From an uncultured Nitrospirales bacterium (GTDB lineage: Bacteria; Nitrospirota; Thermodesulfovibrionia; UBA6902; BMS3Bbin08): DNA of 60,197 nt. The notes under the pieces are model-generated. The model saw nothing but the letters and a program-made list of their open reading frames with translations, had not been told where the DNA came from and searched no databases. The stretch is from positions 1 through 60,197 of the forward strand of contig CAZNPC010000004.1 in the NCBI GenBank assembly GCA_964574765.1, read 5' to 3'. The position numbers and the translations under genes were made by a program. Shown piece by piece: positions 1-60,197 of the stretch (its first letter is position 1; the number at the start of each line of letters is the position of its first letter).

Positions 1-43
1 AACAACATTGTATTTGGCCGGATCAGTTGAAGAAGCACATTAG
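1..43 (+). CDS. atpB: F0F1 ATP synthase subunit a, 3' end (partial)
   Basis: The frame from base 2 reads TTLYLAGSVEEAH-stop (TAG 41-43), a typical subunit-a C-terminus, and lies upstream of atpE. Confidence 0.8.
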   Translation, partial: TTLYLAGSVEEAH

Positions 44-276
44 AATGACAAGCGAGCCAAAGGTGAGCGAATATAAATAATGATCAGTTCCTTACATTCA
101 GGTTTCCATAGGGAACATCGAATGACAAGCGAACTCAAGGTGAGCGAATATAAATAATGATCAGTTCCTTACATTCAGGTTTCCGTAGGGAACATCGAAT
201 GACAAGCGAACTCAAGGTGAGCGAATACAAACTAAAACAAACGAATCCTGACATTCCAGTTTCCGTAGGGAACATT
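44..276 (+). repeat. Three tandem ~77-bp units
   Basis: Units start AATGACAAGCGA at 44, 121 and 198 and end in the GTTTCC(A/G)TAGGGAAC hairpin. Units 1 and 2 are nearly identical; unit 3 has a diverged middle. Confidence 0.95.
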
Positions 277-282
277 AAATAA

Positions 283-654
<372 letters not shown>

Positions 655-725
655 GTGTAGATCATCAAGAATTTGTGACTGGTTAACTGATCTTTAAGAT
701 TCGAGACCTTTCATTTAAATAACTG

Positions 726-757
726 AGAAAGGCAGGTTTATTACCTGCCTTTCTTTT
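726..757 (+). terminator. Intrinsic terminator after atpE
   Basis: AGAAAGGCAGGT-ttatt-ACCTGCCTTTCT followed by a T run. Confidence 0.85.
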
Positions 758-894
758 GCTTTATCCACGTCACGACCTCTAATTATCAGTGAGGTTTGGG
801 AAATTTCACGGATTATGTAATAATATCCCCTGATTCCACTTGAATATTCAGATACATTCTGACCATATAACTTTACTTAGCATGGAGATAAAAC

Positions 895-1800
895 TTGGGA
901 CTTTTTGAAAAACTTAAGCAGGGATTGTCAAAAACAAGGAAAACCCTTGCAGAAAATACTGCCGCGTTATTTTCAGGCCGGGCTATTGATGAAACCCTGC
1001 TGGAAGAACTGGAAGAACTCCTTATAATGGCTGATATCGGCCCGCAGGCTGCAGCTTCAATAACCGGAGCTTTAAGGGAAAAGGTCAAAAAAGGGGAAAT
1101 TCCGAACGCCCGTGAACTCAAGACCGCCTTAAAAACAGAAATCAAGAAAATACTTAAACAGGGTAACAACATTATCTGCGCGGGTGAAAAACCATATGTA
1201 GTCCTTGTGGTAGGAGTTAACGGAGTAGGGAAAACAACTACTATCGGCAAACTGGCAAGACGTTTCACAGATAATGGATTTTCAGTAACTCTTGCGGCCG
1301 GGGACACCTTCAGGGCCGCGGCAATTGAACAGCTTGAGATATGGGCAAACCGTGCGGGCGCCCAGATCGTCAAACACAGAAGTAATGCGGACCCTGCCGC
1401 AGTTGCTTTTGACGCCGTAGCATCAGCCAGGTCCAAGAATGTTGACGCAGTGATAATTGATACCGCCGGAAGACTTCATACCAAGGCAAACCTTATGGAA
1501 GAACTCAAAAAAATCAGCCGCGTAGTCAGCCGGGAGATGCCATCGGCTCCTCATGAGGTCCTGCTCGTTGTTGACGCAACATCAGGACAAAACGCGATAC
1601 ATCAGGCAAAAATATTCAATGAAGCTGTTGGAGTAACAGGAATAGCCCTTACAAAGCTTGACGGGACCGCCAAAGGCGGGATCGTTCTGGCTATTAATAA
1701 GGAACTCGGTATCCCTGTTAAACTGATAGGGATCGGCGAAGCAGTCGACGACCTTCAGGATTTTAACGCGGATGAATTTGTCGAAGCTTTATTTGAATAA
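895..1800 (+). CDS. ftsY: Signal recognition particle receptor FtsY
   Basis: GVNGVGKTTTIGKLA, DTFRAAA, DTAGR and TKLDGTAKGG motifs; TTG start with GGAG RBS. Confidence 0.97.
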   Translation: MGLFEKLKQGLSKTRKTLAENTAALFSGRAIDETLLEELEELLIMADIGPQAAASITGALREKVKKGEIPNARELKTALKTEIKKILKQGNNIICAGEKPYVVLVVGVNGVGKTTTIGKLARRFTDNGFSVTLAAGDTFRAAAIEQLEIWANRAGAQIVKHRSNADPAAVAFDAVASARSKNVDAVIIDTAGRLHTKANLMEELKKISRVVSREMPSAPHEVLLVVDATSGQNAIHQAKIFNEAVGVTGIALTKLDGTAKGGIVLAINKELGIPVKLIGIGEAVDDLQDFNADEFVEALFE

Positions 1801-1879
1801 CCCCTCAATTGCTTTCTTTCCAAAGAGATCCGCCTTCAGCCCGCTATTTCACAAAATTAATAATTCGCAGAAAAAGCAA

Positions 1880-1908
1880 TTGATTAATCTTTCCGCTTCT
1901 GCTATATA
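1880..1908 (+). promoter_or_regulatory. Putative sigma70 promoter for the methyltransferase/efflux operon
   Basis: TTGATT-17 bp-TATATA with an extended TG, about 40 bp before the ATG at 1949. Confidence 0.45.
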
Positions 1909-1948
1909 TACACAAATTACCTGCTACTGATATAAAAAACGAATACAA

Positions 1949-2692
1949 ATGATTGCTGAAACGAACCTATCTGAAATAATTCAGGAAACTGCGGGCCTCA
2001 GGTTAATCGAACCTCATATATACTCGGCCTGCCCGGATGATGAAGATGAAAATTTTTTTGATAAAATGGCGCGCTTCTACGATCTGGTCATATGCAACCC
2101 CTTATACAACCGTCTTATGTGGGGATATTCTACCTCAGGCTATGTGTCCCTGACCCATAAGGTACTCAACTCATCAAAAGACGGATGGATACTGGACGCC
2201 GGGTGCGGTTCTTTGGCTTTCACGGCAAAAACATACATGAATTATTCCGAACGTCCGGTTATTTTCTTCGATCAATCGCTCAAACTGCTCAGAATAGCCA
2301 AATCAAGACTTTCGGGTCCAGATCGCTGTGTGCCTTCTAACATGGTATTTCTGCAGGGTAATATACTTCAGCTGCCTTTCAAACCGGGCTGCTTCAAGAC
2401 AATTATTTCATTGAATTTGCTGCATGTTATTGACGATCTGGAAAAGGTGTTGTCTACACTTAGAAACTTATTGACAGAAAAAGGTACAATAACCTTTACT
2501 ACATTGATCAAAAACAATCGTTATGCTGATGGATATCTTAAAATGATGCTGAAAAAAACAGGTGGAACAGCCCCAAGGACTATAGACCAGCTGAGCGCAT
2601 CTTTTGCCGAGCTGGGAATGCCGATAACTTTTGATATTAGCGGAAATATGGCATTTATCTCTTACAATCAAATAAGAAAGGAAATGACATGA
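1949..2692 (+). CDS. Class I SAM-dependent methyltransferase
   Basis: ILDAGCGS motif I and the LQGNILQLPF motif; ATGA overlap with the next gene. Confidence 0.85.
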   Translation: MIAETNLSEIIQETAGLRLIEPHIYSACPDDEDENFFDKMARFYDLVICNPLYNRLMWGYSTSGYVSLTHKVLNSSKDGWILDAGCGSLAFTAKTYMNYSERPVIFFDQSLKLLRIAKSRLSGPDRCVPSNMVFLQGNILQLPFKPGCFKTIISLNLLHVIDDLEKVLSTLRNLLTEKGTITFTTLIKNNRYADGYLKMMLKKTGGTAPRTIDQLSASFAELGMPITFDISGNMAFISYNQIRKEMT

Positions 2693-4005
2693 AAAAATTA
2701 TGTTCAGCTGTGTTTTTCTTATTATTATTTTTTACTCCATTAAACCTGCCTGCAGAGGATTATTCGCTTGATGACCTGTGGAGGCTTGCCCTTGAAAAAA
2801 GCGAGACCATTAAAATCGCTGAGGAAGATCTATATATTTCAAAGCGCGAAAAGGACATGGCCCTGGCGGGGCTGCTTCCTACTCTATCCGCTTTTGGAGA
2901 CCATAAAAGATACAGCCAGGAAAAAAAGAGATTCGACTTCACAGTACAGCCTGATTACACAAACAGCTGGGGATTCAGGCTGGATAAATCTCTGTCATTA
3001 GGCGGACAGGAGTTCAGGGCATATAAGATGTCCAAGGACACGATTATAAAGAGCAGGTTTGACCTTGATTCAGTTAAAGGGGACTACCTTTTATCTATTG
3101 CCTCTGCGTATTTCGATGTCCTGAAATCAAAAAAGGCTCTGGAAATAGCAAATGCTAATGTAGATAGGCTGACAAAACACAGGGATGCCTCCAAGATAAG
3201 GCTAAGGGTCGGTGAAGTAACAAAAACAGTCCTTCTCCGTGCTGAAGCCGAACTTTCAGGCGCCCAGTCAGAATTAATAAAAGCTAAAAACCACCTGAGA
3301 CTTGCCAAATATATTCTTGCCAGAACAGCCGGAATTACAACAGACTATGAAATTAAGGAAGATCTTCAACCAGTGGACCTGGAATCTTTGTCCAGGGACT
3401 GTAAGTCATCCGTCCCGGAATGCCTGAAAGAAAAAACTGATGAAGAAAGATCGGAAATCAAGTCATTGACTCTTCAGAAATCAATTGCCCGGGACCAGGT
3501 CAAGTTTGCGAAGGGATCATTTCTGCCCATCATTTCGGTGGAAGGTGTATTTATAAGGGAGGATAACGAGCCTTCAACCTATTTTGAAATTAATGAAAAG
3601 CTATACGGCACTTTGTCACTTAACTTTCCTTTTTTTGAAGGAGGGTTAAGAATGGCCGAAGTAGGGGAAGCAAAGGCAAGACTGAGACAGGCGGAATACA
3701 GCCTTTCGGACATGAGAAAATCCATCAATGTAGAAGTCGAAAGCTCATATCTCGACCTGCTGACAGAATCAGGGGTTATAACAAAATTACAGGCGGAGGT
3801 CGAGTATTCAAAGGATAACTATAATGCCGTATCCAAACAGTTTACGTACGGCCTTGCCGACAGCATTGACGTTATGGACGCAAACACTCTTCTTGTAACG
3901 GCGGAAAGAGAACTTGCAAATGCCCGGTATAACTATCATCTGACTTATTTGAAATTAAAAAGGGCGACAGGGACACTTTTAAAAACAGTAGTCAGTAAAC
4001 AGTAA
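2689..4005 (+). CDS. TolC-family outer membrane efflux protein
   Basis: Signal peptide, two OEP-like repeats, LNFPFFEGG; upstream of MFP and RND genes. Confidence 0.92.
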   Translation: MKKLCSAVFFLLLFFTPLNLPAEDYSLDDLWRLALEKSETIKIAEEDLYISKREKDMALAGLLPTLSAFGDHKRYSQEKKRFDFTVQPDYTNSWGFRLDKSLSLGGQEFRAYKMSKDTIIKSRFDLDSVKGDYLLSIASAYFDVLKSKKALEIANANVDRLTKHRDASKIRLRVGEVTKTVLLRAEAELSGAQSELIKAKNHLRLAKYILARTAGITTDYEIKEDLQPVDLESLSRDCKSSVPECLKEKTDEERSEIKSLTLQKSIARDQVKFAKGSFLPIISVEGVFIREDNEPSTYFEINEKLYGTLSLNFPFFEGGLRMAEVGEAKARLRQAEYSLSDMRKSINVEVESSYLDLLTESGVITKLQAEVEYSKDNYNAVSKQFTYGLADSIDVMDANTLLVTAERELANARYNYHLTYLKLKRATGTLLKTVVSKQ

Positions 4006-4205
4006 ACCGGTGACAAAAAAAGAACATAGTTTAAACTGATCAAACTGTAATGAGACAGCCTTTCCTGCCAGCATGTAACAGTCTTCACGGCTGTTACGAT
4101 TAACATATAACTAATAACGAGTAACAACAGTTATAATTATCAATGAAAAATTAGCAGTTATCAGTTAGCAATTATTAATGACAATTGTTAATTGTTAAAT
4201 TTTCA
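3985..4205. repeat. 7-nt-periodic low-complexity arrays
   Basis: CAGTAGT CAGTAAA CAGTAAA; TAACATA TAACTAA TAACGAG TAACAAC; then TTAGCAG TTATCAG TTAGCAA in the complementary sense. Confidence 0.6.
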
Positions 4206-4240
4206 ATGTTTTGTTCATGATCAGCAAGGAGCCTTCATTT

Positions 4241-5203
4241 ATGAAGAAATTATTAATAGCGTTATTTATCTTTGTTTTATTTAATCCTTCAGCTGTTTAT
4301 GCCCAGGAGGGTATGCCCCCGGCAAATGTGGTAGTCTCCGATGTCGGTGCCGGAACAGTAGCCCCGGAATCAGAGTTCATAGGAACAGTATATTATCACG
4401 AAGTATCTGAAGTTTCATGTGAAATAGACGGCAAAGTAGAAGAGATTAATTTTGAAGAGGGACAGAGAGTGAAAAAGGGTGATGTCCTTGTTAAGCTCAA
4501 TTCAGATCTGCTGATGTCAGATCTTAAGAAAGCTAAATTAGACTTTAACAGGGCGAAAAATCTTTTTAATGAAAAACTTATATCCGAAGAAATATATGAC
4601 GAGCGCAGGTTCGAAATGGAGCGTCTTGAAATTGAACTCCGAAAAAAACACATAAAAGCGCCGTTTGACGGGGTAATTATCAGCAAACATGTTGACAGGG
4701 GTGAGTGGCTCTCTCCGGGTTCTATTGTGATGACAATCGCGAGAGACGATGTAGTAGATATTATCGCCGAGGTTCCGGAAGATATCATCGGTTACATAAA
4801 ATCCAATATGGGTGTGACAATAAAAACAGGCGGAAAAGAAATACAGGGCAAGGTAATCACAATCATACCACGCGGCGACGTATCAACAAGAACGTTCCCG
4901 GTAAAAATAAGCGCGAATAACAGCATGTCCCTGATAGAAGGCATGGAGGCAAGAGTTTTCCTGCCCTCGGGACAGAAACAGGATACGCTTATCGTTCCCA
5001 GAGACGCCGTTATATCCATGTTCGGAATGACGGTTGTATTCGCCGTAATCGATTCAAAGGCAAAGATGATCCCCGTACAGGTCGCAGGATATGAAGGTCT
5101 AAACGCCGGGATTCTCGCACAAGGACTCACTGCCGGCATGAAAGTGGTGGTTAAGGGAAACGAGCGGCTGAGGGACGGACAACCAGTCATAATACAGCAA
5201 TGA
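4241..5203 (+). CDS. RND efflux periplasmic adaptor (MFP)
   Basis: G-x-V-x-x-I-x-F-x-EGQRVKKGDVLVKL lipoyl-like motif, IKAPFDG, TRTFPVK. Start placed at ATG 4241 after an AAGGAG RBS. Confidence 0.92.
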   Translation: MKKLLIALFIFVLFNPSAVYAQEGMPPANVVVSDVGAGTVAPESEFIGTVYYHEVSEVSCEIDGKVEEINFEEGQRVKKGDVLVKLNSDLLMSDLKKAKLDFNRAKNLFNEKLISEEIYDERRFEMERLEIELRKKHIKAPFDGVIISKHVDRGEWLSPGSIVMTIARDDVVDIIAEVPEDIIGYIKSNMGVTIKTGGKEIQGKVITIIPRGDVSTRTFPVKISANNSMSLIEGMEARVFLPSGQKQDTLIVPRDAVISMFGMTVVFAVIDSKAKMIPVQVAGYEGLNAGILAQGLTAGMKVVVKGNERLRDGQPVIIQQ

Positions 5204-5357
5204 CAAATGTCAAAACTCAAACCTGCCTGCCGGCAGGCCGGTATCAAAAATAATCCGGAATATAAAATTGCGGTTTATTTTTTCATCAAAATCTAACGTT
5301 TGGAATTTGTCATTTGGAATTAATTTGGTATTTGCAATTTGATATTTGAAATTTGCA
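5201..5357. repeat. Inverted heptamer arrays with an embedded GC palindrome
   Basis: TGACAAA TGTCAAA ACTCAAA on the left; TTTGGAA TTTGTCA TTTGGAA ... TTTGCAA TTTGATA TTTGAAA on the right; ACCTGCCTGCCGGCAGGCCGGT at 5221-5242. Confidence 0.8.
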
Positions 5358-5365
5358 GTTAACTT

Positions 5366-8300
5366 ATGGATATCGTCCAATTTTCAATAAAGAAACCGGT
5401 TACAGTTATCGTCGGTGTAATTTTTGTAGTTCTTTTCGGCCTTATAGGCCTTTCCAAGATGCCCTACCAGCTCAGCCCGGACGTGTCAGAGCCTGAGATT
5501 TCAGTGGAAACCACCTGGATAGGCGCCACTCCTTACGAGATAGAACGGGAAATAATCGAAGAACAGGAAAAGGTGCTTAAGGGCATTCCAGGCCTTTTGG
5601 AAATGGAAAGCTCTTCATTCAACTCTCAGGGGACTGTGACTCTCAGGTTTAAAATAGGCACTGATGTTGATGACGCCCTTTTAAGGGTCTCCAACAAGTT
5701 AAACGAGGTCCGTTCATATCCGGAAAACGTTGACAGGCCTGTTATTAACGCTACAGGCGCGGCCACCTCTCCTGTTATATGGATAATACTGAAACCTGAT
5801 AAGGACAACCCTGTCCCTATAAATACATATAAGACTTTTTTTGAAAATGAGATAAAGCAGTTCCTTGAGAGAGTGGAAGGTGTCGCAGACCTCTTCATCG
5901 GCGGCGGTACAAAGCAGGAACTGCACGTCACTGTCAGGCCTGATAAACTGGCGGCATACGGCCTTACTATCAATGACGTTATTAATGTACTGAACAACGA
6001 AAACATTAATATATCTGCCGGCACTATGGGCGTTGGAAGAAGGGATTACAGAATAAGGACAGTTGCCGAATTCAGGACACCCGATGACATTAAAAATATT
6101 GTTATCAGATCAACAGGACAGAGACGCGTAAGGATATCGGACATAGCAGTAGTAGATTTTGGATATGAAAAACTCGCGGTCTCAATGATCCATAACGCGG
6201 AAGCCGGCATCGCGATCGGCATCAAACCTGAACCTGGCGCCAATATTCTTGATATGACCGACAGTGTCGAAGAGACTGTCAACTGGCTTAACAAAACCAG
6301 ACTTAAACCGAAAAAAATATACCTTGACTGGGTTTATGATCAGAGGCCTTACATAAACGGTGCGATTGGACTTGTGCAATGGAATATTTTTATCGGCGGC
6401 ATACTTGCCTTTCTCGTACTGCTTATCTTCTTAAGGAGTGGTTCATCAACGGTAATTGCCGCGTCCGCGATCCCGATAAGCGTAATAGGGACTTTTATCT
6501 TCATGAACGCCCTGGGCAGAAACCTCAATGTCGTAAGCCTCGCAGGCATTGCGTTTGCCGTAGGTATGCTCGTTGACAATGCTATTGTTGTTCTTGAAAA
6601 TATCGACCGCCACATAAAAATGGGCAAATCTCCTTTTGACGCCGCGTATGACGGCGCGACTGAAGTCAGGGGTGCGATACTTGCGTCAACTCTCACAACG
6701 GTCGCCGTATTCTTACCTGTTATTTTCATTCAGGAAGAGGCCGGACAATTGTTCAGGGATATCGCGATCGCAGTAACATGCGCCGTTACATTAAGCCTTT
6801 TTGTCTCTATATCAGTTATCCCTATGCTTTCAGAAAAACTGTCCAGGCTCTCAAGCAGCAAACCTTCTCTAAAAGAAACCGTCGCTTCCAGGTTCGGCAG
6901 TAACGCAATAGATATCATAATGTCCCTTGTTACAACTGCCACTAAAAACCTGAGCACCCGGCTTATTACAGTATCAATGCTTACGATCATTTCCATTGCA
7001 TCTGTATGGCTATTATTACCCAAAACAGAATACCTGCCGCAGGGCAACAGAAATCTTGTTATAAGCATTCTTATTCCTCCTCCAGGCCTTTCTTATGATG
7101 AAAAGAAGGAGATTGGCGAGGGCATTTTTGAGACTGTCAAACCTCATATGAAAAAAGATCACAACGGATTTCCCGGCATTGACAATATGTTTTATGTAGG
7201 TTCAGAGCAGTTCAATATAATGGGCGCGATAAGCATGCATGAACAACGCGCGGGTGAACTTCTGCCGCTTTTTATGGGAACGATTAACAGCATTCCGGGC
7301 ATGTTCGGGGTCAGCATGCAGGCAGGTATATTTCAGACAAGGCTCGGCAGGGGAAGAACCGTTGAGGTCGATATCAGCACAGATGACATAAACCAGGCTG
7401 TCCAGATAGGTGGAATGATGTTCGGTATTATCAGCCAGGAGATCCCGGGCGCGCAGATAAGGCCTGTCCCGTCGCTCGAACTGCTCTTCCCGGAAGTACG
7501 GCTGATCCCGCGGAGGGACCGTCTCAAGGCCGCGGGTATGAACGCAGGTGAACTCGGTGTAGCGCTTGATGTGCTTATGGACGGCAGGAAGATCGGCGAG
7601 TTCAAACAGGAAGGGCGAAAAAAAATTGACCTCGTGCTGAAAGCTTCCGAACGGGACATATCCACTCCTGAGGAACTCTACCGCTCTATGATAACAACAC
7701 CCGGAGGAAAGATCGTTCCGGTCTCATCTCTTGCCAGCCTTGAAAGGACATCGGGAATTACTGAGATAAGGCATCTTGAGAGAAAGCGGACCATCACTCT
7801 TCAGGTCACCCCGCCTGAAAATATACCCCTACAGGAAACTATGGAGATCATTGACCAAAAGGTCATACCCGCGTTGCAGGGACAGCAAATGCTTGAAGGC
7901 GCGGATGTAAGACAGAGTGGAGTCGCGGACAAACTTACTGAAACGAGGGAAGTGCTTCAGTGGAACTTCCTTATCGCCGCGATTATTGCTTATCTCTTAA
8001 TGGCCGCTTTGTTTGGCAATTTTATTTATCCGCTAATAATCATGTTCACCGTACCCCTTGCGGGAGCCGGGGGGTTCATGGGCCTGAGCCTGATGAACCT
8101 GTTCTCCTCCAGACACCAGCCGTTTGATGTTCTGACAATGCTGGGATTTGTAATACTGATCGGAGTGGTCGTTAATAACGCGATACTTATTGTCCATCAG
8201 TCGCTTAACAACATACATTATCACAATATGGATTACAGGGAAGCTGTACTTGAAGCCACAAGGACAAGACTGAGGCCTATTTACATGAGCGCTTCAACAA

Positions 8301-8479
8301 GTATATTCGGAATGCTTCCTCTTGTTGTAGCTCCGGGCCCGGGATCAGAGCTTTACAGGGGGCTTGGAAGCGTCATACTCGGCGGACTTGCGTTATCAAC
8401 TGTCTTCACGGTATTTGTTATTCCCTGCCTTTTGGTATTTTTTATTAAAATGGAGAAAAAGCCGTCCAGGCCCATTTAA
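5366..8479 (+). CDS. RND efflux permease (AcrB/AcrD/AcrF family)
   Basis: 1037 aa; GMLVDNAIVVLENI, GVVVNNAIL and RLRPIYMS motifs. Confidence 0.96.
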   Translation: MDIVQFSIKKPVTVIVGVIFVVLFGLIGLSKMPYQLSPDVSEPEISVETTWIGATPYEIEREIIEEQEKVLKGIPGLLEMESSSFNSQGTVTLRFKIGTDVDDALLRVSNKLNEVRSYPENVDRPVINATGAATSPVIWIILKPDKDNPVPINTYKTFFENEIKQFLERVEGVADLFIGGGTKQELHVTVRPDKLAAYGLTINDVINVLNNENINISAGTMGVGRRDYRIRTVAEFRTPDDIKNIVIRSTGQRRVRISDIAVVDFGYEKLAVSMIHNAEAGIAIGIKPEPGANILDMTDSVEETVNWLNKTRLKPKKIYLDWVYDQRPYINGAIGLVQWNIFIGGILAFLVLLIFLRSGSSTVIAASAIPISVIGTFIFMNALGRNLNVVSLAGIAFAVGMLVDNAIVVLENIDRHIKMGKSPFDAAYDGATEVRGAILASTLTTVAVFLPVIFIQEEAGQLFRDIAIAVTCAVTLSLFVSISVIPMLSEKLSRLSSSKPSLKETVASRFGSNAIDIIMSLVTTATKNLSTRLITVSMLTIISIASVWLLLPKTEYLPQGNRNLVISILIPPPGLSYDEKKEIGEGIFETVKPHMKKDHNGFPGIDNMFYVGSEQFNIMGAISMHEQRAGELLPLFMGTINSIPGMFGVSMQAGIFQTRLGRGRTVEVDISTDDINQAVQIGGMMFGIISQEIPGAQIRPVPSLELLFPEVRLIPRRDRLKAAGMNAGELGVALDVLMDGRKIGEFKQEGRKKIDLVLKASERDISTPEELYRSMITTPGGKIVPVSSLASLERTSGITEIRHLERKRTITLQVTPPENIPLQETMEIIDQKVIPALQGQQMLEGADVRQSGVADKLTETREVLQWNFLIAAIIAYLLMAALFGNFIYPLIIMFTVPLAGAGGFMGLSLMNLFSSRHQPFDVLTMLGFVILIGVVVNNAILIVHQSLNNIHYHNMDYREAVLEATRTRLRPIYMSASTSIFGMLPLVVAPGPGSELYRGLGSVILGGLALSTVFTVFVIPCLLVFFIKMEKKPSRPI

Positions 8480-8516
8480 CCCTTTAGGATATTTTGACCG
8501 GTATGTCCGCAAAGAG

Positions 8517-9668
8517 ATGAACACTTTCATAACAGTATTTACATTTTTTTATTCCCTGTACGGAATAGGACATTTTTACGCTTTTTTAAAAATAAAATAC
8601 ACTTTTCATCCCGGCACAGCTGAAAGTGTTATTTTGGGTTTATTCCTGGCCTTCATGATGTTTTCGCCCTCTCTGGTCCGTATCTGCAGTTTGAGGATGT
8701 CGGAAGGAATATCAAGGATCATCGCGTATATCTCTTATGCCTGGATGGCATTGCTCCTGTTTTTCTTTACATGCGGCCTTCCTATTGACCTTTACAATAT
8801 CGGTATACATATAATTGGCAATGTAATAAATAGCAGTTTCGATAACATTGCAGTTCCTGTACTGCCCGCTTTTTACATACCTCTCCTTTTGGCGGTACCC
8901 CTGAGCGTTTACAGCTTTTATGAGGCAGGGAACCTTAAAACACGAAAGATTACAATAAAAACATCCAAACTGCCGGAAAAAACCAGCAGGCTGACGATCG
9001 CTCATATCTCTGATCTTCATTTAGGCATTATGGTAAGGGATGCAATAGTAAACAAAGCAGTCAGAGAAATAAAAAAGGCGAACCCTGACCTGATAGTCTC
9101 AACCGGCGACCTGATAGAAGAAGAAGTGCATCATGTAACCCACCTTTCTGAACCGTTAAGACAGCTTGAAGCCCGGCTCGGTAAATATGCCGTTACCGGT
9201 AACCATGATTATTTTACAAATATTGCCCAGTCTATACAGTTCATGAATGATTCCGGTTTTACCCCTTTAAGGGGAGAAGGTGTAACCATACATAATATTA
9301 TCAATATAGCCGGTATGGACGATCCGATATCAATGAACGGCAGAAATTCAGGCGACCGTCCTTCTGAAAGAGACATACTTTCGGGGCTTCCCTCAAACCT
9401 GTTTACCATATTGCTCAAACACAGGCCTGACATCGATAAAAACAGTCTCGGACTGTTTGATCTTCAGTTATCAGGGCATACTCACGGCGGACAGTTAATA
9501 CAGTTACGCGTTATCCTCAAACTGCTGGTAAATCACAATTCAGGTTATCAGGAACTTCCTAACGGCTCAGCTTTGTATGTAAGCCGCGGCGCCGGTACCG
9601 CGTGCTCACCCATACGGTTTCTTACCCCGCCGGAGATAACAATAATTGAAATAGAAAAAGAACAGTAA
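8517..9668 (+). CDS. Membrane-anchored metallophosphoesterase (YkuE/YaeI-like)
   Basis: DLHLG, GDL, GNHD, H and SGHTHGGQ motifs with N-terminal TM helices. Start moved to ATG 8517. Confidence 0.9.
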   Translation: MNTFITVFTFFYSLYGIGHFYAFLKIKYTFHPGTAESVILGLFLAFMMFSPSLVRICSLRMSEGISRIIAYISYAWMALLLFFFTCGLPIDLYNIGIHIIGNVINSSFDNIAVPVLPAFYIPLLLAVPLSVYSFYEAGNLKTRKITIKTSKLPEKTSRLTIAHISDLHLGIMVRDAIVNKAVREIKKANPDLIVSTGDLIEEEVHHVTHLSEPLRQLEARLGKYAVTGNHDYFTNIAQSIQFMNDSGFTPLRGEGVTIHNIINIAGMDDPISMNGRNSGDRPSERDILSGLPSNLFTILLKHRPDIDKNSLGLFDLQLSGHTHGGQLIQLRVILKLLVNHNSGYQELPNGSALYVSRGAGTACSPIRFLTPPEITIIEIEKEQ

Positions 9669-9799
9669 CAATTTGAAATTAAGAATTAAGAAAAAACAGG
9701 CCCATGTCCCGTTTTTTTAATTCTATTATCATAATTTGTGGGTGGAACGCCACTAACTTTTATTTGTTAAATCAAAAATAAGATGCGTCACTATTTATT

Positions 9800-9897
9800 G
9801 AATTTAGAATTGATAATTGTTAATTTTGCACTATTAGTTATTATCTATTAGCTATCAGCCACGAGCTTGTCCGCCTCTGGCGTGGCTATGAGCTATT
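9800..9897. repeat. Heptamer array interrupted by a TCCGCCTCTGGCG palindrome
   Basis: AGTTATT ATCTATT AGCTATC AGCCACG AGCTTGT [CCGCCTCTGGCGT] GGCTATG AGCTATT. Confidence 0.65.
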
Positions 9898-10836
9898 CGT
9901 ACCATCCTCTTCGTCTTCATCTTTATAAGCCCGCTTCTTAATTAAAAGCCTGATAAAGCCGTACAAGGTTAAAAAGGCCGCCAGGGTAAATATTACCGTA
10001 TATAGATTATTACTCAGATATAAAAACCATGTGATCTTTCTCCTTAGATGATCATGCCATTGCTCTTCAAGCTCCCCGACAGAAATAAAAAGGCTTTTGG
10101 GGACTGCCATATCCATTTCGTATCCTTCCTTAAGACTATCAAGGATATTCAGTATCCCGTCTGTACCATACTCCTTGTCTATGAATTCAACAATACTCCT
10201 GCTCTCTTCATACGCAAGGACAAAAGATCTTTTATTCCGCGGGAATGTATATTCCAGGTCTTTCAGTCTTATTAGTTTTTTTGATAAAACAGCCTGTTGA
10301 AGAAGATTATCGTTTTTACCGGTTATTATCTCCGCGGCCCCCCCGCTCACCCACTGGGATATACCTTCATCAAGCCATTTAGGGAGATCTCCGTCTTTGA
10401 CATAGCTGTGTAGAAAAAGATGGCTCAGCTCATGTTTAAGCGTAGTCTTGACAGTAAAAGGATAAGTCTTCATCATCGAGTAGTCAATTACTATTAATTT
10501 TTTCCCGGGCACTGCAAAGGCGACAACTGCGTCACTGTTGATTATCTTTTGAAATTCTTTTCTGTCCCTTACTATCACTACAAGAGGCCTGAAATCGATC
10601 TTCTGCATGAACGTTCTCTCTATTTCTCTTTTTACTCCGGGATACACATATAAAACTTCTTTAGCAGCCTGCTGAAGCGGTCTTTGAAACTGGACGATCA
10701 GTTCATCAGTCTGTATACTGTCTGTCTCATCCGCAAAGGCCGGCACAGAAAGGATAAGAGAGAAAGTTAAGAACAGAAGAGTGATTATTAAACAGAACAG
10801 CATAGAAGACCAATGCGATAATTTTATTTTATTCAC
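9886..10836 (-). CDS. Peptidase MA-like (gluzincin) membrane protein
   Basis: HELSH (HExxH) followed by PKWLDEG; N-terminal signal and C-terminal TM helix. Confidence 0.8.
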   Translation of the reverse strand: MNKIKLSHWSSMLFCLIITLLFLTFSLILSVPAFADETDSIQTDELIVQFQRPLQQAAKEVLYVYPGVKREIERTFMQKIDFRPLVVIVRDRKEFQKIINSDAVVAFAVPGKKLIVIDYSMMKTYPFTVKTTLKHELSHLFLHSYVKDGDLPKWLDEGISQWVSGGAAEIITGKNDNLLQQAVLSKKLIRLKDLEYTFPRNKRSFVLAYEESRSIVEFIDKEYGTDGILNILDSLKEGYEMDMAVPKSLFISVGELEEQWHDHLRRKITWFLYLSNNLYTVIFTLAAFLTLYGFIRLLIKKRAYKDEDEEDGTNSS

Positions 10837-10860
10837 GAAGATTACTATGGCCCCGGCAAC

Positions 10861-10890
10861 AAAAAACCCCCGGGAGTTATCCCGGAGGTC
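10861..10890 (-). terminator. Intrinsic terminator downstream of the microprotein gene
   Basis: Minus strand ACCTCCGGGA-taac-TCCCGGGGGT followed by a T run. Confidence 0.8.
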
Positions 10891-10923
10891 ATTGCAATTT
10901 ATAATCAGCCTAAAAGGCTGCTT

Positions 10924-11031
10924 TCATCTCTTTCCCTTATGAGAAGAGCACTTTGTGGATTTCCCGCTTGCCGAATTCTTACACTTTTTCCCTGCTTTTG
11001 TCTTTGCAGAACATTTTGCCTTCTTTGCCAT
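10924..11031 (-). CDS. 35-aa basic CCCH zinc-finger-like microprotein (not in ORF track)
   Basis: MAKKAKCSAKTKAGKKCKNSASGKSTKCSSHKGKR*, with C-x9-C-x10-C-x2-H, a strong RBS (AAAAGGAGGAAAC-ATG) and its own terminator. Confidence 0.8.
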   Translation of the reverse strand: MAKKAKCSAKTKAGKKCKNSASGKSTKCSSHKGKR

Positions 11032-11171
11032 GTTTCCTCCTTTTAAATTTAGAGAATTTAACACTTAAAGTCAGTATATCATAAGCAATGCCCAATTTAA
11101 AGAATTTATTTGTACGGATGGAACTTCATATGATAGACTTCTATTAACAGTCACAAACTGATCTCCTTGAT

Positions 11172-12035
11172 ATGAAAGTATTCTTTTCCAGTAAATGCCT
11201 CGAATACTCACAGCCCGGACACCCTGAGTCTCCGGAAAGGGTTAGCTCAACATACAGCTTTCTCAGGAAAAAAGGTTTTGAGTTCATTGAACCATCTGCA
11301 TGCAATGAAGAGGATATCCTGTTTGCTCACACACCTGAACTTCTTGAGTCTGTAAAGGAAGAACGTTTTTTTGATATGGACACTCCAGCGCTGCCCGGAA
11401 TATTTGATCACGCAATGCTTGCCGCCGGAAGCGCGGTCAACGCGGCGTCTATATGCCTTGAAGGAGAAATAGCATTTTCTTTAATGCGCCCGCCCGGCCA
11501 TCACGCAACCAGAAACAGCCTTGGAGGTTTTTGCTACTTCAATAATATCGCCGTTGCCGCGTTAAAGACGGGCCGGAAGGCCGGCAAAACAGCCATAATT
11601 GATTTTGACTGCCATCACGGAAACGGCACAGAGGACATATTCCTTGGCAAAGAGGGGTTTCTGTATCTTTCACTGCACCAGAGCCCTTTATATCCGGGAA
11701 CAGGGCTTGGAAGCCGTGAAAACTGCATAAATTATCCCCTTGCTTCAGGTACGTCTGCTGATGAGTATATCTCTGTCTTTGAGAAGGCGCTTGAGCAGGT
11801 TGTACAATTCAAACCCGACCTTGTCGCTGTCTCCGCGGGATTTGATTCATACATACTTGACCCAATAACAAACCTTTCACTTGAAAAAGACACATACAGA
11901 AAGATCGGAGCAATGCTTTCCGGACTTAATAAACCTCTGTTCACTGTGCTTGAAGGCGGATACAGTAGAGACCTGCCGGAGTGCATTTACCAATTCCTGA
12001 CAGGACTTGAGGGACAGCAGACGAAAGACGATTGA
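11172..12035 (+). CDS. Histone deacetylase-family amidohydrolase
   Basis: HPESPER, RPPGHHA, GGFCYFNN, DFDCHHGNGT, SAGFD and LEGGY motifs. Confidence 0.95.
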   Translation: MKVFFSSKCLEYSQPGHPESPERVSSTYSFLRKKGFEFIEPSACNEEDILFAHTPELLESVKEERFFDMDTPALPGIFDHAMLAAGSAVNAASICLEGEIAFSLMRPPGHHATRNSLGGFCYFNNIAVAALKTGRKAGKTAIIDFDCHHGNGTEDIFLGKEGFLYLSLHQSPLYPGTGLGSRENCINYPLASGTSADEYISVFEKALEQVVQFKPDLVAVSAGFDSYILDPITNLSLEKDTYRKIGAMLSGLNKPLFTVLEGGYSRDLPECIYQFLTGLEGQQTKDD

Positions 12036-12118
12036 AGATGGACGAGAGACGAAACAAATCAGCAACAAGGGATGACGGGCGGATGACGATGGAAGAAAGA
12101 AGAAGGACGAAGGAAGAT
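12017..12118. repeat. Heptamer array downstream of the four-helix-bundle gene
   Basis: The reverse complement reads TCGTCTC TCGTCCA TCTTCAA TCGTCTT TCGTCTG, consensus TCGTCYN. Confidence 0.75.
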
Positions 12119-12332
12119 AATCATTTAATATTGCAAAAACTGTCAGCCTTTTTTTCCATCGTAAATAACTTAGCGAATATATGCTCGTATTTTTCATCCA
12201 GTTTCTCAAATATCTTTTTATCAATATATTCACAAGCCAAAGCAAATTCTAACCAGGTTTGTGTCTCTGCGGCTTCTTGTGCTGCATCTGATAATTTATT
12301 AATAAATACAGCCTTATATCTTCGTTTACGCC

Positions 12333-12600
12333 CCTCCGGGTCAGAGATCCAAAAAATTGTGTAATTTTTCTTTAGAAAGTTTCAGAGAACGTTCAACCCA
12401 TCTAGCTTCTGACACCGAGGTATACTTTTTGTAAGCAATTATACGCCAAGGGATGCCCGATTTAGTTGACCTTACACGTCCAGCATTGTGTTCTTTGATT
12501 CTTTTCTCGAAATTTTTGGTATGGCCGATGTATCGTCGACCAACACGATCACTGTATAGAACATAGACAAACACGTCCTTTGCTCCTCTGGGTCAGAGAC
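12333..12600 (-). mobile_element. 268-bp GIY-YIG mini-element with terminal direct-repeat hairpins
   Basis: Minus strand begins GTCTCTGACCCAGAGG and ends ATCTCTGACCCGGAGG; it contains only an RBS and a GIY-YIG ORF and sits inside a Trp codon. Confidence 0.85.
12341..12574 (-). CDS. Small GIY-YIG nuclease (77 aa)
   Basis: FVYVL...RYIGHT...RIKEHN...STK...PW...EARWVERSLK; GTG start after AGGAG/AAGGA. Confidence 0.9.
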   Translation of the reverse strand: MFVYVLYSDRVGRRYIGHTKNFEKRIKEHNAGRVRSTKSGIPWRIIAYKKYTSVSEARWVERSLKLSKEKLHNFLDL

Positions 12601-12764
12601 AGCCTTCTGATAAATTTGTACAAACAGATCTTGAAGATTTGCGTACTTGGTCAGTTAAAGAATACCTTTCTTCCTTGGGAAATGTCTTTGAAATTTCAAA
12701 AATTTCCATTGCCGTTTTGAATGCTAACTTATAAACCTCTAATTCTCTTACGCTGCTGATCTTT

Positions 12765-12955
12765 TTCGTTTTCCGTCCTTCGTCACTCATCTCTTCTCCA
12801 CATCTATCTTTATTTGCAGTATTAGCGGTTTTTTAGTCCCTCGTCTATCATAATATGCAGTGTTTAACAGAAGTTGCGTCCATCATCCATCGTCTATCTT
12901 TGTTTGTAGTATTAATGGCCGTTTCGTCCCTCTTCTATCGTCTCTCCTCCATCAT
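12765..12955. repeat. Heptamer array and ~49-bp imperfect direct repeat upstream of the four-helix-bundle gene
   Basis: TCGTCCC TCTTCTA TCGTCTC TCCTCCA, inverted relative to 12017-12118. 12801-12849 resembles 12891-12939. Confidence 0.75.
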
Positions 12956-12960
12956 GTCGT

Positions 12961-14409
12961 TCACTTCTTCCAGAAACGCGGTACAAACAGAATAACAACC
13001 GTATAGATCTCGAGCCTGCCCATCAGCATACAGAAGATAAGCACCCATTTACCGGCAGTCGGAATTGATGAATAATTATCCGCAGGCCCGGCCTGCCCAA
13101 GCGCGGGACCTACGTTTGACATGGCTGATATAACCGTACTTGCCGACGTTATTATATCCATACCCAACGCGCTCATTAAAAGTGTTGCTACCACGGAAAT
13201 GAGAATGAACAGAAACAAAAACCCCCAGATACCGCCGAGAGTCTCTTTAAGCACTACTTTTCCGCCAAGCCTGAGCGCTGTAAGCGCGTGCGGATGGATC
13301 AGCTGATAAAGCTCCCTGTACGCCTGTTTGAACATAAGCAGGACCCTGACCTGTTTCATACCGCCTCCGGTTGAGCCTATCATACCCCCGAAAAACATAA
13401 GGCCGATCAACAGTACCTGGATAAAAACCGGCCACAGCTCATAATCAGCAGTCGCATAACCTGTTGTAGTCATTATAGATACAACCTGAAACGAAGCATA
13501 CCTTAAGGAGTCCGGGACCGAATACCCGCCCGACCTGATCAGAGCAAGGGTAACAACAGCTATTGAGACAAATATCACCATAAGGTAGAACTTGAACTCC
13601 GTACTATTGGTAAATTTAGAGAATTTACCGCGCAGAGCATAAAAATGAAGAGCAAAATTGATTCCGGCGAAGAACATAAAGACAGTTATTATTATTTCGA
13701 TGTAAGAGTTGTTGAAATGAGCTATGCTTGCCGTCTTTGTTGAAAAACCGCCCGTAGCCATTGTCGTAAGTGCATGACATACAGCGTCAAAGACCTCCAT
13801 GCCGCATATCCACAGAAGGACCGCCAGAACTACAGTGAGTCCGGCATAAATATACCAGAGAGACTTTGCAGTATCAAGGATTCTCGGCCTTAACTTCTCA
13901 ACACCGATATCCGGCACTTCCGCCTTGAATAACTGCATACCTCCGACTCCTAACATAGGAAGAATGGCAATAGAAAATACTATTATTCCCATTCCGCCTA
14001 TCCACTGAGTAAGACTTCTCCAGAGCAGAATGCCCTCAGGCAGGCTTTCGAGATCACTCAGAACCGACGCACCAGTTGTCGTAAACCCTGCCATGGCCTC
14101 AAAATACGCGTTGGTAAACGATAAAGAAGCACCTGTCATCAGATAAGGCAATGCGCCGAAAAGAGAGATTGCAAGCCAGCTCGCGGTTACAACAGCAAAG
14201 CCGTCTCTATGTTTCAGCTCTACCTCTTTCTGACTCTTTGTGAAAAAAAAGAGCAGTATGCCTGAAAACAGGGTGACAAAAAAAGACATGCCCAGTGCGG
14301 CAATATCCCCGCTTTTATAGATAATTGAAGCTATGATCGGCAGCAGCATGAAGGCAGAGGAAAAGATAAGGACCACGCCGACAAGATTAAACACAAGAAG
14401 AATGTTCAT
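12961..14409 (-). CDS. trkH: Trk potassium uptake permease TrkH
   Basis: FEAMAGFTTTGAS, QWIGGMGII, TGGFS, GSTGGG and GRLEI motifs. Confidence 0.96.
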   Translation of the reverse strand: MNILLVFNLVGVVLIFSSAFMLLPIIASIIYKSGDIAALGMSFFVTLFSGILLFFFTKSQKEVELKHRDGFAVVTASWLAISLFGALPYLMTGASLSFTNAYFEAMAGFTTTGASVLSDLESLPEGILLWRSLTQWIGGMGIIVFSIAILPMLGVGGMQLFKAEVPDIGVEKLRPRILDTAKSLWYIYAGLTVVLAVLLWICGMEVFDAVCHALTTMATGGFSTKTASIAHFNNSYIEIIITVFMFFAGINFALHFYALRGKFSKFTNSTEFKFYLMVIFVSIAVVTLALIRSGGYSVPDSLRYASFQVVSIMTTTGYATADYELWPVFIQVLLIGLMFFGGMIGSTGGGMKQVRVLLMFKQAYRELYQLIHPHALTALRLGGKVVLKETLGGIWGFLFLFILISVVATLLMSALGMDIITSASTVISAMSNVGPALGQAGPADNYSSIPTAGKWVLIFCMLMGRLEIYTVVILFVPRFWKK

Positions 14410-15740
14410 TGAAGGAGTTTTTCTACCTGTTTGATAGAGTCTTTAAGTGTAAATACTATCAGTTTATCGCCCTGCTGTATCTCATCTCTGCCCGAAGGGA
14501 TAACTACGTCCTCATCCCTTATAATTGCTCCGACCAGTGATTTCTTGGGAAGCTCAACCTCAAAAAGTTTCTTTCCTATAAGCACAGAGCCCTCTCTTAC
14601 AAGCGCCTCCATTATCTCTGCCTTGCCGTCGGCAATAGTCGTCAGGGACAGAACATTCCCGCCTCTTACACACTTAAGAATAGCGTCCGCAGTGATCAAA
14701 CGAGGGCTCAGAACAGCTTCAATACCAAGACTGTTGGCCAGTGGCAGATAATCAGTTTTGTTGACAATTGTTATAACCTTTTTAACTCCAAGACTCTTGG
14801 CAAGCAGAGAGGCCATAATGTTCAGTTCCTCATTATTCGATATCGCTGCAAATACGTCCATTTCATTGATATTTTCTTCTTCAAGCAGTTTCTGGTCTGA
14901 TCCGTCCCCGTGAAGTATAACGCTCTTTTTCAGTGATTTAAGCAGGAATTTGCTCCTTTCCGTATCCCTTTCTATAATCTTCACGTTTACATTTCGCTCT
15001 TCCATTGTCTTTGCAACATAATAACCAACCCTGCCGCCGCCGACTATCATAACGTTCCTGACCGGCTCGGTAACACCGCCGAAAACATTACAGACCGGCT
15101 CCACGTCATCGGCCTTGACCGGCAGGAAAATGATGTCATCTTCCTTGATCCTGTCATTGCCGGTCGGGATAATTATCTGATCCCCGCGCTGTATGGTACC
15201 GATCAATACCCTGGGGCCTGACAGATCAAGATTTTTCAGAGACTTGTCTATAAATTTCGATTTGGCAGGGATTTTAAAACCGATTATCTTTACTCTGCCG
15301 TCTTCAAAGTCTTCAACATCAACGGCAAAAGAGATTTCCAGCAGCCTGACAATGGCCCTGGCAGATTCGATCTCAGGGCTTATAGCAGGATTTATACCGA
15401 GACTGTGCAGAAGTGTGGCATTGTCAGTATATTCTATATTTCTGATCCGCGCGACATTCCTTGGAACCTGGAACATTACCTTTGCGACAAGGCAGGCGAT
15501 CATATTGGTCTCGTCCATATCCGTGACAGCAAGCAGTATGTCCGCGTTCTTTACTCCTGCCTCTTCAAGGACAGACGGAGAGCCGCCCTCGCCTTCGATA
15601 ACGGCAACATCCAGTTTCTCAGATATCCTCCTGAGCTTATCCTTGGACTTGTCTACAACTACAACATCAATGTTTTCGGCAGACAGGAATTTGGCGATTT
15701 GAAAGCCGACCTCACCTGCCCCGACTACTATAACTCGCAT
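14406..15740 (-). CDS. trkA: Trk potassium uptake regulatory subunit TrkA
   Basis: Two RCK_N (GAGEVG, GGGRVG) and two RCK_C domains. Likely start ATG 15740. Confidence 0.96.
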   Translation of the reverse strand: MRVIVVGAGEVGFQIAKFLSAENIDVVVVDKSKDKLRRISEKLDVAVIEGEGGSPSVLEEAGVKNADILLAVTDMDETNMIACLVAKVMFQVPRNVARIRNIEYTDNATLLHSLGINPAISPEIESARAIVRLLEISFAVDVEDFEDGRVKIIGFKIPAKSKFIDKSLKNLDLSGPRVLIGTIQRGDQIIIPTGNDRIKEDDIIFLPVKADDVEPVCNVFGGVTEPVRNVMIVGGGRVGYYVAKTMEERNVNVKIIERDTERSKFLLKSLKKSVILHGDGSDQKLLEEENINEMDVFAAISNNEELNIMASLLAKSLGVKKVITIVNKTDYLPLANSLGIEAVLSPRLITADAILKCVRGGNVLSLTTIADGKAEIMEALVREGSVLIGKKLFEVELPKKSLVGAIIRDEDVVIPSGRDEIQQGDKLIVFTLKDSIKQVEKLLQ

Positions 15741-15861
15741 CGCCAACATTATATCATAAGGGAATTGAGAAAAAGCAAATAAAAGGGGGCAAAACCGACA
15801 CCTTAACCAGGGCAGTGCCGCCTCCAGCTTATTGATTTAATTAAGAAAACTTCTTAAGATA

Positions 15862-15948
15862 AGTTTAGAGTCTTGAATCTAGAGTTAAGAGTTGGCTGTT
15901 AGTATTTGGTTGTTAGCCAAGAGCTATCAGCCATCAGCTATGAACTAT
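15862..15948. repeat. Inverted heptamer arrays
   Basis: AGTTAAG AGTTGGC TGTTAGT...TGTTAGC followed by the complementary GCTATCA GCCATCA GCTATGA. Confidence 0.65.
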
Positions 15949-15951
15949 ATC

Positions 15952-16015
15952 GGGCGATTAGCTTCCGCCTCAGGCGGAGGAGAGCGGTCGATTCGACAGG
16001 CCGAAGGCTATATTA
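15952..16015 (+). pseudogene. Degenerate tRNA-Val 5' copy 1 with a palindrome in the D-loop
   Basis: GGGCGATTAGCT[TCCGCCTCAGGCGGA]GGAGAGCG matches the 5' end of the tRNA at 16211; no T-arm or CCA. Confidence 0.65.
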
Positions 16016-16090
16016 TAGACTGAGGGTCGATCCGACTCGCTAGGAATAAGATTTTTTTATTTGTTACTATTCACGCTGTAAAGATGGTAC

Positions 16091-16143
16091 GGGCGATTAG
16101 CTTCCGCCTCAGGCGGAGAAGAGCGGTCGATTCGACAGGTCGC
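16091..16143 (+). pseudogene. Degenerate tRNA-Val 5' copy 2
   Basis: GGGCGATTAGCT[TCCGCCTCAGGCGGA]GAAGAGCGGTCGATTCGACAGG, nearly identical to copy 1. Confidence 0.65.
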
Positions 16144-16210
16144 TGAATAAATATTGTTTTATTGGCTGTATACTGGTAACTGATCACCGATTACTGGTCA
16201 CGGTTTTTAT

Positions 16211-16285
16211 GGGCGATTAGCTCAGTGGGAGAGCGCTGCCTTCACACGGCAGAGGTCGTAGGTTCGAAACCTACATCGCCTACCA
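16211..16285 (+). tRNA. tRNA-Val (CAC)
   Basis: Full cloverleaf: anticodon arm CTGCC-TTCACAC-GGCAG, GGTTCGAAACC T-arm, encoded CCA. Confidence 0.97.
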
Positions 16286-16404
16286 TTTAAATACCGTGAG
16301 CTGTGAACTGTGATCAGTAATCGGTCAACTGATTAAAGCCGTCCCTTATTCCTGCTTTTGCTTTGCCCCCACATCTTTGATTCGAATAGCGAATCAGAGG
16401 GGGC

Positions 16405-16431
16405 AAAAAAAAGGCCTGGCTTAACCAGGCC
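16405..16431 (-). terminator. Intrinsic terminator for the Cys-rich secreted protein gene
   Basis: Minus strand GGCCTGG-ttaag-CCAGGCC-T8; a second hairpin lies adjacent at 16362-16407. Confidence 0.8.
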
Positions 16432-16454
16432 CCTGGAGGATAAAATGCGATGAG

Positions 16455-16757
16455 CTATATATTACCGTCACCATCACCTATGCCAAGACATGGAGGCTCA
16501 AAATCTGTCTGCTTAACATAGTTTCTGTAAATTTTATTGCATGCTTTCCATGAGGCATGTGGTTTATCACTGTCGCAATCCATAGCTTCACAATAAGCGA
16601 CGCATAGCCCATATGCTACCCCTATATCTACGTCACAAACTGTCTCTTCTGCCGGCGTTTTGCCATCAGGAGTTTTGGCTATTGATACATCAAAACTAAT
16701 TGTTACAGTGACAAATGCTAATACCAAAATGAAAATTAAAAATTTTACCAATCTCAT
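16455..16757 (-). CDS. Small secreted Cys-rich hypothetical protein
   Basis: Signal peptide; mature region TPDGKTPAEETVC...YGLCVAYCEAMDCD...AC...PPC (6 Cys); AAGGAGG RBS. Confidence 0.8.
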   Translation of the reverse strand: MRLVKFLIFILVLAFVTVTISFDVSIAKTPDGKTPAEETVCDVDIGVAYGLCVAYCEAMDCDSDKPHASWKACNKIYRNYVKQTDFEPPCLGIGDGDGNI

Positions 16758-17391
16758 AAGATTTTCCTCCTTTTGGATTTATTATTTACAACTCAATAAA
16801 ATACCAAGGGCAAGATATCAATGATGCTAAATAATTTTTCCGCCTCCTTTTAGTGTGAATTTTCTCTGCTTCAGGGCATTAAAATTATAGCAGAAATTTG
16901 CAGCCATTACAAAGCAACTCTGTCAAATTAATCTGCATTTCTTTTAAAAACAGGTACTCAGGGATCAGAAGACATCACCTACTCTACAAAACTGGTCATA
17001 GACAAGCCGTAATTTCCAGTATCTTTTAAGGGTTTTTCACAATGGCTTTCCATACTTCAGGGGGGGGGTAAGCAGCAAAGCGGGTTTCTATATCATTCTT
17101 AATCCGTTTCGAATGGTTGAATTTAAAGACGGTATATCGATTCTCTTAACATCATGGTAATACACTTAATTCAAGTGATAATCTATCGCGGCCGGTGTTT
17201 GATAAAAAGGCTGGTTTATTAATACCGCAGAAAAATATACCGCAGAACCGGGATGGACAGAAAATACAGTAAAGAACAGAATGGCTTAGGGTGACTTTGA
17301 CTATATGGTATATATGGTTTTCCTTTTCTTGTATTCTTTCCGTAATTTGATATAATTTTAATATCGACGTCTGGAGACATGGAATATACTC

Positions 17392-17865
17392 ATGACGGAT
17401 ATATTGACAGTACTTGACAATACGGCACTGCTTGAGGAGAACCTTGCTAAATTCTATGAATGGCTCGGGGAAAAATTTTCTCATAATAAGGAATTACGCG
17501 CTTTTTACCATCAGATGAGTTTTGATGAGCTTGCCCATCGTGATCTTGTAAAATATCAAATAAGGGTTGTGCGTAAGGAAAAGGACCAGTTCTCTGATGT
17601 AGATATATCTCTCGATTATCTCAAGGATATCTCAGAGAAGGTAATGGAACATAGAAAGAATGATCTGCCTTCGGTCGAGGATTCTCTAAGACAAACTGTT
17701 GAAATCGAGAACAGCCTGGCGGAACGGTATTTTGAAACTGTAATCAAACAGTCCAATAAGGGGTTTGCCGCATTGATCCAGAACCTTGGAGACAGCAGCA
17801 AAGAACACCTTGAAAGGTGCCTGGAAATGGCAAAGAAGCATAATATTCCAACTGATCAGGACTGA
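17392..17865 (+). CDS. Ferritin-like/rubrerythrin-family protein
   Basis: E-x6-Y...DELAH and E-x6-Y...KEH pairs typical of a di-iron four-helix fold. Confidence 0.7.
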   Translation: MTDILTVLDNTALLEENLAKFYEWLGEKFSHNKELRAFYHQMSFDELAHRDLVKYQIRVVRKEKDQFSDVDISLDYLKDISEKVMEHRKNDLPSVEDSLRQTVEIENSLAERYFETVIKQSNKGFAALIQNLGDSSKEHLERCLEMAKKHNIPTDQD

Positions 17866-17947
17866 TCAGTGCCCGTCACACACCTTTTTACATCAAATCT
17901 TAACCAATAACCTGCATTGTAACAATGACCGTTAACGGTTATCTGTT

Positions 17948-17975
17948 AGAAGAAAGGCCTGGAATTACCAGGCCC
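17948..17975 (-). terminator. Terminator after the two-CW gene pair
   Basis: GGCCTGG-aatta-CCAGGCC hairpin (same stem as 16413-16431) with a T-rich tail on the minus strand. Confidence 0.65.
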
Positions 17976-17996
17976 TTCATCTATCTTTTTCTAATT

Positions 17997-18302
17997 TCAC
18001 TTATTTCTTAATTTCGACAACAGTGTTGCAGAAAGCTTAAAGTTGTGATTTTCCTCTGACCTTACTTTCATGTAAAAATCACATTTGCTGCAATTCTTGT
18101 ATTTCTGGGCAAATGTCCCCTGTGGCTGCCCGTCACACAGCGTTCCAGCAACGACCCAGCATGCCCTGCCGGCATTCTTTCCGCCATGAATTCCATTAAG
18201 CTGTGTCTGCACACTTACCGGACACACACCGACTTCCCCGACTTTGGACCCTCCTTCTTCTCTGCCGCATCCTTTAATTTCCCAGCAATTCCATTTTGTC
18301 AT
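17997..18302 (-). CDS. Two-CW-type Cys-rich small protein, paralog 1
   Basis: NCWEIKGCGRE...CP...GGKNAGRACWVVAGTLC...CSKCDFY (7 Cys). Confidence 0.8.
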   Translation of the reverse strand: MTKWNCWEIKGCGREEGGSKVGEVGVCPVSVQTQLNGIHGGKNAGRACWVVAGTLCDGQPQGTFAQKYKNCSKCDFYMKVRSEENHNFKLSATLLSKLRNK

Positions 18303-18380
18303 TTTTTTCTCCTTGTTTTTGTAAAGAAATTTATTGAGATCAGAAAATCGCTCATCTTCCCTACCTTATAAAGAAATTTG

Positions 18381-18716
18381 TTATTCCAGCCCATTTTTCA
18401 ATCTTGGTAAAAGTGTTATAGAGAACTGAAAATTATGAAGTTCTTCTGATTTTACTTTCATGTAAAAATCACATATATTACAATCCAGGTATTTTTGTGC
18501 AAAATTCCCCTGAATCTTGCTGTCGCACATACTGCCTGCTACAACCCAGCATGCCCTTCCGGCATTTTCACCCCCATGCACACCATCAAGTCCTGTCTCT
18601 GTGCTGGATGGGCATGCGCCGTTTCCATTTGTGTTTCGTCCACCCAACTCTCTTCCGCATTTTTTGACTTCCCAACAATTTTTCTTTGATATTTGCTTTT
18701 TCATCACTTTCTTCAT
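18381..18716 (-). CDS. Two-CW-type Cys-rich small protein, paralog 2
   Basis: NCWEVKKCGRE...CP...GGENAGRACWVVAGSMC...CNICDFY, with the same Cys spacing as paralog 1. Confidence 0.8.
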   Translation of the reverse strand: MKKVMKKQISKKNCWEVKKCGRELGGRNTNGNGACPSSTETGLDGVHGGENAGRACWVVAGSMCDSKIQGNFAQKYLDCNICDFYMKVKSEELHNFQFSITLLPRLKNGLE

Positions 18717-18826
18717 TCCTTAATCTTCTTTGTCTAAAATCCCCGAAATTCAGAGGATTGCCCTTTTCTCTACTTTAAATATCTCAAAATAAACGGGGGA
18801 AAACAATGAGGTTTAAATGGATAGAC

Positions 18827-18849
18827 AATGGGTATATAAAATACCCATT
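18827..18849. promoter_or_regulatory. Perfect palindrome, candidate operator
   Basis: AATGGGTAT-ataaa-ATACCCATT between the LuxR-fusion gene and the two-CW genes. Confidence 0.5.
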
Positions 18850-18873
18850 AAAATGAGGGCTAACCTGTTGATT

Positions 18874-21828
18874 TTAAAGTCTTTGTAGGAAAGTTGTGAG
18901 GTTAATATCCTTTTGGGATATGCCTAATTTTTTCCTGATATTCTTGCGGTGCTTATCTACTGTCTGGTTGGAAACATTTAATAAATCAGCGATATCTTTG
19001 CTGGTAAGGCCGCCGCGTATCATACTGCAGATCTCAACTTCTTTTGGCGAGAGATTTGCACTTTTTTCTGTTATTTTCCGGCCGAATGAAGAAGCCATCT
19101 TTTTTAAATGATGCTCGAGCAGTTCGCTATATTTATTTGTCATTCCTTTCATTCGGAATTTTCTTATAATCGGCAGCAACAGCTTTTCAATATTTGTTGA
19201 TATATCTTCCTCTATCTTATTCTTTTCCGCATCGACCTGACTAAGTACCTCTCTAAGGGCTATATTTTTTTCTTCCAAAGCTTTCCTTTGATTATCTAAT
19301 TCCAGATTATAAGACTTTAATAATTTCTCTGCCTTCTTACGCTCGGTGATATCTTCTGCTGTAGCTAATAAATGTTTTTTCCCTTTGAGTTCAATAATTT
19401 CCGCTGAGTAGAGTAAAAAGCGCTCCTGTCCGGTCTTGGTAAGGAGTTTAAGCTCTATATCGCGGACTGATCCTTCTTTTAACAGGCCTTTCATGTTTTC
19501 CTCATACTTTTCCTTATCGACAAACATATTCAATTCATCCATAGTAGTGCCAATTATCTCTTCGCGTTTATACCCTGTCATACGATAATGGCTTTCATTA
19601 ACCTCAACCCTGCGTTTATTCTCCATATCAATGAGAGTAATCGCATTGGGATTCGATTGAAACGCTTTTGAGTACTTCTCCTCGCTCTCCCGCAGGGCTT
19701 TTTCGGCTTTCTTTTTTTCCGTGATATCTCTTGCCAGTGTTAACATATGTTCTTTACCGCCAAGTCTTATAAGTTCAGAGGATAAGAGACAAGTGCGTAT
19801 TTCTCCTGATTTCGCGCGTATATCCGCTTCAAAATTTTTTACAGTGCCCCGGTCTTTCAGGATTTTTATCAGCCCGGAACGCTGCTCGCCATGAAACCAG
19901 ATGTCCAGTTCAAAAGTAGTCTTGTCAATGGATTCTTCAGGTGAATAGCCTGTTATCGCCTCGAATCCTTCGTTAGTATCTATAATGAGCCCGTCTTTTG
20001 GTAAGCTTATCATTATTGCATCAGGGCTGGAATGAAATGCCTTTGAGAATTTATCTTCAGATGCCAGCAGGGCCTCCTCTGCCTTCATGCGTTTGGCAAT
20101 ATCCCGCTTTAATGCCTCGTTAATTTTAAATAAATCACCTGTGCGTTCGGCAACCAGTTCTCCAAGATGGTCGCGATGCTTCTTCAACTCTTCTTCAGCC
20201 CGCTTACGCTCATTGATTTCTTTTTTCAGGGCTTTATTGGCCAGTTCCAGTTCTTTTGTCCTTCCCTGAACAAGTTCTTCCAGATGGTCGCGATATTTCC
20301 TTAATTCTTCATCTGCCTTCTTGCGTTCGGTGATGTCTCTTGTGAGTGTTAACATATGTTCACTGCCGCCGAGCTTGATGAGTTCAGCAGAAATCAGACA
20401 TGTGCGTATCTCACCTGACTTTCCATGAAAATCTATTTCCTCGTCATGAACCCTTCCCCGGCTTATTAAGGTGTCAATGAAATTGGTACGGTCTTCTGTA
20501 TTTACCCAGAGGTTCAGCTCAAAAGCGGTTTTTCCAATTAACTCTTCACGTGAGTAACCGGACAGGAATTCAGACCCCTCGTTGGCATCAATAATGAGAC
20601 CATTCTTTAACCTGCTTATCATTACTGCATCAGGACTGGAGCGAAAAGCCTTTGAAAACTTTTCCTCACTTTCCTTCAGTTCTTCCTCAGACCGTTTCCT
20701 GCCGGTAACATCACGTACTATAGCCTGCAGGTATTTCCCTGAACTCAGCTCAATTGCATTTAAACTCACCTCTGCGTCAAAGAAAGCTCCGTCATACTTC
20801 TGATGTTTCCATTCAAAAAATTGCGGGTTGCCGCTGTATGCAGCCTGTATCTTTTCCAGCGCCTTTTCTACAGAATCTCTGCCATCCGGTTGCACTGATG
20901 GAGAAAACCTGTAAGGAGGCTGATTAATGATTTGTTCCCGTGTGCATCCGAACATCTCAAGGGTCTTCCGGTTACAGTTAATAAACAAATCATCTTTCAT
21001 AATAAATATGGCATCGTTTGCTGATTCAAAAAGTGTGCGATAACGGTTTTCACTTTCCTGCAGATCATTATCCCTCAGTTGAATCTGCGTCAGCATTTCA
21101 TTAAACGAGCCAATGAGATAGCCCACCTCATCTTCACTTTGTTTGACAGCGCGGACAGAATAATCCTTCTTCTCAGCAACTTCACCTGCTGTTTTTGCAA
21201 GTGATAGAATCGGCATGGATATTACTTTTTGGATTTTTGAGGACAAGGCATAGGAAACGATGGACGATAACAGTAACATCAGAGTCAACGCTACTGCACT
21301 TTGTTTGATGAATGTCGATAGTTCACTCAGGTCAGATTGCAGGTAAACTGTTCCAATAGGCCGGTTGTTAAGAATAACCCGCTTGAATATAACCAGTCTG
21401 TCCCTGTCAAAACTGTAACCATCCTCTTGTGGTTCGGGAGATGGAGTATCAGAACTGGAGCCTTCCCGCCGGTACGTGGTGAATACTGTCCCGTCACTGC
21501 GATACACGCTCGCAGACGCTATCGATTTTTTAGCGCGAAGGGATTCAAGCACTTCGCTTGCATCCTCGGGATCGTCAAATGACAGCGCCCCTGCAGTGTT
21601 ATCTGCAAGCATCTTTGCCTGCGTAGAGAGGTCAATCACCATACGCTGGCGAAAAGAGAACCACTCGTAAGTTATAAATGCCCCCCCGGCCAGCAACATT
21701 ACAGTTGAACTGACAAGCATGATAATCAGCACTATTTTATGCCTGATAGTCACCTTGCCGAGACCTCCAATACCAGGTGCTTTATTTTTTCTGTATTCTT
21801 TATCTCCCCTCATCTTAATCCTCAACAA
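18874..21828 (-). CDS. Membrane sensor-regulator: CHASE-type periplasmic domain, HAMP, 4 PAS, LuxR-type HTH
   Basis: Two TM helices around an ALSFDD..A..VL sensor; HAMP ([14 protein letters not shown]); four PAS/PAC (..DITERK); C-terminal [43 protein letters not shown]. Confidence 0.9.
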
Positions 21829-22384
21829 TTCGTGTAGCTACTCTGAGCAGTTTGGAACGAAACCTGATCCCAACACGCCCGGCGGCCTCTTTGTTAATCT
21901 CAAATCGTACATAGTCTCCCTTTTTAATAAAATTTATCATCCCTCCCAACTCACCAAAACCATCCATCTCGCTAACTGTCAGAACCGGGTATTTTTTCAG
22001 CGACTTAAGGATTCCTTCCATGCTTTTTTCGAGCGAAGAGCTGATGAACAACAGGTGGCAGTTTTTCAATGAATCAGCTTCTGAACCTTTTTTAAACCGT
22101 TTAATAACAAGTTTCCTGTCATAAACGGTTTCTCCTTCGACCGATTCAAAAGCATCACCAAAGGAATCTTTGCCGAGTATACCGATTATAATGGTACCCT
22201 CGGAATTATCAATCGTATCCTGCGGCCAATCAGCAAAAAAAAGGAATTTATAAAGAAATACTGCTTTGATCTGATATTCAGACGCGGCATCGATGTTTCC
22301 AATGGCCTGCGGTGGAACACTTACCAGAAAAAACATAAGGATAAGCAGAACTTTTACTATCTGTTGTCTTAACACCAGTAACAT
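21815..22384 (-). CDS. YfiR/HmsC-family periplasmic protein
   Basis: [39 protein letters not shown] and SKLLRVA motifs. Confidence 0.9.
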
Positions 22385-22424
22385 ATTCCTGTACCTTTAT
22401 TACATTAATCCATTCTTTTACTTT

Positions 22425-24449
22425 TCAAAACCTGTAAGTTACCTTGGTGTAGAAGCTTCGCTCGATTTCGGAGTGAGTGCCAAACGCCTTCTCGCCGTGT
22501 TCGGTCCCATGATTGTCAAAAATATCCTGTCCGACCAGACTTAACTCAAGATTGTCTTTAGGCATCCAGCCAAGCCGAATATCTACGCGAACGGATTTAT
22601 CGATCTCAGCGGTAGAAAATCCAGTAATTTCATCGATATAAAAGACCCCTGCGTCCAGTTGAAAGTTGTGGGGCAAGTCAAGGTAGGAATGAACATGAAA
22701 CTGGTTTTCCGGGGTCTCCCCTTCAATATTATCTGTTACTTCATCCCCGTGGAGATCCATTTCCACAAACGTATAGCTTCCCTTTAATTTCCACCAGTCG
22801 GTGGGCTGCCAGTCGGCATATATTTCAAATCCGTAAACCTCTCCCTCTCCGGTATTGCCTATAAAGGCCGGTAAAACAAATGCTCCTTTATCATTGATAA
22901 AAGGCTCTCCCAATCCCTGTTCACTGTCAAGAAAAATCAGTTTATCGTAGTCATTAAAATAAAGAGAAAAATCGAAAAAAAGCTTTGCTGTCGGCTTCAG
23001 ACGATAACCCAGTTCATACGCAACCATCTCTTCGGAATCCACATCATCCTGACCGGTTAGCTGTACATAACCTGCCGGCTGTCCGGGGAATAGAGAGTCC
23101 GGTGGAAGGGACTGGGAATTTGCATAAATATCACGCTCTACCCTGTTTGGTGTACGGACAGCCCTGGAAACCGCGGCCCAGAGTTGATGTCGTTCATGCG
23201 GCAGCCATAGTATGCGGGCACTTGGTTGTACTTCAAAGCCTGTATAGTCATTATGCTCAAACTTTGAGCCCAGTGTCAGGCGAAGAACCTTGTCAATCAG
23301 GGTGATTTCATCCTGCACAAAGGAACTAAAAATATCTGCGCTCTGACTCTCAGGGTCAAAAGAAATGGCGGGTCCTGAACCAAGGTCATCATGAGTAAAG
23401 CGGTAGCCCAGTCCCCACATCAGATCATGACGTCCAAATGCAAATAAATGCTGAAAATCAATATCAAAGGTATCCTGCACTATATTAACATTCACATTGT
23501 CTTCGCGGTCAGTCCGGTCATAATAAACCTGAAGGGTTATGGCAGATGTCTCTGAGAACTTTCGAGTCCAGCGTCCCAGTAAATTTCCTCCCTGTACTGT
23601 GTTTTCCACAGGGTAAACCACGGCATAAGGGGGAGTGAGGACTGGAATGTCGTCTGCAATGTCATTGGTCTCGCCATAATAAATATCACCCTGCACGGTT
23701 ATCAGGTCATCTCCTGAGCCATCCCAGTCTGCCCGGAAACCTGTCCGGAACATTTCCCAGTCGTCATTCATATCATCTAACCCTTCAGACTCTTCGAAAC
23801 GGGTACGGGTTGATTTATCTCTTTCGAAGTACTTGGTGTAGACGCGCCAATATATATCACCGCTTCGGCCCCCATACCTTATGCCACCAAACCCTGACTC
23901 TTCGTTTCCGGCACCTGCATGGAGAATGCCCCCCTGTGTATCTTTAGCACTCCTGGTAATGATGTTGATAACGCCGTTCATGGCGTTGGCGCCCCAGAGT
24001 GTGCCACCAGGTCCACGAATGACCTCTATGCGCTCAATGTCTTCCAGCATGACATCCTGAGTTTCCCAAAAAACACCTGAAAATGTGGGTGAATAAACAC
24101 TGCGTCCATCAATAAGAACCAGAAGTTTACCGGCTAGCTCCTGTTGAAAACCCCTGATACTGACAGCCCATTTATGGGAATTGATGCGGCCTACATGCAC
24201 GCCGGGTGCCAACCGAAGGGCCTCTGCAATGCTGGTAACCCCTGAGCGCCGGATGTCTTCCCGGGTGATAACAAATATGGCAGCCGGAGATTCTGTCAGT
24301 TTCTGAGGCTTTTTGGCAACTGAGGTAATCTTAATCTCGAGCAATTCCTCCAGAGATATTTGAAATAGTGATTTGTTCTCCTGTGAATAAGATTTTACGG
24401 CCCCGAAAAACTGAATCACGATAACAAGGAAAATAATGGTCTTTCTCAT
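22425..24449 (-). CDS. TonB-dependent receptor (YfiR-associated type)
   Basis: SLEELLEIKITSV, plug motif IERIEVIRGPGGTLWGANAMNGVINIIT, C-terminal Phe. Confidence 0.93.
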   Translation of the reverse strand: MRKTIIFLVIVIQFFGAVKSYSQENKSLFQISLEELLEIKITSVAKKPQKLTESPAAIFVITREDIRRSGVTSIAEALRLAPGVHVGRINSHKWAVSIRGFQQELAGKLLVLIDGRSVYSPTFSGVFWETQDVMLEDIERIEVIRGPGGTLWGANAMNGVINIITRSAKDTQGGILHAGAGNEESGFGGIRYGGRSGDIYWRVYTKYFERDKSTRTRFEESEGLDDMNDDWEMFRTGFRADWDGSGDDLITVQGDIYYGETNDIADDIPVLTPPYAVVYPVENTVQGGNLLGRWTRKFSETSAITLQVYYDRTDREDNVNVNIVQDTFDIDFQHLFAFGRHDLMWGLGYRFTHDDLGSGPAISFDPESQSADIFSSFVQDEITLIDKVLRLTLGSKFEHNDYTGFEVQPSARILWLPHERHQLWAAVSRAVRTPNRVERDIYANSQSLPPDSLFPGQPAGYVQLTGQDDVDSEEMVAYELGYRLKPTAKLFFDFSLYFNDYDKLIFLDSEQGLGEPFINDKGAFVLPAFIGNTGEGEVYGFEIYADWQPTDWWKLKGSYTFVEMDLHGDEVTDNIEGETPENQFHVHSYLDLPHNFQLDAGVFYIDEITGFSTAEIDKSVRVDIRLGWMPKDNLELSLVGQDIFDNHGTEHGEKAFGTHSEIERSFYTKVTYRF

Positions 24450-24606
24450 TTTCTCCCTCTCTTTTATCTATGAAAATTCAACTGTTCGTTGACGAAGTTC
24501 AGTCAATTCAGTTATAAGCTGCTCTTTTTTATTTTCGTCTTTCATATTGATTTACTGAATGAGTAAAAAATCATTAGATAAACGTAAGTTAATACACTTC
24601 GGTTGA

Positions 24607-24635
24607 AATATACAGTCTTTTAGACGGTCTGTCAA
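24607..24635 (-). promoter_or_regulatory. Sigma70 promoter for the TBDR-YfiR-LuxR operon
   Basis: Minus strand TTGACA-17 bp-TATATT. Confidence 0.7.
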
Positions 24636-24737
24636 TTATTTGCTATAATGAAGAAAACTTAGTCCTGAATACAGTCAATATGCGGATAAAGAATACCGTA
24701 AAAAAAAAGAGTGAGACAACTAATTAGAACTGCACCA

Positions 24738-27700
24738 TCATATCGTCGGCAATGATATCGTAAACGTCGAGCCTTTATCTTTTTTGCTTTTAATATCTAT
24801 TTTCCCTCTGTGATCTTCAACAATTCGGTACATTATGGACAAACCCAGCCCCATTCCCCTGTCAGGTGACTTAGTTGTATAAAACGGGTTTAGAATGTTC
24901 TTAATATCATCTTCAGATATGCCGCACCCTGTATCTTCAAAAGATATCTTTATATGTTTCTTATTTCTGCTTAAAGCCGTTTTTATGGTTATCTCCCCCC
25001 CTTCAAGCCTGTTACAGATCTCAATAGCGTCCCGCGCATTGGTTAAAATATTAATAAAAGCCTGCTCCATTTGGTTAGCGTCGGCCATGATGTTCGGGAG
25101 GTCTTTAGCAAGAACCGTTATTAAACGGATATTGCGTATCCTGAACTGTTCATTGAGAAGCATTAATGAATCTTCAACAGGCCTGTTAACATCTGTTTCC
25201 TTAAACTCAAACTCAGACTTTTTGGCAAACATGCGCATATGCCTGATTATCTTGTCCATTCTGTTTGACTGCTCAACAATTTTATTCAGATCACTTGTTA
25301 GAGGGCTGTCTTTATCCAGGTCCATCAGCACTGCCTGCGCAAAACCCTTTATGCCTGTCAGGGGCTGATTAAGCTCGTGTGATATGCCGGCCGCAAGCTG
25401 GCCTATTGCCGCCATTTTGCTTGACTGCAGAAGCTGTTCCTGGGTTTCCTTAAGCTCTCTAAACGCTCCTTCCAACTCTGATTCCGCCCTCTTGCGTTTT
25501 GTTATGTCATCATAAACAGCTACTACTTCTCCTGAGGGCAGTTTGTACACATAATTTTCCACCCAATGTGAAATACGACTGTCTTTATATAAAGTCAAAG
25601 GCAGGTGTTCCGGCTTCCCGGTTCTCCATACCCTTTGAAACACATCAAAAAGGCCCAATTCTTTGACCCCGGGGAACATATCAGTAACCCTTCTGCCAAT
25701 AATCGATTCCCTCTTTATGTCACTGATCGCTTCTCCTGACTTGTTAATATCAAGGAATAAAAAGTCTTCCCCATCTTCCTCAGCCTTGTACACAGCGACT
25801 CCGCTGCTCATATTGTTAAACAGTTCCTTGAACCTCAGCTCGCTGTTCTGAATTGCTTCTTCAGCCCTCTTGCGTTCGGTAATGTCTCTTGAAATCGCCC
25901 TGGTTCCTATGAATTTGTTATTCTCATCCATTTCAACAAAAACATTCAGGATAACAGGGAAAACCGTACCGTCTTTCCGAACAATATTCCTCTCTATGTT
26001 TAACAGGTTTCTCTTTTTGGAAACACTTGGGAATAGCTTTTCAAAAAACGACTTTGATTCGTCTGTGAAAAAATCCGTAAGCGGCCTGCCGACGACTTCA
26101 TCTTTTTCATAACCAAGCATGTTAAGCCACGTCCTGTTACACTCGGTTATTATCCCTTTCTTATCAAGGGAATGGTACATGTCAGGGGCATTGTCATACA
26201 AATCCTGATATTTTTCCTCTGATCTTTTGAGTTTATCTTCTGCCTGCTTGCGCTCTGTAATATCTGTAAGAAGCCATATTTCACCTTTACCATAGCTATA
26301 CCCGATAAATTCAATATAACAATAACTGCCGCATTTCTTTGTGACAGGCAAGACACGGGCGAAAGGAAAACCGGCGATTCTGTCCTGATCATAATACCCG
26401 CGTATTGTATCCGCTTCTCTGCCGTATAGTTTCGTAAACCAGGCGTCAAGTGTGGTAATCTCCGCACGGGTGTATCCTATCATTTGTTCTACAGCCCTGT
26501 TTAAATATATTCTATCTTTTTCTAAATAAATTGCCCCTCTCGGCAGGTTCTCAACCATCAGTCTGAACTTTTCTTCACTTTCTTTAAGCAGCTTCTCAGC
26601 ATTTTTACGTTCGGTGATATCTCTGCCGTACAGGTTCACATACCCATGTTCCGGTATTGGAACAAGGTTGTAGGAAAAAACTTTACTGTCTACAATGACT
26701 TCTAACATGAAATAAGACTTCTTCTCCTTAAATGACTCGCCTATGAGGTTATCAAGATTCTCCGGCAGGAGCTGAAAAATATCCTCATCTTTTAATCCGG
26801 ATTCCTGCATCAGACAGTCGAATGCTTCATTCTTATAGAGAACGGTTTTATCTCTGCTAACCCTTAAAACGGGATTCGGGTTCTCAGAAGGGAACTTCGC
26901 AAGACTTTCAATTTCTTCTTCCGCTTTCTTGCGCTCTGTGATATCGCGGGCTATGACGAAATAGAATATTTCGTCATCCATATCAACCGGATAAGCCGAG
27001 GATTCAAACGTAAGGTAGTCACCATTATTAATTTTGTATCGATATTCCAGATTTCTTAAAGACCCTTTGCCAGAGACCAGGCCATTCCAGGCGGTAATAA
27101 CTTTTTCACGGTCATCCGGATAAACCATGTTTAAAGAATCCTCACTATATTTCGATTCCGAACCAAAACGTTTTCTCCAGGCCTTATTTGACCATAACGG
27201 CCTGGCTGATGCATCAGCTAATGTAATAAGATCGTTTGAGCTTTCAAAGAGCAGGCGGAATCTTTCTTCGCTTTTACTTAATCCCTCCTCTGCTTTCTTG
27301 CGGTCAGTGATGTCTTCGACTGTACAGATCATTCCATTGAACTTACCGTCTTCAAGTCTTGGGATTAGCCATCCGGCCTGATAACTCTCGCGGCCTGATG
27401 GGATAACAACAGGAAGCGCGTCATATTTCACAGGTTTCAGGTCTTTTTTTGCCTTTAAATAATAAGGCCTGAAATATTTAAGGGTATTCTCCGGGAAACC
27501 CGTTAAAACATGCATATTTTTTATCTGCTCCCCGGGAATTCCAGCAATATCTGTCATAGCTCTGTTAGTGTAGAAGACCACATCATCTTTGTTAGTCACC
27601 CAGACTCCATTATTAATTCCATTCAATATGCTGTTAAAGAAATCCTTGGATCCATGTATCTCTTTCTCTACCCTGGCACAATGGTCTATCTCTTTATGCA

Positions 27701-28193
27701 GCCGCTCCACTGCTGAGGTCAGCTCTGAGGTGCGTTCCTGTACCAGATTTTCAATCTCTTCTCTTGACCTTATGAGTGCCTCTTCTGCCTGTTTGCGCTT
27801 TGAGATGTCCCTTACAAGCTCGATCCCCGCGATTATTTCACCATTCAGGCCTTTTAGAACAGAAGCTGTATGCTCATAGTATCTTATTCCTTCATTTGTA
27901 TTGCTGATACGCTCCACCGTGCGGGTCTTGCCGTCCCTGAACGATATGGAAAGATGACATCCTTCACAAATTCTATCCCTGTCCTGATATGCTTTGTAGC
28001 AGTACTCTCCGATGTGGTCACCTGCAAGATCACGGTGGGCACTGTTCTGGTATATGACCCTGTAGTCAGTGTCCTGAACAGTTACAAGATCACCGATTGC
28101 ATCAATAATTCCGGCAGTGTTAATATGGTTTAGAATCATGTTATTGGATATATACTCCATATCTCGCGGCAAATAAAATAATACAGAACACAT
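24738..28193 (-). CDS. Soluble multi-PAS (about 7) sensor histidine kinase
   Basis: Repeated PAS/PAC; H-box AAGISHELNQPL, N-box NARDA, G1 DTGCGI, F NPFYTTK, G2 GMGLGL; no TM helix. The start may be a downstream Met. Confidence 0.93.
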   Translation of the reverse strand: MCSVLFYLPRDMEYISNNMILNHINTAGIIDAIGDLVTVQDTDYRVIYQNSAHRDLAGDHIGEYCYKAYQDRDRICEGCHLSISFRDGKTRTVERISNTNEGIRYYEHTASVLKGLNGEIIAGIELVRDISKRKQAEEALIRSREEIENLVQERTSELTSAVERLHKEIDHCARVEKEIHGSKDFFNSILNGINNGVWVTNKDDVVFYTNRAMTDIAGIPGEQIKNMHVLTGFPENTLKYFRPYYLKAKKDLKPVKYDALPVVIPSGRESYQAGWLIPRLEDGKFNGMICTVEDITDRKKAEEGLSKSEERFRLLFESSNDLITLADASARPLWSNKAWRKRFGSESKYSEDSLNMVYPDDREKVITAWNGLVSGKGSLRNLEYRYKINNGDYLTFESSAYPVDMDDEIFYFVIARDITERKKAEEEIESLAKFPSENPNPVLRVSRDKTVLYKNEAFDCLMQESGLKDEDIFQLLPENLDNLIGESFKEKKSYFMLEVIVDSKVFSYNLVPIPEHGYVNLYGRDITERKNAEKLLKESEEKFRLMVENLPRGAIYLEKDRIYLNRAVEQMIGYTRAEITTLDAWFTKLYGREADTIRGYYDQDRIAGFPFARVLPVTKKCGSYCYIEFIGYSYGKGEIWLLTDITERKQAEDKLKRSEEKYQDLYDNAPDMYHSLDKKGIITECNRTWLNMLGYEKDEVVGRPLTDFFTDESKSFFEKLFPSVSKKRNLLNIERNIVRKDGTVFPVILNVFVEMDENNKFIGTRAISRDITERKRAEEAIQNSELRFKELFNNMSSGVAVYKAEEDGEDFLFLDINKSGEAISDIKRESIIGRRVTDMFPGVKELGLFDVFQRVWRTGKPEHLPLTLYKDSRISHWVENYVYKLPSGEVVAVYDDITKRKRAESELEGAFRELKETQEQLLQSSKMAAIGQLAAGISHELNQPLTGIKGFAQAVLMDLDKDSPLTSDLNKIVEQSNRMDKIIRHMRMFAKKSEFEFKETDVNRPVEDSLMLLNEQFRIRNIRLITVLAKDLPNIMADANQMEQAFINILTNARDAIEICNRLEGGEITIKTALSRNKKHIKISFEDTGCGISEDDIKNILNPFYTTKSPDRGMGLGLSIMYRIVEDHRGKIDIKSKKDKGSTFTISLPTI

Positions 28194-28453
28194 TTCACAT
28201 ATATGCCAACTCCTTAATATAAGGATTTAGCAGTATATAAAAATATACACGAATCAAGGAAATTAAATTATTTTGAAATCACTAGAAATGATATTATATC
28301 TATTTATACCATATTATCAACATAAGTCAAGATAAATATATTGATATCCATTTAATTATTACCCTCTTTTGAATGGGGTCAGGTCCCGCCACACTACAAG
28401 GCGGGCAGGCTTGTATTTTAACATTCTTGTTAAATTATGCTATATTACCAATT

Positions 28454-29236
28454 ATGGCTAGGCCTCTAAGAATTGAATATAACGGAGCAATCTATCACAT
28501 TACTTCGCGTGGAAATGCAAAAAACCCCATATATAAATACAATTTTGATAGGCGGAATTTTCTGGATATTCTAAACAAGGTGAACAAGCGATATAATTGG
28601 CTCTGTCATGCATACTGTCTGATGAATAACCACTACCACCTTATTATAGAAACCTCGGATGGAAATCTGTCAAAAGGAATGAAACAGCTAAATGGTGTTT
28701 ACACGCAGTGGTTTAATGCTGTACACAAAAAGGTGGGACATTTATTCCAGGGCAGATACAAGGCAATTTTAATAGAGAGAGAAAATCACTTACTGGAAGC
28801 CTGTAGATATGTTGCATTAAACCCGGTAAGAGCAAAAGCAGTAGATCATCCTGAAAAATGGAAATGGAATAGTTATAACTCAACATCAGGCAAAAATAAA
28901 CTTCATCCATGTTTGACAGCAGACTGGACACTGAATCAATTCGGGAAAAGGAAAAAAGAAGCAATAAGCAAATACAAAGAGTTTGTTCAGGCAGGAATTG
29001 GAGGGGATAGATTATATAATAAAGTAACCGGTCAGAGCATACTGGGTGATGACGGTTTTATTGATGAAATGAGCAGATATATAAGGGAACATGAAAAAAT
29101 AAAAGAAATAACAAAAGAACAAAGATATATAAACAGGCCGGGGCTTAGAGAAATCTTTTCTGAAGAGGTGTTAGCAGATAAACCTGAAAGGAACAGGAAA
29201 ATATTACATGCTGTTGAAAAGTTTGGCTATAGTTAG
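28454..29236 (+). mobile_element. REP-associated tyrosine transposase (RAYT/IS200-like Y1 HUH), possibly C-terminally truncated
   Basis: MARPLRIEYNGAIYHITSRGN, YCLMNNHYHL (HUH), GHLFQGRYK and RYVALNPVRA motifs; start at ATG 28454. Confidence 0.88.
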
Positions 29237-29249
29237 AATTTTGAGTTAC

Positions 29250-30920
29250 CTACCAGTCAATTCTCAGGAATTTGCGTGTGATCTCGGGGTCGAAATGGGT
29301 GCCTATTAGCGAACGAATATTCCCAAGCGATTCCTCTTTTGATATGGCAGGTCTGTATGGACGGTCCGAACATGCCGCGTCGTATACATCAGCAAGAGCA
29401 AACAGCCTTGCGGCCAGGGGTATATCTTCTCCCTTAAGTCCCCTGGGGTATCCGGTGCCGTCCCACTTCTCATGATGGCAATAAGGTATATCAAGCGCCC
29501 CCCGCAAATACTCAATTGGATACAGCATCTCATACGCGTATACAGGATGCATTTTCATTATTCTCCATTCATCTTTTGTTAAGGGGCCTGGTTTAAGCAA
29601 AATATTGTCAGGTACACCCATCTTTCCCATGTCATGCAAAAGCGCTCCCCTCCGGGCATTAATGACATCTTCTTCTTTTATCCCGATCTCCCGTGCCATA
29701 CGAACCGTCATTTCTGTTACACGCTGTGTGTGCCCCTCTGTCTCCTTGTCTCTCAGGTCCATTGCTCGGGACCAGCCTTCAATTGTCGAATCATAAGCAA
29801 GCGTAAGGTCAAGATTCGAACGCTGAAGCCCTTCAAACAGAGCGGCATTATCTATGGCAATTGCCGCCTGACTGGCAATTGTCTCTATAAATTCCAGCCA
29901 CTCAGGATCGAGGTTCAGAAAAGACCGGTTGAACAGCTCCAGGATTCCTCTTACCTGCCCCTTGGCAATCAGTGGAACCGCAATATAGGCAACAAACTCT
30001 TCATCAGTAAATTGTTTTGAGTGGACAAAACCGGCAGGTGTTTTCTTAAGGTTAACAATGGCAACTGTATTGCGTTTCATTGCCGCCCGGCCTGCATTGC
30101 TCTCACCCAGTCTTAGTCGTGTGTATCTTAAAGCACTTGTTCTGAAGCCCCTGCTGTTAACATATTCCAGAGTCTGGGTTTTATGGTCAAGGAGCAGTAT
30201 AGTAGCGGCATCCATCCCCAATTGAGTTATAACCTGGTCGAGCATAATATCCAGGGTAACGCGCAGATCAAAACTGCCGGAGATAGCCCTTTCTATGGAA
30301 CGGAGAGTATTCAGGCGCTTAAACTGAAGCTGCACCATATTCTCCGACCTTTTTCGCTCTGTCAGAATTTCTTTCAGGTTCCTTACGGATTTAAGAAGTT
30401 CGGCTGTACGCTCCTTTACCCGGTTTTCCAACTCGTCATTGACTCTTTTCAGCTTTTCCTCAGCAGCTATACGGTCATCTATTTCCTGCAGGTTGCTCAT
30501 CAGTAGACCATTTACCCTCTTGTCGTACGCCTCTATCTCTTTTACGGCCCGCCTGGAGATGACTCTGACCAGCAACATGCTTATAACCACGAGCAATGAC
30601 GCAACAGTAAGCATGGCAACCACTGAAAAAGACGGGATATAATCCAGGACCGCATACAAAATCTTTACATTCACAAAAAGGAGGGTAAAGACCACAATCA
30701 GGACTACTGCATTGAGAACTCTTATGTTACGGTCTATTGCGTGTATAATACCGGTCTTTTTATATGCTCTGTTATCTGACATCTCTACCACCTTTGGCAA
30801 AAATTCTACCCGCGACTCTCTCCTTGCAAGTCCGTTCAGACTGCCAGAAATACTTTTGATGATCCCGAACATCTTCTCTTTTTCTTTCAGCAACTTAATT
30901 CCTTCTTTTATCCAAAACAT
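29250..30920 (-). CDS. Membrane GAF/HD-GYP c-di-GMP phosphodiesterase
   Basis: Two TM helices, GAF (VPLIAKGQVRGIL), ET.GHT.RV, LHDMGK and HHEKWDGTGYP. Confidence 0.92.
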   Translation of the reverse strand: MFWIKEGIKLLKEKEKMFGIIKSISGSLNGLARRESRVEFLPKVVEMSDNRAYKKTGIIHAIDRNIRVLNAVVLIVVFTLLFVNVKILYAVLDYIPSFSVVAMLTVASLLVVISMLLVRVISRRAVKEIEAYDKRVNGLLMSNLQEIDDRIAAEEKLKRVNDELENRVKERTAELLKSVRNLKEILTERKRSENMVQLQFKRLNTLRSIERAISGSFDLRVTLDIMLDQVITQLGMDAATILLLDHKTQTLEYVNSRGFRTSALRYTRLRLGESNAGRAAMKRNTVAIVNLKKTPAGFVHSKQFTDEEFVAYIAVPLIAKGQVRGILELFNRSFLNLDPEWLEFIETIASQAAIAIDNAALFEGLQRSNLDLTLAYDSTIEGWSRAMDLRDKETEGHTQRVTEMTVRMAREIGIKEEDVINARRGALLHDMGKMGVPDNILLKPGPLTKDEWRIMKMHPVYAYEMLYPIEYLRGALDIPYCHHEKWDGTGYPRGLKGEDIPLAARLFALADVYDAACSDRPYRPAISKEESLGNIRSLIGTHFDPEITRKFLRIDW

Positions 30921-31014
30921 TCATTGCAGGTTCTAATTCCATGTTCAATATTACAAAAATAACAAAAACATTGATTATTGGTACAAGTGCGTTTTCTAAT
31001 TAAAATGCAGTTTT

Positions 31015-33843
31015 TTACACTGTTAAAGCATCTTCAACATGTTTTCGGACATCCACAAGATCAAGCGGTTTTTCTATGTAGGCGTAAGCGCCCAATCGAC
31101 TGCTAAGTTCTTTTGTTTTTTCAGTACCGAAACCGGTCATTAATATTACCTTAACGTCCTTATTCGTTCTCTTGATCCGCCGCAGAACCTTAAAACCGTC
31201 CATCGTGCCCGGCATTTTAATATCAACAAACGCGACCCGCACATCACTGCCTCTTACAATATCCAGCGCTTTTCGGCCGTTAGAAGCCAAATGCGTGATG
31301 TAACCTTTTCCGTCCAGAAATTTCTGTAATAACTCCTGTACTATATTCTCATCGTCGGCAATCAGAATGTCCTTGTCACTGACCCTGGAACTCTCTTCCA
31401 GCATCGCTTGAGACACCGCCATGTTCGGCTTATAATTCGGAACAATTCTTGTTAACTTCTCAGTTAATGTATTAATGCACTCTTTCTCGACAAGATCGGC
31501 GAGGAAGTTGATATCATTGAAAATGTTACGGCCGTTGACTCTTGACGGTTTAACTATCATCATCCTCTCGTGACGGGTTTTCTCCAGTTTTTCATCATCC
31601 GCCACAAGGGCCTCGTACATCTTTTCACCGGGCCTGAGTCCGGTGAATACTATTTCTATATCTTTGTCAGGCTCCAGTCCCGAAAGTTTGATAAGACTCC
31701 TGGCAATATCAACTATCTTCAACTGTGTCCCCATCTCAAGTATAAATATTTCTCCGCCGTTACCCATAAAACCCGCTTCCACTACAAGCCCGGCAGCCTC
31801 GGGTATTGTCATAAAGTATCTTTTGATATCAGGGTGAGTTATCGTTACAGGCCCGCCTTTTTCAATCTGCTTTTTGAACGTAGGTATGGCACTTCCTTCA
31901 CTCCCCAGGACATTGCCAAACCTGACGCAAATGAACTTTGTTCCGTATTCCGCCGCCAGGGCAGTTATGTACATTTCCGCGACCTTCTTGGAAACCCCCA
32001 TATAACTGGTCGGGTCAACTGTTTTGTCAGTCGAGAGCATGATGAATTTTTCCGCACCTATATTCATAGCTTCTTCCGCCAGTGTCTTTGTTCCAAAAAC
32101 ATTATTTTTGATGGCCTCCATGGGATTTGCTTCCATAAGAGGTACATGTTTGTGGGCCGCCGCGTGAAAAATGATCTGAGGTTTATGTTCAGCAAATACC
32201 TGTTTAACTCTCATCCTGTCACAGCTATCCCCGATAACAGGGACAATATCGGATTTCGGAGATTTCTGGCTGAGTTCCATATCTATGTAGAACAGCGCGT
32301 TCTCCGACTTTTCGAAAAGAACCAGTTTCCCCGGCGACAGTGCCGCGATCTGCCTGCACAGTTCAGAACCAATTGATCCGCCTGCTCCGGTAATAAGCAC
32401 GCTTTTTCCTTCAATATAATTTTTGAGCTTTTGCCTGTCTATCTGGACTTCATCTCTCCTGAGAAGATCCTCCAGCTTTATCTCGCGCAGTTCCTTCACT
32501 TTTACAGTCCCGTTTACAAGATCTGCCATCCTGGGAACTGTCCGGTATTTCGCTCCGCTCTGTATGCAGTAATTAACGATCTCCCGCATCTGATATGACT
32601 TCAATGAAGGAATAGCGATAATAATTTCCTCAACAGTATTCTCTTTGACGATTTTCGGGATATCCGACCTTGCTCCAAGGACAGTTACACCGTGTATACG
32701 GCTATTATATTTTCTGACATCATCATCAATCAGCCCCACCACTTTATAATTATTGTCATACCGGTAGATCATGTCCCTTAAAATCATTTCTCCGGCATCC
32801 CCCGCGCCCACAACCAGAACCCTTTTCTGCCTGTCATTCCCATTTTCCAGTTTCCACCTGATAGGCCTTGTGATACGAATAAAAAATCTGACCCCGCCTA
32901 ATATAACTACTAGCAGAAGCCAGTCGATAATAAATATGGACCGCGGGTGTCCCAGCTGCAGTGCCATTACAACTGCAGCAATAAATACCGAGCTCAGAGT
33001 CACAGCTTTTATTATCTGGGCCAGATCCTTGATGCTCGCATACTGCCATGCGCATTTATGGAGCTTGAAATAGAACAGCGCAGACACTCTTGCCGCTAAC
33101 ACCAAAGGGAGCAATTTAAACATAATTGTTCGATGTTCTGCATCAGGTACTCCGTCAAACCTCATAAAATAAGCTGCAATGTAGCAGAAGGCGATTATGA
33201 TCATATCCAGCAGGAAGATCAGGTTTTGCCGCCAACTTTGGCCGAATCTGCTCATGCTGCCCTTGGCGTTGAAAACGGTCTTGAGGATCAGTTTAATATC
33301 GAGGAAAATTCCGTGATTGTCAACATACCCGGAAGCAAGCCTGATCTTTTCGGGAAGTATCCTTTTGATGTAATCTTCTTCCCATTCCGGAGATAATGAA
33401 AGTTCAGTTTCTTCATCATAATATTTTATTGATGCCGGATCTGTTATGCCGGGCCGTATTGTAAGGATTTTTTCATAATCCGACCTGTAAAGATCCACAT
33501 ATTTTTCAACTTCAGGCCTCGGCCCGACAAGGCTCATATCTCCTTTCAGGACATTTATCAGCTGAGGCAGTTCATCAATTTTGGTTTTCCTTAAGAACCT
33601 GCCGATACGCGTTATCCGGTCATCGCCGCATACAGTAATTAAAGGACTTCTTTCTGAAGAATCCGGCCGCATAGACCTGAACTTGTATATATAAAAAGGT
33701 CTGAATTCCCTGCCTATCCTCTCCTGCCTGTAAAAAACAGTCCCTTTATCCGTCAGTTTAATCAGTATGGCGACTGTAATAAAAAGGGGCAGAAGTATAA
33801 CTAACCCAAGCAGTGAAAAAAAGATGTCGAATAAACGTTTCAT
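31015..33843 (-). CDS. Fusion: phosphoglycosyltransferase + PglF/CapD-type nucleotide-sugar 4,6-dehydratase + C-terminal receiver domain
   Basis: KFRSM...DELPQLINVLKGDMSLVGPRPE; four TM helices; GAGDAG; TGAGGSIGSE, HAAAHKHVP, STDK...MGVSK, RFGNVLGS; REC ILIADDE...VDIKMP...MTG...EKP. Confidence 0.92.
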   Translation of the reverse strand: MKRLFDIFFSLLGLVILLPLFITVAILIKLTDKGTVFYRQERIGREFRPFYIYKFRSMRPDSSERSPLITVCGDDRITRIGRFLRKTKIDELPQLINVLKGDMSLVGPRPEVEKYVDLYRSDYEKILTIRPGITDPASIKYYDEETELSLSPEWEEDYIKRILPEKIRLASGYVDNHGIFLDIKLILKTVFNAKGSMSRFGQSWRQNLIFLLDMIIIAFCYIAAYFMRFDGVPDAEHRTIMFKLLPLVLAARVSALFYFKLHKCAWQYASIKDLAQIIKAVTLSSVFIAAVVMALQLGHPRSIFIIDWLLLVVILGGVRFFIRITRPIRWKLENGNDRQKRVLVVGAGDAGEMILRDMIYRYDNNYKVVGLIDDDVRKYNSRIHGVTVLGARSDIPKIVKENTVEEIIIAIPSLKSYQMREIVNYCIQSGAKYRTVPRMADLVNGTVKVKELREIKLEDLLRRDEVQIDRQKLKNYIEGKSVLITGAGGSIGSELCRQIAALSPGKLVLFEKSENALFYIDMELSQKSPKSDIVPVIGDSCDRMRVKQVFAEHKPQIIFHAAAHKHVPLMEANPMEAIKNNVFGTKTLAEEAMNIGAEKFIMLSTDKTVDPTSYMGVSKKVAEMYITALAAEYGTKFICVRFGNVLGSEGSAIPTFKKQIEKGGPVTITHPDIKRYFMTIPEAAGLVVEAGFMGNGGEIFILEMGTQLKIVDIARSLIKLSGLEPDKDIEIVFTGLRPGEKMYEALVADDEKLEKTRHERMMIVKPSRVNGRNIFNDINFLADLVEKECINTLTEKLTRIVPNYKPNMAVSQAMLEESSRVSDKDILIADDENIVQELLQKFLDGKGYITHLASNGRKALDIVRGSDVRVAFVDIKMPGTMDGFKVLRRIKRTNKDVKVILMTGFGTEKTKELSSRLGAYAYIEKPLDLVDVRKHVEDALTV

Positions 33844-35003
33844 ACAAACACCCTGTTCCTTCTGACCGCGGCCGCCTTAACTGTCTTTACCACTCTTTTC
33901 AGGTCGTCTTCTGTCATTGCAGTGCCGGATGGAAGGCAGAGTCCCCGGTCGAACAGGTCCTCGCAGACCTTCCCGCCGCGCATTGAACACTCTTTAAACA
34001 CCGGCTGCATGTGCATTGGCTTCCACAAAGGCCGGGCTTCCATATTCTGATCTTCCATTGCCGAACGAACCTGCTCCCTGCCTGCACCGAATTCATCAGG
34101 GGAAATCAGAATAACGGTCAGCCATCGATTCGAGCGTCCGTAATGCGCCTCGGGCATAAACTCAATTCCCGGTACTCTGGATAATGCGTTTTTGTAGCAA
34201 TTAAATATCCTGCGTTTAGCTTCTATACGGTCATTAAGCACTGCCAATTGTCCACGGCCGATAGCGGCAAGTATATTGCTCATCCGGTAGTTATAGCCTA
34301 TCTGCGAATGTTCATAGTGAGGAGCAGGATCAATGGCCTGCCGGGAAAGAAATCCGGCCTGTTGAATAAACTCTATATCGTCAGATACAAGCATACCCCC
34401 GCCGGAAGTTGTGATTATCTTATTGCCGTTAAACGAAAAAATCGCCGCTTTTGCCCCTGCCCCCGCACTGCGGCCTTTATAGGTTGATCCAAGGGCCTCC
34501 GCAGAATCAGATATGACAGGTATATCGAATGGGGCACATATCTCAAGGATTCTGTCCAGGTCTGCGCATTGACCGTATATATCCGTTGAAATGACAGCTT
34601 TCGGCAAACAGCCCGACTCCCATCTCGAGTCAAGCTCTTCTTTTAACAATTCAGGGTCGATATTCCACGACATACGTTCGGAATCGATAAAGACAGGCAC
34701 CGCACCCTGATAAATAACCGGATTTACGCCTCCTATAAAGGTCAAAGAAGGGGAAATCACCTCATCTCCAGGACCTACACCGATAATCCGAAGTGCCAGA
34801 TGAATGGCAGCCGTCGCGCTCGATACTGCAAGGGCATATTTAAACCCCAGCCTTCGGGCAAACTCTTTTTCAAAGGCATCGACCTGCGGGCCTAATGGAG
34901 CAATATAGTTGCTCTCAAACGTTTCGAGCACAAAACGCTTTTCTTCTCCGCTCATGTGCGGAGGCGAGAGGAAAATTCGTTTTTTGCGGCTGTAAGTGTT
35001 CAT
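33840..35003 (-). CDS. DegT/DnrJ/PglE-type PLP sugar aminotransferase
   Basis: SSATAAIHLAL, DSAEALG, SFNGNKIITTSGGG and GYNYRMSN motifs. Confidence 0.95.
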   Translation of the reverse strand: MNTYSRKKRIFLSPPHMSGEEKRFVLETFESNYIAPLGPQVDAFEKEFARRLGFKYALAVSSATAAIHLALRIIGVGPGDEVISPSLTFIGGVNPVIYQGAVPVFIDSERMSWNIDPELLKEELDSRWESGCLPKAVISTDIYGQCADLDRILEICAPFDIPVISDSAEALGSTYKGRSAGAGAKAAIFSFNGNKIITTSGGGMLVSDDIEFIQQAGFLSRQAIDPAPHYEHSQIGYNYRMSNILAAIGRGQLAVLNDRIEAKRRIFNCYKNALSRVPGIEFMPEAHYGRSNRWLTVILISPDEFGAGREQVRSAMEDQNMEARPLWKPMHMQPVFKECSMRGGKVCEDLFDRGLCLPSGTAMTEDDLKRVVKTVKAAAVRRNRVFV

Positions 35004-35080
35004 CAGTAATAGAAAGGATTATAGTTTATAGTTCATCTATGACTAGCAGGGTAGAGTGGTCAAAAAACAATAAATTTCTA

Positions 35081-35153
35081 AATGCATAGCGAACAACTGT
35101 GAGCGAATATAATAATAGCAACTCCTTACATTGTGCTTGCCCGCAGGGTTATC
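35081..35153 (+). repeat. Solo diverged copy of the atpB-atpE 77-bp unit
   Basis: AATG..AGCGAAC....GTGAGCGAATATAA.TAAT....TCCTTACATT....CCCGCAGGG aligns with the units at 44-276. Confidence 0.75.
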
Positions 35154-35159
35154 ACTAAA

Positions 35160-35250
35160 TTATCACTGCAAATTTAGCATTTAAAAATGATTTAAAAACC
35201 AATATTACATTGCTAATTGTTAATTTTGCATTTTGCATTTTGCAATTCAA
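35160..35250. repeat. AT-rich short-period array
   Basis: TAATTGT TAATTTT followed by GCATTTT GCATTTT GCAATTC. Confidence 0.55.
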
Positions 35251-35275
35251 ATAACAATATTCTTTGGAAATATTG

Positions 35276-36526
35276 TTAATTTTGATGTATCAGCGCCTTA
35301 TTGTGCCATGTAAGTTTTTCTTTATACTTTTCCGTCAGGTATTTCTGCCATTGCTTAAGTTGATAATTGCTAAGGTGATTTGAGTGCCAGAAATCATTAC
35401 TGTATTCATCGGCACTTTCCCAATCCACTGACCCGTATTTCCCAGGATCATACATCTGCGTCCCGGGATAGGGGCAGAGAATGGTAAAACCATACTCATC
35501 AAGCTCCAGCTCATCCGCGAGATTTTCCGTCAGCCTAAGATCGTCCTCTGTTTCATCAGGCATCCCAAGAATAAAATATCCCCGTATAAGGATTCCCGCC
35601 CTTTTAGCCCATCCCACAGACTGTTTGATTTTCTCAACAGTAGTTCCTTTTCCGATCTGTTTAAGTATGCGGGGAGAACCCGACTCCACCCCGACCGCAA
35701 TTTCATAACAACCTGCTTCCGCCATCAAATGGAACATTTCCTGCGTGCACATTCCCGCGTGAATATTCGGGTAAAAAGGAGTCTGGAAACCCCTTTTGAT
35801 TTTTTCTCTGCAGAATTCAAGTACCCAGTTTATGCTTGTGTTCCACGTCGGGTCTGTAAACTTCATCAGATCGAGGTCATAGGTATCCGAAACTTCCCGC
35901 ATTTCATCCAGAAGGTCATGAACCTGCCTGTAGCGCACACCTGCCTTTTTGACATCCCTGTATAAAACTTTGTTAAAGCCGTCAGCGCAGTATTTGCATC
36001 TGTACGGACAGCCCCTGTGACTCTGGAACGCTGTAATTTTCTTTCTGTTATCGTTGTAGGCAACCTGAATGTTGCGTTCGTTCCTGATCAATCTCCGGTC
36101 AGGCCATGGAAGTTCGCCAAATTCCATCGGCCGTCCGATTACCAGTCTCTCTCTGTTGCCCCACACAATATCCAGCATCGCGGCTTCGCCTTCTCCAATT
36201 ATTACCTGGTCTATCCCTTCAACCGTACAATCCTCAGGGACTGCCGACGGATGATAACCTCCTGCAACTGTATGAATATCAGGGTTGTTCTGTTTCACGG
36301 CCCGCGCGATAGCCGAAGTATGAGGGAACGTTGGGGTAGTACATGAAAACGCCACGATATCAGCATCCATACAGCCCTTGATAATTGTTTCGTCATTATC
36401 AAAGCTTCCCTGATAAAACCCTATCTCAATGTCACTCTCAAATTGTTTGAGATACGCGCCGATATATCCAAGGCCGAGAGCTTCCCAGGAATTGAAATAC
36501 TTTCCGTGAACCAGTATTACTTTCAT
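35276..36526 (-). CDS. B12-binding-domain radical SAM protein
   Basis: LGLGYI, GGYHPS, GEGE, RGCPYRCKYC and GVESGS motifs. Confidence 0.92.
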   Translation of the reverse strand: MKVILVHGKYFNSWEALGLGYIGAYLKQFESDIEIGFYQGSFDNDETIIKGCMDADIVAFSCTTPTFPHTSAIARAVKQNNPDIHTVAGGYHPSAVPEDCTVEGIDQVIIGEGEAAMLDIVWGNRERLVIGRPMEFGELPWPDRRLIRNERNIQVAYNDNRKKITAFQSHRGCPYRCKYCADGFNKVLYRDVKKAGVRYRQVHDLLDEMREVSDTYDLDLMKFTDPTWNTSINWVLEFCREKIKRGFQTPFYPNIHAGMCTQEMFHLMAEAGCYEIAVGVESGSPRILKQIGKGTTVEKIKQSVGWAKRAGILIRGYFILGMPDETEDDLRLTENLADELELDEYGFTILCPYPGTQMYDPGKYGSVDWESADEYSNDFWHSNHLSNYQLKQWQKYLTEKYKEKLTWHNKALIHQN

Positions 36527-36559
36527 AAAGATATCCCTTATATTTCTTCATTAATCCGG

Positions 36560-37279
36560 CTATTTAACAGCATAGCTGGCCATAATGTATCTGTACTCAT
36601 TCTTTAATCGTTTAAAAAGCGTCTGATCCAGGGCAATCCCTATCCGGCTCATTCTATGAGATATCCTCGCGAGAAAAGGCGCTGAAAACCAGAAAGAACT
36701 TATGCTGCAATCATTGAAAGACTCCATGTAACGCTGTCCCTTTTCCACCGTCATATAGTTCCATGTCTTATACCAGGGAATGAAACATCTTCTGTAAAAG
36801 CCTGACAGAAAACTTCCTTTAAGATTTTCGCAAAACACGAGGTGCCCGCCTTTTTTTAATATCCTCTGCATCTCTGAAACAATATTAGTCTGCTTATCTG
36901 CCGGGATGGCGCCCAGCATGGATTTAAAACAGACGATATCAAAGGTTTCGTCTGCCAAATTGTTATGCAGTATATCTAAAGTCTCATAGCTTATTTCTCC
37001 GGGGAATTTATAGGGCTGATGAGACTTTTCCGCTGCCACTACAAGATTACTGTTAATGTCGGAACACAAAACGTTACAGCCCCTCTTTGCGAAATATAGA
37101 GACAATCCGCCTCTACCCGCCCCTATTTCTATAACATTAAACCCCTTAATATTTACCGGTAGTCCGGATACTGCAAATTCAAACGCAGGTATCCATAAAT
37201 AGTTATTGGGACCGAGAATCAGGCAATATTTCAATCCGGTTATATGCTCTTTTTTATTATCAGTAAACTTTTTTATCAT
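36560..37279 (-). CDS. Class I SAM-dependent methyltransferase
   Basis: VIEIGAGRGG, FDIV and RILKKGG motifs. Confidence 0.85.
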   Translation of the reverse strand: MIKKFTDNKKEHITGLKYCLILGPNNYLWIPAFEFAVSGLPVNIKGFNVIEIGAGRGGLSLYFAKRGCNVLCSDINSNLVVAAEKSHQPYKFPGEISYETLDILHNNLADETFDIVCFKSMLGAIPADKQTNIVSEMQRILKKGGHLVFCENLKGSFLSGFYRRCFIPWYKTWNYMTVEKGQRYMESFNDCSISSFWFSAPFLARISHRMSRIGIALDQTLFKRLKNEYRYIMASYAVK

Positions 37280-37294
37280 TTATTTCTCCGGCCT

Positions 37295-38299
37295 TCAGGA
37301 CGCGATTGCCGTTCTTTTTCGAAAAAGAACTTCCAAAAATCCGCTAATCGTGCCAAATCCATAGACAAGATGATAGACAGGAAATATGAGCAGAAGAAGG
37401 AGCACAGTGGGAGTTTTTTCTCTAAGCAATACGGCAAATGTACTTAAAGCGGCGGCGGTTACATATAATAAAACCAGGCCTGCCAGCAATAATAAGGCCT
37501 GAGGATAAATCAGAGATACCATCATCAGTACTAAAATCGACATGACGAAGAAAAAAGGTATAAAACGCCGGATCCGAAACGCCCCGGGATTGGCTATTAC
37601 AGCGCGCGCGTTGGCTGTCCCTGTCCTTACCGCCTGACTGAGCAGTCCTCTGAGTGTAGACTGATTATAATAGACGGCTGTTAATTCCGGAGTCGAGAAT
37701 ATTTTTCCCCCGGCCGTGATAATACGGCTGTTCAGCTCATTATCCTCATTACGCACAAGTCTCTCATCGAACAGACCTGTTTTTTGAAATGTCTGACGTC
37801 TGTATACACCAAATGGAACTGTATCAACATAACCTTCATATTTTGATGTCCTGAACTTTGAGTTCCCGACACCGAACGGATGAGAAGTAGCCAAAGCAAT
37901 GCCCTTTGCCATGAGCGTATTATCACCGGGTATCGTATCGACAGGGCCGCCGACAACATCCGCACCGGTTGTTTTCAAATACTCAATACCCTTTCTGATA
38001 TAGTGCGCAGGATATTCCGAGTGAGCGTCCATCCTGATAACAATACTTCCTTTTGCGTTGCGTATCCCGATATTCAGGGCAGATGGCGTTATTTTTTTCC
38101 TGTTCTCCAGAAGCCTGATATACGGATATCGCTCTGAGTACTTCCGGATGATCTCCCTTGTCCTGTCAACGCTCATGCCGTCGACGAACAGAACCTCAAG
38201 TTTGTCTTTGGGGTAATCCTGGACAATGATAGAGCCACAGCACCTGTCTATGAATCTTTCCTCGTTCCGGCAGGGTATTATTACTGACGCTTCTATCAT
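37295..38299 (-). CDS. GT2 glycosyltransferase (ExoA-like)
   Basis: SVIIPCRNEE, VDGMSVD, RMDAH, RNED and C-terminal TM helices; start ATG 38299. Confidence 0.92.
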   Translation of the reverse strand: MIEASVIIPCRNEERFIDRCCGSIIVQDYPKDKLEVLFVDGMSVDRTREIIRKYSERYPYIRLLENRKKITPSALNIGIRNAKGSIVIRMDAHSEYPAHYIRKGIEYLKTTGADVVGGPVDTIPGDNTLMAKGIALATSHPFGVGNSKFRTSKYEGYVDTVPFGVYRRQTFQKTGLFDERLVRNEDNELNSRIITAGGKIFSTPELTAVYYNQSTLRGLLSQAVRTGTANARAVIANPGAFRIRRFIPFFFVMSILVLMMVSLIYPQALLLLAGLVLLYVTAAALSTFAVLLREKTPTVLLLLLIFPVYHLVYGFGTISGFLEVLFRKRTAIAS

Positions 38300-38303
38300 G
38301 GTA

Positions 38304-39455
38304 CTACCCCCTGAAATCAACAACTGTGCATCCATGCTCCAGTTCGTAAACTCTCTCAATACCATCGACTTTCAGCGAATCAATATCCCTGGAGTTCATT
38401 GTTCTTTTTTTATTCAGCAGGAACCGGATATATCCTGATACAAGCGGCAGGATGTTTTCCAGAGAAAGGCCGTTAATACATTTCATTCCGTATTCGCAGT
38501 CATTTATATAACGTTTTAAGGAGTTATAACACGGACTGCAATCGCAGGCCTTCCGGATCACCAGATTGTCAGCGCCGTACGGTGATGTCTTATAGAAATC
38601 CGTGTAACTCCATAAGGCGATAACAGGTACTCCCAAGATGGCACTCATATGCATTGGTGCGGAATCGTTACCGATAAAAAGGCCGCATTTTTTTATTATG
38701 GAAGCCGTCTGAAAAAGTGTGGGCGACTCAGGCATAACAGCGCTTTCTCCGATACCTTTGATAACAGTCTGTTTAAGCCCGGATTCATCACGTCCGCCGA
38801 CTATAACAAACCTGCAGGCAAACCGGCCGGCCAGTTCACTGCATAATTCAATCAGTTTCTCCGGAGCCCAGCGTTTACCGTTACCGTTCGCGCCGGGGTG
38901 GACAGCAATAACAAATTTATCCTGAAGGCCGTTGTCAGAAAAGAAATTATCAGCGTAATCTTTATATTCTTTTTCCACTGTCCTGTTAAACACACTTCCG
39001 GTATTCAGATACCCGCGGTTCGCAACTTCGAAAAGAGCGTAATTCGCGTTTATGTTATGGATTCTCGATGTCTGCAGCCGCTTTGGTGAATAGAGTCTTT
39101 TGAGAAACCTCCCGCCGTTTTTCCCGTTCAAAAGAACTGTCTTCTCCCTCGCCCTTGCCAGCAGGCCGACTACACCTTCCCGTTTAAATGAAGGATACGC
39201 CAGATAGACTTTGTCAAAACGCATCCGCCTGAGCCTCCTGCCCAGCCGGATAATGTTTTTTACGGCATTCTGAGATTCGTCCCATATATGAACCTGCCTT
39301 TCAGGAAATTGCGACAGCGCCAGCTCCTGCGATCCATTGTTGGATACCGCAACAGATATGTTGACAGGATACTGGTCCATAAGCTTTTCAGCCGCACTTA
39401 AAACCATAAGTGTATCTCCAATTCCCTGGAGAGATATGATCAGGATATTTGTCAT
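38304..39455 (-). CDS. GT9 (heptosyltransferase-like) glycosyltransferase
   Basis: GIGD, HPGA...KRW and FIGNDSAPMHMSA motifs. Confidence 0.9.
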   Translation of the reverse strand: MTNILIISLQGIGDTLMVLSAAEKLMDQYPVNISVAVSNNGSQELALSQFPERQVHIWDESQNAVKNIIRLGRRLRRMRFDKVYLAYPSFKREGVVGLLARAREKTVLLNGKNGGRFLKRLYSPKRLQTSRIHNINANYALFEVANRGYLNTGSVFNRTVEKEYKDYADNFFSDNGLQDKFVIAVHPGANGNGKRWAPEKLIELCSELAGRFACRFVIVGGRDESGLKQTVIKGIGESAVMPESPTLFQTASIIKKCGLFIGNDSAPMHMSAILGVPVIALWSYTDFYKTSPYGADNLVIRKACDCSPCYNSLKRYINDCEYGMKCINGLSLENILPLVSGYIRFLLNKKRTMNSRDIDSLKVDGIERVYELEHGCTVVDFRG

Positions 39456-39459
39456 CAGG

Positions 39460-40905
39460 CTATGACCGGCTTTCGCTGCTCCTGCAAAAATTCCGCCTTA
39501 CAAGCTTTGCCGCCCATATTCTAAGCTTTACCATCAACCCAACGGCTCCGTGAATCCGGTAATAATAGAGCATCCTTTTAAAAATAAGCTTCTTGTGATT
39601 TCCGATAATATGATTGACAATGGACTTCTCCGCGTTCTCTTTCAGAGCTATTAACTTTTCAGGTGCAAGTCCTGTCATATTCACTATCGGCGCCTTCTGC
39701 CATGCTTTCCATTTTTCAACCAGGTCTTTCAGACTGCTGATTTTTCCAGACTCCCATGCCTTGTCATAAAGCGGAGTGCCCGGTATTGGAGCCGCGTAAC
39801 CGAATCCCTCGACTATTCCTATTTCCTTGCAGAATTCTACTGTCTCATTAATTGTCTCCTCGGTTTCACCCGGCATCCCGATCATCATATATGGAAAAGG
39901 GGTTATCCCCGACCTCCACGTCATGTCAATGGCCCTTTTTGCCTGATCCACTGTTGTTTTTTTATTCATTTCTGTAAGTATGCTTTGACTGCCTGACTCA
40001 ATGCCGTAACCCATCAGAACACATCCGGCAGATTTCATCTCACGGAGTAAATTCTCATCTATAAGGTTTACGCGTCCATTACATGACCACATCATATTCA
40101 TATCATTGCCGGTCATTTGTTTGCAGAATTCATAGACCCTCTTTTTGTTGAGAATTAACAGATCATCAACAAACGCTACCGCCTTGATACCATACCTCTC
40201 CTTCAGGAGCTTCATCTCCTCTATCATATTGTCGACCGACCTGCTGCGAAACCTATAGCCGAAGATACTGTGATCGCAGTATATACACCGGTATGAACAA
40301 CCCCTGCTTGATATCATGTTCAGATTTTTTATGGGTGCTTCAAATCCCAAAGCCAGCCCGCTCGTGTATATATCCATTGGGAAAAGTTCCCAGGCGGGGA
40401 AAGGAATATCATCAAGAGACGGCAGGAGTTCGCGCGGCGGGTTACTGTGGATTATACCGCTGCGCCTGTACCAGATTCCTTTAACTGCGGAAAGATCTCC
40501 TGATGTCCCAAGCACATCGATGAGTTCAGTTATTGTTGCTTCACCTTCACCAATAACAACAATATCAGCCTCTGTTTCACGGAGCACAAGTTCAGGTACT
40601 ACTGACGGCAGGCCGCCTCCAATGATAACAGGGCGGTCACCATGATACTTTTTGATAATGGAGCACAGCCACTTCACCTGCTTGTAATCCGTAATCATAC
40701 TGGTTATGCCAGCCGCGTCAAACGACAGTTCCCTGATCCTGTCTTCCACTTCTTCCGGTGTCCAGCGGTTAGCGTTGATATCCAGCACATCAATGCTGTG
40801 CCCGGCAACCATCAGGGTTCGCGCGATATAACCAAGTCCAAGCGGAAATAATATTTCAGGATGTGATGATTCCTCTTTAATCGGGTTTATCAATAAAATA
40901 TTCAT
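39460..40905 (-). CDS. B12-binding-domain radical SAM protein
   Basis: PLGLGYIA, GEGE, RGCSYRCIYC and GIESGS motifs. Confidence 0.93.
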   Translation of the reverse strand: MNILLINPIKEESSHPEILFPLGLGYIARTLMVAGHSIDVLDINANRWTPEEVEDRIRELSFDAAGITSMITDYKQVKWLCSIIKKYHGDRPVIIGGGLPSVVPELVLRETEADIVVIGEGEATITELIDVLGTSGDLSAVKGIWYRRSGIIHSNPPRELLPSLDDIPFPAWELFPMDIYTSGLALGFEAPIKNLNMISSRGCSYRCIYCDHSIFGYRFRSRSVDNMIEEMKLLKERYGIKAVAFVDDLLILNKKRVYEFCKQMTGNDMNMMWSCNGRVNLIDENLLREMKSAGCVLMGYGIESGSQSILTEMNKKTTVDQAKRAIDMTWRSGITPFPYMMIGMPGETEETINETVEFCKEIGIVEGFGYAAPIPGTPLYDKAWESGKISSLKDLVEKWKAWQKAPIVNMTGLAPEKLIALKENAEKSIVNHIIGNHKKLIFKRMLYYYRIHGAVGLMVKLRIWAAKLVRRNFCRSSESRS

Positions 40906-40929
40906 AAGACGTTCCTTTCGAAAAGTTTA

Positions 40930-42141
40930 TTATTGATTTCCAGCCTCCTCTACAATAGAAAAGATCTCCCCCGCCCGTTTCGCCCATGAATTCTCATACG
41001 CCAGTTCCCTTCTCCTTGCCGGCATCCCGTCATTTTCTTCCAAAGCCAGCCTTATCTCCCTTTCAAATTCCCTGTAATCGCACCCTATACGCACTACCCC
41101 GGAATATTCATCAACCGATGGCAGTTTTGTAGATACAATAGGTTTGCCGGTAGCCAGATATTCATACAGTTTAAGAGGCGAACAGCTTATGTTAAACGGG
41201 TCATCCGGAACATAAGGAATGATACAGACATCAAACGCCTTTATATAGTTCGGGAGTATTTCCAGCGGCTGGTGTCCCATCCAATGGATATTCGCTGTTT
41301 TCTTCAGCTTTTTTATAAGGTCCGAATTTACAAAATCAGGATCAGCCCCTGACCAGTCCCCTACTATCACTATCGACCATTCCGGGTGAGAGACAGCTAT
41401 GTGGCCGATCAAATTGAAATCAATCCGCTGATGCAGATTGCCGACCATTCCTATTATTGGATGCGGTATATCTGCCATGCGGGGGGGGACCTCGGTTGAT
41501 TCGTCGGCCGCCCTGCCGAACAATTCAGTGTCAGCCGCGTTAGGGACTATATATGTCTGTTTGTTGAGCTTTGATTTTTTTTCATACAGATCATTTGAGA
41601 CGGTCAAAACAATGTCAGCATTTTCAAGAATCCGGTTTTCCCTCAGCATACTTTTCTCTTTATTCATAAAGATGGAATTCCCGGGGATGGCAAAATAATC
41701 ATCAAAACAGTCATAGATGCTTTTTTTCTCGTTGATCAGCCCGAGACAGTTGTCCTGAACCGGGTCTGATATCCATGAGACAAGATTATTTTTTCTCAAC
41801 CCGAGCTCGTCTATTTTTCTCGTAACCTGATATGAAAGCGCTTTTCTGTTCAATTCCGCCGCACCCGGTACATACGGTGCCAGGTGGTCGTTCAGGAAAA
41901 TAACCGGCTGGTAAATAAACAGGTTCGGAAGCACCCTGTTCAGCCGTTCCTTTTTTTTAAACCAGGACACAACCTTTTTTCTGTCCCTCAGGAGGGTCGT
42001 AAAAAAACATATGGGCCGCTGTACACATAATATCCTGCAGTTCGCTCTGGCCTTTGCCATCGAAAGAAATAAATACTTATTCCTGTGTTGATTGATCCAA
42101 TCAACTGAAAGAAATGCAACAAAGTCAACATCTGAGATCAT
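40930..42141 (-). CDS. Glycosyltransferase (GT4/TuaH-like)
   Basis: YDCFDD, VPNAAD and PLKLYEYLATGKPIVST motifs. Confidence 0.9.
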   Translation of the reverse strand: MISDVDFVAFLSVDWINQHRNKYLFLSMAKARANCRILCVQRPICFFTTLLRDRKKVVSWFKKKERLNRVLPNLFIYQPVIFLNDHLAPYVPGAAELNRKALSYQVTRKIDELGLRKNNLVSWISDPVQDNCLGLINEKKSIYDCFDDYFAIPGNSIFMNKEKSMLRENRILENADIVLTVSNDLYEKKSKLNKQTYIVPNAADTELFGRAADESTEVPPRMADIPHPIIGMVGNLHQRIDFNLIGHIAVSHPEWSIVIVGDWSGADPDFVNSDLIKKLKKTANIHWMGHQPLEILPNYIKAFDVCIIPYVPDDPFNISCSPLKLYEYLATGKPIVSTKLPSVDEYSGVVRIGCDYREFEREIRLALEENDGMPARRRELAYENSWAKRAGEIFSIVEEAGNQ

Positions 42142-43583
42142 ACTGAAGCGGGCCTCTCCCTCAAATCACGTCCTTTTTGGGCGCGTACCAACATTTTCAA
42201 CCCTTTTTTAAATCTGGACAACATAGAAAACAGGCCATTAATTCTCAATTCCAGAATCAGCATCCTGATGATATATATTGCATTCCTTTTATAATAGGAA
42301 GTGAAGATCTCATTTTCTGCCGTTCTTTTCAGTTCAAGCAATTGCTTGTCGGACAAGTTAGTGAAGTTAACGAGCACTTTATCCAGCCATGAGCCCCAAT
42401 TTTCAATAAGGTCTTCAGTTGTAATTTTTATTGTACTTAAATCAGCCGCGCCCTGATAAAGCTTCGACCCGGGTATGGGCGTCAGGATTGTAAATTCCGC
42501 CTGCAACCCTGCCTCCTTGCAGAATTTAATGCTGTCTTTTACCGTTTCCGTGGTTTCCCCCGGGATCCCTATCATCATAAATCCGTGGGTCATTATTCCT
42601 GCCTTTTTGGTCATTTCAATGACCCTGTAAGCCTCTTTAATAGTGATATCCTTTTTTATTCTGTCGAGTTGAGACTGGTTTCCGGATTCAATGCCGTATG
42701 ATACTTCTACACAGCCAGCGCCCTTCATCTTTGCAATTAACTCTTTATCAACCAGATTTATTCTGGCATTGCACGTCCAGTACACCTTAAGTCTGTTTTC
42801 AATGATAAGCTCACACAATCTGTTAACCCTTTTCCTGTTCAGAACAAACGTGTCATCTTCAAAAACAAAACCTCTGACCCTGTATTTTTTATAAAGAAGC
42901 TCCATTTCCTGAAAAATATTTTCAGCGGTGCGGGCCCTGAAACGGCGGCCGAAGATCCCGTGGAAGCAGAAAGTACAGCGGTATGGACATCCCCTGCTTG
43001 TAATAAGGCTTATCCTCCTCTTTGGCATGCACATTACATCATTATTAAAATAACTTTCCATCGGGAACAGATCCCATGCCGGGAACGGCAAAGAAGAAAT
43101 ATCTTCTACCGCCTTTCTTTTCCCGGTTCTGACAAACTCACCGTCTTTCCTGAAACATATCCCGTCCACCCCGGCCAATGAGCCCTTTTCTTCTATTACC
43201 TTTAATAATTCAGAACAGGTTTCTTCTCCCTCTCCAATGACAGCTATATCAACGTCTGTTTTTTTCAGAACGACCTCAGGCGCGGCGCTTGCCAGCCCTC
43301 CTCCAAGAATGACTGTTGCCCCGGATATTTTTTTGATTATCGAAGCTATCTTCTTTACCTGACCGAACTGCGTTATCAGGCCCGTTAATCCAGCGATATC
43401 AAATGAACTGTTCCTGACAAGTTCTTCTATCCCGGCGTATGACAGTTTGAACGCGTTTGAATCTATTAGCTGAACATCATGGCCGTTATCCCGGAGAACC
43501 GAAGCGATATAACTTAAACCCAGGGGCAGTCTTGCTTCGGACTGGACACCCGACAGGGGAGGATTAATCAATAATATTTTCAT
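42138..43583 (-). CDS. B12-binding-domain radical SAM protein
   Basis: MKILLINPP (start 43583), PLGLSYIA, RGCPYRCTFC and GIESGN motifs. Confidence 0.93.
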   Translation of the reverse strand: MKILLINPPLSGVQSEARLPLGLSYIASVLRDNGHDVQLIDSNAFKLSYAGIEELVRNSSFDIAGLTGLITQFGQVKKIASIIKKISGATVILGGGLASAAPEVVLKKTDVDIAVIGEGEETCSELLKVIEEKGSLAGVDGICFRKDGEFVRTGKRKAVEDISSLPFPAWDLFPMESYFNNDVMCMPKRRISLITSRGCPYRCTFCFHGIFGRRFRARTAENIFQEMELLYKKYRVRGFVFEDDTFVLNRKRVNRLCELIIENRLKVYWTCNARINLVDKELIAKMKGAGCVEVSYGIESGNQSQLDRIKKDITIKEAYRVIEMTKKAGIMTHGFMMIGIPGETTETVKDSIKFCKEAGLQAEFTILTPIPGSKLYQGAADLSTIKITTEDLIENWGSWLDKVLVNFTNLSDKQLLELKRTAENEIFTSYYKRNAIYIIRMLILELRINGLFSMLSRFKKGLKMLVRAQKGRDLRERPASV

Positions 43584-43596
43584 TGCTGTATTTCCT

Positions 43597-44805
43597 CTAT
43601 TTCCCCATGCTGGCAAATATCAGGTCATGAACTCTTTCAGCGCGTTTTTTCCACGTGTGTCCGGCGATTGTTTCATACTGCGCGTATTCCCTCTTAACCC
43701 GCTTATCATCTGTCTCGTTCAACGCAAGACTGATCTTTCGAATGAAATCTTCCCGATCCGATCCGACAAATATCAAATCACGGAAATTCTCTATGCCGCC
43801 TATTGCGGTCGAAATCACAGGTTTACCTGATGCTATGAAGTTGTAAATTTTAAGAGAGTCCGCTGATACGGCCCACGGTGAGACCACATAGGGAATAACA
43901 GCAGCATCGCTGAACTTCATGTACGCAATGGATTCTTCAAATGATTTAACGCCGAGCAGGTGTATGTTTTCCAGTTCCCCGAGCTCCCTCCCGACCTCGG
44001 CTCCGTGCACAGGACCGATCATGACTACAGACCATTCGGGATGGGTTTTGTTTATCAACTTCATCAATTCCATGTCTATGGTTGTAGATATGTTACCCGT
44101 AAATATCAGACGCGGCCGACGAATATGTCGAAGGTCAGGCGGTTCCTTAATATCATCGCGGTCTCCCCTGAGCAGGTCTGCGTGCACGCCGTTTGGAACC
44201 CGGTGAACGTTCGGGTTTAAAGGCGCCCTGTCGTCAAACAGTTTTTTTGAGGAAACGAACATAATATCAGCATGTTTTGTGAGATATAGATCATCCTTCT
44301 TTATCAGGTTCGCCAGGACGCTTGTGCTGTCCTTTTCTTTTGTATTGTAGTCGTCGCACAGGTCATAGCACAGCAGTTTTTTCCGGACCATGTTTACAAT
44401 GCCCGCGGAAAAATACGGATGGTTAATCCACAAGATCAAGTCGCTGACATTCAATTTCTTCTTCAGGCGGTTTATGGCATAAAGCTGAAATCTGTTCAGA
44501 CAGAATTTATTGATCCTGAGAAAAAAACTGATTGAAAGGAAAGGAAACGGCACAATGGGCGTAATGACAAATATGTCGCCTTCACGGCTGATAATACCTT
44601 TCTTCAAAACCCGTTTCCATCGTTCTCTATCCCTTTTGTTCATCCTGCCTGTTACAAAACGAATAAAAGAATACAGGGTCAGCGGTGTTTCAATGAAAAA
44701 GATATGGTCAATATCTTCGGATTTGATCAGTTCCGTAAAAAGACTGCGATACCTGCGCATAAATATGTCCCATTCATTTGTTATGGCCGCGATCGTATGG
44801 CTCAT
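43597..44805 (-). CDS. Glycosyltransferase (GT4/TuaH-like)
   Basis: YDLCDD, VPNGV and SLKIYNFIASGKPVIST motifs. Confidence 0.88.
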   Translation of the reverse strand: MSHTIAAITNEWDIFMRRYRSLFTELIKSEDIDHIFFIETPLTLYSFIRFVTGRMNKRDRERWKRVLKKGIISREGDIFVITPIVPFPFLSISFFLRINKFCLNRFQLYAINRLKKKLNVSDLILWINHPYFSAGIVNMVRKKLLCYDLCDDYNTKEKDSTSVLANLIKKDDLYLTKHADIMFVSSKKLFDDRAPLNPNVHRVPNGVHADLLRGDRDDIKEPPDLRHIRRPRLIFTGNISTTIDMELMKLINKTHPEWSVVMIGPVHGAEVGRELGELENIHLLGVKSFEESIAYMKFSDAAVIPYVVSPWAVSADSLKIYNFIASGKPVISTAIGGIENFRDLIFVGSDREDFIRKISLALNETDDKRVKREYAQYETIAGHTWKKRAERVHDLIFASMGK

Positions 44806-44809
44806 CTTA

Positions 44810-46063
44810 TCACCCTCGATGCCAGGACCGCCCGGCTATAAGGCCTGATACCCGGTCCTGCCGATACATGTCCTGATTCAATACATTGGAAAGTTTCTCT
44901 ATGTGTTTACGCGCGTCAAACTCCCGTTCCACTTTCTCCCTGGCAGCCGCGCCCAATAAACCACGTTTTCCCCTGCTGCTGATCAGTTCCTCTATCGCGG
45001 AGGCCAGCGCCTCAGGGTCTTTTTCCCGGACGAGAATGCCGTCTCTGTCATGTTCAATCAGCTCGGAGATATTTGGAAGATCGCTGGATATTACAGGAAG
45101 GCCCATGGCCATTGCCTCTGCCAGTACATTCGGGATACCGTCTCTGTCGCCTGACCCTGTTATCAGGCTCGGCAGAACGAAAACTTTTGCCCTGCCGTAT
45201 ACAGATGGAAGTTCACTTTGAGGCCGTCTTCCTGAAAACTCAATGTTATCCTCAAGCTGAAGTTCCTTAACCATTTTAATGATGTTGTCTTTTTCAGGGC
45301 CTTCACCGAGCAAAAGACATTTGATCTCAATCCCTTTCCGCTTTAATATTGTGCATGCTTCAATAAGGTAGCGGTGTCCTTTCTTCTCAACAAAATTACC
45401 GATAGTCAGTATGTCTGCAGTCTCTTCAACCGTATCATGCCGGGGCCTGAATGTCTCAAGGTCAACACCGTGATACACAACCTGCACTTTTCTCTCAAGG
45501 GCCTGCCCGTATGTTTCTCCTATATACTTTTTGTTGTTCTTTACGCAGGTCAGTATGAAATCCGCCTCTGCGAGTTTTGCTCCAAGGTTATCGGGAAGGT
45601 AATAGATGTCCGCCGCATGGAGAGTGAGACTGAACGGGATACCGGTAAGCCGCGATATTATTCGCGCGGAATCTGCAGCACTCCAGCCAAAATGCGAGTG
45701 GACACGCCTTATCCCAAGCTTCATGATTGCCCTTGCAAAGTAAGCTGATTTAACAAATACCCGTTTGCCGCCGTAAGATCTGTATTTGAACAGGCACTTT
45801 AGATAAGGCACGGGACTGAACAACATAAAATACAGGTGTGAAAGGACTATCCCGGGAAAGTCAGACATCTCCGCATAAAGGGCATTAAACTCAGGATCGT
45901 TTCCGCCGCTGGCAGGGATATGATTTATCGGGCACACGTGTATATCAAAACCTCTGTTCTTCAGCTCGATCATTTCATTCAGAACAAATGACTGAACTCC
46001 CCCGGGATAGTCACCGAGAATATAGGCGATATCTGCAGTATTCATTTTTTTATTATCTTTCAT
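44810..46063 (-). CDS. GT4 glycosyltransferase (WcaL-like)
   Basis: HSHF, EKKG and DRDGIPNVLAEAMAMGLPVISS motifs; likely start 46063. Confidence 0.9.
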   Translation of the reverse strand: MKDNKKMNTADIAYILGDYPGGVQSFVLNEMIELKNRGFDIHVCPINHIPASGGNDPEFNALYAEMSDFPGIVLSHLYFMLFSPVPYLKCLFKYRSYGGKRVFVKSAYFARAIMKLGIRRVHSHFGWSAADSARIISRLTGIPFSLTLHAADIYYLPDNLGAKLAEADFILTCVKNNKKYIGETYGQALERKVQVVYHGVDLETFRPRHDTVEETADILTIGNFVEKKGHRYLIEACTILKRKGIEIKCLLLGEGPEKDNIIKMVKELQLEDNIEFSGRRPQSELPSVYGRAKVFVLPSLITGSGDRDGIPNVLAEAMAMGLPVISSDLPNISELIEHDRDGILVREKDPEALASAIEELISSRGKRGLLGAAAREKVEREFDARKHIEKLSNVLNQDMYRQDRVSGLIAGRSWHRG

Positions 46064-47024
46064 ATGACCGGACCAGCAGGCGGTCATTAAGTGTCTTGTC
46101 GGATTTTCGCCCAAGGAAATAGCAGGCAGACGCGTTATCCAGTGTCGCGGGATTGTCTATCGTAAGATAGTCAAAATACTTCAACCAGAATGCTGTATAT
46201 CTCGCGAACAGCCTTGCCATTACCTGTACGGTGGATGATCTTATCAGGCTTGTCAGAAACCGTTCATATGACCAGGCCAGCGCCATACCCGTACCGCATA
46301 CAGCCCCGCTGTCTATCTTCTGGAACTGTCTGAACAGACGGCGGTGTCCAAGATGCGTAAACCTGGTAAAATCAAAATTGCCGCCGTGTACCTGCTGCAT
46401 AAACGCTGTCTCCGCGTAAACAATCCCGTTGTTATTAAGAACTCTATGGATCTCCTCTACGCACCTGGACGGCTCCACTACATGCTCCAGCACAGCCTGC
46501 ACCACTACACAATCAAACGAATCGTCTCTAAACGGGATACAGTGCGCGTCAATAATGGCCGTGGTCCGGGGGCCGAAAGAAATATCAGTCTCAATGACCT
46601 CAACTTTCCTGTCGAACAGTCTTTCAATTCCTTTGCCAAAGACCCCTCCTCCAAGGACAAGGATTTTGGGAGATCTCAAGTCTGCAAGCAGAAGTTCCGC
46701 GAGTTTATTGTAATTTCCTTTTCCTTTTATATTGGCGCCTATTTTAGGCGCGGTCTTTAGTACTGTCCGGCTGAAACCGTTCCGGCTGCGGGTGTAATAA
46801 GTTTCCTTCATCCTGATATAGTCATCTTTCAAAAAAATGCTTCTTTTTTCGTCAATCAGAACCGGTATCCCGCCAACCACGGGGAAAAAAGATCTGCAAA
46901 CCGGATTTAAGCACTCGAGTTCATTATCTAAACGAAGGTCGCTTCCGCAAACCGGACAGCATATCGAATCATACGACCATATCGGCAATTTTAAATGGAC
47001 TTCAGTATCGGATATTATTGCCAT
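46053..47024 (-). CDS. Class I methyltransferase with N-terminal Trm112-like Cys motif
   Basis: CCPVC...C..PVC...FPVVGGIPVL, LVLGGG, DAHCIPF...FDCVV.QAVLEHV; start 47024. Confidence 0.85.
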   Translation of the reverse strand: MAIISDTEVHLKLPIWSYDSICCPVCGSDLRLDNELECLNPVCRSFFPVVGGIPVLIDEKRSIFLKDDYIRMKETYYTRSRNGFSRTVLKTAPKIGANIKGKGNYNKLAELLLADLRSPKILVLGGGVFGKGIERLFDRKVEVIETDISFGPRTTAIIDAHCIPFRDDSFDCVVVQAVLEHVVEPSRCVEEIHRVLNNNGIVYAETAFMQQVHGGNFDFTRFTHLGHRRLFRQFQKIDSGAVCGTGMALAWSYERFLTSLIRSSTVQVMARLFARYTAFWLKYFDYLTIDNPATLDNASACYFLGRKSDKTLNDRLLVRSYER

Positions 47025-47028
47025 GTCT

Positions 47029-48219
47029 TTATTTACCCAACGGCAAGATGTTTTCCAGGACTCTGATCCGTCTCCTGTTTTTCCCACCAAGCAGAGATGT
47101 ATACAATTTCTCAAGTTTTTTTGAATAGACTTTGCCTGTAAATCCATTCATCACTGTTTCCCTGCCCTTTTTCCCCATTTCCCGTGCCATATCACGGTCA
47201 CGGATAAGCTTCATTATTGAGTCTGCCAGTGCATCAGGGTCTTTGGGAGGAACAAGGAATCCGGTCTCTCCATGCCTTACTATTTCGGGAATACCGCCGA
47301 CGTCAGTGGCAACAACAGGCAGTCCTGAATACATACCTTCCAGTATGCTCAGACCAAGCGGCTCTGTAATAGAGGGCTGGACCAGAATATCCATACCTTC
47401 AAGAAGTTCAGGAATATCATCCCTCATTCCAAGAAAAGATATGTTTCTATCCAGCTTCAGACATTTTGCGAGATATTTCAGTCCGCCTTCATCCTCTCCG
47501 TCGCCTATTACCTGCAATCTTGTCTGAGGGTATCTGTTGAGAATTTTCCGCATGGCCGGCAATAGATAATTCTGTCCCTTACGGCTGCTGGATAATCTGG
47601 CTATTACCCCGATAACAACACTGTTTTCCGCGTATTTCATGCCGGCTCCGGTATGTTTGCGCTCCCTGCCATCAGAAAACTTATCTGTGTCGATCCCGTT
47701 ATGTATAAGGAAATGTTCGCCTGTATTCCTCCCATGCTTTTCAAACGCCCTTTTCTGCGCATCGGAGATAAAAATAACGCCTGCCCCCAACCTGTCCAGC
47801 ATACTGTTAAAACCGGAATATTCAGCGGCCCTGAAATAAAAAGGCTTATTCTTAAAGCTGCTGACATCCCCGTGTTCGGTCCTGCAGACAACAGGCACTC
47901 CCGCCAATAACGCAATCAACCTGCCCCAAAGATCCGCCTGATACAAATGGGTATGGACAATGTCAATTTCTTCCTGTCTGAGGATCTTCATAAGACCAAA
48001 CACCTTCCGGTATAAGTGTCTGCGTCTGGCCCCGCCAAGACATACAACCCTGAAACCTTCCTGCCTGATCTTCTCCGCAACCCTGCCCTCACCGTCAAGA
48101 CAGCAGACCGTCAGGTTAAACCTGTCTCTGTCAATGTTTCTGGCAACCGTAAGAAGCAGATTCTCCGCGCCGCCGACAGGAAGTCTGCCGATAATATGCA
48201 TTAAATTAATTTTTTTCAT
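47029..48219 (-). CDS. GT4 glycosyltransferase
   Basis: GGAE, HNGID and EPLGLSILEGMYSGLPVVATDVGG motifs. Confidence 0.92.
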   Translation of the reverse strand: MKKINLMHIIGRLPVGGAENLLLTVARNIDRDRFNLTVCCLDGEGRVAEKIRQEGFRVVCLGGARRRHLYRKVFGLMKILRQEEIDIVHTHLYQADLWGRLIALLAGVPVVCRTEHGDVSSFKNKPFYFRAAEYSGFNSMLDRLGAGVIFISDAQKRAFEKHGRNTGEHFLIHNGIDTDKFSDGRERKHTGAGMKYAENSVVIGVIARLSSSRKGQNYLLPAMRKILNRYPQTRLQVIGDGEDEGGLKYLAKCLKLDRNISFLGMRDDIPELLEGMDILVQPSITEPLGLSILEGMYSGLPVVATDVGGIPEIVRHGETGFLVPPKDPDALADSIMKLIRDRDMAREMGKKGRETVMNGFTGKVYSKKLEKLYTSLLGGKNRRRIRVLENILPLGK

Positions 48220-48273
48220 TTTTGAAATTTACCCGTTCTGAAAAGATATAAAGAAATGCTCTGCTGATAGAGG

Positions 48274-49737
48274 TTATTTTCCTGCTGTAACTTCTGACCT
48301 TGTAAACCTTCTCTTGCCTGAAGGGGTCGGCTGAATACTATCGACAAAATGAACTTCTATGTTCATATTTCCAAGATACCTGCGGCACAGACTTACAAGT
48401 TCGCTAATTTCCCGCTGACCCGGCCTGGCATCACACACCAGATGCCAGTGAATACCATTTCCATCCTTCTGCACCGCCTCAAAATTTCTGACTCCAAACC
48501 GTTCAAGCCAGCCCATTTCCTCCAGCAAATGAGTAAAGAACTCTCCGTGAACAACGTTACCGTTCGCACCGTGTATCATGTCAGTTATCCTGCCCTCGAC
48601 ATAATCCATCAAAGGAAGGCCACTTCCGCAGGGACACTCTTCTTTTTTCAGCCTTCCCACGTCACCGTTTACATACCTGATAAAAGGCATCGTGTAGTTA
48701 TCCAGGTCTGTGATCGCCATCCTGCCGCGCTCTCCGTCGGAAACATTTTCATCCCTGTTTTCGTCAAGAAACTCCACTACACAGTGCTCAGATGTTATGT
48801 GCATACCCTTATGCTCTTTGCATTCATACGCAACGCCCAGGCATTCGCCGCAGGCATACTGGTCAAAAACATCACTTGAGAACTGGCTCTCAAGCAGTTT
48901 CCGGTCGGCTGAATGGAGCATTTCAGCGGTAGTCGTTACTGCCTTCGGTTTAATCCCGTTTACCCCATTCCTCCTGCAGTAATCCGCCAGACTTGTCAGC
49001 GCGCTCACATATCCCCTTAATATCTGCGGCCGGTTTCTGCTTAAATCGGAAACATATTCGCCGAGTTTCTCTTCATCCATATTAAACGCGTTATAGTATT
49101 TTCGATTTGGAACATAACTGCCGAATATCCAGTCGGCAATTTTCCAGTGAACCGGAAAATTGCTGTTATCCGTGATTATCGGAAAACCCCAGACGCGCGC
49201 CTCTCTATCCCCCCATTCATAGTCAATCCACTGATAAAATCTCAGAAACGAAGCCCAGGCAACATCAAATGATCTGTGGTCTCCGCAAAATACCAGCGGC
49301 TCTCCCGTCGAAGCCCCTGTACGCCTCACATGGTTTTCAGTTACTACCGCACCTCTTTCCACGAGCTTGTCCGGATAGTTCTTTCTTATGATATCTTTAG
49401 TCAGAACAGGTATTTTATTCAGCTCTTCAACAGTCCTTATATCACCCGGTTCTAATTTATTTTTTACGAACAGTTCTCTGTAATACGGCACATTTTCATA
49501 GGCGTGCCGTATAAGTTTTCTCAGTTTTTCGTTCTGATATTCCCTCAATTGCCCCGATTCCCACCACTGCGACTTCTCCAGGAAAACAAGGTGGTCATAT
49601 ACTTCCCTGCCGTAAGTCCGGCAAATGCGTTTTTTCCTGTCTATAAGGGGATTTGCAAGATTCAGATAAAACTTCAGTTTTTTCAGTTTATCGCTGAGGA
49701 ACAGAACCGGATTATTTCTGTCTATTTCAGACATCAT
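48274..49737 (-). CDS. Phenylacetate-CoA ligase family (CapK-like) adenylate-forming protein
   Basis: HAYENVPYY, TGASTGEP, TDLDNYTMPFIRY..GD, EGR and SGK motifs. Confidence 0.9.
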   Translation of the reverse strand: MMSEIDRNNPVLFLSDKLKKLKFYLNLANPLIDRKKRICRTYGREVYDHLVFLEKSQWWESGQLREYQNEKLRKLIRHAYENVPYYRELFVKNKLEPGDIRTVEELNKIPVLTKDIIRKNYPDKLVERGAVVTENHVRRTGASTGEPLVFCGDHRSFDVAWASFLRFYQWIDYEWGDREARVWGFPIITDNSNFPVHWKIADWIFGSYVPNRKYYNAFNMDEEKLGEYVSDLSRNRPQILRGYVSALTSLADYCRRNGVNGIKPKAVTTTAEMLHSADRKLLESQFSSDVFDQYACGECLGVAYECKEHKGMHITSEHCVVEFLDENRDENVSDGERGRMAITDLDNYTMPFIRYVNGDVGRLKKEECPCGSGLPLMDYVEGRITDMIHGANGNVVHGEFFTHLLEEMGWLERFGVRNFEAVQKDGNGIHWHLVCDARPGQREISELVSLCRRYLGNMNIEVHFVDSIQPTPSGKRRFTRSEVTAGK

Positions 49738-50816
49738 GCCCCTGCCACCTCCTCATACACCTTCAGAGTATTTCTGACAGTGTTTTCCCACGAAAACCTC
49801 TTCACCTTGTCATACCCCTTTGAGATCAGGTCCCTATTTGCTCCATTTTCATTAACAAGGGATAAAATGGAATTGCCAAGACCGTCTGTATCTTCAGGGT
49901 CTGTCAGTATTGCCGAATCCTCATAAAGTTCTTTTAATGAAGAATTATTAGACGTTATCACAGGGCATCCGCATGCCATGGCTTCCAGCGGGGGCATACC
50001 AAACCCCTCATAAAGGGAAGGGAAAACAAAAACAGTCGCATAACTGAGAAAATTGATCACTTCGTTATCATCAGGGCATTCCTTCACCATGACCCTTTCA
50101 TTAAGTCCCAGTTCATTGATCATTGAAAACACTGACTCGGAATCGTACCCTCTTACACCAGCGAGAAGCAGATTGTGAGGGAGCTTCTTTTTGACAGCAT
50201 TAAACCCATTTAACAGATGGTGCACGCCTTTTCTGGGTACGATATTGCCGAGATACATAATATAATCTTCACTGATCAATCTCTGCTCCTGTGTTTTTGA
50301 GAATTTCATCGTGTCAATTCCGTGATAAACTACAAAAATCATATCCTCGGGAATACCGTACCAGTCGGCAATCTCTCTTTTCTGGAACTCACTGACAGTT
50401 ATCACCGCGTCGGTATCTTTTAATATTGTCCGGATTGAATCCATTTTGCTTTTTGTATAATCGCGGTAGAACTGCGGCAGCCGGAATGTCCCAATGTCAT
50501 GCAGAGTGATTATCTTTTTTGCTTTTGAACGGCCCGGCGACATGCCATAGTTCGTAGTGTCATGGAGAATGTCGAATTCACCTGACCTGTAATTTATCAA
50601 TCTGTTTTTGACATATTCGTTTATAAGAGGCAGACTGCCGATGCGGTATGTTTTTTTATCGATGCTCTTATATATAGACTTGTCCGGCAGGTCGGCATAA
50701 AGAAGAGTGACGTCCACGCCAAGGTCGGCAAGTCCGGAGATAAGGCTATAGGAATACCTCCCCTGTCCTGTCTTGCTGTCTACGTCTATAAGGTCTCCGA
50801 GGAACGCTACTTTCAA
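49734..50816 (-). CDS. GT4 glycosyltransferase (MtfB-like)
   Basis: TLHD, PRKG and FPSLYEGFGMPPLEAMACG motifs. Confidence 0.93.
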   Translation of the reverse strand: MKVAFLGDLIDVDSKTGQGRYSYSLISGLADLGVDVTLLYADLPDKSIYKSIDKKTYRIGSLPLINEYVKNRLINYRSGEFDILHDTTNYGMSPGRSKAKKIITLHDIGTFRLPQFYRDYTKSKMDSIRTILKDTDAVITVSEFQKREIADWYGIPEDMIFVVYHGIDTMKFSKTQEQRLISEDYIMYLGNIVPRKGVHHLLNGFNAVKKKLPHNLLLAGVRGYDSESVFSMINELGLNERVMVKECPDDNEVINFLSYATVFVFPSLYEGFGMPPLEAMACGCPVITSNNSSLKELYEDSAILTDPEDTDGLGNSILSLVNENGANRDLISKGYDKVKRFSWENTVRNTLKVYEEVAGA

Positions 50817-50822
50817 AATTCG

Positions 50823-52004
50823 TCAGCCCTCAAGTATGCTTACCAGCTCTCTGTATTTTGATCCTGAATTATGATCCATAAGGGTCCTGCGGCTGTTCCT
50901 GACAAGGTCCTCCTGCCTGTCATGGTCATTAAGCAGGGACTCTACTGCTTCAGCCAGTGAGGCAATATTGTTTTCCGCAACAACTTCAGCAAATTCCTTT
51001 TCCCGGGCATATTCAGCAATAAAACAGTCTGCCGGCGCGTGGACGATTATAGGCCTTCCTGATGCCATGTAATCCATGGTCTTGGACGGAAAAGCAGCTT
51101 TAACTACAATTGAGTCAGCGTTTTCAAAAGAAAGGGGCAGAAAAAGCAGGTCAGCTTTTTTTAGTTCGTATTCCAGTGTCTCATGGTCAACATGCATATT
51201 GGATACATCATCGCCGGCAAGTCCATACCACTTTAATGTCTCCTGATTAATCGGGCTATAGATAACGAGCTGTACGCTTGACTTCGTCAATTCAAGCGCT
51301 TTCTTCAGATTTAACAACGCGTCAAGCTGATACTTTGAAACATTACCTGAGAAAATGATCTTAAAGTCCTTTTTTTTATTATTACCGCCGCCCTGGCTCT
51401 CAATTGACGGGGTATTGTTATATGAATGATGAAGCACCCTGCAGTCTATTCCATATTTTTCCTTATAATGCCTTGCCAGGTGATTGTTCATGGTAATAAC
51501 CCCTGCCGCGTAATTAAACATCCGGGGTTCAAAATATCTCATCAGAGTCCTGTGCATCCGGCTTGAAGCGAATTCTTCAATCGGATCGAACAAATAAAAA
51601 AACAGTTTTATTCTCAGCGCCGCGGCAATGAAAAAAGCAGCTATCATAAAATGACCGTGAGGTATATCAGAAGTTGCCAAAATATAATCCGGCTTCTCTT
51701 TAAAAGCAATGAACATACCTTTAACAGCTGTAAACGGTATGGAAGCTACTTCCAGCATCCTGACGATTCTTCTCAACATACCGTTCTTGCCGGCCGCGTA
51801 GGGCGAAGGCACTGAAACAGTATACCGCCGGGCATCGACTTCATTCCCCTTTTTACAGAATATTTTTGTATGCCGGTCAAGCTTGCGTGTGTAAAGAACC
51901 AGGTCTTCAGTTTTAAATTTCCTCAGAATATTTCCAAGGATTATGGAAGGCCCGTCCAGCATCGGGGGAGCCCAATCTGTAACCAGCAAGACTTTCTTCA
52001 TCAA
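50823..52004 (-). CDS. Glycosyltransferase (GT4-like)
   Basis: FSGN, ADLLFLP and PSKTMDYMASGRPI motifs. Confidence 0.85.
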   Translation of the reverse strand: MMKKVLLVTDWAPPMLDGPSIILGNILRKFKTEDLVLYTRKLDRHTKIFCKKGNEVDARRYTVSVPSPYAAGKNGMLRRIVRMLEVASIPFTAVKGMFIAFKEKPDYILATSDIPHGHFMIAAFFIAAALRIKLFFYLFDPIEEFASSRMHRTLMRYFEPRMFNYAAGVITMNNHLARHYKEKYGIDCRVLHHSYNNTPSIESQGGGNNKKKDFKIIFSGNVSKYQLDALLNLKKALELTKSSVQLVIYSPINQETLKWYGLAGDDVSNMHVDHETLEYELKKADLLFLPLSFENADSIVVKAAFPSKTMDYMASGRPIIVHAPADCFIAEYAREKEFAEVVAENNIASLAEAVESLLNDHDRQEDLVRNSRRTLMDHNSGSKYRELVSILEG

Positions 52005-52119
52005 TGTTCCTAAATTATTTATACCTGGGAAATCAGAAATATTTGCACGACTCTGGAGATTTACTTATCGGAAAACTTTTAAGCCCGGGTTTCAAACGGC
52101 ACAGCATGGACTCATGTAA

Positions 52120-53655
52120 TTACTTGATGACGTTTTTCACAGAAACTTTCCTGAACAGTGAATTGTTAATAATAGACCCAGTCATCGATATTGCCCGCCT
52201 TACAGGCCTGCAGATAAACATTGCCAGCCGGTTATTCCTGATTCCTGGATAAATCTTTGTTACAGCCTTTTCAATTATATTAAATCCGATTCTGGAACAG
52301 AACAATTTATCCAGGACTTTAACGCTAATGCCTGAAAGGAGGGCGGGGAGTTTGAATAGCCGATCGTATAAATTAACCAGACTTCTAAAATTCGCAACAG
52401 AAAAAAGCAGCTGTTTCTGCTGCAGAGACGTGAATTTTATTTTTGTATTTTTAAAGTAGTCTGTAACATCCGTTTGACCGATAAGTCCTTTTGCGTGGCA
52501 GAAATCATACAATCTTGTGTTTTTGTAAGGATAGAATATCGAAACCTGATGGGCGTCTGCTGAAATTTTGGCATTCAATTTTACTGTATCAAGGATTTCA
52601 GCCATATCTTCTTCAGGCAGCCCGATCATATTATAAGAGTAAAGTTTTATCCCGTTCTCCCTGCATAAGGAAAAGGCCCTGATGATTTGCTCTTCCGACA
52701 AGTTTCTATTCAGGATATCATTCCTTATTCTGTCGTTGCCGCATTCAATGCCCATATGCACCCGCCAGCAACCTGCCTCCTTCAGAAGCCCGACTACCTC
52801 TTTATTTATAAGATTTGGACGGATATTACAGGTAAAAGGGAGACCGATTTCCTTTTTATATTCCTGTGCAAACTCCCTGAACCACTTGATTCTCAAAGGT
52901 AGTATGTCATCATCAAAGGCAAAGCTTTCTATGAACGGATAATTGCTGATAATGTGTTTTAATTCACTGATGACGTTCTGCACACTCCTGAATCTCACGT
53001 AATTAGCCGTCTTACCGTATACATTCCATAAAGCCTCGTTACAGCAATAAGAGCATTTATAAGGACACCCTCTGGAAGCCATAACGCTCGCTTCGTTTAA
53101 CTTCTCATGGTAAAGTTGACGGTAATTAAAAATCCCCCTGTCCGGAAATGGCAGGTCATCCAGGGTCTTCAGCGGCAGTCTTACGTTATTCTTATAAATA
53201 TTATTCCTGTTCTTAAACCAAATATTCTGTATTTGCGTCAAATCCTGTCCTCTTTCAATTTTTCCACACAACTCAAGTAAGGCTTCTTCCCCCTCCCCTA
53301 AACAAATAGCGTCTACCCCATCGGTCATAATAGTATCTTCGGGATTCAAGGTGGGATGGACACCACCGCAAATAACCACAGCATCGGGTATCTTTTCTCT
53401 TGTCCAGCCTATCCATTTCTCCACATATGGCCGCATATTTGATGTAAGAGAAAACCCGATAAGCCCGGGATTATCAAACGAGGATATTTTTTCCTGATAT
53501 TCTTCTTTTTGCAAAGACCGGGTCAAGTGCAGTAAATTTACACTGTGGCCCGCCTTTTTTAAAGCCGCGGCCAGGAAGCCAATTCCGTGATAGTAATATC
53601 CGGACCAATTTTTTCCTTCCAATATAATATCCGGGTAGATCAGCAGTACTTTCAT
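52120..53655 (-). CDS. B12-binding-domain radical SAM protein
   Basis: GGVHPT, GEGE, RGCPYKCSYC, DDD and GIECGN motifs. Confidence 0.93.
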   Translation of the reverse strand: MKVLLIYPDIILEGKNWSGYYYHGIGFLAAALKKAGHSVNLLHLTRSLQKEEYQEKISSFDNPGLIGFSLTSNMRPYVEKWIGWTREKIPDAVVICGGVHPTLNPEDTIMTDGVDAICLGEGEEALLELCGKIERGQDLTQIQNIWFKNRNNIYKNNVRLPLKTLDDLPFPDRGIFNYRQLYHEKLNEASVMASRGCPYKCSYCCNEALWNVYGKTANYVRFRSVQNVISELKHIISNYPFIESFAFDDDILPLRIKWFREFAQEYKKEIGLPFTCNIRPNLINKEVVGLLKEAGCWRVHMGIECGNDRIRNDILNRNLSEEQIIRAFSLCRENGIKLYSYNMIGLPEEDMAEILDTVKLNAKISADAHQVSIFYPYKNTRLYDFCHAKGLIGQTDVTDYFKNTKIKFTSLQQKQLLFSVANFRSLVNLYDRLFKLPALLSGISVKVLDKLFCSRIGFNIIEKAVTKIYPGIRNNRLAMFICRPVRRAISMTGSIINNSLFRKVSVKNVIK

Positions 53656-54818
53656 TTCGTTGCCTCCAAAAGCGAATAGTAGATATTTTCCATCTTCTTC
53701 ACCCAGTAATCCTGGCTCCCTTTTTCCTGAATTAGTTCCCAGTTTCTGTCTGAGAATTTACTTCTCATTTCCTCGTTATTCAGCAGTGTTATGACAGATC
53801 CGGCGATTTGCCCGACATTGTCAGGATCAACCAGTATCCCGTTCCATCCGTCAGTTATCCACTCTCTAACAGAGGGGAGGTCGCTTATTACCGGAACGTC
53901 ACCGCATGCCATGGCTTCCTGCAAAGCTACGGGCCCGGAATCATAACTCGATACAGACACCATTAAATCCGAGGCTTTATGATAAAGCGCTACCTTGTCG
54001 TGATCAACCGGTCCGACAAATCTCACAGACTTTTCAACACCCAGCTGACCGGCCATGGACTTAAGTTCGCGAACTCTGTCAGGACTGCCTCCATGCCAGA
54101 TAAAAACGAAAAAGGCATTTTCTGTTTTCTCAAGGATTTCAGGAGCAGCTGCCATGATATTTCTCAGGTTATAGTATGACCCTGTACTGCGAGGGCTGAG
54201 AATAATTTTTGAACCCTGCGGAAGACCCAGGTTATTCCGAACCCTTTCTTTATCCGCGCAGGGATTAAACCGGGCCAGGTCAACCCCCCATCCTCTTGTA
54301 ATATGGGTCTTGTCCGGCTCCGCTCCGTGCTTAACGCACGCGTCTATCAGCACCTGTGATTCACCCGTTATAACATCTGCTTTTCTTATGGCACGCTTTG
54401 TCCTTATTTTTGTAAAAAAATCAATATTACTTTTCTCCCAGAGAACGTCTCCGTTAAGCACAGTCACAACGAACGGATAACCTTTTACATAATAACCGAG
54501 GTACCCGGGATACCATAATGAATGAGAATGAATAATGTCCGGGGATATCTCATTTATAATTTTATTTACGCGGCTGATCCTGTTATGAAGAGAAAACCAC
54601 TTCATATATTTTCCCGGGCCCATGGTCCTGTTTCGTCCATTGCCGGAGACCCTGTTTGATTCACCATCCACTACATACATTCTGATTCCATCGATCTTTT
54701 TCGGTTTATCTGTAATTATGGAAACATCATGCCCTTCACTCAAAAGCCAGAGCATAAGCCTTTCCACGTGGATACTGTGCGCCCAGCCTATATGACAGAT
54801 CTTTAATTTATTTTCCAT
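53652..54818 (-). CDS. GT4 glycosyltransferase
   Basis: IIHSH, WGVD and DSGPVALQEAMACG.VPVISD motifs. Confidence 0.9.
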   Translation of the reverse strand: MENKLKICHIGWAHSIHVERLMLWLLSEGHDVSIITDKPKKIDGIRMYVVDGESNRVSGNGRNRTMGPGKYMKWFSLHNRISRVNKIINEISPDIIHSHSLWYPGYLGYYVKGYPFVVTVLNGDVLWEKSNIDFFTKIRTKRAIRKADVITGESQVLIDACVKHGAEPDKTHITRGWGVDLARFNPCADKERVRNNLGLPQGSKIILSPRSTGSYYNLRNIMAAAPEILEKTENAFFVFIWHGGSPDRVRELKSMAGQLGVEKSVRFVGPVDHDKVALYHKASDLMVSVSSYDSGPVALQEAMACGDVPVISDLPSVREWITDGWNGILVDPDNVGQIAGSVITLLNNEEMRSKFSDRNWELIQEKGSQDYWVKKMENIYYSLLEATK

Positions 54819-54844
54819 GGCAACAGGGATATTAAGAATGAATA

Positions 54845-56035
54845 TCAGTTTTCAATTCTGCAGGCCGCCTTAAGATCGGCAACCCCCTGCTGGGAGGTCA
54901 TTTCTTTGACAGAGAATGTAAAGGCATTGTTTCTGTAATCCAGATAATGCATAGGGCCTCCGTTGCTTGACCCCATTATGTTGTATCCCAGGTTGTACAC
55001 TCCTCTGAGCAGGTTCACATCAAATTCAAACTTTACTTTCACTGTTTTGCCGGCTTCAGGCATGAAAAAACGTCCGGTAAGAAGGTCACTGCTGACGTCA
55101 TATACAACCAGTCCGCTTGAATGTCTTATGAACATGCTGAAGAAAGTGTTATTTACTTTACCGTTGAACTCCGCATTAAAACCGAACACCGCTTTTTCTC
55201 CTGCATCAAAGATCTGTACTTCCTGGCCGGCGCCGTTCGTGAGGACCGTATCGGTCAATTTGACAGAATGAGATGTCCCATCTGCCTCCACGTTTTCTGC
55301 CATTGATTCATAGTACATTCTGATAGCGTTTTCCACGTCCCCGTCATAACCGACCCGGCCCTTATTAATGAAAACAGCTCTTTCGCACAGTTTTCTCACA
55401 GAATCAATATTATGCGACACAAATACAATTGTCTTGTTCCTGTCCCTGTACTCCTTCATCCTTTTAATGCACTTATCCTGAAATATATAATCACCCACGG
55501 AAAGTACTTCATCCACGAGCAGGATATCAGGGTCCAGATGTGAGGATACCGAGAAGCCCAGCCGGGCCAGCATTCCGGATGAATACCTTTTAATGGGTGT
55601 ATCAATAAACTTTTCAAGCCCGGAAAACGCGACTATATCATCGAACCGCTCATTAATTTGATATTTCTTCATACCTATAATCGACCCGTACAGATATATA
55701 TTTTCACGTCCGGTCAGTTCAGTGTGAAACCCGGCAGAAAGTTCGATAAGGGCCCCTATATTCCCGCTTGTAAAGACCGAACCGGAAGACGCCTTTGTGA
55801 CCCTTGCAAGTAATTTCAGGATTGTGCTTTTACCCGCTCCGTTGGCCCCGATAATCCCCACAGCCTCGCTGCGCTTTATGCTGATACTGACATTGTCCAA
55901 AGCATAAAACTGCGATGAAGCGGACTTCCTTTTCCTGAAGAAATTATCCAGGTCTTCCCTGAGAGAACGGTATCCCGTCTGTCCGAGGCGGTAATGTTTT
56001 GAAACATTCTTCAGCTCTATTACTGTATCACTCAT
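54845..56035 (-). CDS. wzt: Polysaccharide ABC exporter ATPase with C-terminal Wzt_C-like domain
   Basis: GANGAGKST, YSSGM.ARLGF, DEVLSVGD and VSH motifs plus a beta-rich C-terminal extension. Confidence 0.93.
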   Translation of the reverse strand: MSDTVIELKNVSKHYRLGQTGYRSLREDLDNFFRKRKSASSQFYALDNVSISIKRSEAVGIIGANGAGKSTILKLLARVTKASSGSVFTSGNIGALIELSAGFHTELTGRENIYLYGSIIGMKKYQINERFDDIVAFSGLEKFIDTPIKRYSSGMLARLGFSVSSHLDPDILLVDEVLSVGDYIFQDKCIKRMKEYRDRNKTIVFVSHNIDSVRKLCERAVFINKGRVGYDGDVENAIRMYYESMAENVEADGTSHSVKLTDTVLTNGAGQEVQIFDAGEKAVFGFNAEFNGKVNNTFFSMFIRHSSGLVVYDVSSDLLTGRFFMPEAGKTVKVKFEFDVNLLRGVYNLGYNIMGSSNGGPMHYLDYRNNAFTFSVKEMTSQQGVADLKAACRIEN

Positions 56036-56827
56036 CTATATCCTGTCGGCAAAGGACATCTCAACTTTTTTGAAATACATATATGCCAATATCAGCATAA
56101 TAACCGTTGTAACCGACGCAATTCCAAATGAATAGAACTCCGGAGGCATCCCTTTTAAAAGCACCCTCCTGTAGCCGTCTATTACCGGCGCCATGGGATT
56201 GAGCATATACAGAGTCCTGAATCTTTCAGGCACCGAGCTGACAGGATAAATTACAGGGCTTATGAACATCCATATCTGAATAAAAAACGGCAGGGCGTAT
56301 TTTACGTCACGATAGTAAACATTGACTGCTGAAGCAAACAATGACAGCGCAAGAGTAAAAAGTACCTGTATAACCAATATCGGGATTATATACAGCACAT
56401 TCAGCGTAATTGATATTTTATAGATAAAGAGAATACCGACAAAAATAACTGCCGCTATAAAAAAATCCACCATGGCCGCAAATATAGAGGCCAGGGGAAA
56501 TATCTCCCGGGGGAAATAGATCTTGGTTAAAAGGTTCGAATTTGTCACAAGGCTCGGTATTGCAAAAGACAGTGCGGTAGCAAAGAATATCCACGGCAGA
56601 AGCGCGGTATAAGAAAACACCGGGTAAGGTATGCCGTCACTCGGAATCTTCGCAAAACGGGAAAATATCAGGGTAAACACTATCATCATCAGGAGAGGCT
56701 GAAGTATTGACCAGAATATACCGAGAACCGATTGTTTATAACGGACCTTTATTTCCCTTATTGTGATGTTTAACAACAATTCCCTGAACTTTAACAGTTC
56801 TCTGATCCCTTCAAACACTTTATTCAA
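56036..56827 (-). CDS. wzm: Polysaccharide ABC exporter permease
   Basis: REIKVRYKQSVLG..W..LQP, KIYFPR, YRDV, SPVIYP and LNPM motifs. Confidence 0.94.
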   Translation of the reverse strand: MNKVFEGIRELLKFRELLLNITIREIKVRYKQSVLGIFWSILQPLLMMIVFTLIFSRFAKIPSDGIPYPVFSYTALLPWIFFATALSFAIPSLVTNSNLLTKIYFPREIFPLASIFAAMVDFFIAAVIFVGILFIYKISITLNVLYIIPILVIQVLFTLALSLFASAVNVYYRDVKYALPFFIQIWMFISPVIYPVSSVPERFRTLYMLNPMAPVIDGYRRVLLKGMPPEFYSFGIASVTTVIMLILAYMYFKKVEMSFADRI

Positions 56828-58491
56828 GCCCTTTCGATATGTTCTTGCTGAAGTTGAACCGTATCCTGTTTCCCGCCCAACGCAGAGTAACTCATTATCA
56901 CGGCAACAATGCTCCAGAACACTACCCCTTTGTCTATATCATTCACATATGTAAATACTACGCCGCTCACCAGATTCAAAAACATAAAGATTACAACAGA
57001 GACCAGTAATGAAAAAACAAACGTTCTGTTATCAACCGCCTTTTTAAACAGACGGTATACCGAGGATATAATGGCGTAGAAGACCGCCAGCAGGGAAAGC
57101 GTACCCAGGACCCCTGTTTCGGCCAGGAAATTGATATACATGTTATGGGCCGATATCATGGGAAGGTAATCATGCTGCCACACTGAAAAATAAAGAGTAC
57201 CGTAGTTTTCGTGTTCCTGTATATACCTGCCTATTCCTATACCGGTAATTGGGCGGTCTTTAAACATTTCCAATCCTGCATTCCAGTCCTCATACCGCTT
57301 CTCCATACTCGGCGCGTAGATTATGTCCTGAAATGATGAAAATTCCTTGTATTTTATTAATAAAGGATCCAGCTTGCCTATATGGAAAGTAAGTAAAACA
57401 GCTGCCAGGGTCAGCAGCAAAACTATATATTTCCTCGCCTCCTTAATTAACAACAGCGCCAGCAGTTCGGCAGCAAGGCATAACTGGGCCATCCTCGAAT
57501 AAGACACAGCAAGTCCTACCACACTAAGTACTATCAACATTGAATACAGCAGTTTTAATTTTTTTTTGCGGGTTATAATCATAAAAGCGAAAATGACGGG
57601 AATAATTATGATCATAACTTCCGCCAGAAGCACCCCGTTGGCAAAGTTCAGGTTAAGAACATATTCGTTATATGCCACCTGTGAACCGTATTTTATAAAA
57701 TAATAAATGGCCATTATCAGATTCAGGAATACGCTGCCTATGAGATAATTTATAAATTTTCGGCCGTCTGCTTCTTTTCTTATGCTGTTTATAACAATAA
57801 AATAAAAGATTAAAGGGTAAATTATTTCAAACAACCACCGTTCCAAACTGTATAAGATGTCCGCTGAAAAAACTGCCGACACAAACGTTGTAAACATAAA
57901 GATCAGAACAAGCGTATTGAATTTTCCCTTATACATCTTTGTTTTATGGATAGCGATACTTGAGATCAGCCAGATGAAAGTAAACAGCAGAATAGCGGCG
58001 ACTTTCATGGTAATCCATCCTGGATCAAAATCAGTCAGTTTCCCTATTTCAAACTCAATGTAGTTAATAAAAGGCAGCAGGATCAGAAGTAGTCCGATTG
58101 CGTCTACCATTTTATTTTTCATCGCCATACTGACGGACATAGAAAACAGGATTAGAGCAGCAACTGTAAATGTCGGGACTATAAAACCAAAGGGATTAGA
58201 CAGTACCAGGAATCCTATAACCAACGCGGACACGGTAACTGCAAATAATATTTTTACGTTCAGATTATGTTGAGAAAATTTGAAGAATGATAAGATATCG
58301 TAGCCCGACTGCTCTCCCATTTTTATGACAACAATAACCGCGGCCACGGCAGCTACGGGAGCAATCCCGAATATCCATCCGCTAACAGTCAAACCGGGAT
58401 TTTCAGAGATGACCCTGCTGGCAAGATACGCCATGGTAATCATCAAAAGAAAAACAATAATGTCTACAGAACTGGCACGCAGAGCCCTCAT
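56824..58491 (-). CDS. O-antigen ligase/polymerase (Wzy_C) family membrane protein
   Basis: Multi-TM; SYSR, R...W..G..MF.DRPITGIG.G and AHNMYINFLAETG motifs. Confidence 0.85.
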   Translation of the reverse strand: MRALRASSVDIIVFLLMITMAYLASRVISENPGLTVSGWIFGIAPVAAVAAVIVVIKMGEQSGYDILSFFKFSQHNLNVKILFAVTVSALVIGFLVLSNPFGFIVPTFTVAALILFSMSVSMAMKNKMVDAIGLLLILLPFINYIEFEIGKLTDFDPGWITMKVAAILLFTFIWLISSIAIHKTKMYKGKFNTLVLIFMFTTFVSAVFSADILYSLERWLFEIIYPLIFYFIVINSIRKEADGRKFINYLIGSVFLNLIMAIYYFIKYGSQVAYNEYVLNLNFANGVLLAEVMIIIIPVIFAFMIITRKKKLKLLYSMLIVLSVVGLAVSYSRMAQLCLAAELLALLLIKEARKYIVLLLTLAAVLLTFHIGKLDPLLIKYKEFSSFQDIIYAPSMEKRYEDWNAGLEMFKDRPITGIGIGRYIQEHENYGTLYFSVWQHDYLPMISAHNMYINFLAETGVLGTLSLLAVFYAIISSVYRLFKKAVDNRTFVFSLLVSVVIFMFLNLVSGVVFTYVNDIDKGVVFWSIVAVIMSYSALGGKQDTVQLQQEHIERA

Positions 58492-59583
58492 TTAACCCGT
58501 CCCCATGAGAATTTTTACAACAGCGGATGAAACATTCGTCCTGCAATATTCTTCCGGTATTTTCCAGTCAGTGGTTTCCGAGACAGCAGTATTAACACAG
58601 TTCAAAACCCGGTCAGGCATGATCCCGCTGATCATATTACTCCCGGCCTCAACCGTCTCAGGTCTCTCAGTTACGTCCCTGATCGTCACGTTCGGCACCC
58701 TGAAGATACAGCATTCTTCCTGCACCGTACCGCTGTCCGTGATCACGCAGAATGCCTTCTGCTCCAGGGCGATGAAATCAAAAAATCCAAGCGGAGATAG
58801 AAAGCGTATGTTCCTGTCTTTCAATGTCAGCCTGTATTTCTTCATTCTGTTCCTTGTCCTTGGATGGATACTGCATATGACCGGCATCTTATATTTATTC
58901 CGGACTCTTTTGAGCCCGGTCAGAATGGCGGACAAACGGTCCCTGATATCCACATTCTCTTCCCTGTGCATCGTGACCAGGAAATACCCCCGCGTCTCTA
59001 TCTTAAGCCTCTCATGAATACTACTCTCCTCAATATCGCCTTTATACGCGTTAATGACTTCATTAATGGGATTTCCTACGACAAAGATCCTGTTTATATC
59101 AATACCCTCCCTGAGCAGATTTTCTTTGCTGTTATGTGTATAAGGCATGAGAACACTGCTGGAATGGTCAATTATCCTCCGGTTTACCTCTTCCGGCACC
59201 CTGCTGTCAAAACAACGGTTCCCTGCCTCCATATGGTAGACACTTATGCCCATACGTTTTGCCACAATACTGACCAGTCCGCTGTTAGTATCACCGAGGA
59301 TCAGTACCTTATCGGGACGCATCTTATTTATGACCTTTTCCGTCTCTATGAGTATCTTGCCGATCTGTTCACCGAATGTACTGCTTTTCACATCAAGACA
59401 GAAATCAGGCAAGCGAACTCCGAGCTCACTGAAAATATTCCTATTAAGTGAATCATCATAATTCTGTCCCGTGTGAACAAGGATATGCCCGCAGCACTCA
59501 TCCAGCTTCCTGATAATACGAGAAAGACGAATTATTTCCGGCCGCGTGCCGATGACAGTCATTATTTTCAATCTGTTTGCCAT
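58492..59583 (-). CDS. UDP-N-acetylglucosamine 2-epimerase family (WecB/FnlC-like)
   Basis: GTRPEIIRLS, HTGQNYD, GDTNS, HMEAGNR, HREEN and TDSGTVQEE motifs. Confidence 0.93.
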   Translation of the reverse strand: MANRLKIMTVIGTRPEIIRLSRIIRKLDECCGHILVHTGQNYDDSLNRNIFSELGVRLPDFCLDVKSSTFGEQIGKILIETEKVINKMRPDKVLILGDTNSGLVSIVAKRMGISVYHMEAGNRCFDSRVPEEVNRRIIDHSSSVLMPYTHNSKENLLREGIDINRIFVVGNPINEVINAYKGDIEESSIHERLKIETRGYFLVTMHREENVDIRDRLSAILTGLKRVRNKYKMPVICSIHPRTRNRMKKYRLTLKDRNIRFLSPLGFFDFIALEQKAFCVITDSGTVQEECCIFRVPNVTIRDVTERPETVEAGSNMISGIMPDRVLNCVNTAVSETTDWKIPEEYCRTNVSSAVVKILMGTG

Positions 59584-59844
59584 TGTTTATTTATGCTTCC
59601 TTTTTGGTATTGCTCTTATAAATAGAGGTTGTCTAACAAGTCATGAAAAACTGCCTCAACCGTTCTATAATCGACAAATCATTAATATTTTGTTTTAGCT
59701 TTTTATGTAAAGCGTTATTTGGTCAATTCCTCAGCGTTTATTTTCTAAAGGTGTCGGATAGAACTGTTTCACCAGCTTTACATGCCTTGTTTGTGAGGAG
59801 TTTCAGTCCGAACTCTAAACTGAAAGCTTAAACAAAATGTAAAT

Positions 59845-59866
59845 ACCTGCCTGCCGGTAGGCAGGT
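59845..59866. repeat. GC palindrome ACCTGCCTGCCGGTAGGCAGGT
   Basis: Near-perfect inverted repeat; same family as 5221-5242. Confidence 0.8.
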
Positions 59867-59970
59867 CCGTCGATTATGGGGATCAGGAAGCAGTTAGCCT
59901 GTTTATTCACCTCACTTCCCATTTCTCATTTCCCATTGAAGCCGTGTTGCGTACCGGCATATACATAGGA

Positions 59971-60076
59971 GTCAACTCTTAACTTCTCATCCTCTAATCT
60001 TCCGCCAGCCCTCGCGGTTATTTTGTGAAAACAAAATTGTGAGGGTCAACTCTTAACTTCTTATCCTCTAATCTTC
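59971..60076. repeat. 32-bp direct repeat flanking a hairpin
   Basis: GTCAACTCTTAACTTCT(C/T)ATCCTCTAATCTTC at 59971-60002 and 60045-60076; between them CCCTCGC..ATTTTGT-gaaa-ACAAAAT.GTGAGGG. Confidence 0.85.
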
Positions 60077-60197
60077 TCAACTTCTGCTGTAATAGCCTGC
60101 TCCGTGACCTCCCTTTCTTCAGGCAGAAGATCATTCTTTCTCAGCAGGTCCCTGATCTCATCTTTGCTCATAAGATTGTCCGCGGAAGTATATTCTT
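60061..60197 (-). CDS. 3' end of an upstream gene, possibly an FnlA/PseB-like dehydratase (partial)
   Basis: Open frame ...EYTSADNLMSKDEIRDLLRKNDLLPEEREVTEQAITAEVEKIRG*. The product is guessed from the EYxS...LL tail and its position before the 2-epimerase. Confidence 0.45.
   Translation of the reverse strand, partial: EYTSADNLMSKDEIRDLLRKNDLLPEEREVTEQAITAEVEKIRG

Follow-up and report, generated by a model that had tools for sequence, protein, structure and literature searches.

Here we describe an insert of ~267 bp in the genome of an uncultured Nitrospirales bacterium that, judged from its sequence and that of its relatives, is a mobile element: a single gene for a 77-aa GIY-YIG nuclease lies between two 15-nt repeats, and the whole interrupts a four-helix-bundle (4HB) gene within a conserved tryptophan codon. 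We read it as mobile because of empty sites, independent-looking copies at the same codon (24/24), near-identical elements with sharp edges in diverged flanks, a solo repeat and purifying selection, which together uphold the original prediction of a minimal selfish mobile element with clear borders. As to how it moves, we favour, at about even chances, an insertion that is precise and resembles transposition, with the element's own nuclease as its driver.

The insert and its host gene

The window, the whole 60,197-nt stretch of DNA analysed here, carries the insert on the minus strand at positions 12333-12600 (268 nt), which can be split into 267 nt of element and one duplicated G, the span 12332-12599 being an equivalent reading; the G at 12600 can be taken as a 1-nt boundary ambiguity or as a duplication. 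Between its two 15-nt repeats the insert holds one 77-aa GIY-YIG ORF, leaving ~37 nt non-coding. On the minus strand the interrupted gene reads ...GAA GGC T/G(insert)G/G CGT AAA. Excision in silico of the 268 nt rejoins the two 4HB halves through one split Trp codon and restores the frame, and the resulting gene of 63 + 1 + 69 = 133 aa is the intact ORF that had been predicted with a 1-bp uncertainty at the border.

The N-terminal half of the host gene (12602-12790, minus strand, 63 codons) matches positions 1-49 of PF05635 (E 2.2e-15) and positions 1-45 of TIGR02436. The first base (T) of the split codon follows at 12601, and the C-terminal half (12121-12332, minus strand), made up of the GG of that codon (12331-12332), 69 codons (12124-12330) and the stop (12121-12123), matches PF05635 positions 51-104 (E 2.6e-11). 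Of the 106 profile positions, the one at which the halves join, position 50, is the split Trp codon itself. With a profile match across its full length once the insert is removed, the host gene is assigned to the PF05635 / TIGR02436 four-helix-bundle family (23S rRNA IVS protein, Avd-like), and an intact relative (locus L076) matches phrog_3206, 'Avd protein of DGR' (E 2.3e-7). For the C-terminal half, the earliest in-frame start in the ORF list lies at 12240, and no start codon of its own precedes it.

Inverted repeats (I1-I7, 21-39 nt, 76-86% complementary) frame the host 4HB cassette. A purine-rich (GACGA/GAAGA) arm downstream of the gene (12020-12114) is complementary to pyrimidine-rich arms upstream of it (12754-12953), where direct repeats spaced 41-90 nt (D1-D3) are also found; similar arms surround the 4HB genes in C131, C188 and L077.

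The source genome is a fragmented metagenome bin of 282 contigs with 20 gaps of 100 N, a state in which a chimeric join of unrelated reads might be suspected. Such an artefact has a negligible probability here and is ruled out by contigs of other runs that bridge both borders: one from run X3 (record 9) spans the 12332/12333 junction with 0 differences, and one from run X8 (record 24), which belongs to another study, spans 12599/12600 with 1 difference. The identical architecture also recurs at 23 further loci in public assemblies.

Insertion into a conserved host codon, with filled and empty alleles, is shared with group I introns and inteins that carry homing endonucleases. Unlike a group I intron, the insert contains no ribozyme: its non-coding remainder leaves no room for a ribozyme core, and a search of 11900-13100 against Rfam (E <= 1) gave no match except a chance snoRNA outside the insert, so that this class is ruled out. 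An intein is ruled out because the host frame runs into a stop just past the junction, after 7 nt of insert in the window and after 22-25 nt at 19/23 other loci.

Copies at one codon, empty sites and a solo repeat

Searching with the nuclease as query yielded a set of 24 loci (the window, L031 and L121-L142) whose nucleases, the window copy counted, are 68-77% identical. At all 24 the element occupies the same TG/G of a 4HB gene, in hosts that fall into at least three diverged groups; the target is a conserved Trp codon in the motif E-[G/A/S]-W-[R/A]-K-R-R-Y, within one branch of the PF05635 genes. One G is duplicated at the site in 22/24 loci, the other two being those with a lost 3' flank, and removal of the stretch from repeat to repeat plus one G restores the host frame whatever the internal length (266-269 nt). 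As read from these alignments, insertion is precise at TG/G, adds one G and breaks the host reading frame.

Comparison of nuclease and host sequences indicates that the element is younger than its host genes. In four pairs (L123/L124, L124/L125, L128/L137 and L126/L129) nuclease dS is 0.02-0.16 where host dS is saturated or 2.3, and the elements are 95-98% identical between 150-nt flanks that are both only 69-77% identical. The edges are sharp: the first differences lie 3 nt beyond the 5' repeat on one side and 4-5 nt beyond the 3' repeat on the other, and in none of the four pairs was co-conversion of flanking host sequence found. The two distance patterns also conflict, L128 being nearest to L137 by nuclease and nearest to L127 and L130 by host.

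These edges bear on classical free-standing homing, in which the GIY-YIG protein would break empty 4HB alleles and the element would be copied in by homologous repair, its conserved repeats serving expression or shielding the filled site from re-cleavage. Homing would account for insertion at one constant point of a conserved coding motif (24/24 loci) and for the presence/absence polymorphism, and the nuclease family includes known homing enzymes, with the I-TevI catalytic domain among the top fold matches; SegB of phage T4 is reported to be a homing enzyme of the free-standing GIY-YIG kind (PMC2330249). We nevertheless consider homing unlikely, given 4/4 near-identical pairs without co-conversion in flanks that offer poor repair homology over 150 nt, ends of 15 nt that stay invariant across saturated ORF divergence and that homing does not need, and a 77-aa protein without a DNA-binding domain. 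With the free-standing GIY-YIG homing genes (T4 seg genes such as SegB, and the intron-borne I-TevI) the element has in common the nuclease superfamily and fold, a selfish gene, a fixed site in conserved sequence and filled and empty alleles. It differs from them in lacking a DNA-binding domain (77 aa against >200 aa), in its paired ends and sharp borders, in targeting a bacterial chromosomal protein-coding gene and in its total of 267 bp.

Alleles lacking the element were found, as the original prediction had proposed to check. Locus L076 carries an uninterrupted 4HB gene that is 77% identical in both halves (...GAAGGATGGAGGAAG...), and the joint 12331->12600, skipping exactly 268 nt, occurs in two contigs of X3 and two of X4, among which X4 record 16 is an uninterrupted 4HB gene of ~87% identity. 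These joined-form contigs come from DNA runs, at 85-92% likeness, and are other alleles rather than spliced RNA. In L077, whose genome belongs to the same family, the insertion site reads TG/TCTCCGACCCGGAGG/GG, a solo repeat composed of the 5' arm of the 5' repeat and the 3' arm of the 3' repeat.

The source genome itself holds a second copy, judged from contig matching. Locus L131 matches contig C131 at 100% on either side of a gap of 100 N, which stands exactly where L131 has its 266-nt element, in a paralogous 4HB gene. The best match to the nuclease in the 60 nearest genomes is 46% identical, and no near-identical copy was found in these relatives.

The nuclease, the paired ends and the interrupted gene

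The nuclease ORF (12341-12574, minus strand; GTG start, TGA stop at 12341-12343) is the sole gene of the insert, as predicted, and is of the stand-alone UPF0213 type. Its match to PF01541 (E 3.8e-13) spans positions 3-73 of the 78 in the profile and scores 50 bits, where the curated cut-off is 22.6. Residues Y4, S8, Y15, G17, R25 and H29 are invariant across 49 sequences, with N30 and E61 kept in at least 90% of them; the catalytic residues of GIY-YIG enzymes, from work on I-TevI and UvrC, are Tyr, Tyr, Arg, His and Glu. An AlphaFold2 model has a mean pLDDT of 96.6 and agrees with solved members in its three-stranded sheet flanked by helices; its top Foldseek ranks are 1zg2, I-TevI (1ln0, 1mk0) and UvrC (1yd6), with weak E-values of 4.5e-3 to 0.55. 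Pairwise dN/dS of ~0.09-0.27 where dS > 0.1 points to purifying selection on the ORF, and with its catalytic residues kept, a confidently predicted GIY-YIG fold and low dN/dS the nuclease is active-looking. The protein is a catalytic domain alone, and we know of no such 77-aa domain without a DNA-binding domain for which site specificity is known.

The closest solved sequences are UPF0213 / YhbQ-like proteins, 1ZG2 BH0048 (E 5.9e-5) and 1YWL EF2693 (E 0.053), which share the fold and are likewise domain-only, at ~80-100 aa; what sets the gene described here apart from these is its place in a separate mobile unit whose ends and target are defined. Stand-alone ~80-aa GIY-YIG proteins are very common and, to our knowledge, have no assigned role. 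With the nuclease as query, a PADLOC defence search gave weak partial matches alone (E >= 0.001), and a search of PHROGs gave no match.

In 16/24 loci the stop of the truncated host ORF overlaps the nuclease start as TAATG. In the window, the truncated host ORF stops 18 nt upstream of the nuclease start and a Shine-Dalgarno-like GAGGAG is present there, consistent with the ribosome-binding site of the original prediction; it consists of the GAGG of the 5' repeat and the next two bases.

The 5' terminal repeat, TCTCTGACCCAGAGG (12585-12599, minus strand), has the family consensus TCTCCGACCCAGAGG in 22/24 loci; the 3' repeat, TCTCTGACCCGGAGG (12333-12347, minus strand), is identical in 22/24, is complementary to the 5' repeat and, as anticipated, contains the TGA stop of the nuclease. 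Since each is identical in 22/24 loci although the median nuclease dS is 0.68, the ends appear to be under constraint. The predicted bounding of the insert by 15-bp direct repeats also extends to the homologous copies. The window holds two copies of the repeat (0.12 expected even with 2 mismatches allowed), and the same two are the only exact copies in the whole 2.52-Mb assembly, which rules out a dispersed genomic hairpin. A scan of 400 further genomes sampled from the phylum gave 14 exact matches to the 15-mer against 5 for a reversed control, nearly all 14 inside unrelated ORFs coding SDPE; with 1 mismatch allowed, its frequency in genomes of the order was about that of the control. Target-site duplication as the origin of the repeats is ruled out, as had been argued from their being foreign to the host, because the sequence is absent from empty sites.

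Two earlier views of the ends have to be revised. Each repeat copy had been described as a hairpin, but the 5' copy folds at -4.2 kcal/mol as DNA, a value equalled by 36/200 shuffles, and the 3' copy forms none. Terminal inverted repeats had been held to be absent, but palindromic repeats make both ends mutually complementary: the consensus 5' and 3' repeats, each 5-nt arm of the form CNNNG, pair perfectly together (two 5-bp helices around a 3x3 loop), with predicted energies of -15.8 kcal/mol (RNA) and -10.1 kcal/mol (DNA), where the single consensus hairpins reach -1.0/-4.1 (RNA) and -0.1/-1.2 (DNA). The two positions that separate the repeats (C..A versus T..G) perfect the pairing between repeats and weaken each hairpin, and the window's own variant retains this pairing through a G-U pair. 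Because the two consensus repeats pair perfectly, the ends would act as inverted repeats too, and on these folding predictions end-to-end pairing should replace the emphasis on hairpins. Set beside TIR transposons and MITEs, the element has ends whose complementarity covers two 5-bp blocks, a duplication of one G only and no known transposase.

A palindrome in direct repeat at the ends, the lack of a real target duplication and precise insertion beside a short fixed target would also suit a non-autonomous hairpin-ended element (IS200/IS605-derived or REP-type), moved by a Y1/HUH transposase encoded elsewhere, with the GIY-YIG gene as a passenger or retention nuclease. Six Y1 (HUH) transposase-like ORFs of the source genome score above the Pfam cut-off, one of them in the window at 28487-28816, and mobilisation in trans is therefore retained as a rival. 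We hold it to be quite improbable. The same ends accompany every copy (24 nuclease-retrieved loci, many metagenomes), and more distant GIY-YIG subfamilies (C188, C5, L021, L026, L143) have different end repeats in the same layout, an argument that protein and ends belong together; purifying selection acts on the ORF, the repeats in their consensus form make poor hairpins, and the repeat occurs nowhere else in the genome, unlike the REP or PATE families. IS200/IS605 elements, PATEs and REP/RAYT systems share with the element very small size and precise insertion beside a short fixed target with no real duplication, and its directly repeated palindromic ends, weak as hairpins, recall theirs. The element differs from the IS200/IS605 family in having no Y1/HUH transposase of its own, a repeat that is not dispersed, ends complementary to each other instead of each a strong hairpin, and a target confined to one codon, where that family has many sites in the genome.

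Pairing of the ends would likewise serve removal at the RNA level, in which the paired ends join the exon borders, the encoded nuclease or a host enzyme excises the insert and the two exons are joined again. Despite its interruption the gene would in that case remain functional, like one with a protein-assisted intron, and a junction of the GGCTGGCGTAAA type would be expected in RNA. Several observations agree with this: both host halves are open in 21/24 loci, including four with a frameshifted nuclease gene; the frame is restored regardless of internal length; pairs whose nuclease dS (0.41-0.65) nears that of the host (0.74-1.3) have a host dN/dS of 0.05-0.10; and the pairing is strong as RNA and kept by G-U in the window. 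Nuclease and host protein divergence correlate with r = 0.64 over 105 pairs. The open halves, the low host dN/dS and this correlation fit very young insertions and also a gene that is functional while interrupted. We nonetheless regard RNA-level removal as quite improbable, to the same degree as mobilisation in trans. Only ~37 nt are non-coding, there is no Rfam match and the insert folds no better than its shuffles (z = 0.77); the C-terminal half lacks its own start codon; the joined contigs are other DNA alleles; and states at the DNA level exist (solo repeat, deletions, lost C half). Known GIY-YIG enzymes cut DNA. The host gene decays after insertion, with the C half missing in L031 and L122 and the N half shifted in L140.

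A candidate mechanism and its meaning

In the account that we favour, the insert would be a site-specific mobile DNA element of ~267 bp whose single gene encodes the 77-aa nuclease and whose two 15-nt ends base-pair. The nuclease would be translated from the host transcript, via the TAATG overlap or the GAGGAG site, and would act as the element's own mobility enzyme, recognising and cutting a structure or site set by the paired ends and/or the empty target. Insertion would be transposition-like rather than homology-driven copying, and host repair or ligation would have to finish it, because a hydrolytic nuclease by itself cannot join DNA. Loss would follow from recombination between the two repeats, leaving a single 15-nt palindrome, or from decay of the gene.

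We suggest only tentatively, with a chance that we put somewhat below even, that the 77-aa protein and the two mutually pairing ends make up a complete autonomous mobile element. It would represent a new class among prokaryotic transposable elements, one in which a GIY-YIG nuclease does the work that DDE, HUH, serine, tyrosine or Cas1 enzymes do elsewhere. No autonomous element known to us is as small as these ~267 bp. A search of titles and abstracts in the non-subscription literature gave no description of a GIY-YIG element in 4HB genes or at bacterial tRNA genes, and none that assigns a mobile-unit role to UPF0213 / YhbQ-like proteins.

One subfamily of stand-alone GIY-YIG proteins now has a defined behaviour, with exact ends, an exact target and empty, filled and solo-repeat states, and experiments with the 77-aa protein and a handful of oligonucleotides could directly test the function of these ~80-aa proteins. 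For what the nuclease recognises, the pairing between the two repeats supplies a concrete structural hypothesis. Should the nuclease by itself suffice to drive insertion, the element would be a transposable element of a new type and would provide a very compact system for the site-specific insertion of DNA.

In several phyla more distant homologues adjoin tRNA genes, and partial copies of tRNAs as well as inserted palindromes accompany them, a pattern that suggests a large unrecognised class of selfish elements, with consequences for the annotation of tRNA genes too. If the autonomous reading is true, the arrangement of a repeat, a mini-nuclease ORF and a second repeat holding the stop codon would explain the unassigned UPF0213-type genes beside tRNA genes in these phyla.

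The split host gene and its family at one codon

A small four-helix-bundle gene (4HB; PF05635/TIGR02436) lies on the minus strand of the window in two pieces, with residues 1-63 (12602-12790) matching profile positions 1-49 and residues 65-133 (12124-12330) matching positions 51-104. The profile position absent from both halves is a Trp codon, split T/GG around a 268-nt insert (12333-12600, minus strand, with a 1-nt G ambiguity at the boundary). In order along the insert come one copy of a 15-nt repeat, a GAGGAG site, a GIY-YIG ORF of 77 codons with a GTG start (PF01541, E 3.8e-13), and the other repeat copy, within which the TGA stop of the ORF sits. The 15-nt repeat has no further copies elsewhere in the 2.52-Mb assembly. 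Each junction is bridged by a contig of another sequencing run (X3, and X8 from a different study) with 0 or 1 difference, and because contigs of two other runs bridge both junctions, an assembly artefact was ruled out. The profile halves, the split Trp codon, and the bridged junctions confirm the split gene and discrete insert of the original prediction.

Long inverted repeats, purine-rich at 12020-12114 and pyrimidine-rich at 12754-12953, frame the host gene and resemble the stem of rRNA intervening sequences; upstream of the gene there are also direct repeats at a spacing of 41-90 nt from one another. Similar framing surrounds 4HB copies on contigs C131 and C188 of the same genome and in the related genomes L076 and L077, and the arrangement suggests a host gene that forms a cassette in its own right.

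With the nuclease as query, public genomes and metagenomes yielded 23 further loci (L031 and L121-L142; 68-77% identity). With the window's copy counted, the insertion site is TG/G of the Trp codon of a 4HB gene in 24/24 loci, insert length is 266-269 nt, and an extra G opens the 3' flank in every locus where that flank survives (22 of 24). The hosts form at least three diverged groups (...NLAEGW/RKRRYKAVF..., ...NLAEAW/RKRRYEASF..., and ...QIAEAW/AKRRYKKHF...). A word-index protein search added 47 subfamily clusters (62-78% identity, nearly all of 77 aa), whose named sources say "putative endonuclease" and nothing more specific. On a contig of a Candidatus Scalindua sediminis MAG, a planctomycete bin (L031/L122), a 4HB-plus-element composite stands between efflux-pump genes (nuclease 74% and host N half about 76% identical). 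No nuclease above 46% identity was found in the 60 genomes closest to that of the window, which suggests that the composite has passed between lineages.

Empty sites, solo repeats, and movement among diverged genes

Uninterrupted alleles were also found. Contigs of runs X3 and X4 jump exactly the 268 nt, one of them, 743 nt long, holding a complete uninterrupted 4HB gene (about 87% identical), and L076, a genome of the same order, carries an intact gene that is 77% identical in both halves and reads ...GAA GGA TGG AGG AAG... at the site. In L077, a genome of the same family, the site reads TG/TCTCCGACCCGGAGG/GG, a single repeat copy plus one G, and this 16-nt solo insertion shifts the frame. 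The window's own genome has a paralogous 4HB gene upstream of a gpsA-like gene, interrupted at the same codon by a scaffold gap of 100 N (G000:C131:2086-2185). According to a 1016-nt public contig (L131), 100% identical on both gap flanks, the gap stands exactly for an element of 266 nt with a nuclease that shares 73% identity with the window's copy. The edges of the gap are the limits of the longest flanks common to a filled and an empty allele, so the sample may have contained both forms. Two other relatives of the host gene carry small lesions, an 11-nt deletion immediately 5' of the insertion site (L078, G014:C27) and a truncation 9 nt 3' of it (L084, G005:C292), which are possibly repair scars at a cleaved site. 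As a separate observation, a distant genome of the same phylum has two tandem copies of TCTCCGACCCGGAGG with AG between them, in non-coding DNA adjoining a purine-rich stretch (L113, G382:C18:980-1020).

In four pairs of loci (L123/L124, L124/L125, L128/L137, and L126/L129) nuclease dS is 0.02-0.16, while host dS is 2.3 or saturated. Element copies in these pairs share 95-98% identity, against 69-77% over 150 nt on each side, sequence likeness drops off within 3-5 nt of the repeat ends, and the distance patterns of nuclease and host are incongruent. This is the signature of a discrete element moving among diverged genes via precise insertion. Free-standing GIY-YIG homing genes share with the element the nuclease fold and a fixed target, but have flank co-conversion and a DNA-binding domain, both of which the element lacks; homology-driven homing with flank co-conversion is unlikely, as it would not leave the sharp edges and diverged flanks of the four pairs. 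The minimal mobile element originally proposed is supported by the common codon, the empty and solo sites, and the near-identical elements in diverged hosts.

Paired ends, nuclease, and fate of the host gene

The 5' repeat is TCTCCGACCCAGAGG and the 3' repeat TCTCTGACCCGGAGG, each in 22/24 loci, and these ends are kept while the ORFs between them reach a median dS of 0.68. The two repeats are unlike at two positions, so that each is a mismatched hairpin (consensus energies of the 5' and 3' copies -1.0 and -4.1 kcal/mol as RNA, -0.1 and -1.2 as DNA). Between the repeats, by contrast, both sets of arms base-pair without mismatch, the left arm of the 5' copy with the right arm of the 3' copy and the two inner arms with each other, giving an inter-repeat duplex of 5 bp, a 3x3 loop, and 5 bp (-15.8 kcal/mol RNA, -10.1 DNA). 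Describing the ends as hairpin direct repeats is thus correct for the letters, but what the family conserves is complementarity between the two ends. In the window's own 5' repeat, T for C creates a perfect local hairpin and turns one inter-repeat pair into G-T/G-U. Each repeat resembles a hybrid between two perfect palindromes, of which the L077 solo site is one. Every 5-nt arm fits CNNNG, the cleavage motif of the I-TevI nuclease domain, which offers a possible lead.

The 77-aa protein is the catalytic domain alone. AlphaFold2 predicts a confident GIY-YIG fold (pLDDT 96.6), with UPF0213 protein BH0048, the I-TevI catalytic domain, and the UvrC nuclease domain as nearest solved structures. 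Y4, S8, Y15, G17, R25, and H29 are invariant in 49 sequences, N30 and E61 nearly so, and pairwise dN/dS is about 0.1-0.27; the nuclease is conserved and active-looking.

In 16/24 loci TAATG ends the truncated host ORF, overlapping the nuclease ATG, and in the window that ORF stops 18 nt upstream of the nuclease start. Because the truncated host ORF overlaps or ends near the nuclease start, translation of the nuclease probably uses the host message. The 4HB C half lacks a start codon of its own, and therefore the gene with the insert should be dead. Decay is seen as loss of the C half (L031 and L122), a shifted N half (L140), and, in a terminal-inverted-repeat relative (L026), a frameshifted C half. 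Both host halves are open in 21/24 loci, four of these with a frameshifted nuclease gene; where nuclease divergence comes close to that of the hosts, pairwise host dN/dS is 0.05-0.10, and nuclease and host protein distances correlate (r = 0.64). Open halves, low host dN/dS, and this correlation would also be expected if the insert were removed at the RNA level, which we regard as improbable; we read these data as pointing to frequent, recent re-insertion among related hosts.

Related layouts and the nature of the element

Distant homologues in the window's genome and its relatives (<=57% identical) have the order repeat, ORF, second repeat with stop codon. In one type the terminal inverted repeats are 12-14 nt long and the 3' copy encodes ...LTG-stop. 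This type interrupts other 4HB genes at points 2-4 codons upstream of where the window's element sits (G000:C188:1850-2480, and L026, G009:C43), with end pairs CCCTGTTAAATA...TATTTAACAGGG and ACCCCATGAAATA...TATTTCATGGGGT, the 3' copy coding the last residues and the stop codon following directly. Another copy (G000:C5:15690-16070) lies between two pyrimidine-synthesis genes, aspartate carbamoyltransferase-like and dihydroorotase-like, with an apparent TGAG duplication, and its end provides the GTG start of the downstream gene; within its nuclease ORF, a stretch of about 85 nt with the same inverted repeat at its ends is inserted in frame and has the look of a miniature derivative. Around the nearest outgroup nuclease (57% identical; Patescibacteria contigs, L143/L032) stands a ~19-nt repeat, ATTAGGTGTGGGGGTTGAC, the upstream copy within a larger palindrome and the downstream copy containing the stop codon. 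A ~95-aa GIY-YIG gene that belongs to a different subfamily (G000:C171:300-900) has a composite palindromic unit, GTCATTCCCGCG..CGGGAATCCAG..GGATACCCGAC..GGGTATGAC, in its flanks, present in three direct copies.

Most other distant homologues adjoin tRNA genes (related loci L002-L030, L033-L068, and L143-L200; own genome C89:1-300 and C52:300-800). The small GIY-YIG homologue has a tRNA within 120 nt, on its own strand in every case, in 19/29 loci of relatives, 27/44 of species-representative genomes from several phyla, and 38/80 metagenome loci (22 of the 80 being of 4HB type). Often the ORF runs into the tRNA and ends in its 5' part or D-loop, and a partial tRNA copy on the opposite side has conserved palindromes (TCCCGA-N-TCGGGA, GTCG-NNN-CGAC, CCTGCCTGCCGGCAGGCAGG, and CCCGCC-N-GGCGGG) in place of loops or arms. 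Tandem units occur in L006 and L013.

IS200/IS605-type elements likewise combine directly repeated palindromic ends with precise insertion, but have a Y1 transposase and strong hairpins, both of which the element is without. Six ORFs of 226-360 aa in the window's genome match the Y1 (HUH) transposase family PF01797 above cut-off (window 28487-28816, plus strand; the others on C49, C47, C39, C65, and C19), possible trans-acting enzymes for palindromic repeats. Mobilisation in trans by such a gene nevertheless seems a poor prospect, given that the GIY-YIG subfamilies differ in their ends yet keep one layout. Since different subfamilies carry different ends in the same layout, the comparison suggests that nuclease protein and element ends co-evolve.

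From the precise site-specific insertion, conserved paired ends, and empty and solo states observed in these sequences, we propose that the nuclease would act on the target and/or on a structure made by the paired ends, that host repair or ligation would complete insertion, and that exchange between the two repeats could delete the ORF. Intron and intein identities were ruled out, and the portion of the literature reached by full-text searches yielded no prior description of the element. That it represents a new class of transposable element is a tentative proposition, somewhat doubtful at present; it is a kind of selfish nuclease gene.

Follow-up and report, generated by a model that had tools for sequence, protein, structure and literature searches.

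In the Campylobacter pgl system, the small monotopic phosphoglycosyl transferase (monoPGT) PglC, the UDP-GlcNAc 4,6-dehydratase PglF, and the aminotransferase PglE are three separate proteins, and none carries a receiver. Proteins in which a monoPGT core is fused to a further pathway enzyme form the BiPGT class (Imperiali/Allen; PMC11626204); the characterized members have acetyltransferase (Neisseria PglB) or glycosyltransferase partners and no signaling domain. According to PMC12802240, monoPGT fusions with sugar-modifying and receiver domains were catalogued in the network study of O'Toole et al. (2021, PNAS). A response regulator that directly activates an initiating PGT in trans was first reported only in 2025: EpsW~P of Myxococcus xanthus activates the large monoPGT EpsZ post-translationally (PMC12802240). 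Large monoPGTs also have a DUF module in common with PglF-like dehydratases, the homology of both having been described, and the DUF of large monoPGTs has been proposed to be regulatory and to bind UMP (PMC10942596).

Here, we describe a protein, P0001, encoded in a 60,197-nt stretch of DNA (the window) from an uncultured Nitrospirales bacterium (GCA_964574765.1, CAZNPC010000004.1:1-60197). Judged from its sequence, P0001 is a real fusion protein with a predicted function and a variant on the already known BiPGT fusions.

Domain architecture of P0001

P0001 is encoded by a 942-aa ORF with an ATG start at 31015..33843 of the minus strand, to which all feature coordinates below refer. The reading frame is continuous, with zero internal stops, and comprises a PGT domain, a four-helix transmembrane bundle with a DUF (4TM-DUF), a dehydratase (DH) domain, and a receiver (REC). 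The ORF call, Pfam matches, and motifs bear out the proposal of an earlier note that a PGT, a dehydratase, and a REC are joined in one chain, and the motifs it named for each of the three were all located. Since all Pfam scores far exceed the curated cut-offs, the domain matches are not due to chance. The AF2 model of the protein has a pTM of 0.56 and the relative placement of its domains is therefore unreliable.

The small monotopic PGT domain occupies aa 1-193 (33265..33843), as delimited by Bac_transf, PDB alignments, and the AF2 model. Bac_transf (PF02397) matches aa 2-192 with an E-value of 1e-60 and 204.8 bits against a cut-off of 27. The domain contains DELPQ at 90 and GPRPE at 107, corresponding to the motifs named the Asp-Glu dyad and the PRP nucleotide-binding motif (PMC10186338); in alignments with WbaP structures, D90-E91 and G107-PRP-E fall on identical residues, and DELPQ and GPRP are kept when PglC structures are aligned as well. 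A hydropathy scan detected one N-terminal hydrophobic segment (aa 10-28), modeled by AF2 as a re-entrant helix-break-helix (2-16 / 18-31) that is broken at the proline of LLPLF. The N-terminus is thus assigned to the monotopic phosphoglycosyl transferase superfamily and, by the model, is of the type with a single re-entrant membrane helix. The PglC structures 8e37 and 8g1n match it with E-values of about 1e-23 to 1e-24, and the scores of WbaP structures are similar to those of PglC. A GLLLP loop motif, with which a five-residue aromatic box is co-conserved, has been linked to diNAcBac-specific PGTs (PMC10186338). GLLLP is absent from the P0001 sequence, in which the loop ahead of DDRIT reads SPLITVCG; by this motif, the domain would fall outside the UDP-diNAcBac-specific small PGTs of the PglC cluster. 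It is the only monotopic PGT of this genome.

A flexible junction (junction 1; aa 194-203; 33235..33264), defined by AF2 pLDDT below 50, the alignment of Met197, and contigs, leads into the four-helix transmembrane bundle (aa 201-324; 32872..33243). The four-TM dehydratase anchor foreseen in the earlier note agrees with both the hydropathy scan, which placed four segments between aa 208 and 321, and the AF2 helices (201-228, 235-258, 271-295, and 301-324). This is followed by a Rossmann-like cytoplasmic DUF of the CoA_binding_3 type (aa 338-467; 32443..32832), matched by PDB 3nkl over these residues and by Pfam CoA_binding_3 at aa 273-437 (E = 3e-15). The PglF-type SDR UDP-HexNAc 4,6-dehydratase domain (aa 478-770; 31534..32412) is supported by Pfam, PDB, and Foldseek matches: Polysacc_synt_2 (PF02719) matches aa 482-765 (E = 5e-116, 387.5 bits), the PglF structure 5bju matches by sequence with an E-value of 5e-84, and the Foldseek TM score against the PglF fold is 0.94 on target at 41-42% identity. 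The dehydratase motifs are the GxxGxxG NAD site TGAGGSIG at 485, T605-D606-K607, and M615xxxK619, in which Met replaces the Tyr of the SDR motif YxxxK. Among 35 relatives, the glycines of TGAGGSIG are invariant or nearly so, and T605, D606, K607, M615, and K619 are each conserved in 34-35. PglF shares both the T-D-K residues and the Met-for-Tyr MxxxK, the counterparts appearing in the PDB variant titles T395V, D396N/K397A, and M405Y. The equivalog for the inverting enzyme PseB scored 179.9 against a cut-off of 407.75. These matches identify the domain as a membrane-anchored dehydratase of the PglF/WbpM/CapD type, with predicted UDP-HexNAc 4,6-dehydratase activity.

C-terminal helices and a tether (aa 774-821; 31381..31524; PglF alignment, AF2 pLDDT) connect the dehydratase to a CheY-like receiver (aa 824-942; 31018..31374). 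The crystallized PglF chain can be aligned as far as aa 808 and the REC runs from aa 824, leaving only about 15 residues between the end of the dehydratase fold and the receiver; within the tether, pLDDT falls below 50 at aa 818-822 (AF2). Response_reg (PF00072) matches aa 826-936 (E = 2e-24, 86.3 bits), and Spo0F is the best solved-structure match. As previously claimed, the receiver contains all canonical residues: the acidic pair D830-D831, D874 within VDIKMP, T903, and K925-P926. Across 35 aligned REC-bearing relatives, the phospho-Asp, the T/S, and the K are present in 35/35, and the acidic pair is similarly conserved (first position 34 D and 1 E; second position 35 D).

Integrity and origin of the fusion

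A long ORF of this kind could be an assembly or sequencing artifact, or a recent pseudogene-like read-through, rather than one protein. The source genome was assembled from metagenome data into 282 contigs and has an estimated contamination of 4.4%; in addition, the Met197 codon in the window is closely preceded by a weak purine-rich AAGG, which makes internal initiation conceivable. No clear AAGG precedes Met197 in G006, an independently assembled genome of a sister genus. Against such readings, contigs of four runs contain only substitutions and no indels over 30800-34100. X3 record 7 and X4 record 11 span junction 1 (about nt 33235-33264), and junction 2 (about nt 31368-31548) is spanned by X3 record 6, X4 record 8, and X5 record 17; these are assembled DNA contigs rather than raw reads, and stem from two studies, with X4 and X5 from a study other than that of the possible source runs. 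Both junctions are judged to be real. Furthermore, G006 encodes an uninterrupted four-part ORF with 73% identity over aa 1-940 (74% in the PGT part), a second clade (G374, G355, G198, G263, P0078, and P0118) has the same uninterrupted domain order, and the catalytic residues are all intact. Given the G006 ortholog and the junction-spanning contigs, we rejected an assembly artifact; this reading is all but refuted at the DNA level and we consider it exceedingly improbable. By these comparisons, the ORF is taken to be real and under selection.

The 120 best database relatives of P0001 include four triple fusions, 74 PGT-DH fusions whose database names point to several phyla, and 27 DH-REC proteins without a PGT, two of which carry DegT at the N-terminus in place of the PGT. 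Since DH-REC proteins lacking the PGT make up 27 of these 120, it is the dehydratase module and not the PGT that is conserved together with the REC. The triple fusion was observed in five of 401 genomes sampled from the phylum; it is rare rather than unique, and public databases already contain examples from at least two lineages. The earlier statement that this was not a recognized architecture stands insofar as no experimental characterization of a member was found in the literature searched, but not for the databases, which already hold triples, nor for the kind of fusion, which has been catalogued. Likewise, no publications on DH-REC or PGT-DH-PilZ proteins were found in the literature searched, and these are database predictions only. 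PilZ occupies the same C-terminal position as the REC in P0052, P0077, and the G116 protein.

A representative-library search with aa 766-942 was dominated by multi-REC proteins, with the linker also covered in only six matches. A genome-contig search with P0001 yielded 29 loci, of which one (L042) is a G006-type record and the other 28 are ordinary dehydratases (26 from Bacillales, mostly Sporosarcina) matched via a conserved peptide pattern. The 80 loci kept from a metagenome-contig search with the C-terminal alignment comprise two DH-REC loci (L074 and L075), one split form (L086), and otherwise plain dehydratases; at L086, the dehydratase gene is followed 38 nt downstream by a stand-alone REC gene and then by a hybrid HisKA kinase gene.

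Closest to aa 197-942 are DH-REC proteins of about 750 aa from metagenome-assembled genomes labeled Omnitrophota or Elusimicrobiota, with 58-69% identity overall and 45-75% in the REC. P0001 nests within this DH-REC clade on dehydratase-core trees, its Met197 aligns with Met1 of the stand-alone relatives, and in eight of ten DH-REC proteins checked, the start corresponds to residue 197 of P0001. By these alignments, the PGT was joined, in the P0001 lineage, to a DH-REC protein exactly at its old start codon. Triple fusions fall into two separate clades of the dehydratase-core tree (FastTree, 146 rows; IQ-TREE, 51 rows), and a single triple clade was rejected by an AU test for which the group was chosen after the first tree was seen (delta lnL = 430, p = 2e-9). 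The REC of the second clade is only 26-29% identical to that of P0001; an unrelated REC was added there to a PGT-DH protein. On this phylogeny, the triple fusion arose more than once, by convergent assembly.

Gene neighborhood and proposed regulation

The DegT-type aminotransferase that was expected beside the fusion is present and overlaps its start by 4 nt (33840..35003; Pfam E = 1e-96). It resembles LegC/PglE-like sugar 4-aminotransferases, with an NCBIfam LegC family score of 364 bits that lies under the cut-off of 420. An identical 4-nt overlap occurs in G006 and, given this overlap, the two genes are probably translationally coupled. Upstream lies a co-directional 25-kb glycan locus (35276..59583; Pfam and NCBIfam) encoding a WecB-type epimerase, a Wzy_C ligase-like protein, a Wzm/Wzt ABC exporter, GT4, GT2, and GT9 transferases, four B12-radical SAM enzymes, methyltransferases, and a PaaK-like ligase. 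Directly after the fusion, in both genera, comes a gene for a membrane-anchored GAF-HD-GYP protein with intact HD...HHExxDGxGYP motifs (29250..30920), at a distance of 94 nt in the window and 9 nt in G006; the two proteins are 75% identical. No terminator-like site was seen between the fusion and this gene on the minus strand, and the protein may be a candidate member of the system. No histidine kinase gene adjoins the fusion in G006, G374, G355, G198, or G263. The nearest kinase gene in the window (24738..28193; profile matches) lies 2.8 kb downstream, beyond the HD-GYP gene and an intervening RAYT-like transposase gene, and encodes a receiver-less multi-PAS HisKA/HATPase histidine kinase. 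We rejected it as an established cognate kinase because its adjacency is not kept in G006, and it is a candidate only. Two 287-aa ORFs of the window (11172-12035 and 28373-29236) were also considered as copies of one mobile element; this was rejected, as their sequences are unrelated.

Our preferred reading, with a probability of roughly 0.6, is that P0001 is an inner-membrane enzyme of the bifunctional-monoPGT kind, switched by phosphorylation of D874, that primes the upstream glycan and is fused to its PGT for co-localization. The dehydratase domain would form a UDP-4-keto-6-deoxy-HexNAc in an NAD-dependent reaction, the aminotransferase encoded just upstream would convert this into a 4-amino sugar that is possibly N-acylated, and the PGT domain would transfer the sugar-1-phosphate to polyprenyl phosphate, thereby priming the Wzm/Wzt-exported glycan. 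Phosphorylation of D874 by some histidine kinase would switch the output of the enzyme, most probably via the dehydratase module that carries the tethered REC; the switched dehydratase would throttle both the supply of donor sugar to the PGT and the consumption of lipid carrier. We infer this gating, also proposed earlier, from a single ground, namely that the receiver of P0001 is intact and strongly conserved. The accompanying claim that initiation is channeled in one protein was overstated: a separate aminotransferase, and probably also N-acylation, acts before the PGT. The two steps catalyzed by the fusion do not follow one another in the pathway, which precludes direct channeling; the fusion would most probably provide membrane co-localization and fixed stoichiometry rather than true substrate channeling.

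The PGT may, however, matter less than this reading supposes. The REC could control the dehydratase only, with the PGT joined by a near-neutral loss of the stop codon between coupled genes and no consequence for the PGT step. Across many genomes of the phylum, the PGT and dehydratase genes lie next to each other and often overlap, in the order DegT-PGT-DH (L012, L017, L028, L036, and L038), which, together with the correspondence of Met197 to the DH-REC Met1, gives the join a simple origin. The junction that this start codon marks is short and disordered, and the PGT+DH label needs at least seven changes on the 146-row tree, with fused and unfused forms interspersed. Another genus of the same family (G005) uses a plain 615-aa dehydratase that is 68% identical and lacks both the PGT and the REC, so that these two are dispensable for the basic pathway. 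Yet PGT-DH fusions account for 74 of the 120 best relatives, across several phyla by name, and the fusion has been kept between two genera at 73% overall and 74% PGT identity. Such persistence and recurrence suggest, but do not prove, some advantage, and we hold a join of this kind to be unlikely.

Still less probable, in our judgment, is that the REC acts as an output or relay, whether as a phosphate sink, a phosphorelay intermediate, or a docking/oligomerization module, that couples precursor synthesis to, for example, GAF-HD-GYP signaling. Receiver domains are classical partners of HD-GYP enzymes (RpfG type), and this arrangement would fit the conserved GAF-HD-GYP gene following the fusion with no terminator-like site between them, as well as the replacement of the REC by PilZ, a c-di-GMP receptor domain, in other members. 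However, no HD-GYP gene neighbors the second-clade triples (G374, G355, G198, and G263) or lies downstream of L074, the one DH-REC metagenome locus with downstream sequence, and a receiver covalently fused to an enzyme usually controls that enzyme.

Implications and comparison with known systems

If D874 does switch P0001, the switch would govern this genome's only monotopic PGT and may be wired to the neighboring HD-GYP c-di-GMP phosphodiesterase. More broadly, a REC was acquired behind PglF-like dehydratases at least twice independently, and other members have PilZ there. We tentatively suggest on this ground, as a possibility somewhat short of an even chance, that the C-terminus of PglF-like dehydratases and PGT-DH fusions is a general plug-in socket through which phosphorylation or c-di-GMP switches the first committed nucleotide-sugar step. 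Assembly by two convergent routes, with PilZ at the same position, would argue that signaling control here was selected rather than accidental. If true, this would constitute a widespread and so far undescribed post-translational layer over surface-glycan synthesis and lipid-carrier commitment, bearing on the active question of how bacteria divide scarce undecaprenyl phosphate and rare nucleotide sugars between their glycan pathways. With a dehydratase, a PGT, and a receiver in one chain, P0001 would offer a compact test system in one purified membrane protein, and the abundant PGT-4TMH-DUF-DH fusions bear on the puzzle of the N-terminal module shared by large PGTs and PglF-like dehydratases (PMC10942596). 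The practical impact is modest: P0001 belongs to an uncultured bacterium of hydrothermal-vent or marine origin, and its design can already be seen in databases.

With Polysacc_synt_2 in the same ORF as the PGT, P0001 belongs among the BiPGTs. Compared to Campylobacter pgl, it joins the PGT and the dehydratase in one chain with a C-terminal REC and shares the DegT neighbor, whereas the GLLLP motif is absent and a PglD-type acetyltransferase was not seen in the scanned window ORFs. Salmonella WbaP (4TMH-DUF-PGT) has building blocks in common with P0001, namely a 4-TM bundle, a nucleotide-binding DUF, and a PGT. WbaP structures match aa 1-135, and TIGR03025 matches in two stretches with 321.6 bits against a cut-off of 295.55, while TIGR03023 (WcaJ) and TIGR03022 (WbaP) score under their cut-offs. 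The order, however, is permuted relative to large monoPGTs: the PGT (2-192) precedes the 4TMH-DUF (201-467), which is here the module of a PglF-like dehydratase, with the SDR domain and the REC coming after it. By this domain order, P0001 would not be a large monoPGT of the WbaP/WcaJ type. As for EpsW and EpsZ, a phosphorylated CheY-like receiver would control the initiating step of a polysaccharide. EpsW is a separate single-domain protein that acts in trans by promoting the dimer of EpsZ, a large monoPGT (PMC12802240); in contrast, the receiver of P0001 is covalently attached behind the dehydratase, and its PGT is of the small type.

Domain composition and integrity of the fusion protein

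The fusion is encoded by a single 942-aa reading frame on the minus strand (window 31015-33843). Four Pfam domains were detected, all scoring well over their cut-offs: Bac_transf (aa 2-192; E 1e-60), CoA_binding_3 (aa 273-437), Polysacc_synt_2 (aa 482-765; E 5e-116), and Response_reg (aa 826-936; E 2e-24). Each motif named in an earlier note was located in the sequence, i.e., DELPQ (90) and GPRPE (107) in the monotopic phosphoglycosyl transferase (PGT), TGAGGSIG (485), T605-D606-K607, and M615xxxK619 in the PglF-type dehydratase (DH), and D830-D831, D874 in VDIKMP, T903, and K925-P926 in the receiver (REC). The sequence holds all residues required for PGT, PglF-type dehydratase, and receiver chemistry. 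Across the 35 relatives with a REC, conservation is complete for the phospho-Asp, T/S, and K (35 of 35) and complete or nearly so for the T-D-K and MxxxK residues of the dehydratase (34-35 of 35).

A hydropathy scan identified one N-terminal hydrophobic segment and four transmembrane (TM) segments. The AlphaFold2 model (alignment of 65 rows; mean pLDDT 87.1, pTM 0.56) predicts a helix-break-helix (2-16/18-31), four TM helices within 201-324, a Rossmann-like domain, an SDR fold, and a (beta-alpha)5 receiver. Model confidence falls below pLDDT 50 at both fusion junctions (194-203 and 818-822) and at a third inter-domain boundary between the fourth TM helix and the DUF (334-336). The dehydratase part matches Campylobacter jejuni PglF in sequence (5bju versus aa 453-808; E 5e-84) and in fold (TM 0.94 on target, 41-42% identity). 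Structures of WbaP and PglC match the PGT part roughly equally, and Spo0F is the top solved match of the receiver.

The window is an entire contig of a metagenome-assembled genome (MAG) of 2.52 Mb in 282 contigs (completeness 91%, contamination 4.4%). The stretch is present in nine public runs from three studies, and we compared the assembled DNA contigs of four runs, among which there were no indels in 30800-34100. The two junctions on which the earlier note's single-protein reading depends are borne out by assembled contigs of a second study: contig sets X4 and X5 together bridge both without gaps and carry 5-11 substitutions. An ortholog is present in G006, a member of another genus in the same family, with 73% identity over aa 1-940 and the same four Pfam domains. 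As in the window, its upstream DegT gene overlaps the fusion by 4 nt and a GAF-HD-GYP gene follows directly downstream. The gap-free contigs and this independent ortholog exclude a DNA artefact. The fusion is a real, conserved, and intact protein, with three functions as read from its sequence.

Distribution and origin of the triple architecture

We classified the best 120 of 7,992 database relatives by the window protein's own domain segments. These comprised 74 PGT-DH fusions (at least two ending in PilZ), 27 DH-REC proteins (two with an N-terminal DegT), 15 plain dehydratases, and four triple fusions (the query, P0078, P0114, and P0118). Among 41 genomes of the taxonomic order to which the window belongs, only the window genome and G006 contain the full-length triple; in G005, a genome of the same family, the counterpart is a plain dehydratase (615 aa, 68% identity). 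Five of 401 evenly sampled genomes of the phylum carry the triple: the window genome and G374, G355, G198, and G263, the latter four belonging to one single family other than the window's. PGT-DH single frames and neighboring PGT and DH gene pairs were each frequent among the listed matches from this sample, beyond which the search gave 40 more. Many unfused loci show the gene order DegT-PGT-DH, and their PGT and DH genes can be separated by a 0-nt gap (L012) or overlap by 4 nt (L017).

Several variants of these architectures were also observed. In three PGT-DH fusions from other lineages, PilZ takes the C-terminal position held by the receiver in the window protein: P0052 (aa 815-918), P0077 (aa 879-982), and a fusion in locus L027 (967-3798, +; aa 818-919). 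A metagenome contig encodes a split version (L086 862-4858, +), in which the gene for a 655-aa PglF-like dehydratase lies 38 nt ahead of one for a 158-aa stand-alone receiver, with a 451-aa HisKA-HATPase-REC hybrid kinase encoded next. In genomes of the second clade of triples, a further small PGT is encoded as a separate protein, two or three genes past the fusion (L071 8816-9445, L073 4659-5312, and L164 2542-3210; all minus strand).

Two trees of the 4TM-DUF-DH core were constructed. The first (FastTree, 146 rows) drew on the 120 proteins and loci L011-L041, with cores >450 aa and excluding window and G006 duplicates; the second (IQ-TREE, quick) used 51 hand-picked rows of the 146, with P0118 dropped as a long branch. 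In both, the window and G006 proteins are nested in a starred clade that otherwise contains only DH-REC and plain DH rows, with row names from Omnitrophota, Elusimicrobiota, and Nitrospirae MAGs. P0078, P0114 (from G263), and the G374 protein are instead nested in a starred clade of PGT-DH rows. Forcing the five triples into one group, which was defined only after the first tree was seen, was 430 log-likelihood units worse (p-AU 2e-9). The receivers agree with this two-clade split: the window REC is 45-75% identical to those on its own side of the tree versus 26-29% to those of the other triples, whose active-site loop also differs. For the PGT domain, identity is 74% with its G006 counterpart, 62-63% with ~200-aa stand-alone PGTs of two genomes of the same order, and 42-48% with the corresponding domains of the other triples. 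Met197, in the disordered junction, falls at the Met1 position in 8 of 10 stand-alone DH-REC proteins checked.

The simplest history compatible with these comparisons is that the same domain order was reached by two routes. In the window lineage, a small PGT gene would have lost its stop codon and been read into a DH-REC start codon; in the other, a different REC would have been added onto an existing PGT-DH fusion. Such convergent assembly suggests selection.

Glycan locus and downstream neighbors

The fusion is the final gene of a co-directional glycan locus of ~28 kb, the last gene before it encoding a LegC/PglE-like aminotransferase. The locus also encodes a WecB-type epimerase, a Wzy_C ligase-like protein, a Wzm/Wzt ABC exporter, many GT4 transferases, one GT2, one GT9, four B12-radical SAM enzymes, methyltransferases, and a PaaK-like adenylating ligase. 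The fusion contains the only Bac_transf match in the MAG, which elsewhere has two polytopic PGT matches and a second PglF-like dehydratase. The C-terminal part of one 593-aa ORF with a polytopic PGT domain (Glycos_transf_4; contig C27 ~11060-12840, L002 430-2211, +) is homologous to fusion residues 205-438 (36% identity); open frames of 593-602 aa matching these residues of the fusion are present in G006, G012, G016, and G018.

The four B12-binding radical SAM enzymes (35276-36526, 39460-40905, 42138-43616, and 52120-53655; all minus strand) are unusual in an O-antigen-like cluster, here of the ABC-transporter type, and radical tailoring of its sugars, by C-methylation or otherwise, is possible. 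A methyltransferase in the locus (36560-37279, -) weakly resembles the corrinoid-protein-associated CpaM. The 487-aa ORF at 48274-49737 (-) resembles PaaK/F390-synthetase-like adenylate-forming ligases (NCBIfam E 7e-43, below cut-off) and has no Pfam match at E 1e-4. Since no PglD-type acetyltransferase was seen among the scanned ORFs of the locus, this ligase might acylate the 4-amino sugar instead. The 555-aa Wzy_C-domain protein adjoining Wzm/Wzt (56824-58491, -) is a candidate O-antigen ligase or PglL-like O-oligosaccharyltransferase; its sole NCBIfam match, "O-glycosylation ligase, exosortase A-associated," is weak (48 bits; cut-off 188).

Downstream of the fusion, a membrane-anchored protein with coiled coil, GAF, and HD-GYP regions (29250-30920, -) retains intact HD and HHExxDGxGYP motifs. 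It is 75% identical to its counterpart in G006 (L021 13467-15125, -), and the gaps to the fusion are 94 nt and 9 nt in the two genera. The triples of the other clade lack a GAF-HD-GYP neighbor. A link of the window fusion to c-di-GMP through its HD-GYP neighbor is possible. Farther downstream is the gene of a multi-PAS histidine kinase (24738-28193, -) that has no receiver of its own. It is separated from the HD-GYP gene by a RAYT-like transposase gene of opposite orientation (Y1_Tnp; 28373-29236, +; NCBIfam score 75.4 bits versus a cut-off of 80), where synteny with G006 breaks. Comparison of the window with G006 and the other-clade triples revealed no conserved kinase gene near the fusion. 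Directly downstream of the PAS kinase is a co-directional block (18874-24449, -) encoding a CHASE8, multi-PAS, LuxR-type regulator, a YfiR/HmsC-like DUF4154 protein, and a TonB-dependent receptor.

Proposed control of glycan initiation and relation to known systems

We propose that phosphorylation of D874 would modulate the output of the fusion, with the dehydratase module as the primary target of the receiver. Four observations point to this target: the constant family partner of the receiver is the dehydratase rather than the PGT, the receiver is tethered only ~15 residues past the end of the PglF fold, the split locus L086 combines a dehydratase with a stand-alone receiver and hybrid kinase, and PilZ is found in the same C-terminal slot elsewhere. 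Because the dehydratase supplies the PGT's donor, such a switch would also gate commitment of the lipid carrier. The earlier proposal that glycan initiation is channelled within one protein is too strong, given that an aminotransferase step, and probably also an acylation step, separates the fused activities. More plausibly, fusion keeps the two activities together at the membrane in a fixed 1:1 ratio. The fusion sequence lacks the GLLLP motif found in diNAcBac-specific PGTs.

By its domain content, the fusion is a predicted bifunctional monoPGT/PglF-like dehydratase with a covalent receiver. It fits the definition of bifunctional monoPGTs, a published class (PMC11626204). The suggestion that the architecture is not a characterized one holds insofar as full-text searches turned up no experiments on any PglF-REC or PGT-DH-REC protein, but the architecture is already present in databases and catalogued at class level. 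According to PMC12802240, monoPGT fusions to sugar-modifying and receiver domains were listed in a 2021 network study. With all three parts in one chain, the fusion would make a compact test case for post-translational control of glycan initiation. According to PMC10942596, large PGTs and PglF-like dehydratases have the 4TMH-DUF module in common, a sharing that is described there as puzzling. PGT-DH fusions carry a single such module with a catalytic domain on either side. The nearest functional precedent is in Myxococcus xanthus, where phosphorylated EpsW activates the large PGT EpsZ in trans (PMC12802240).
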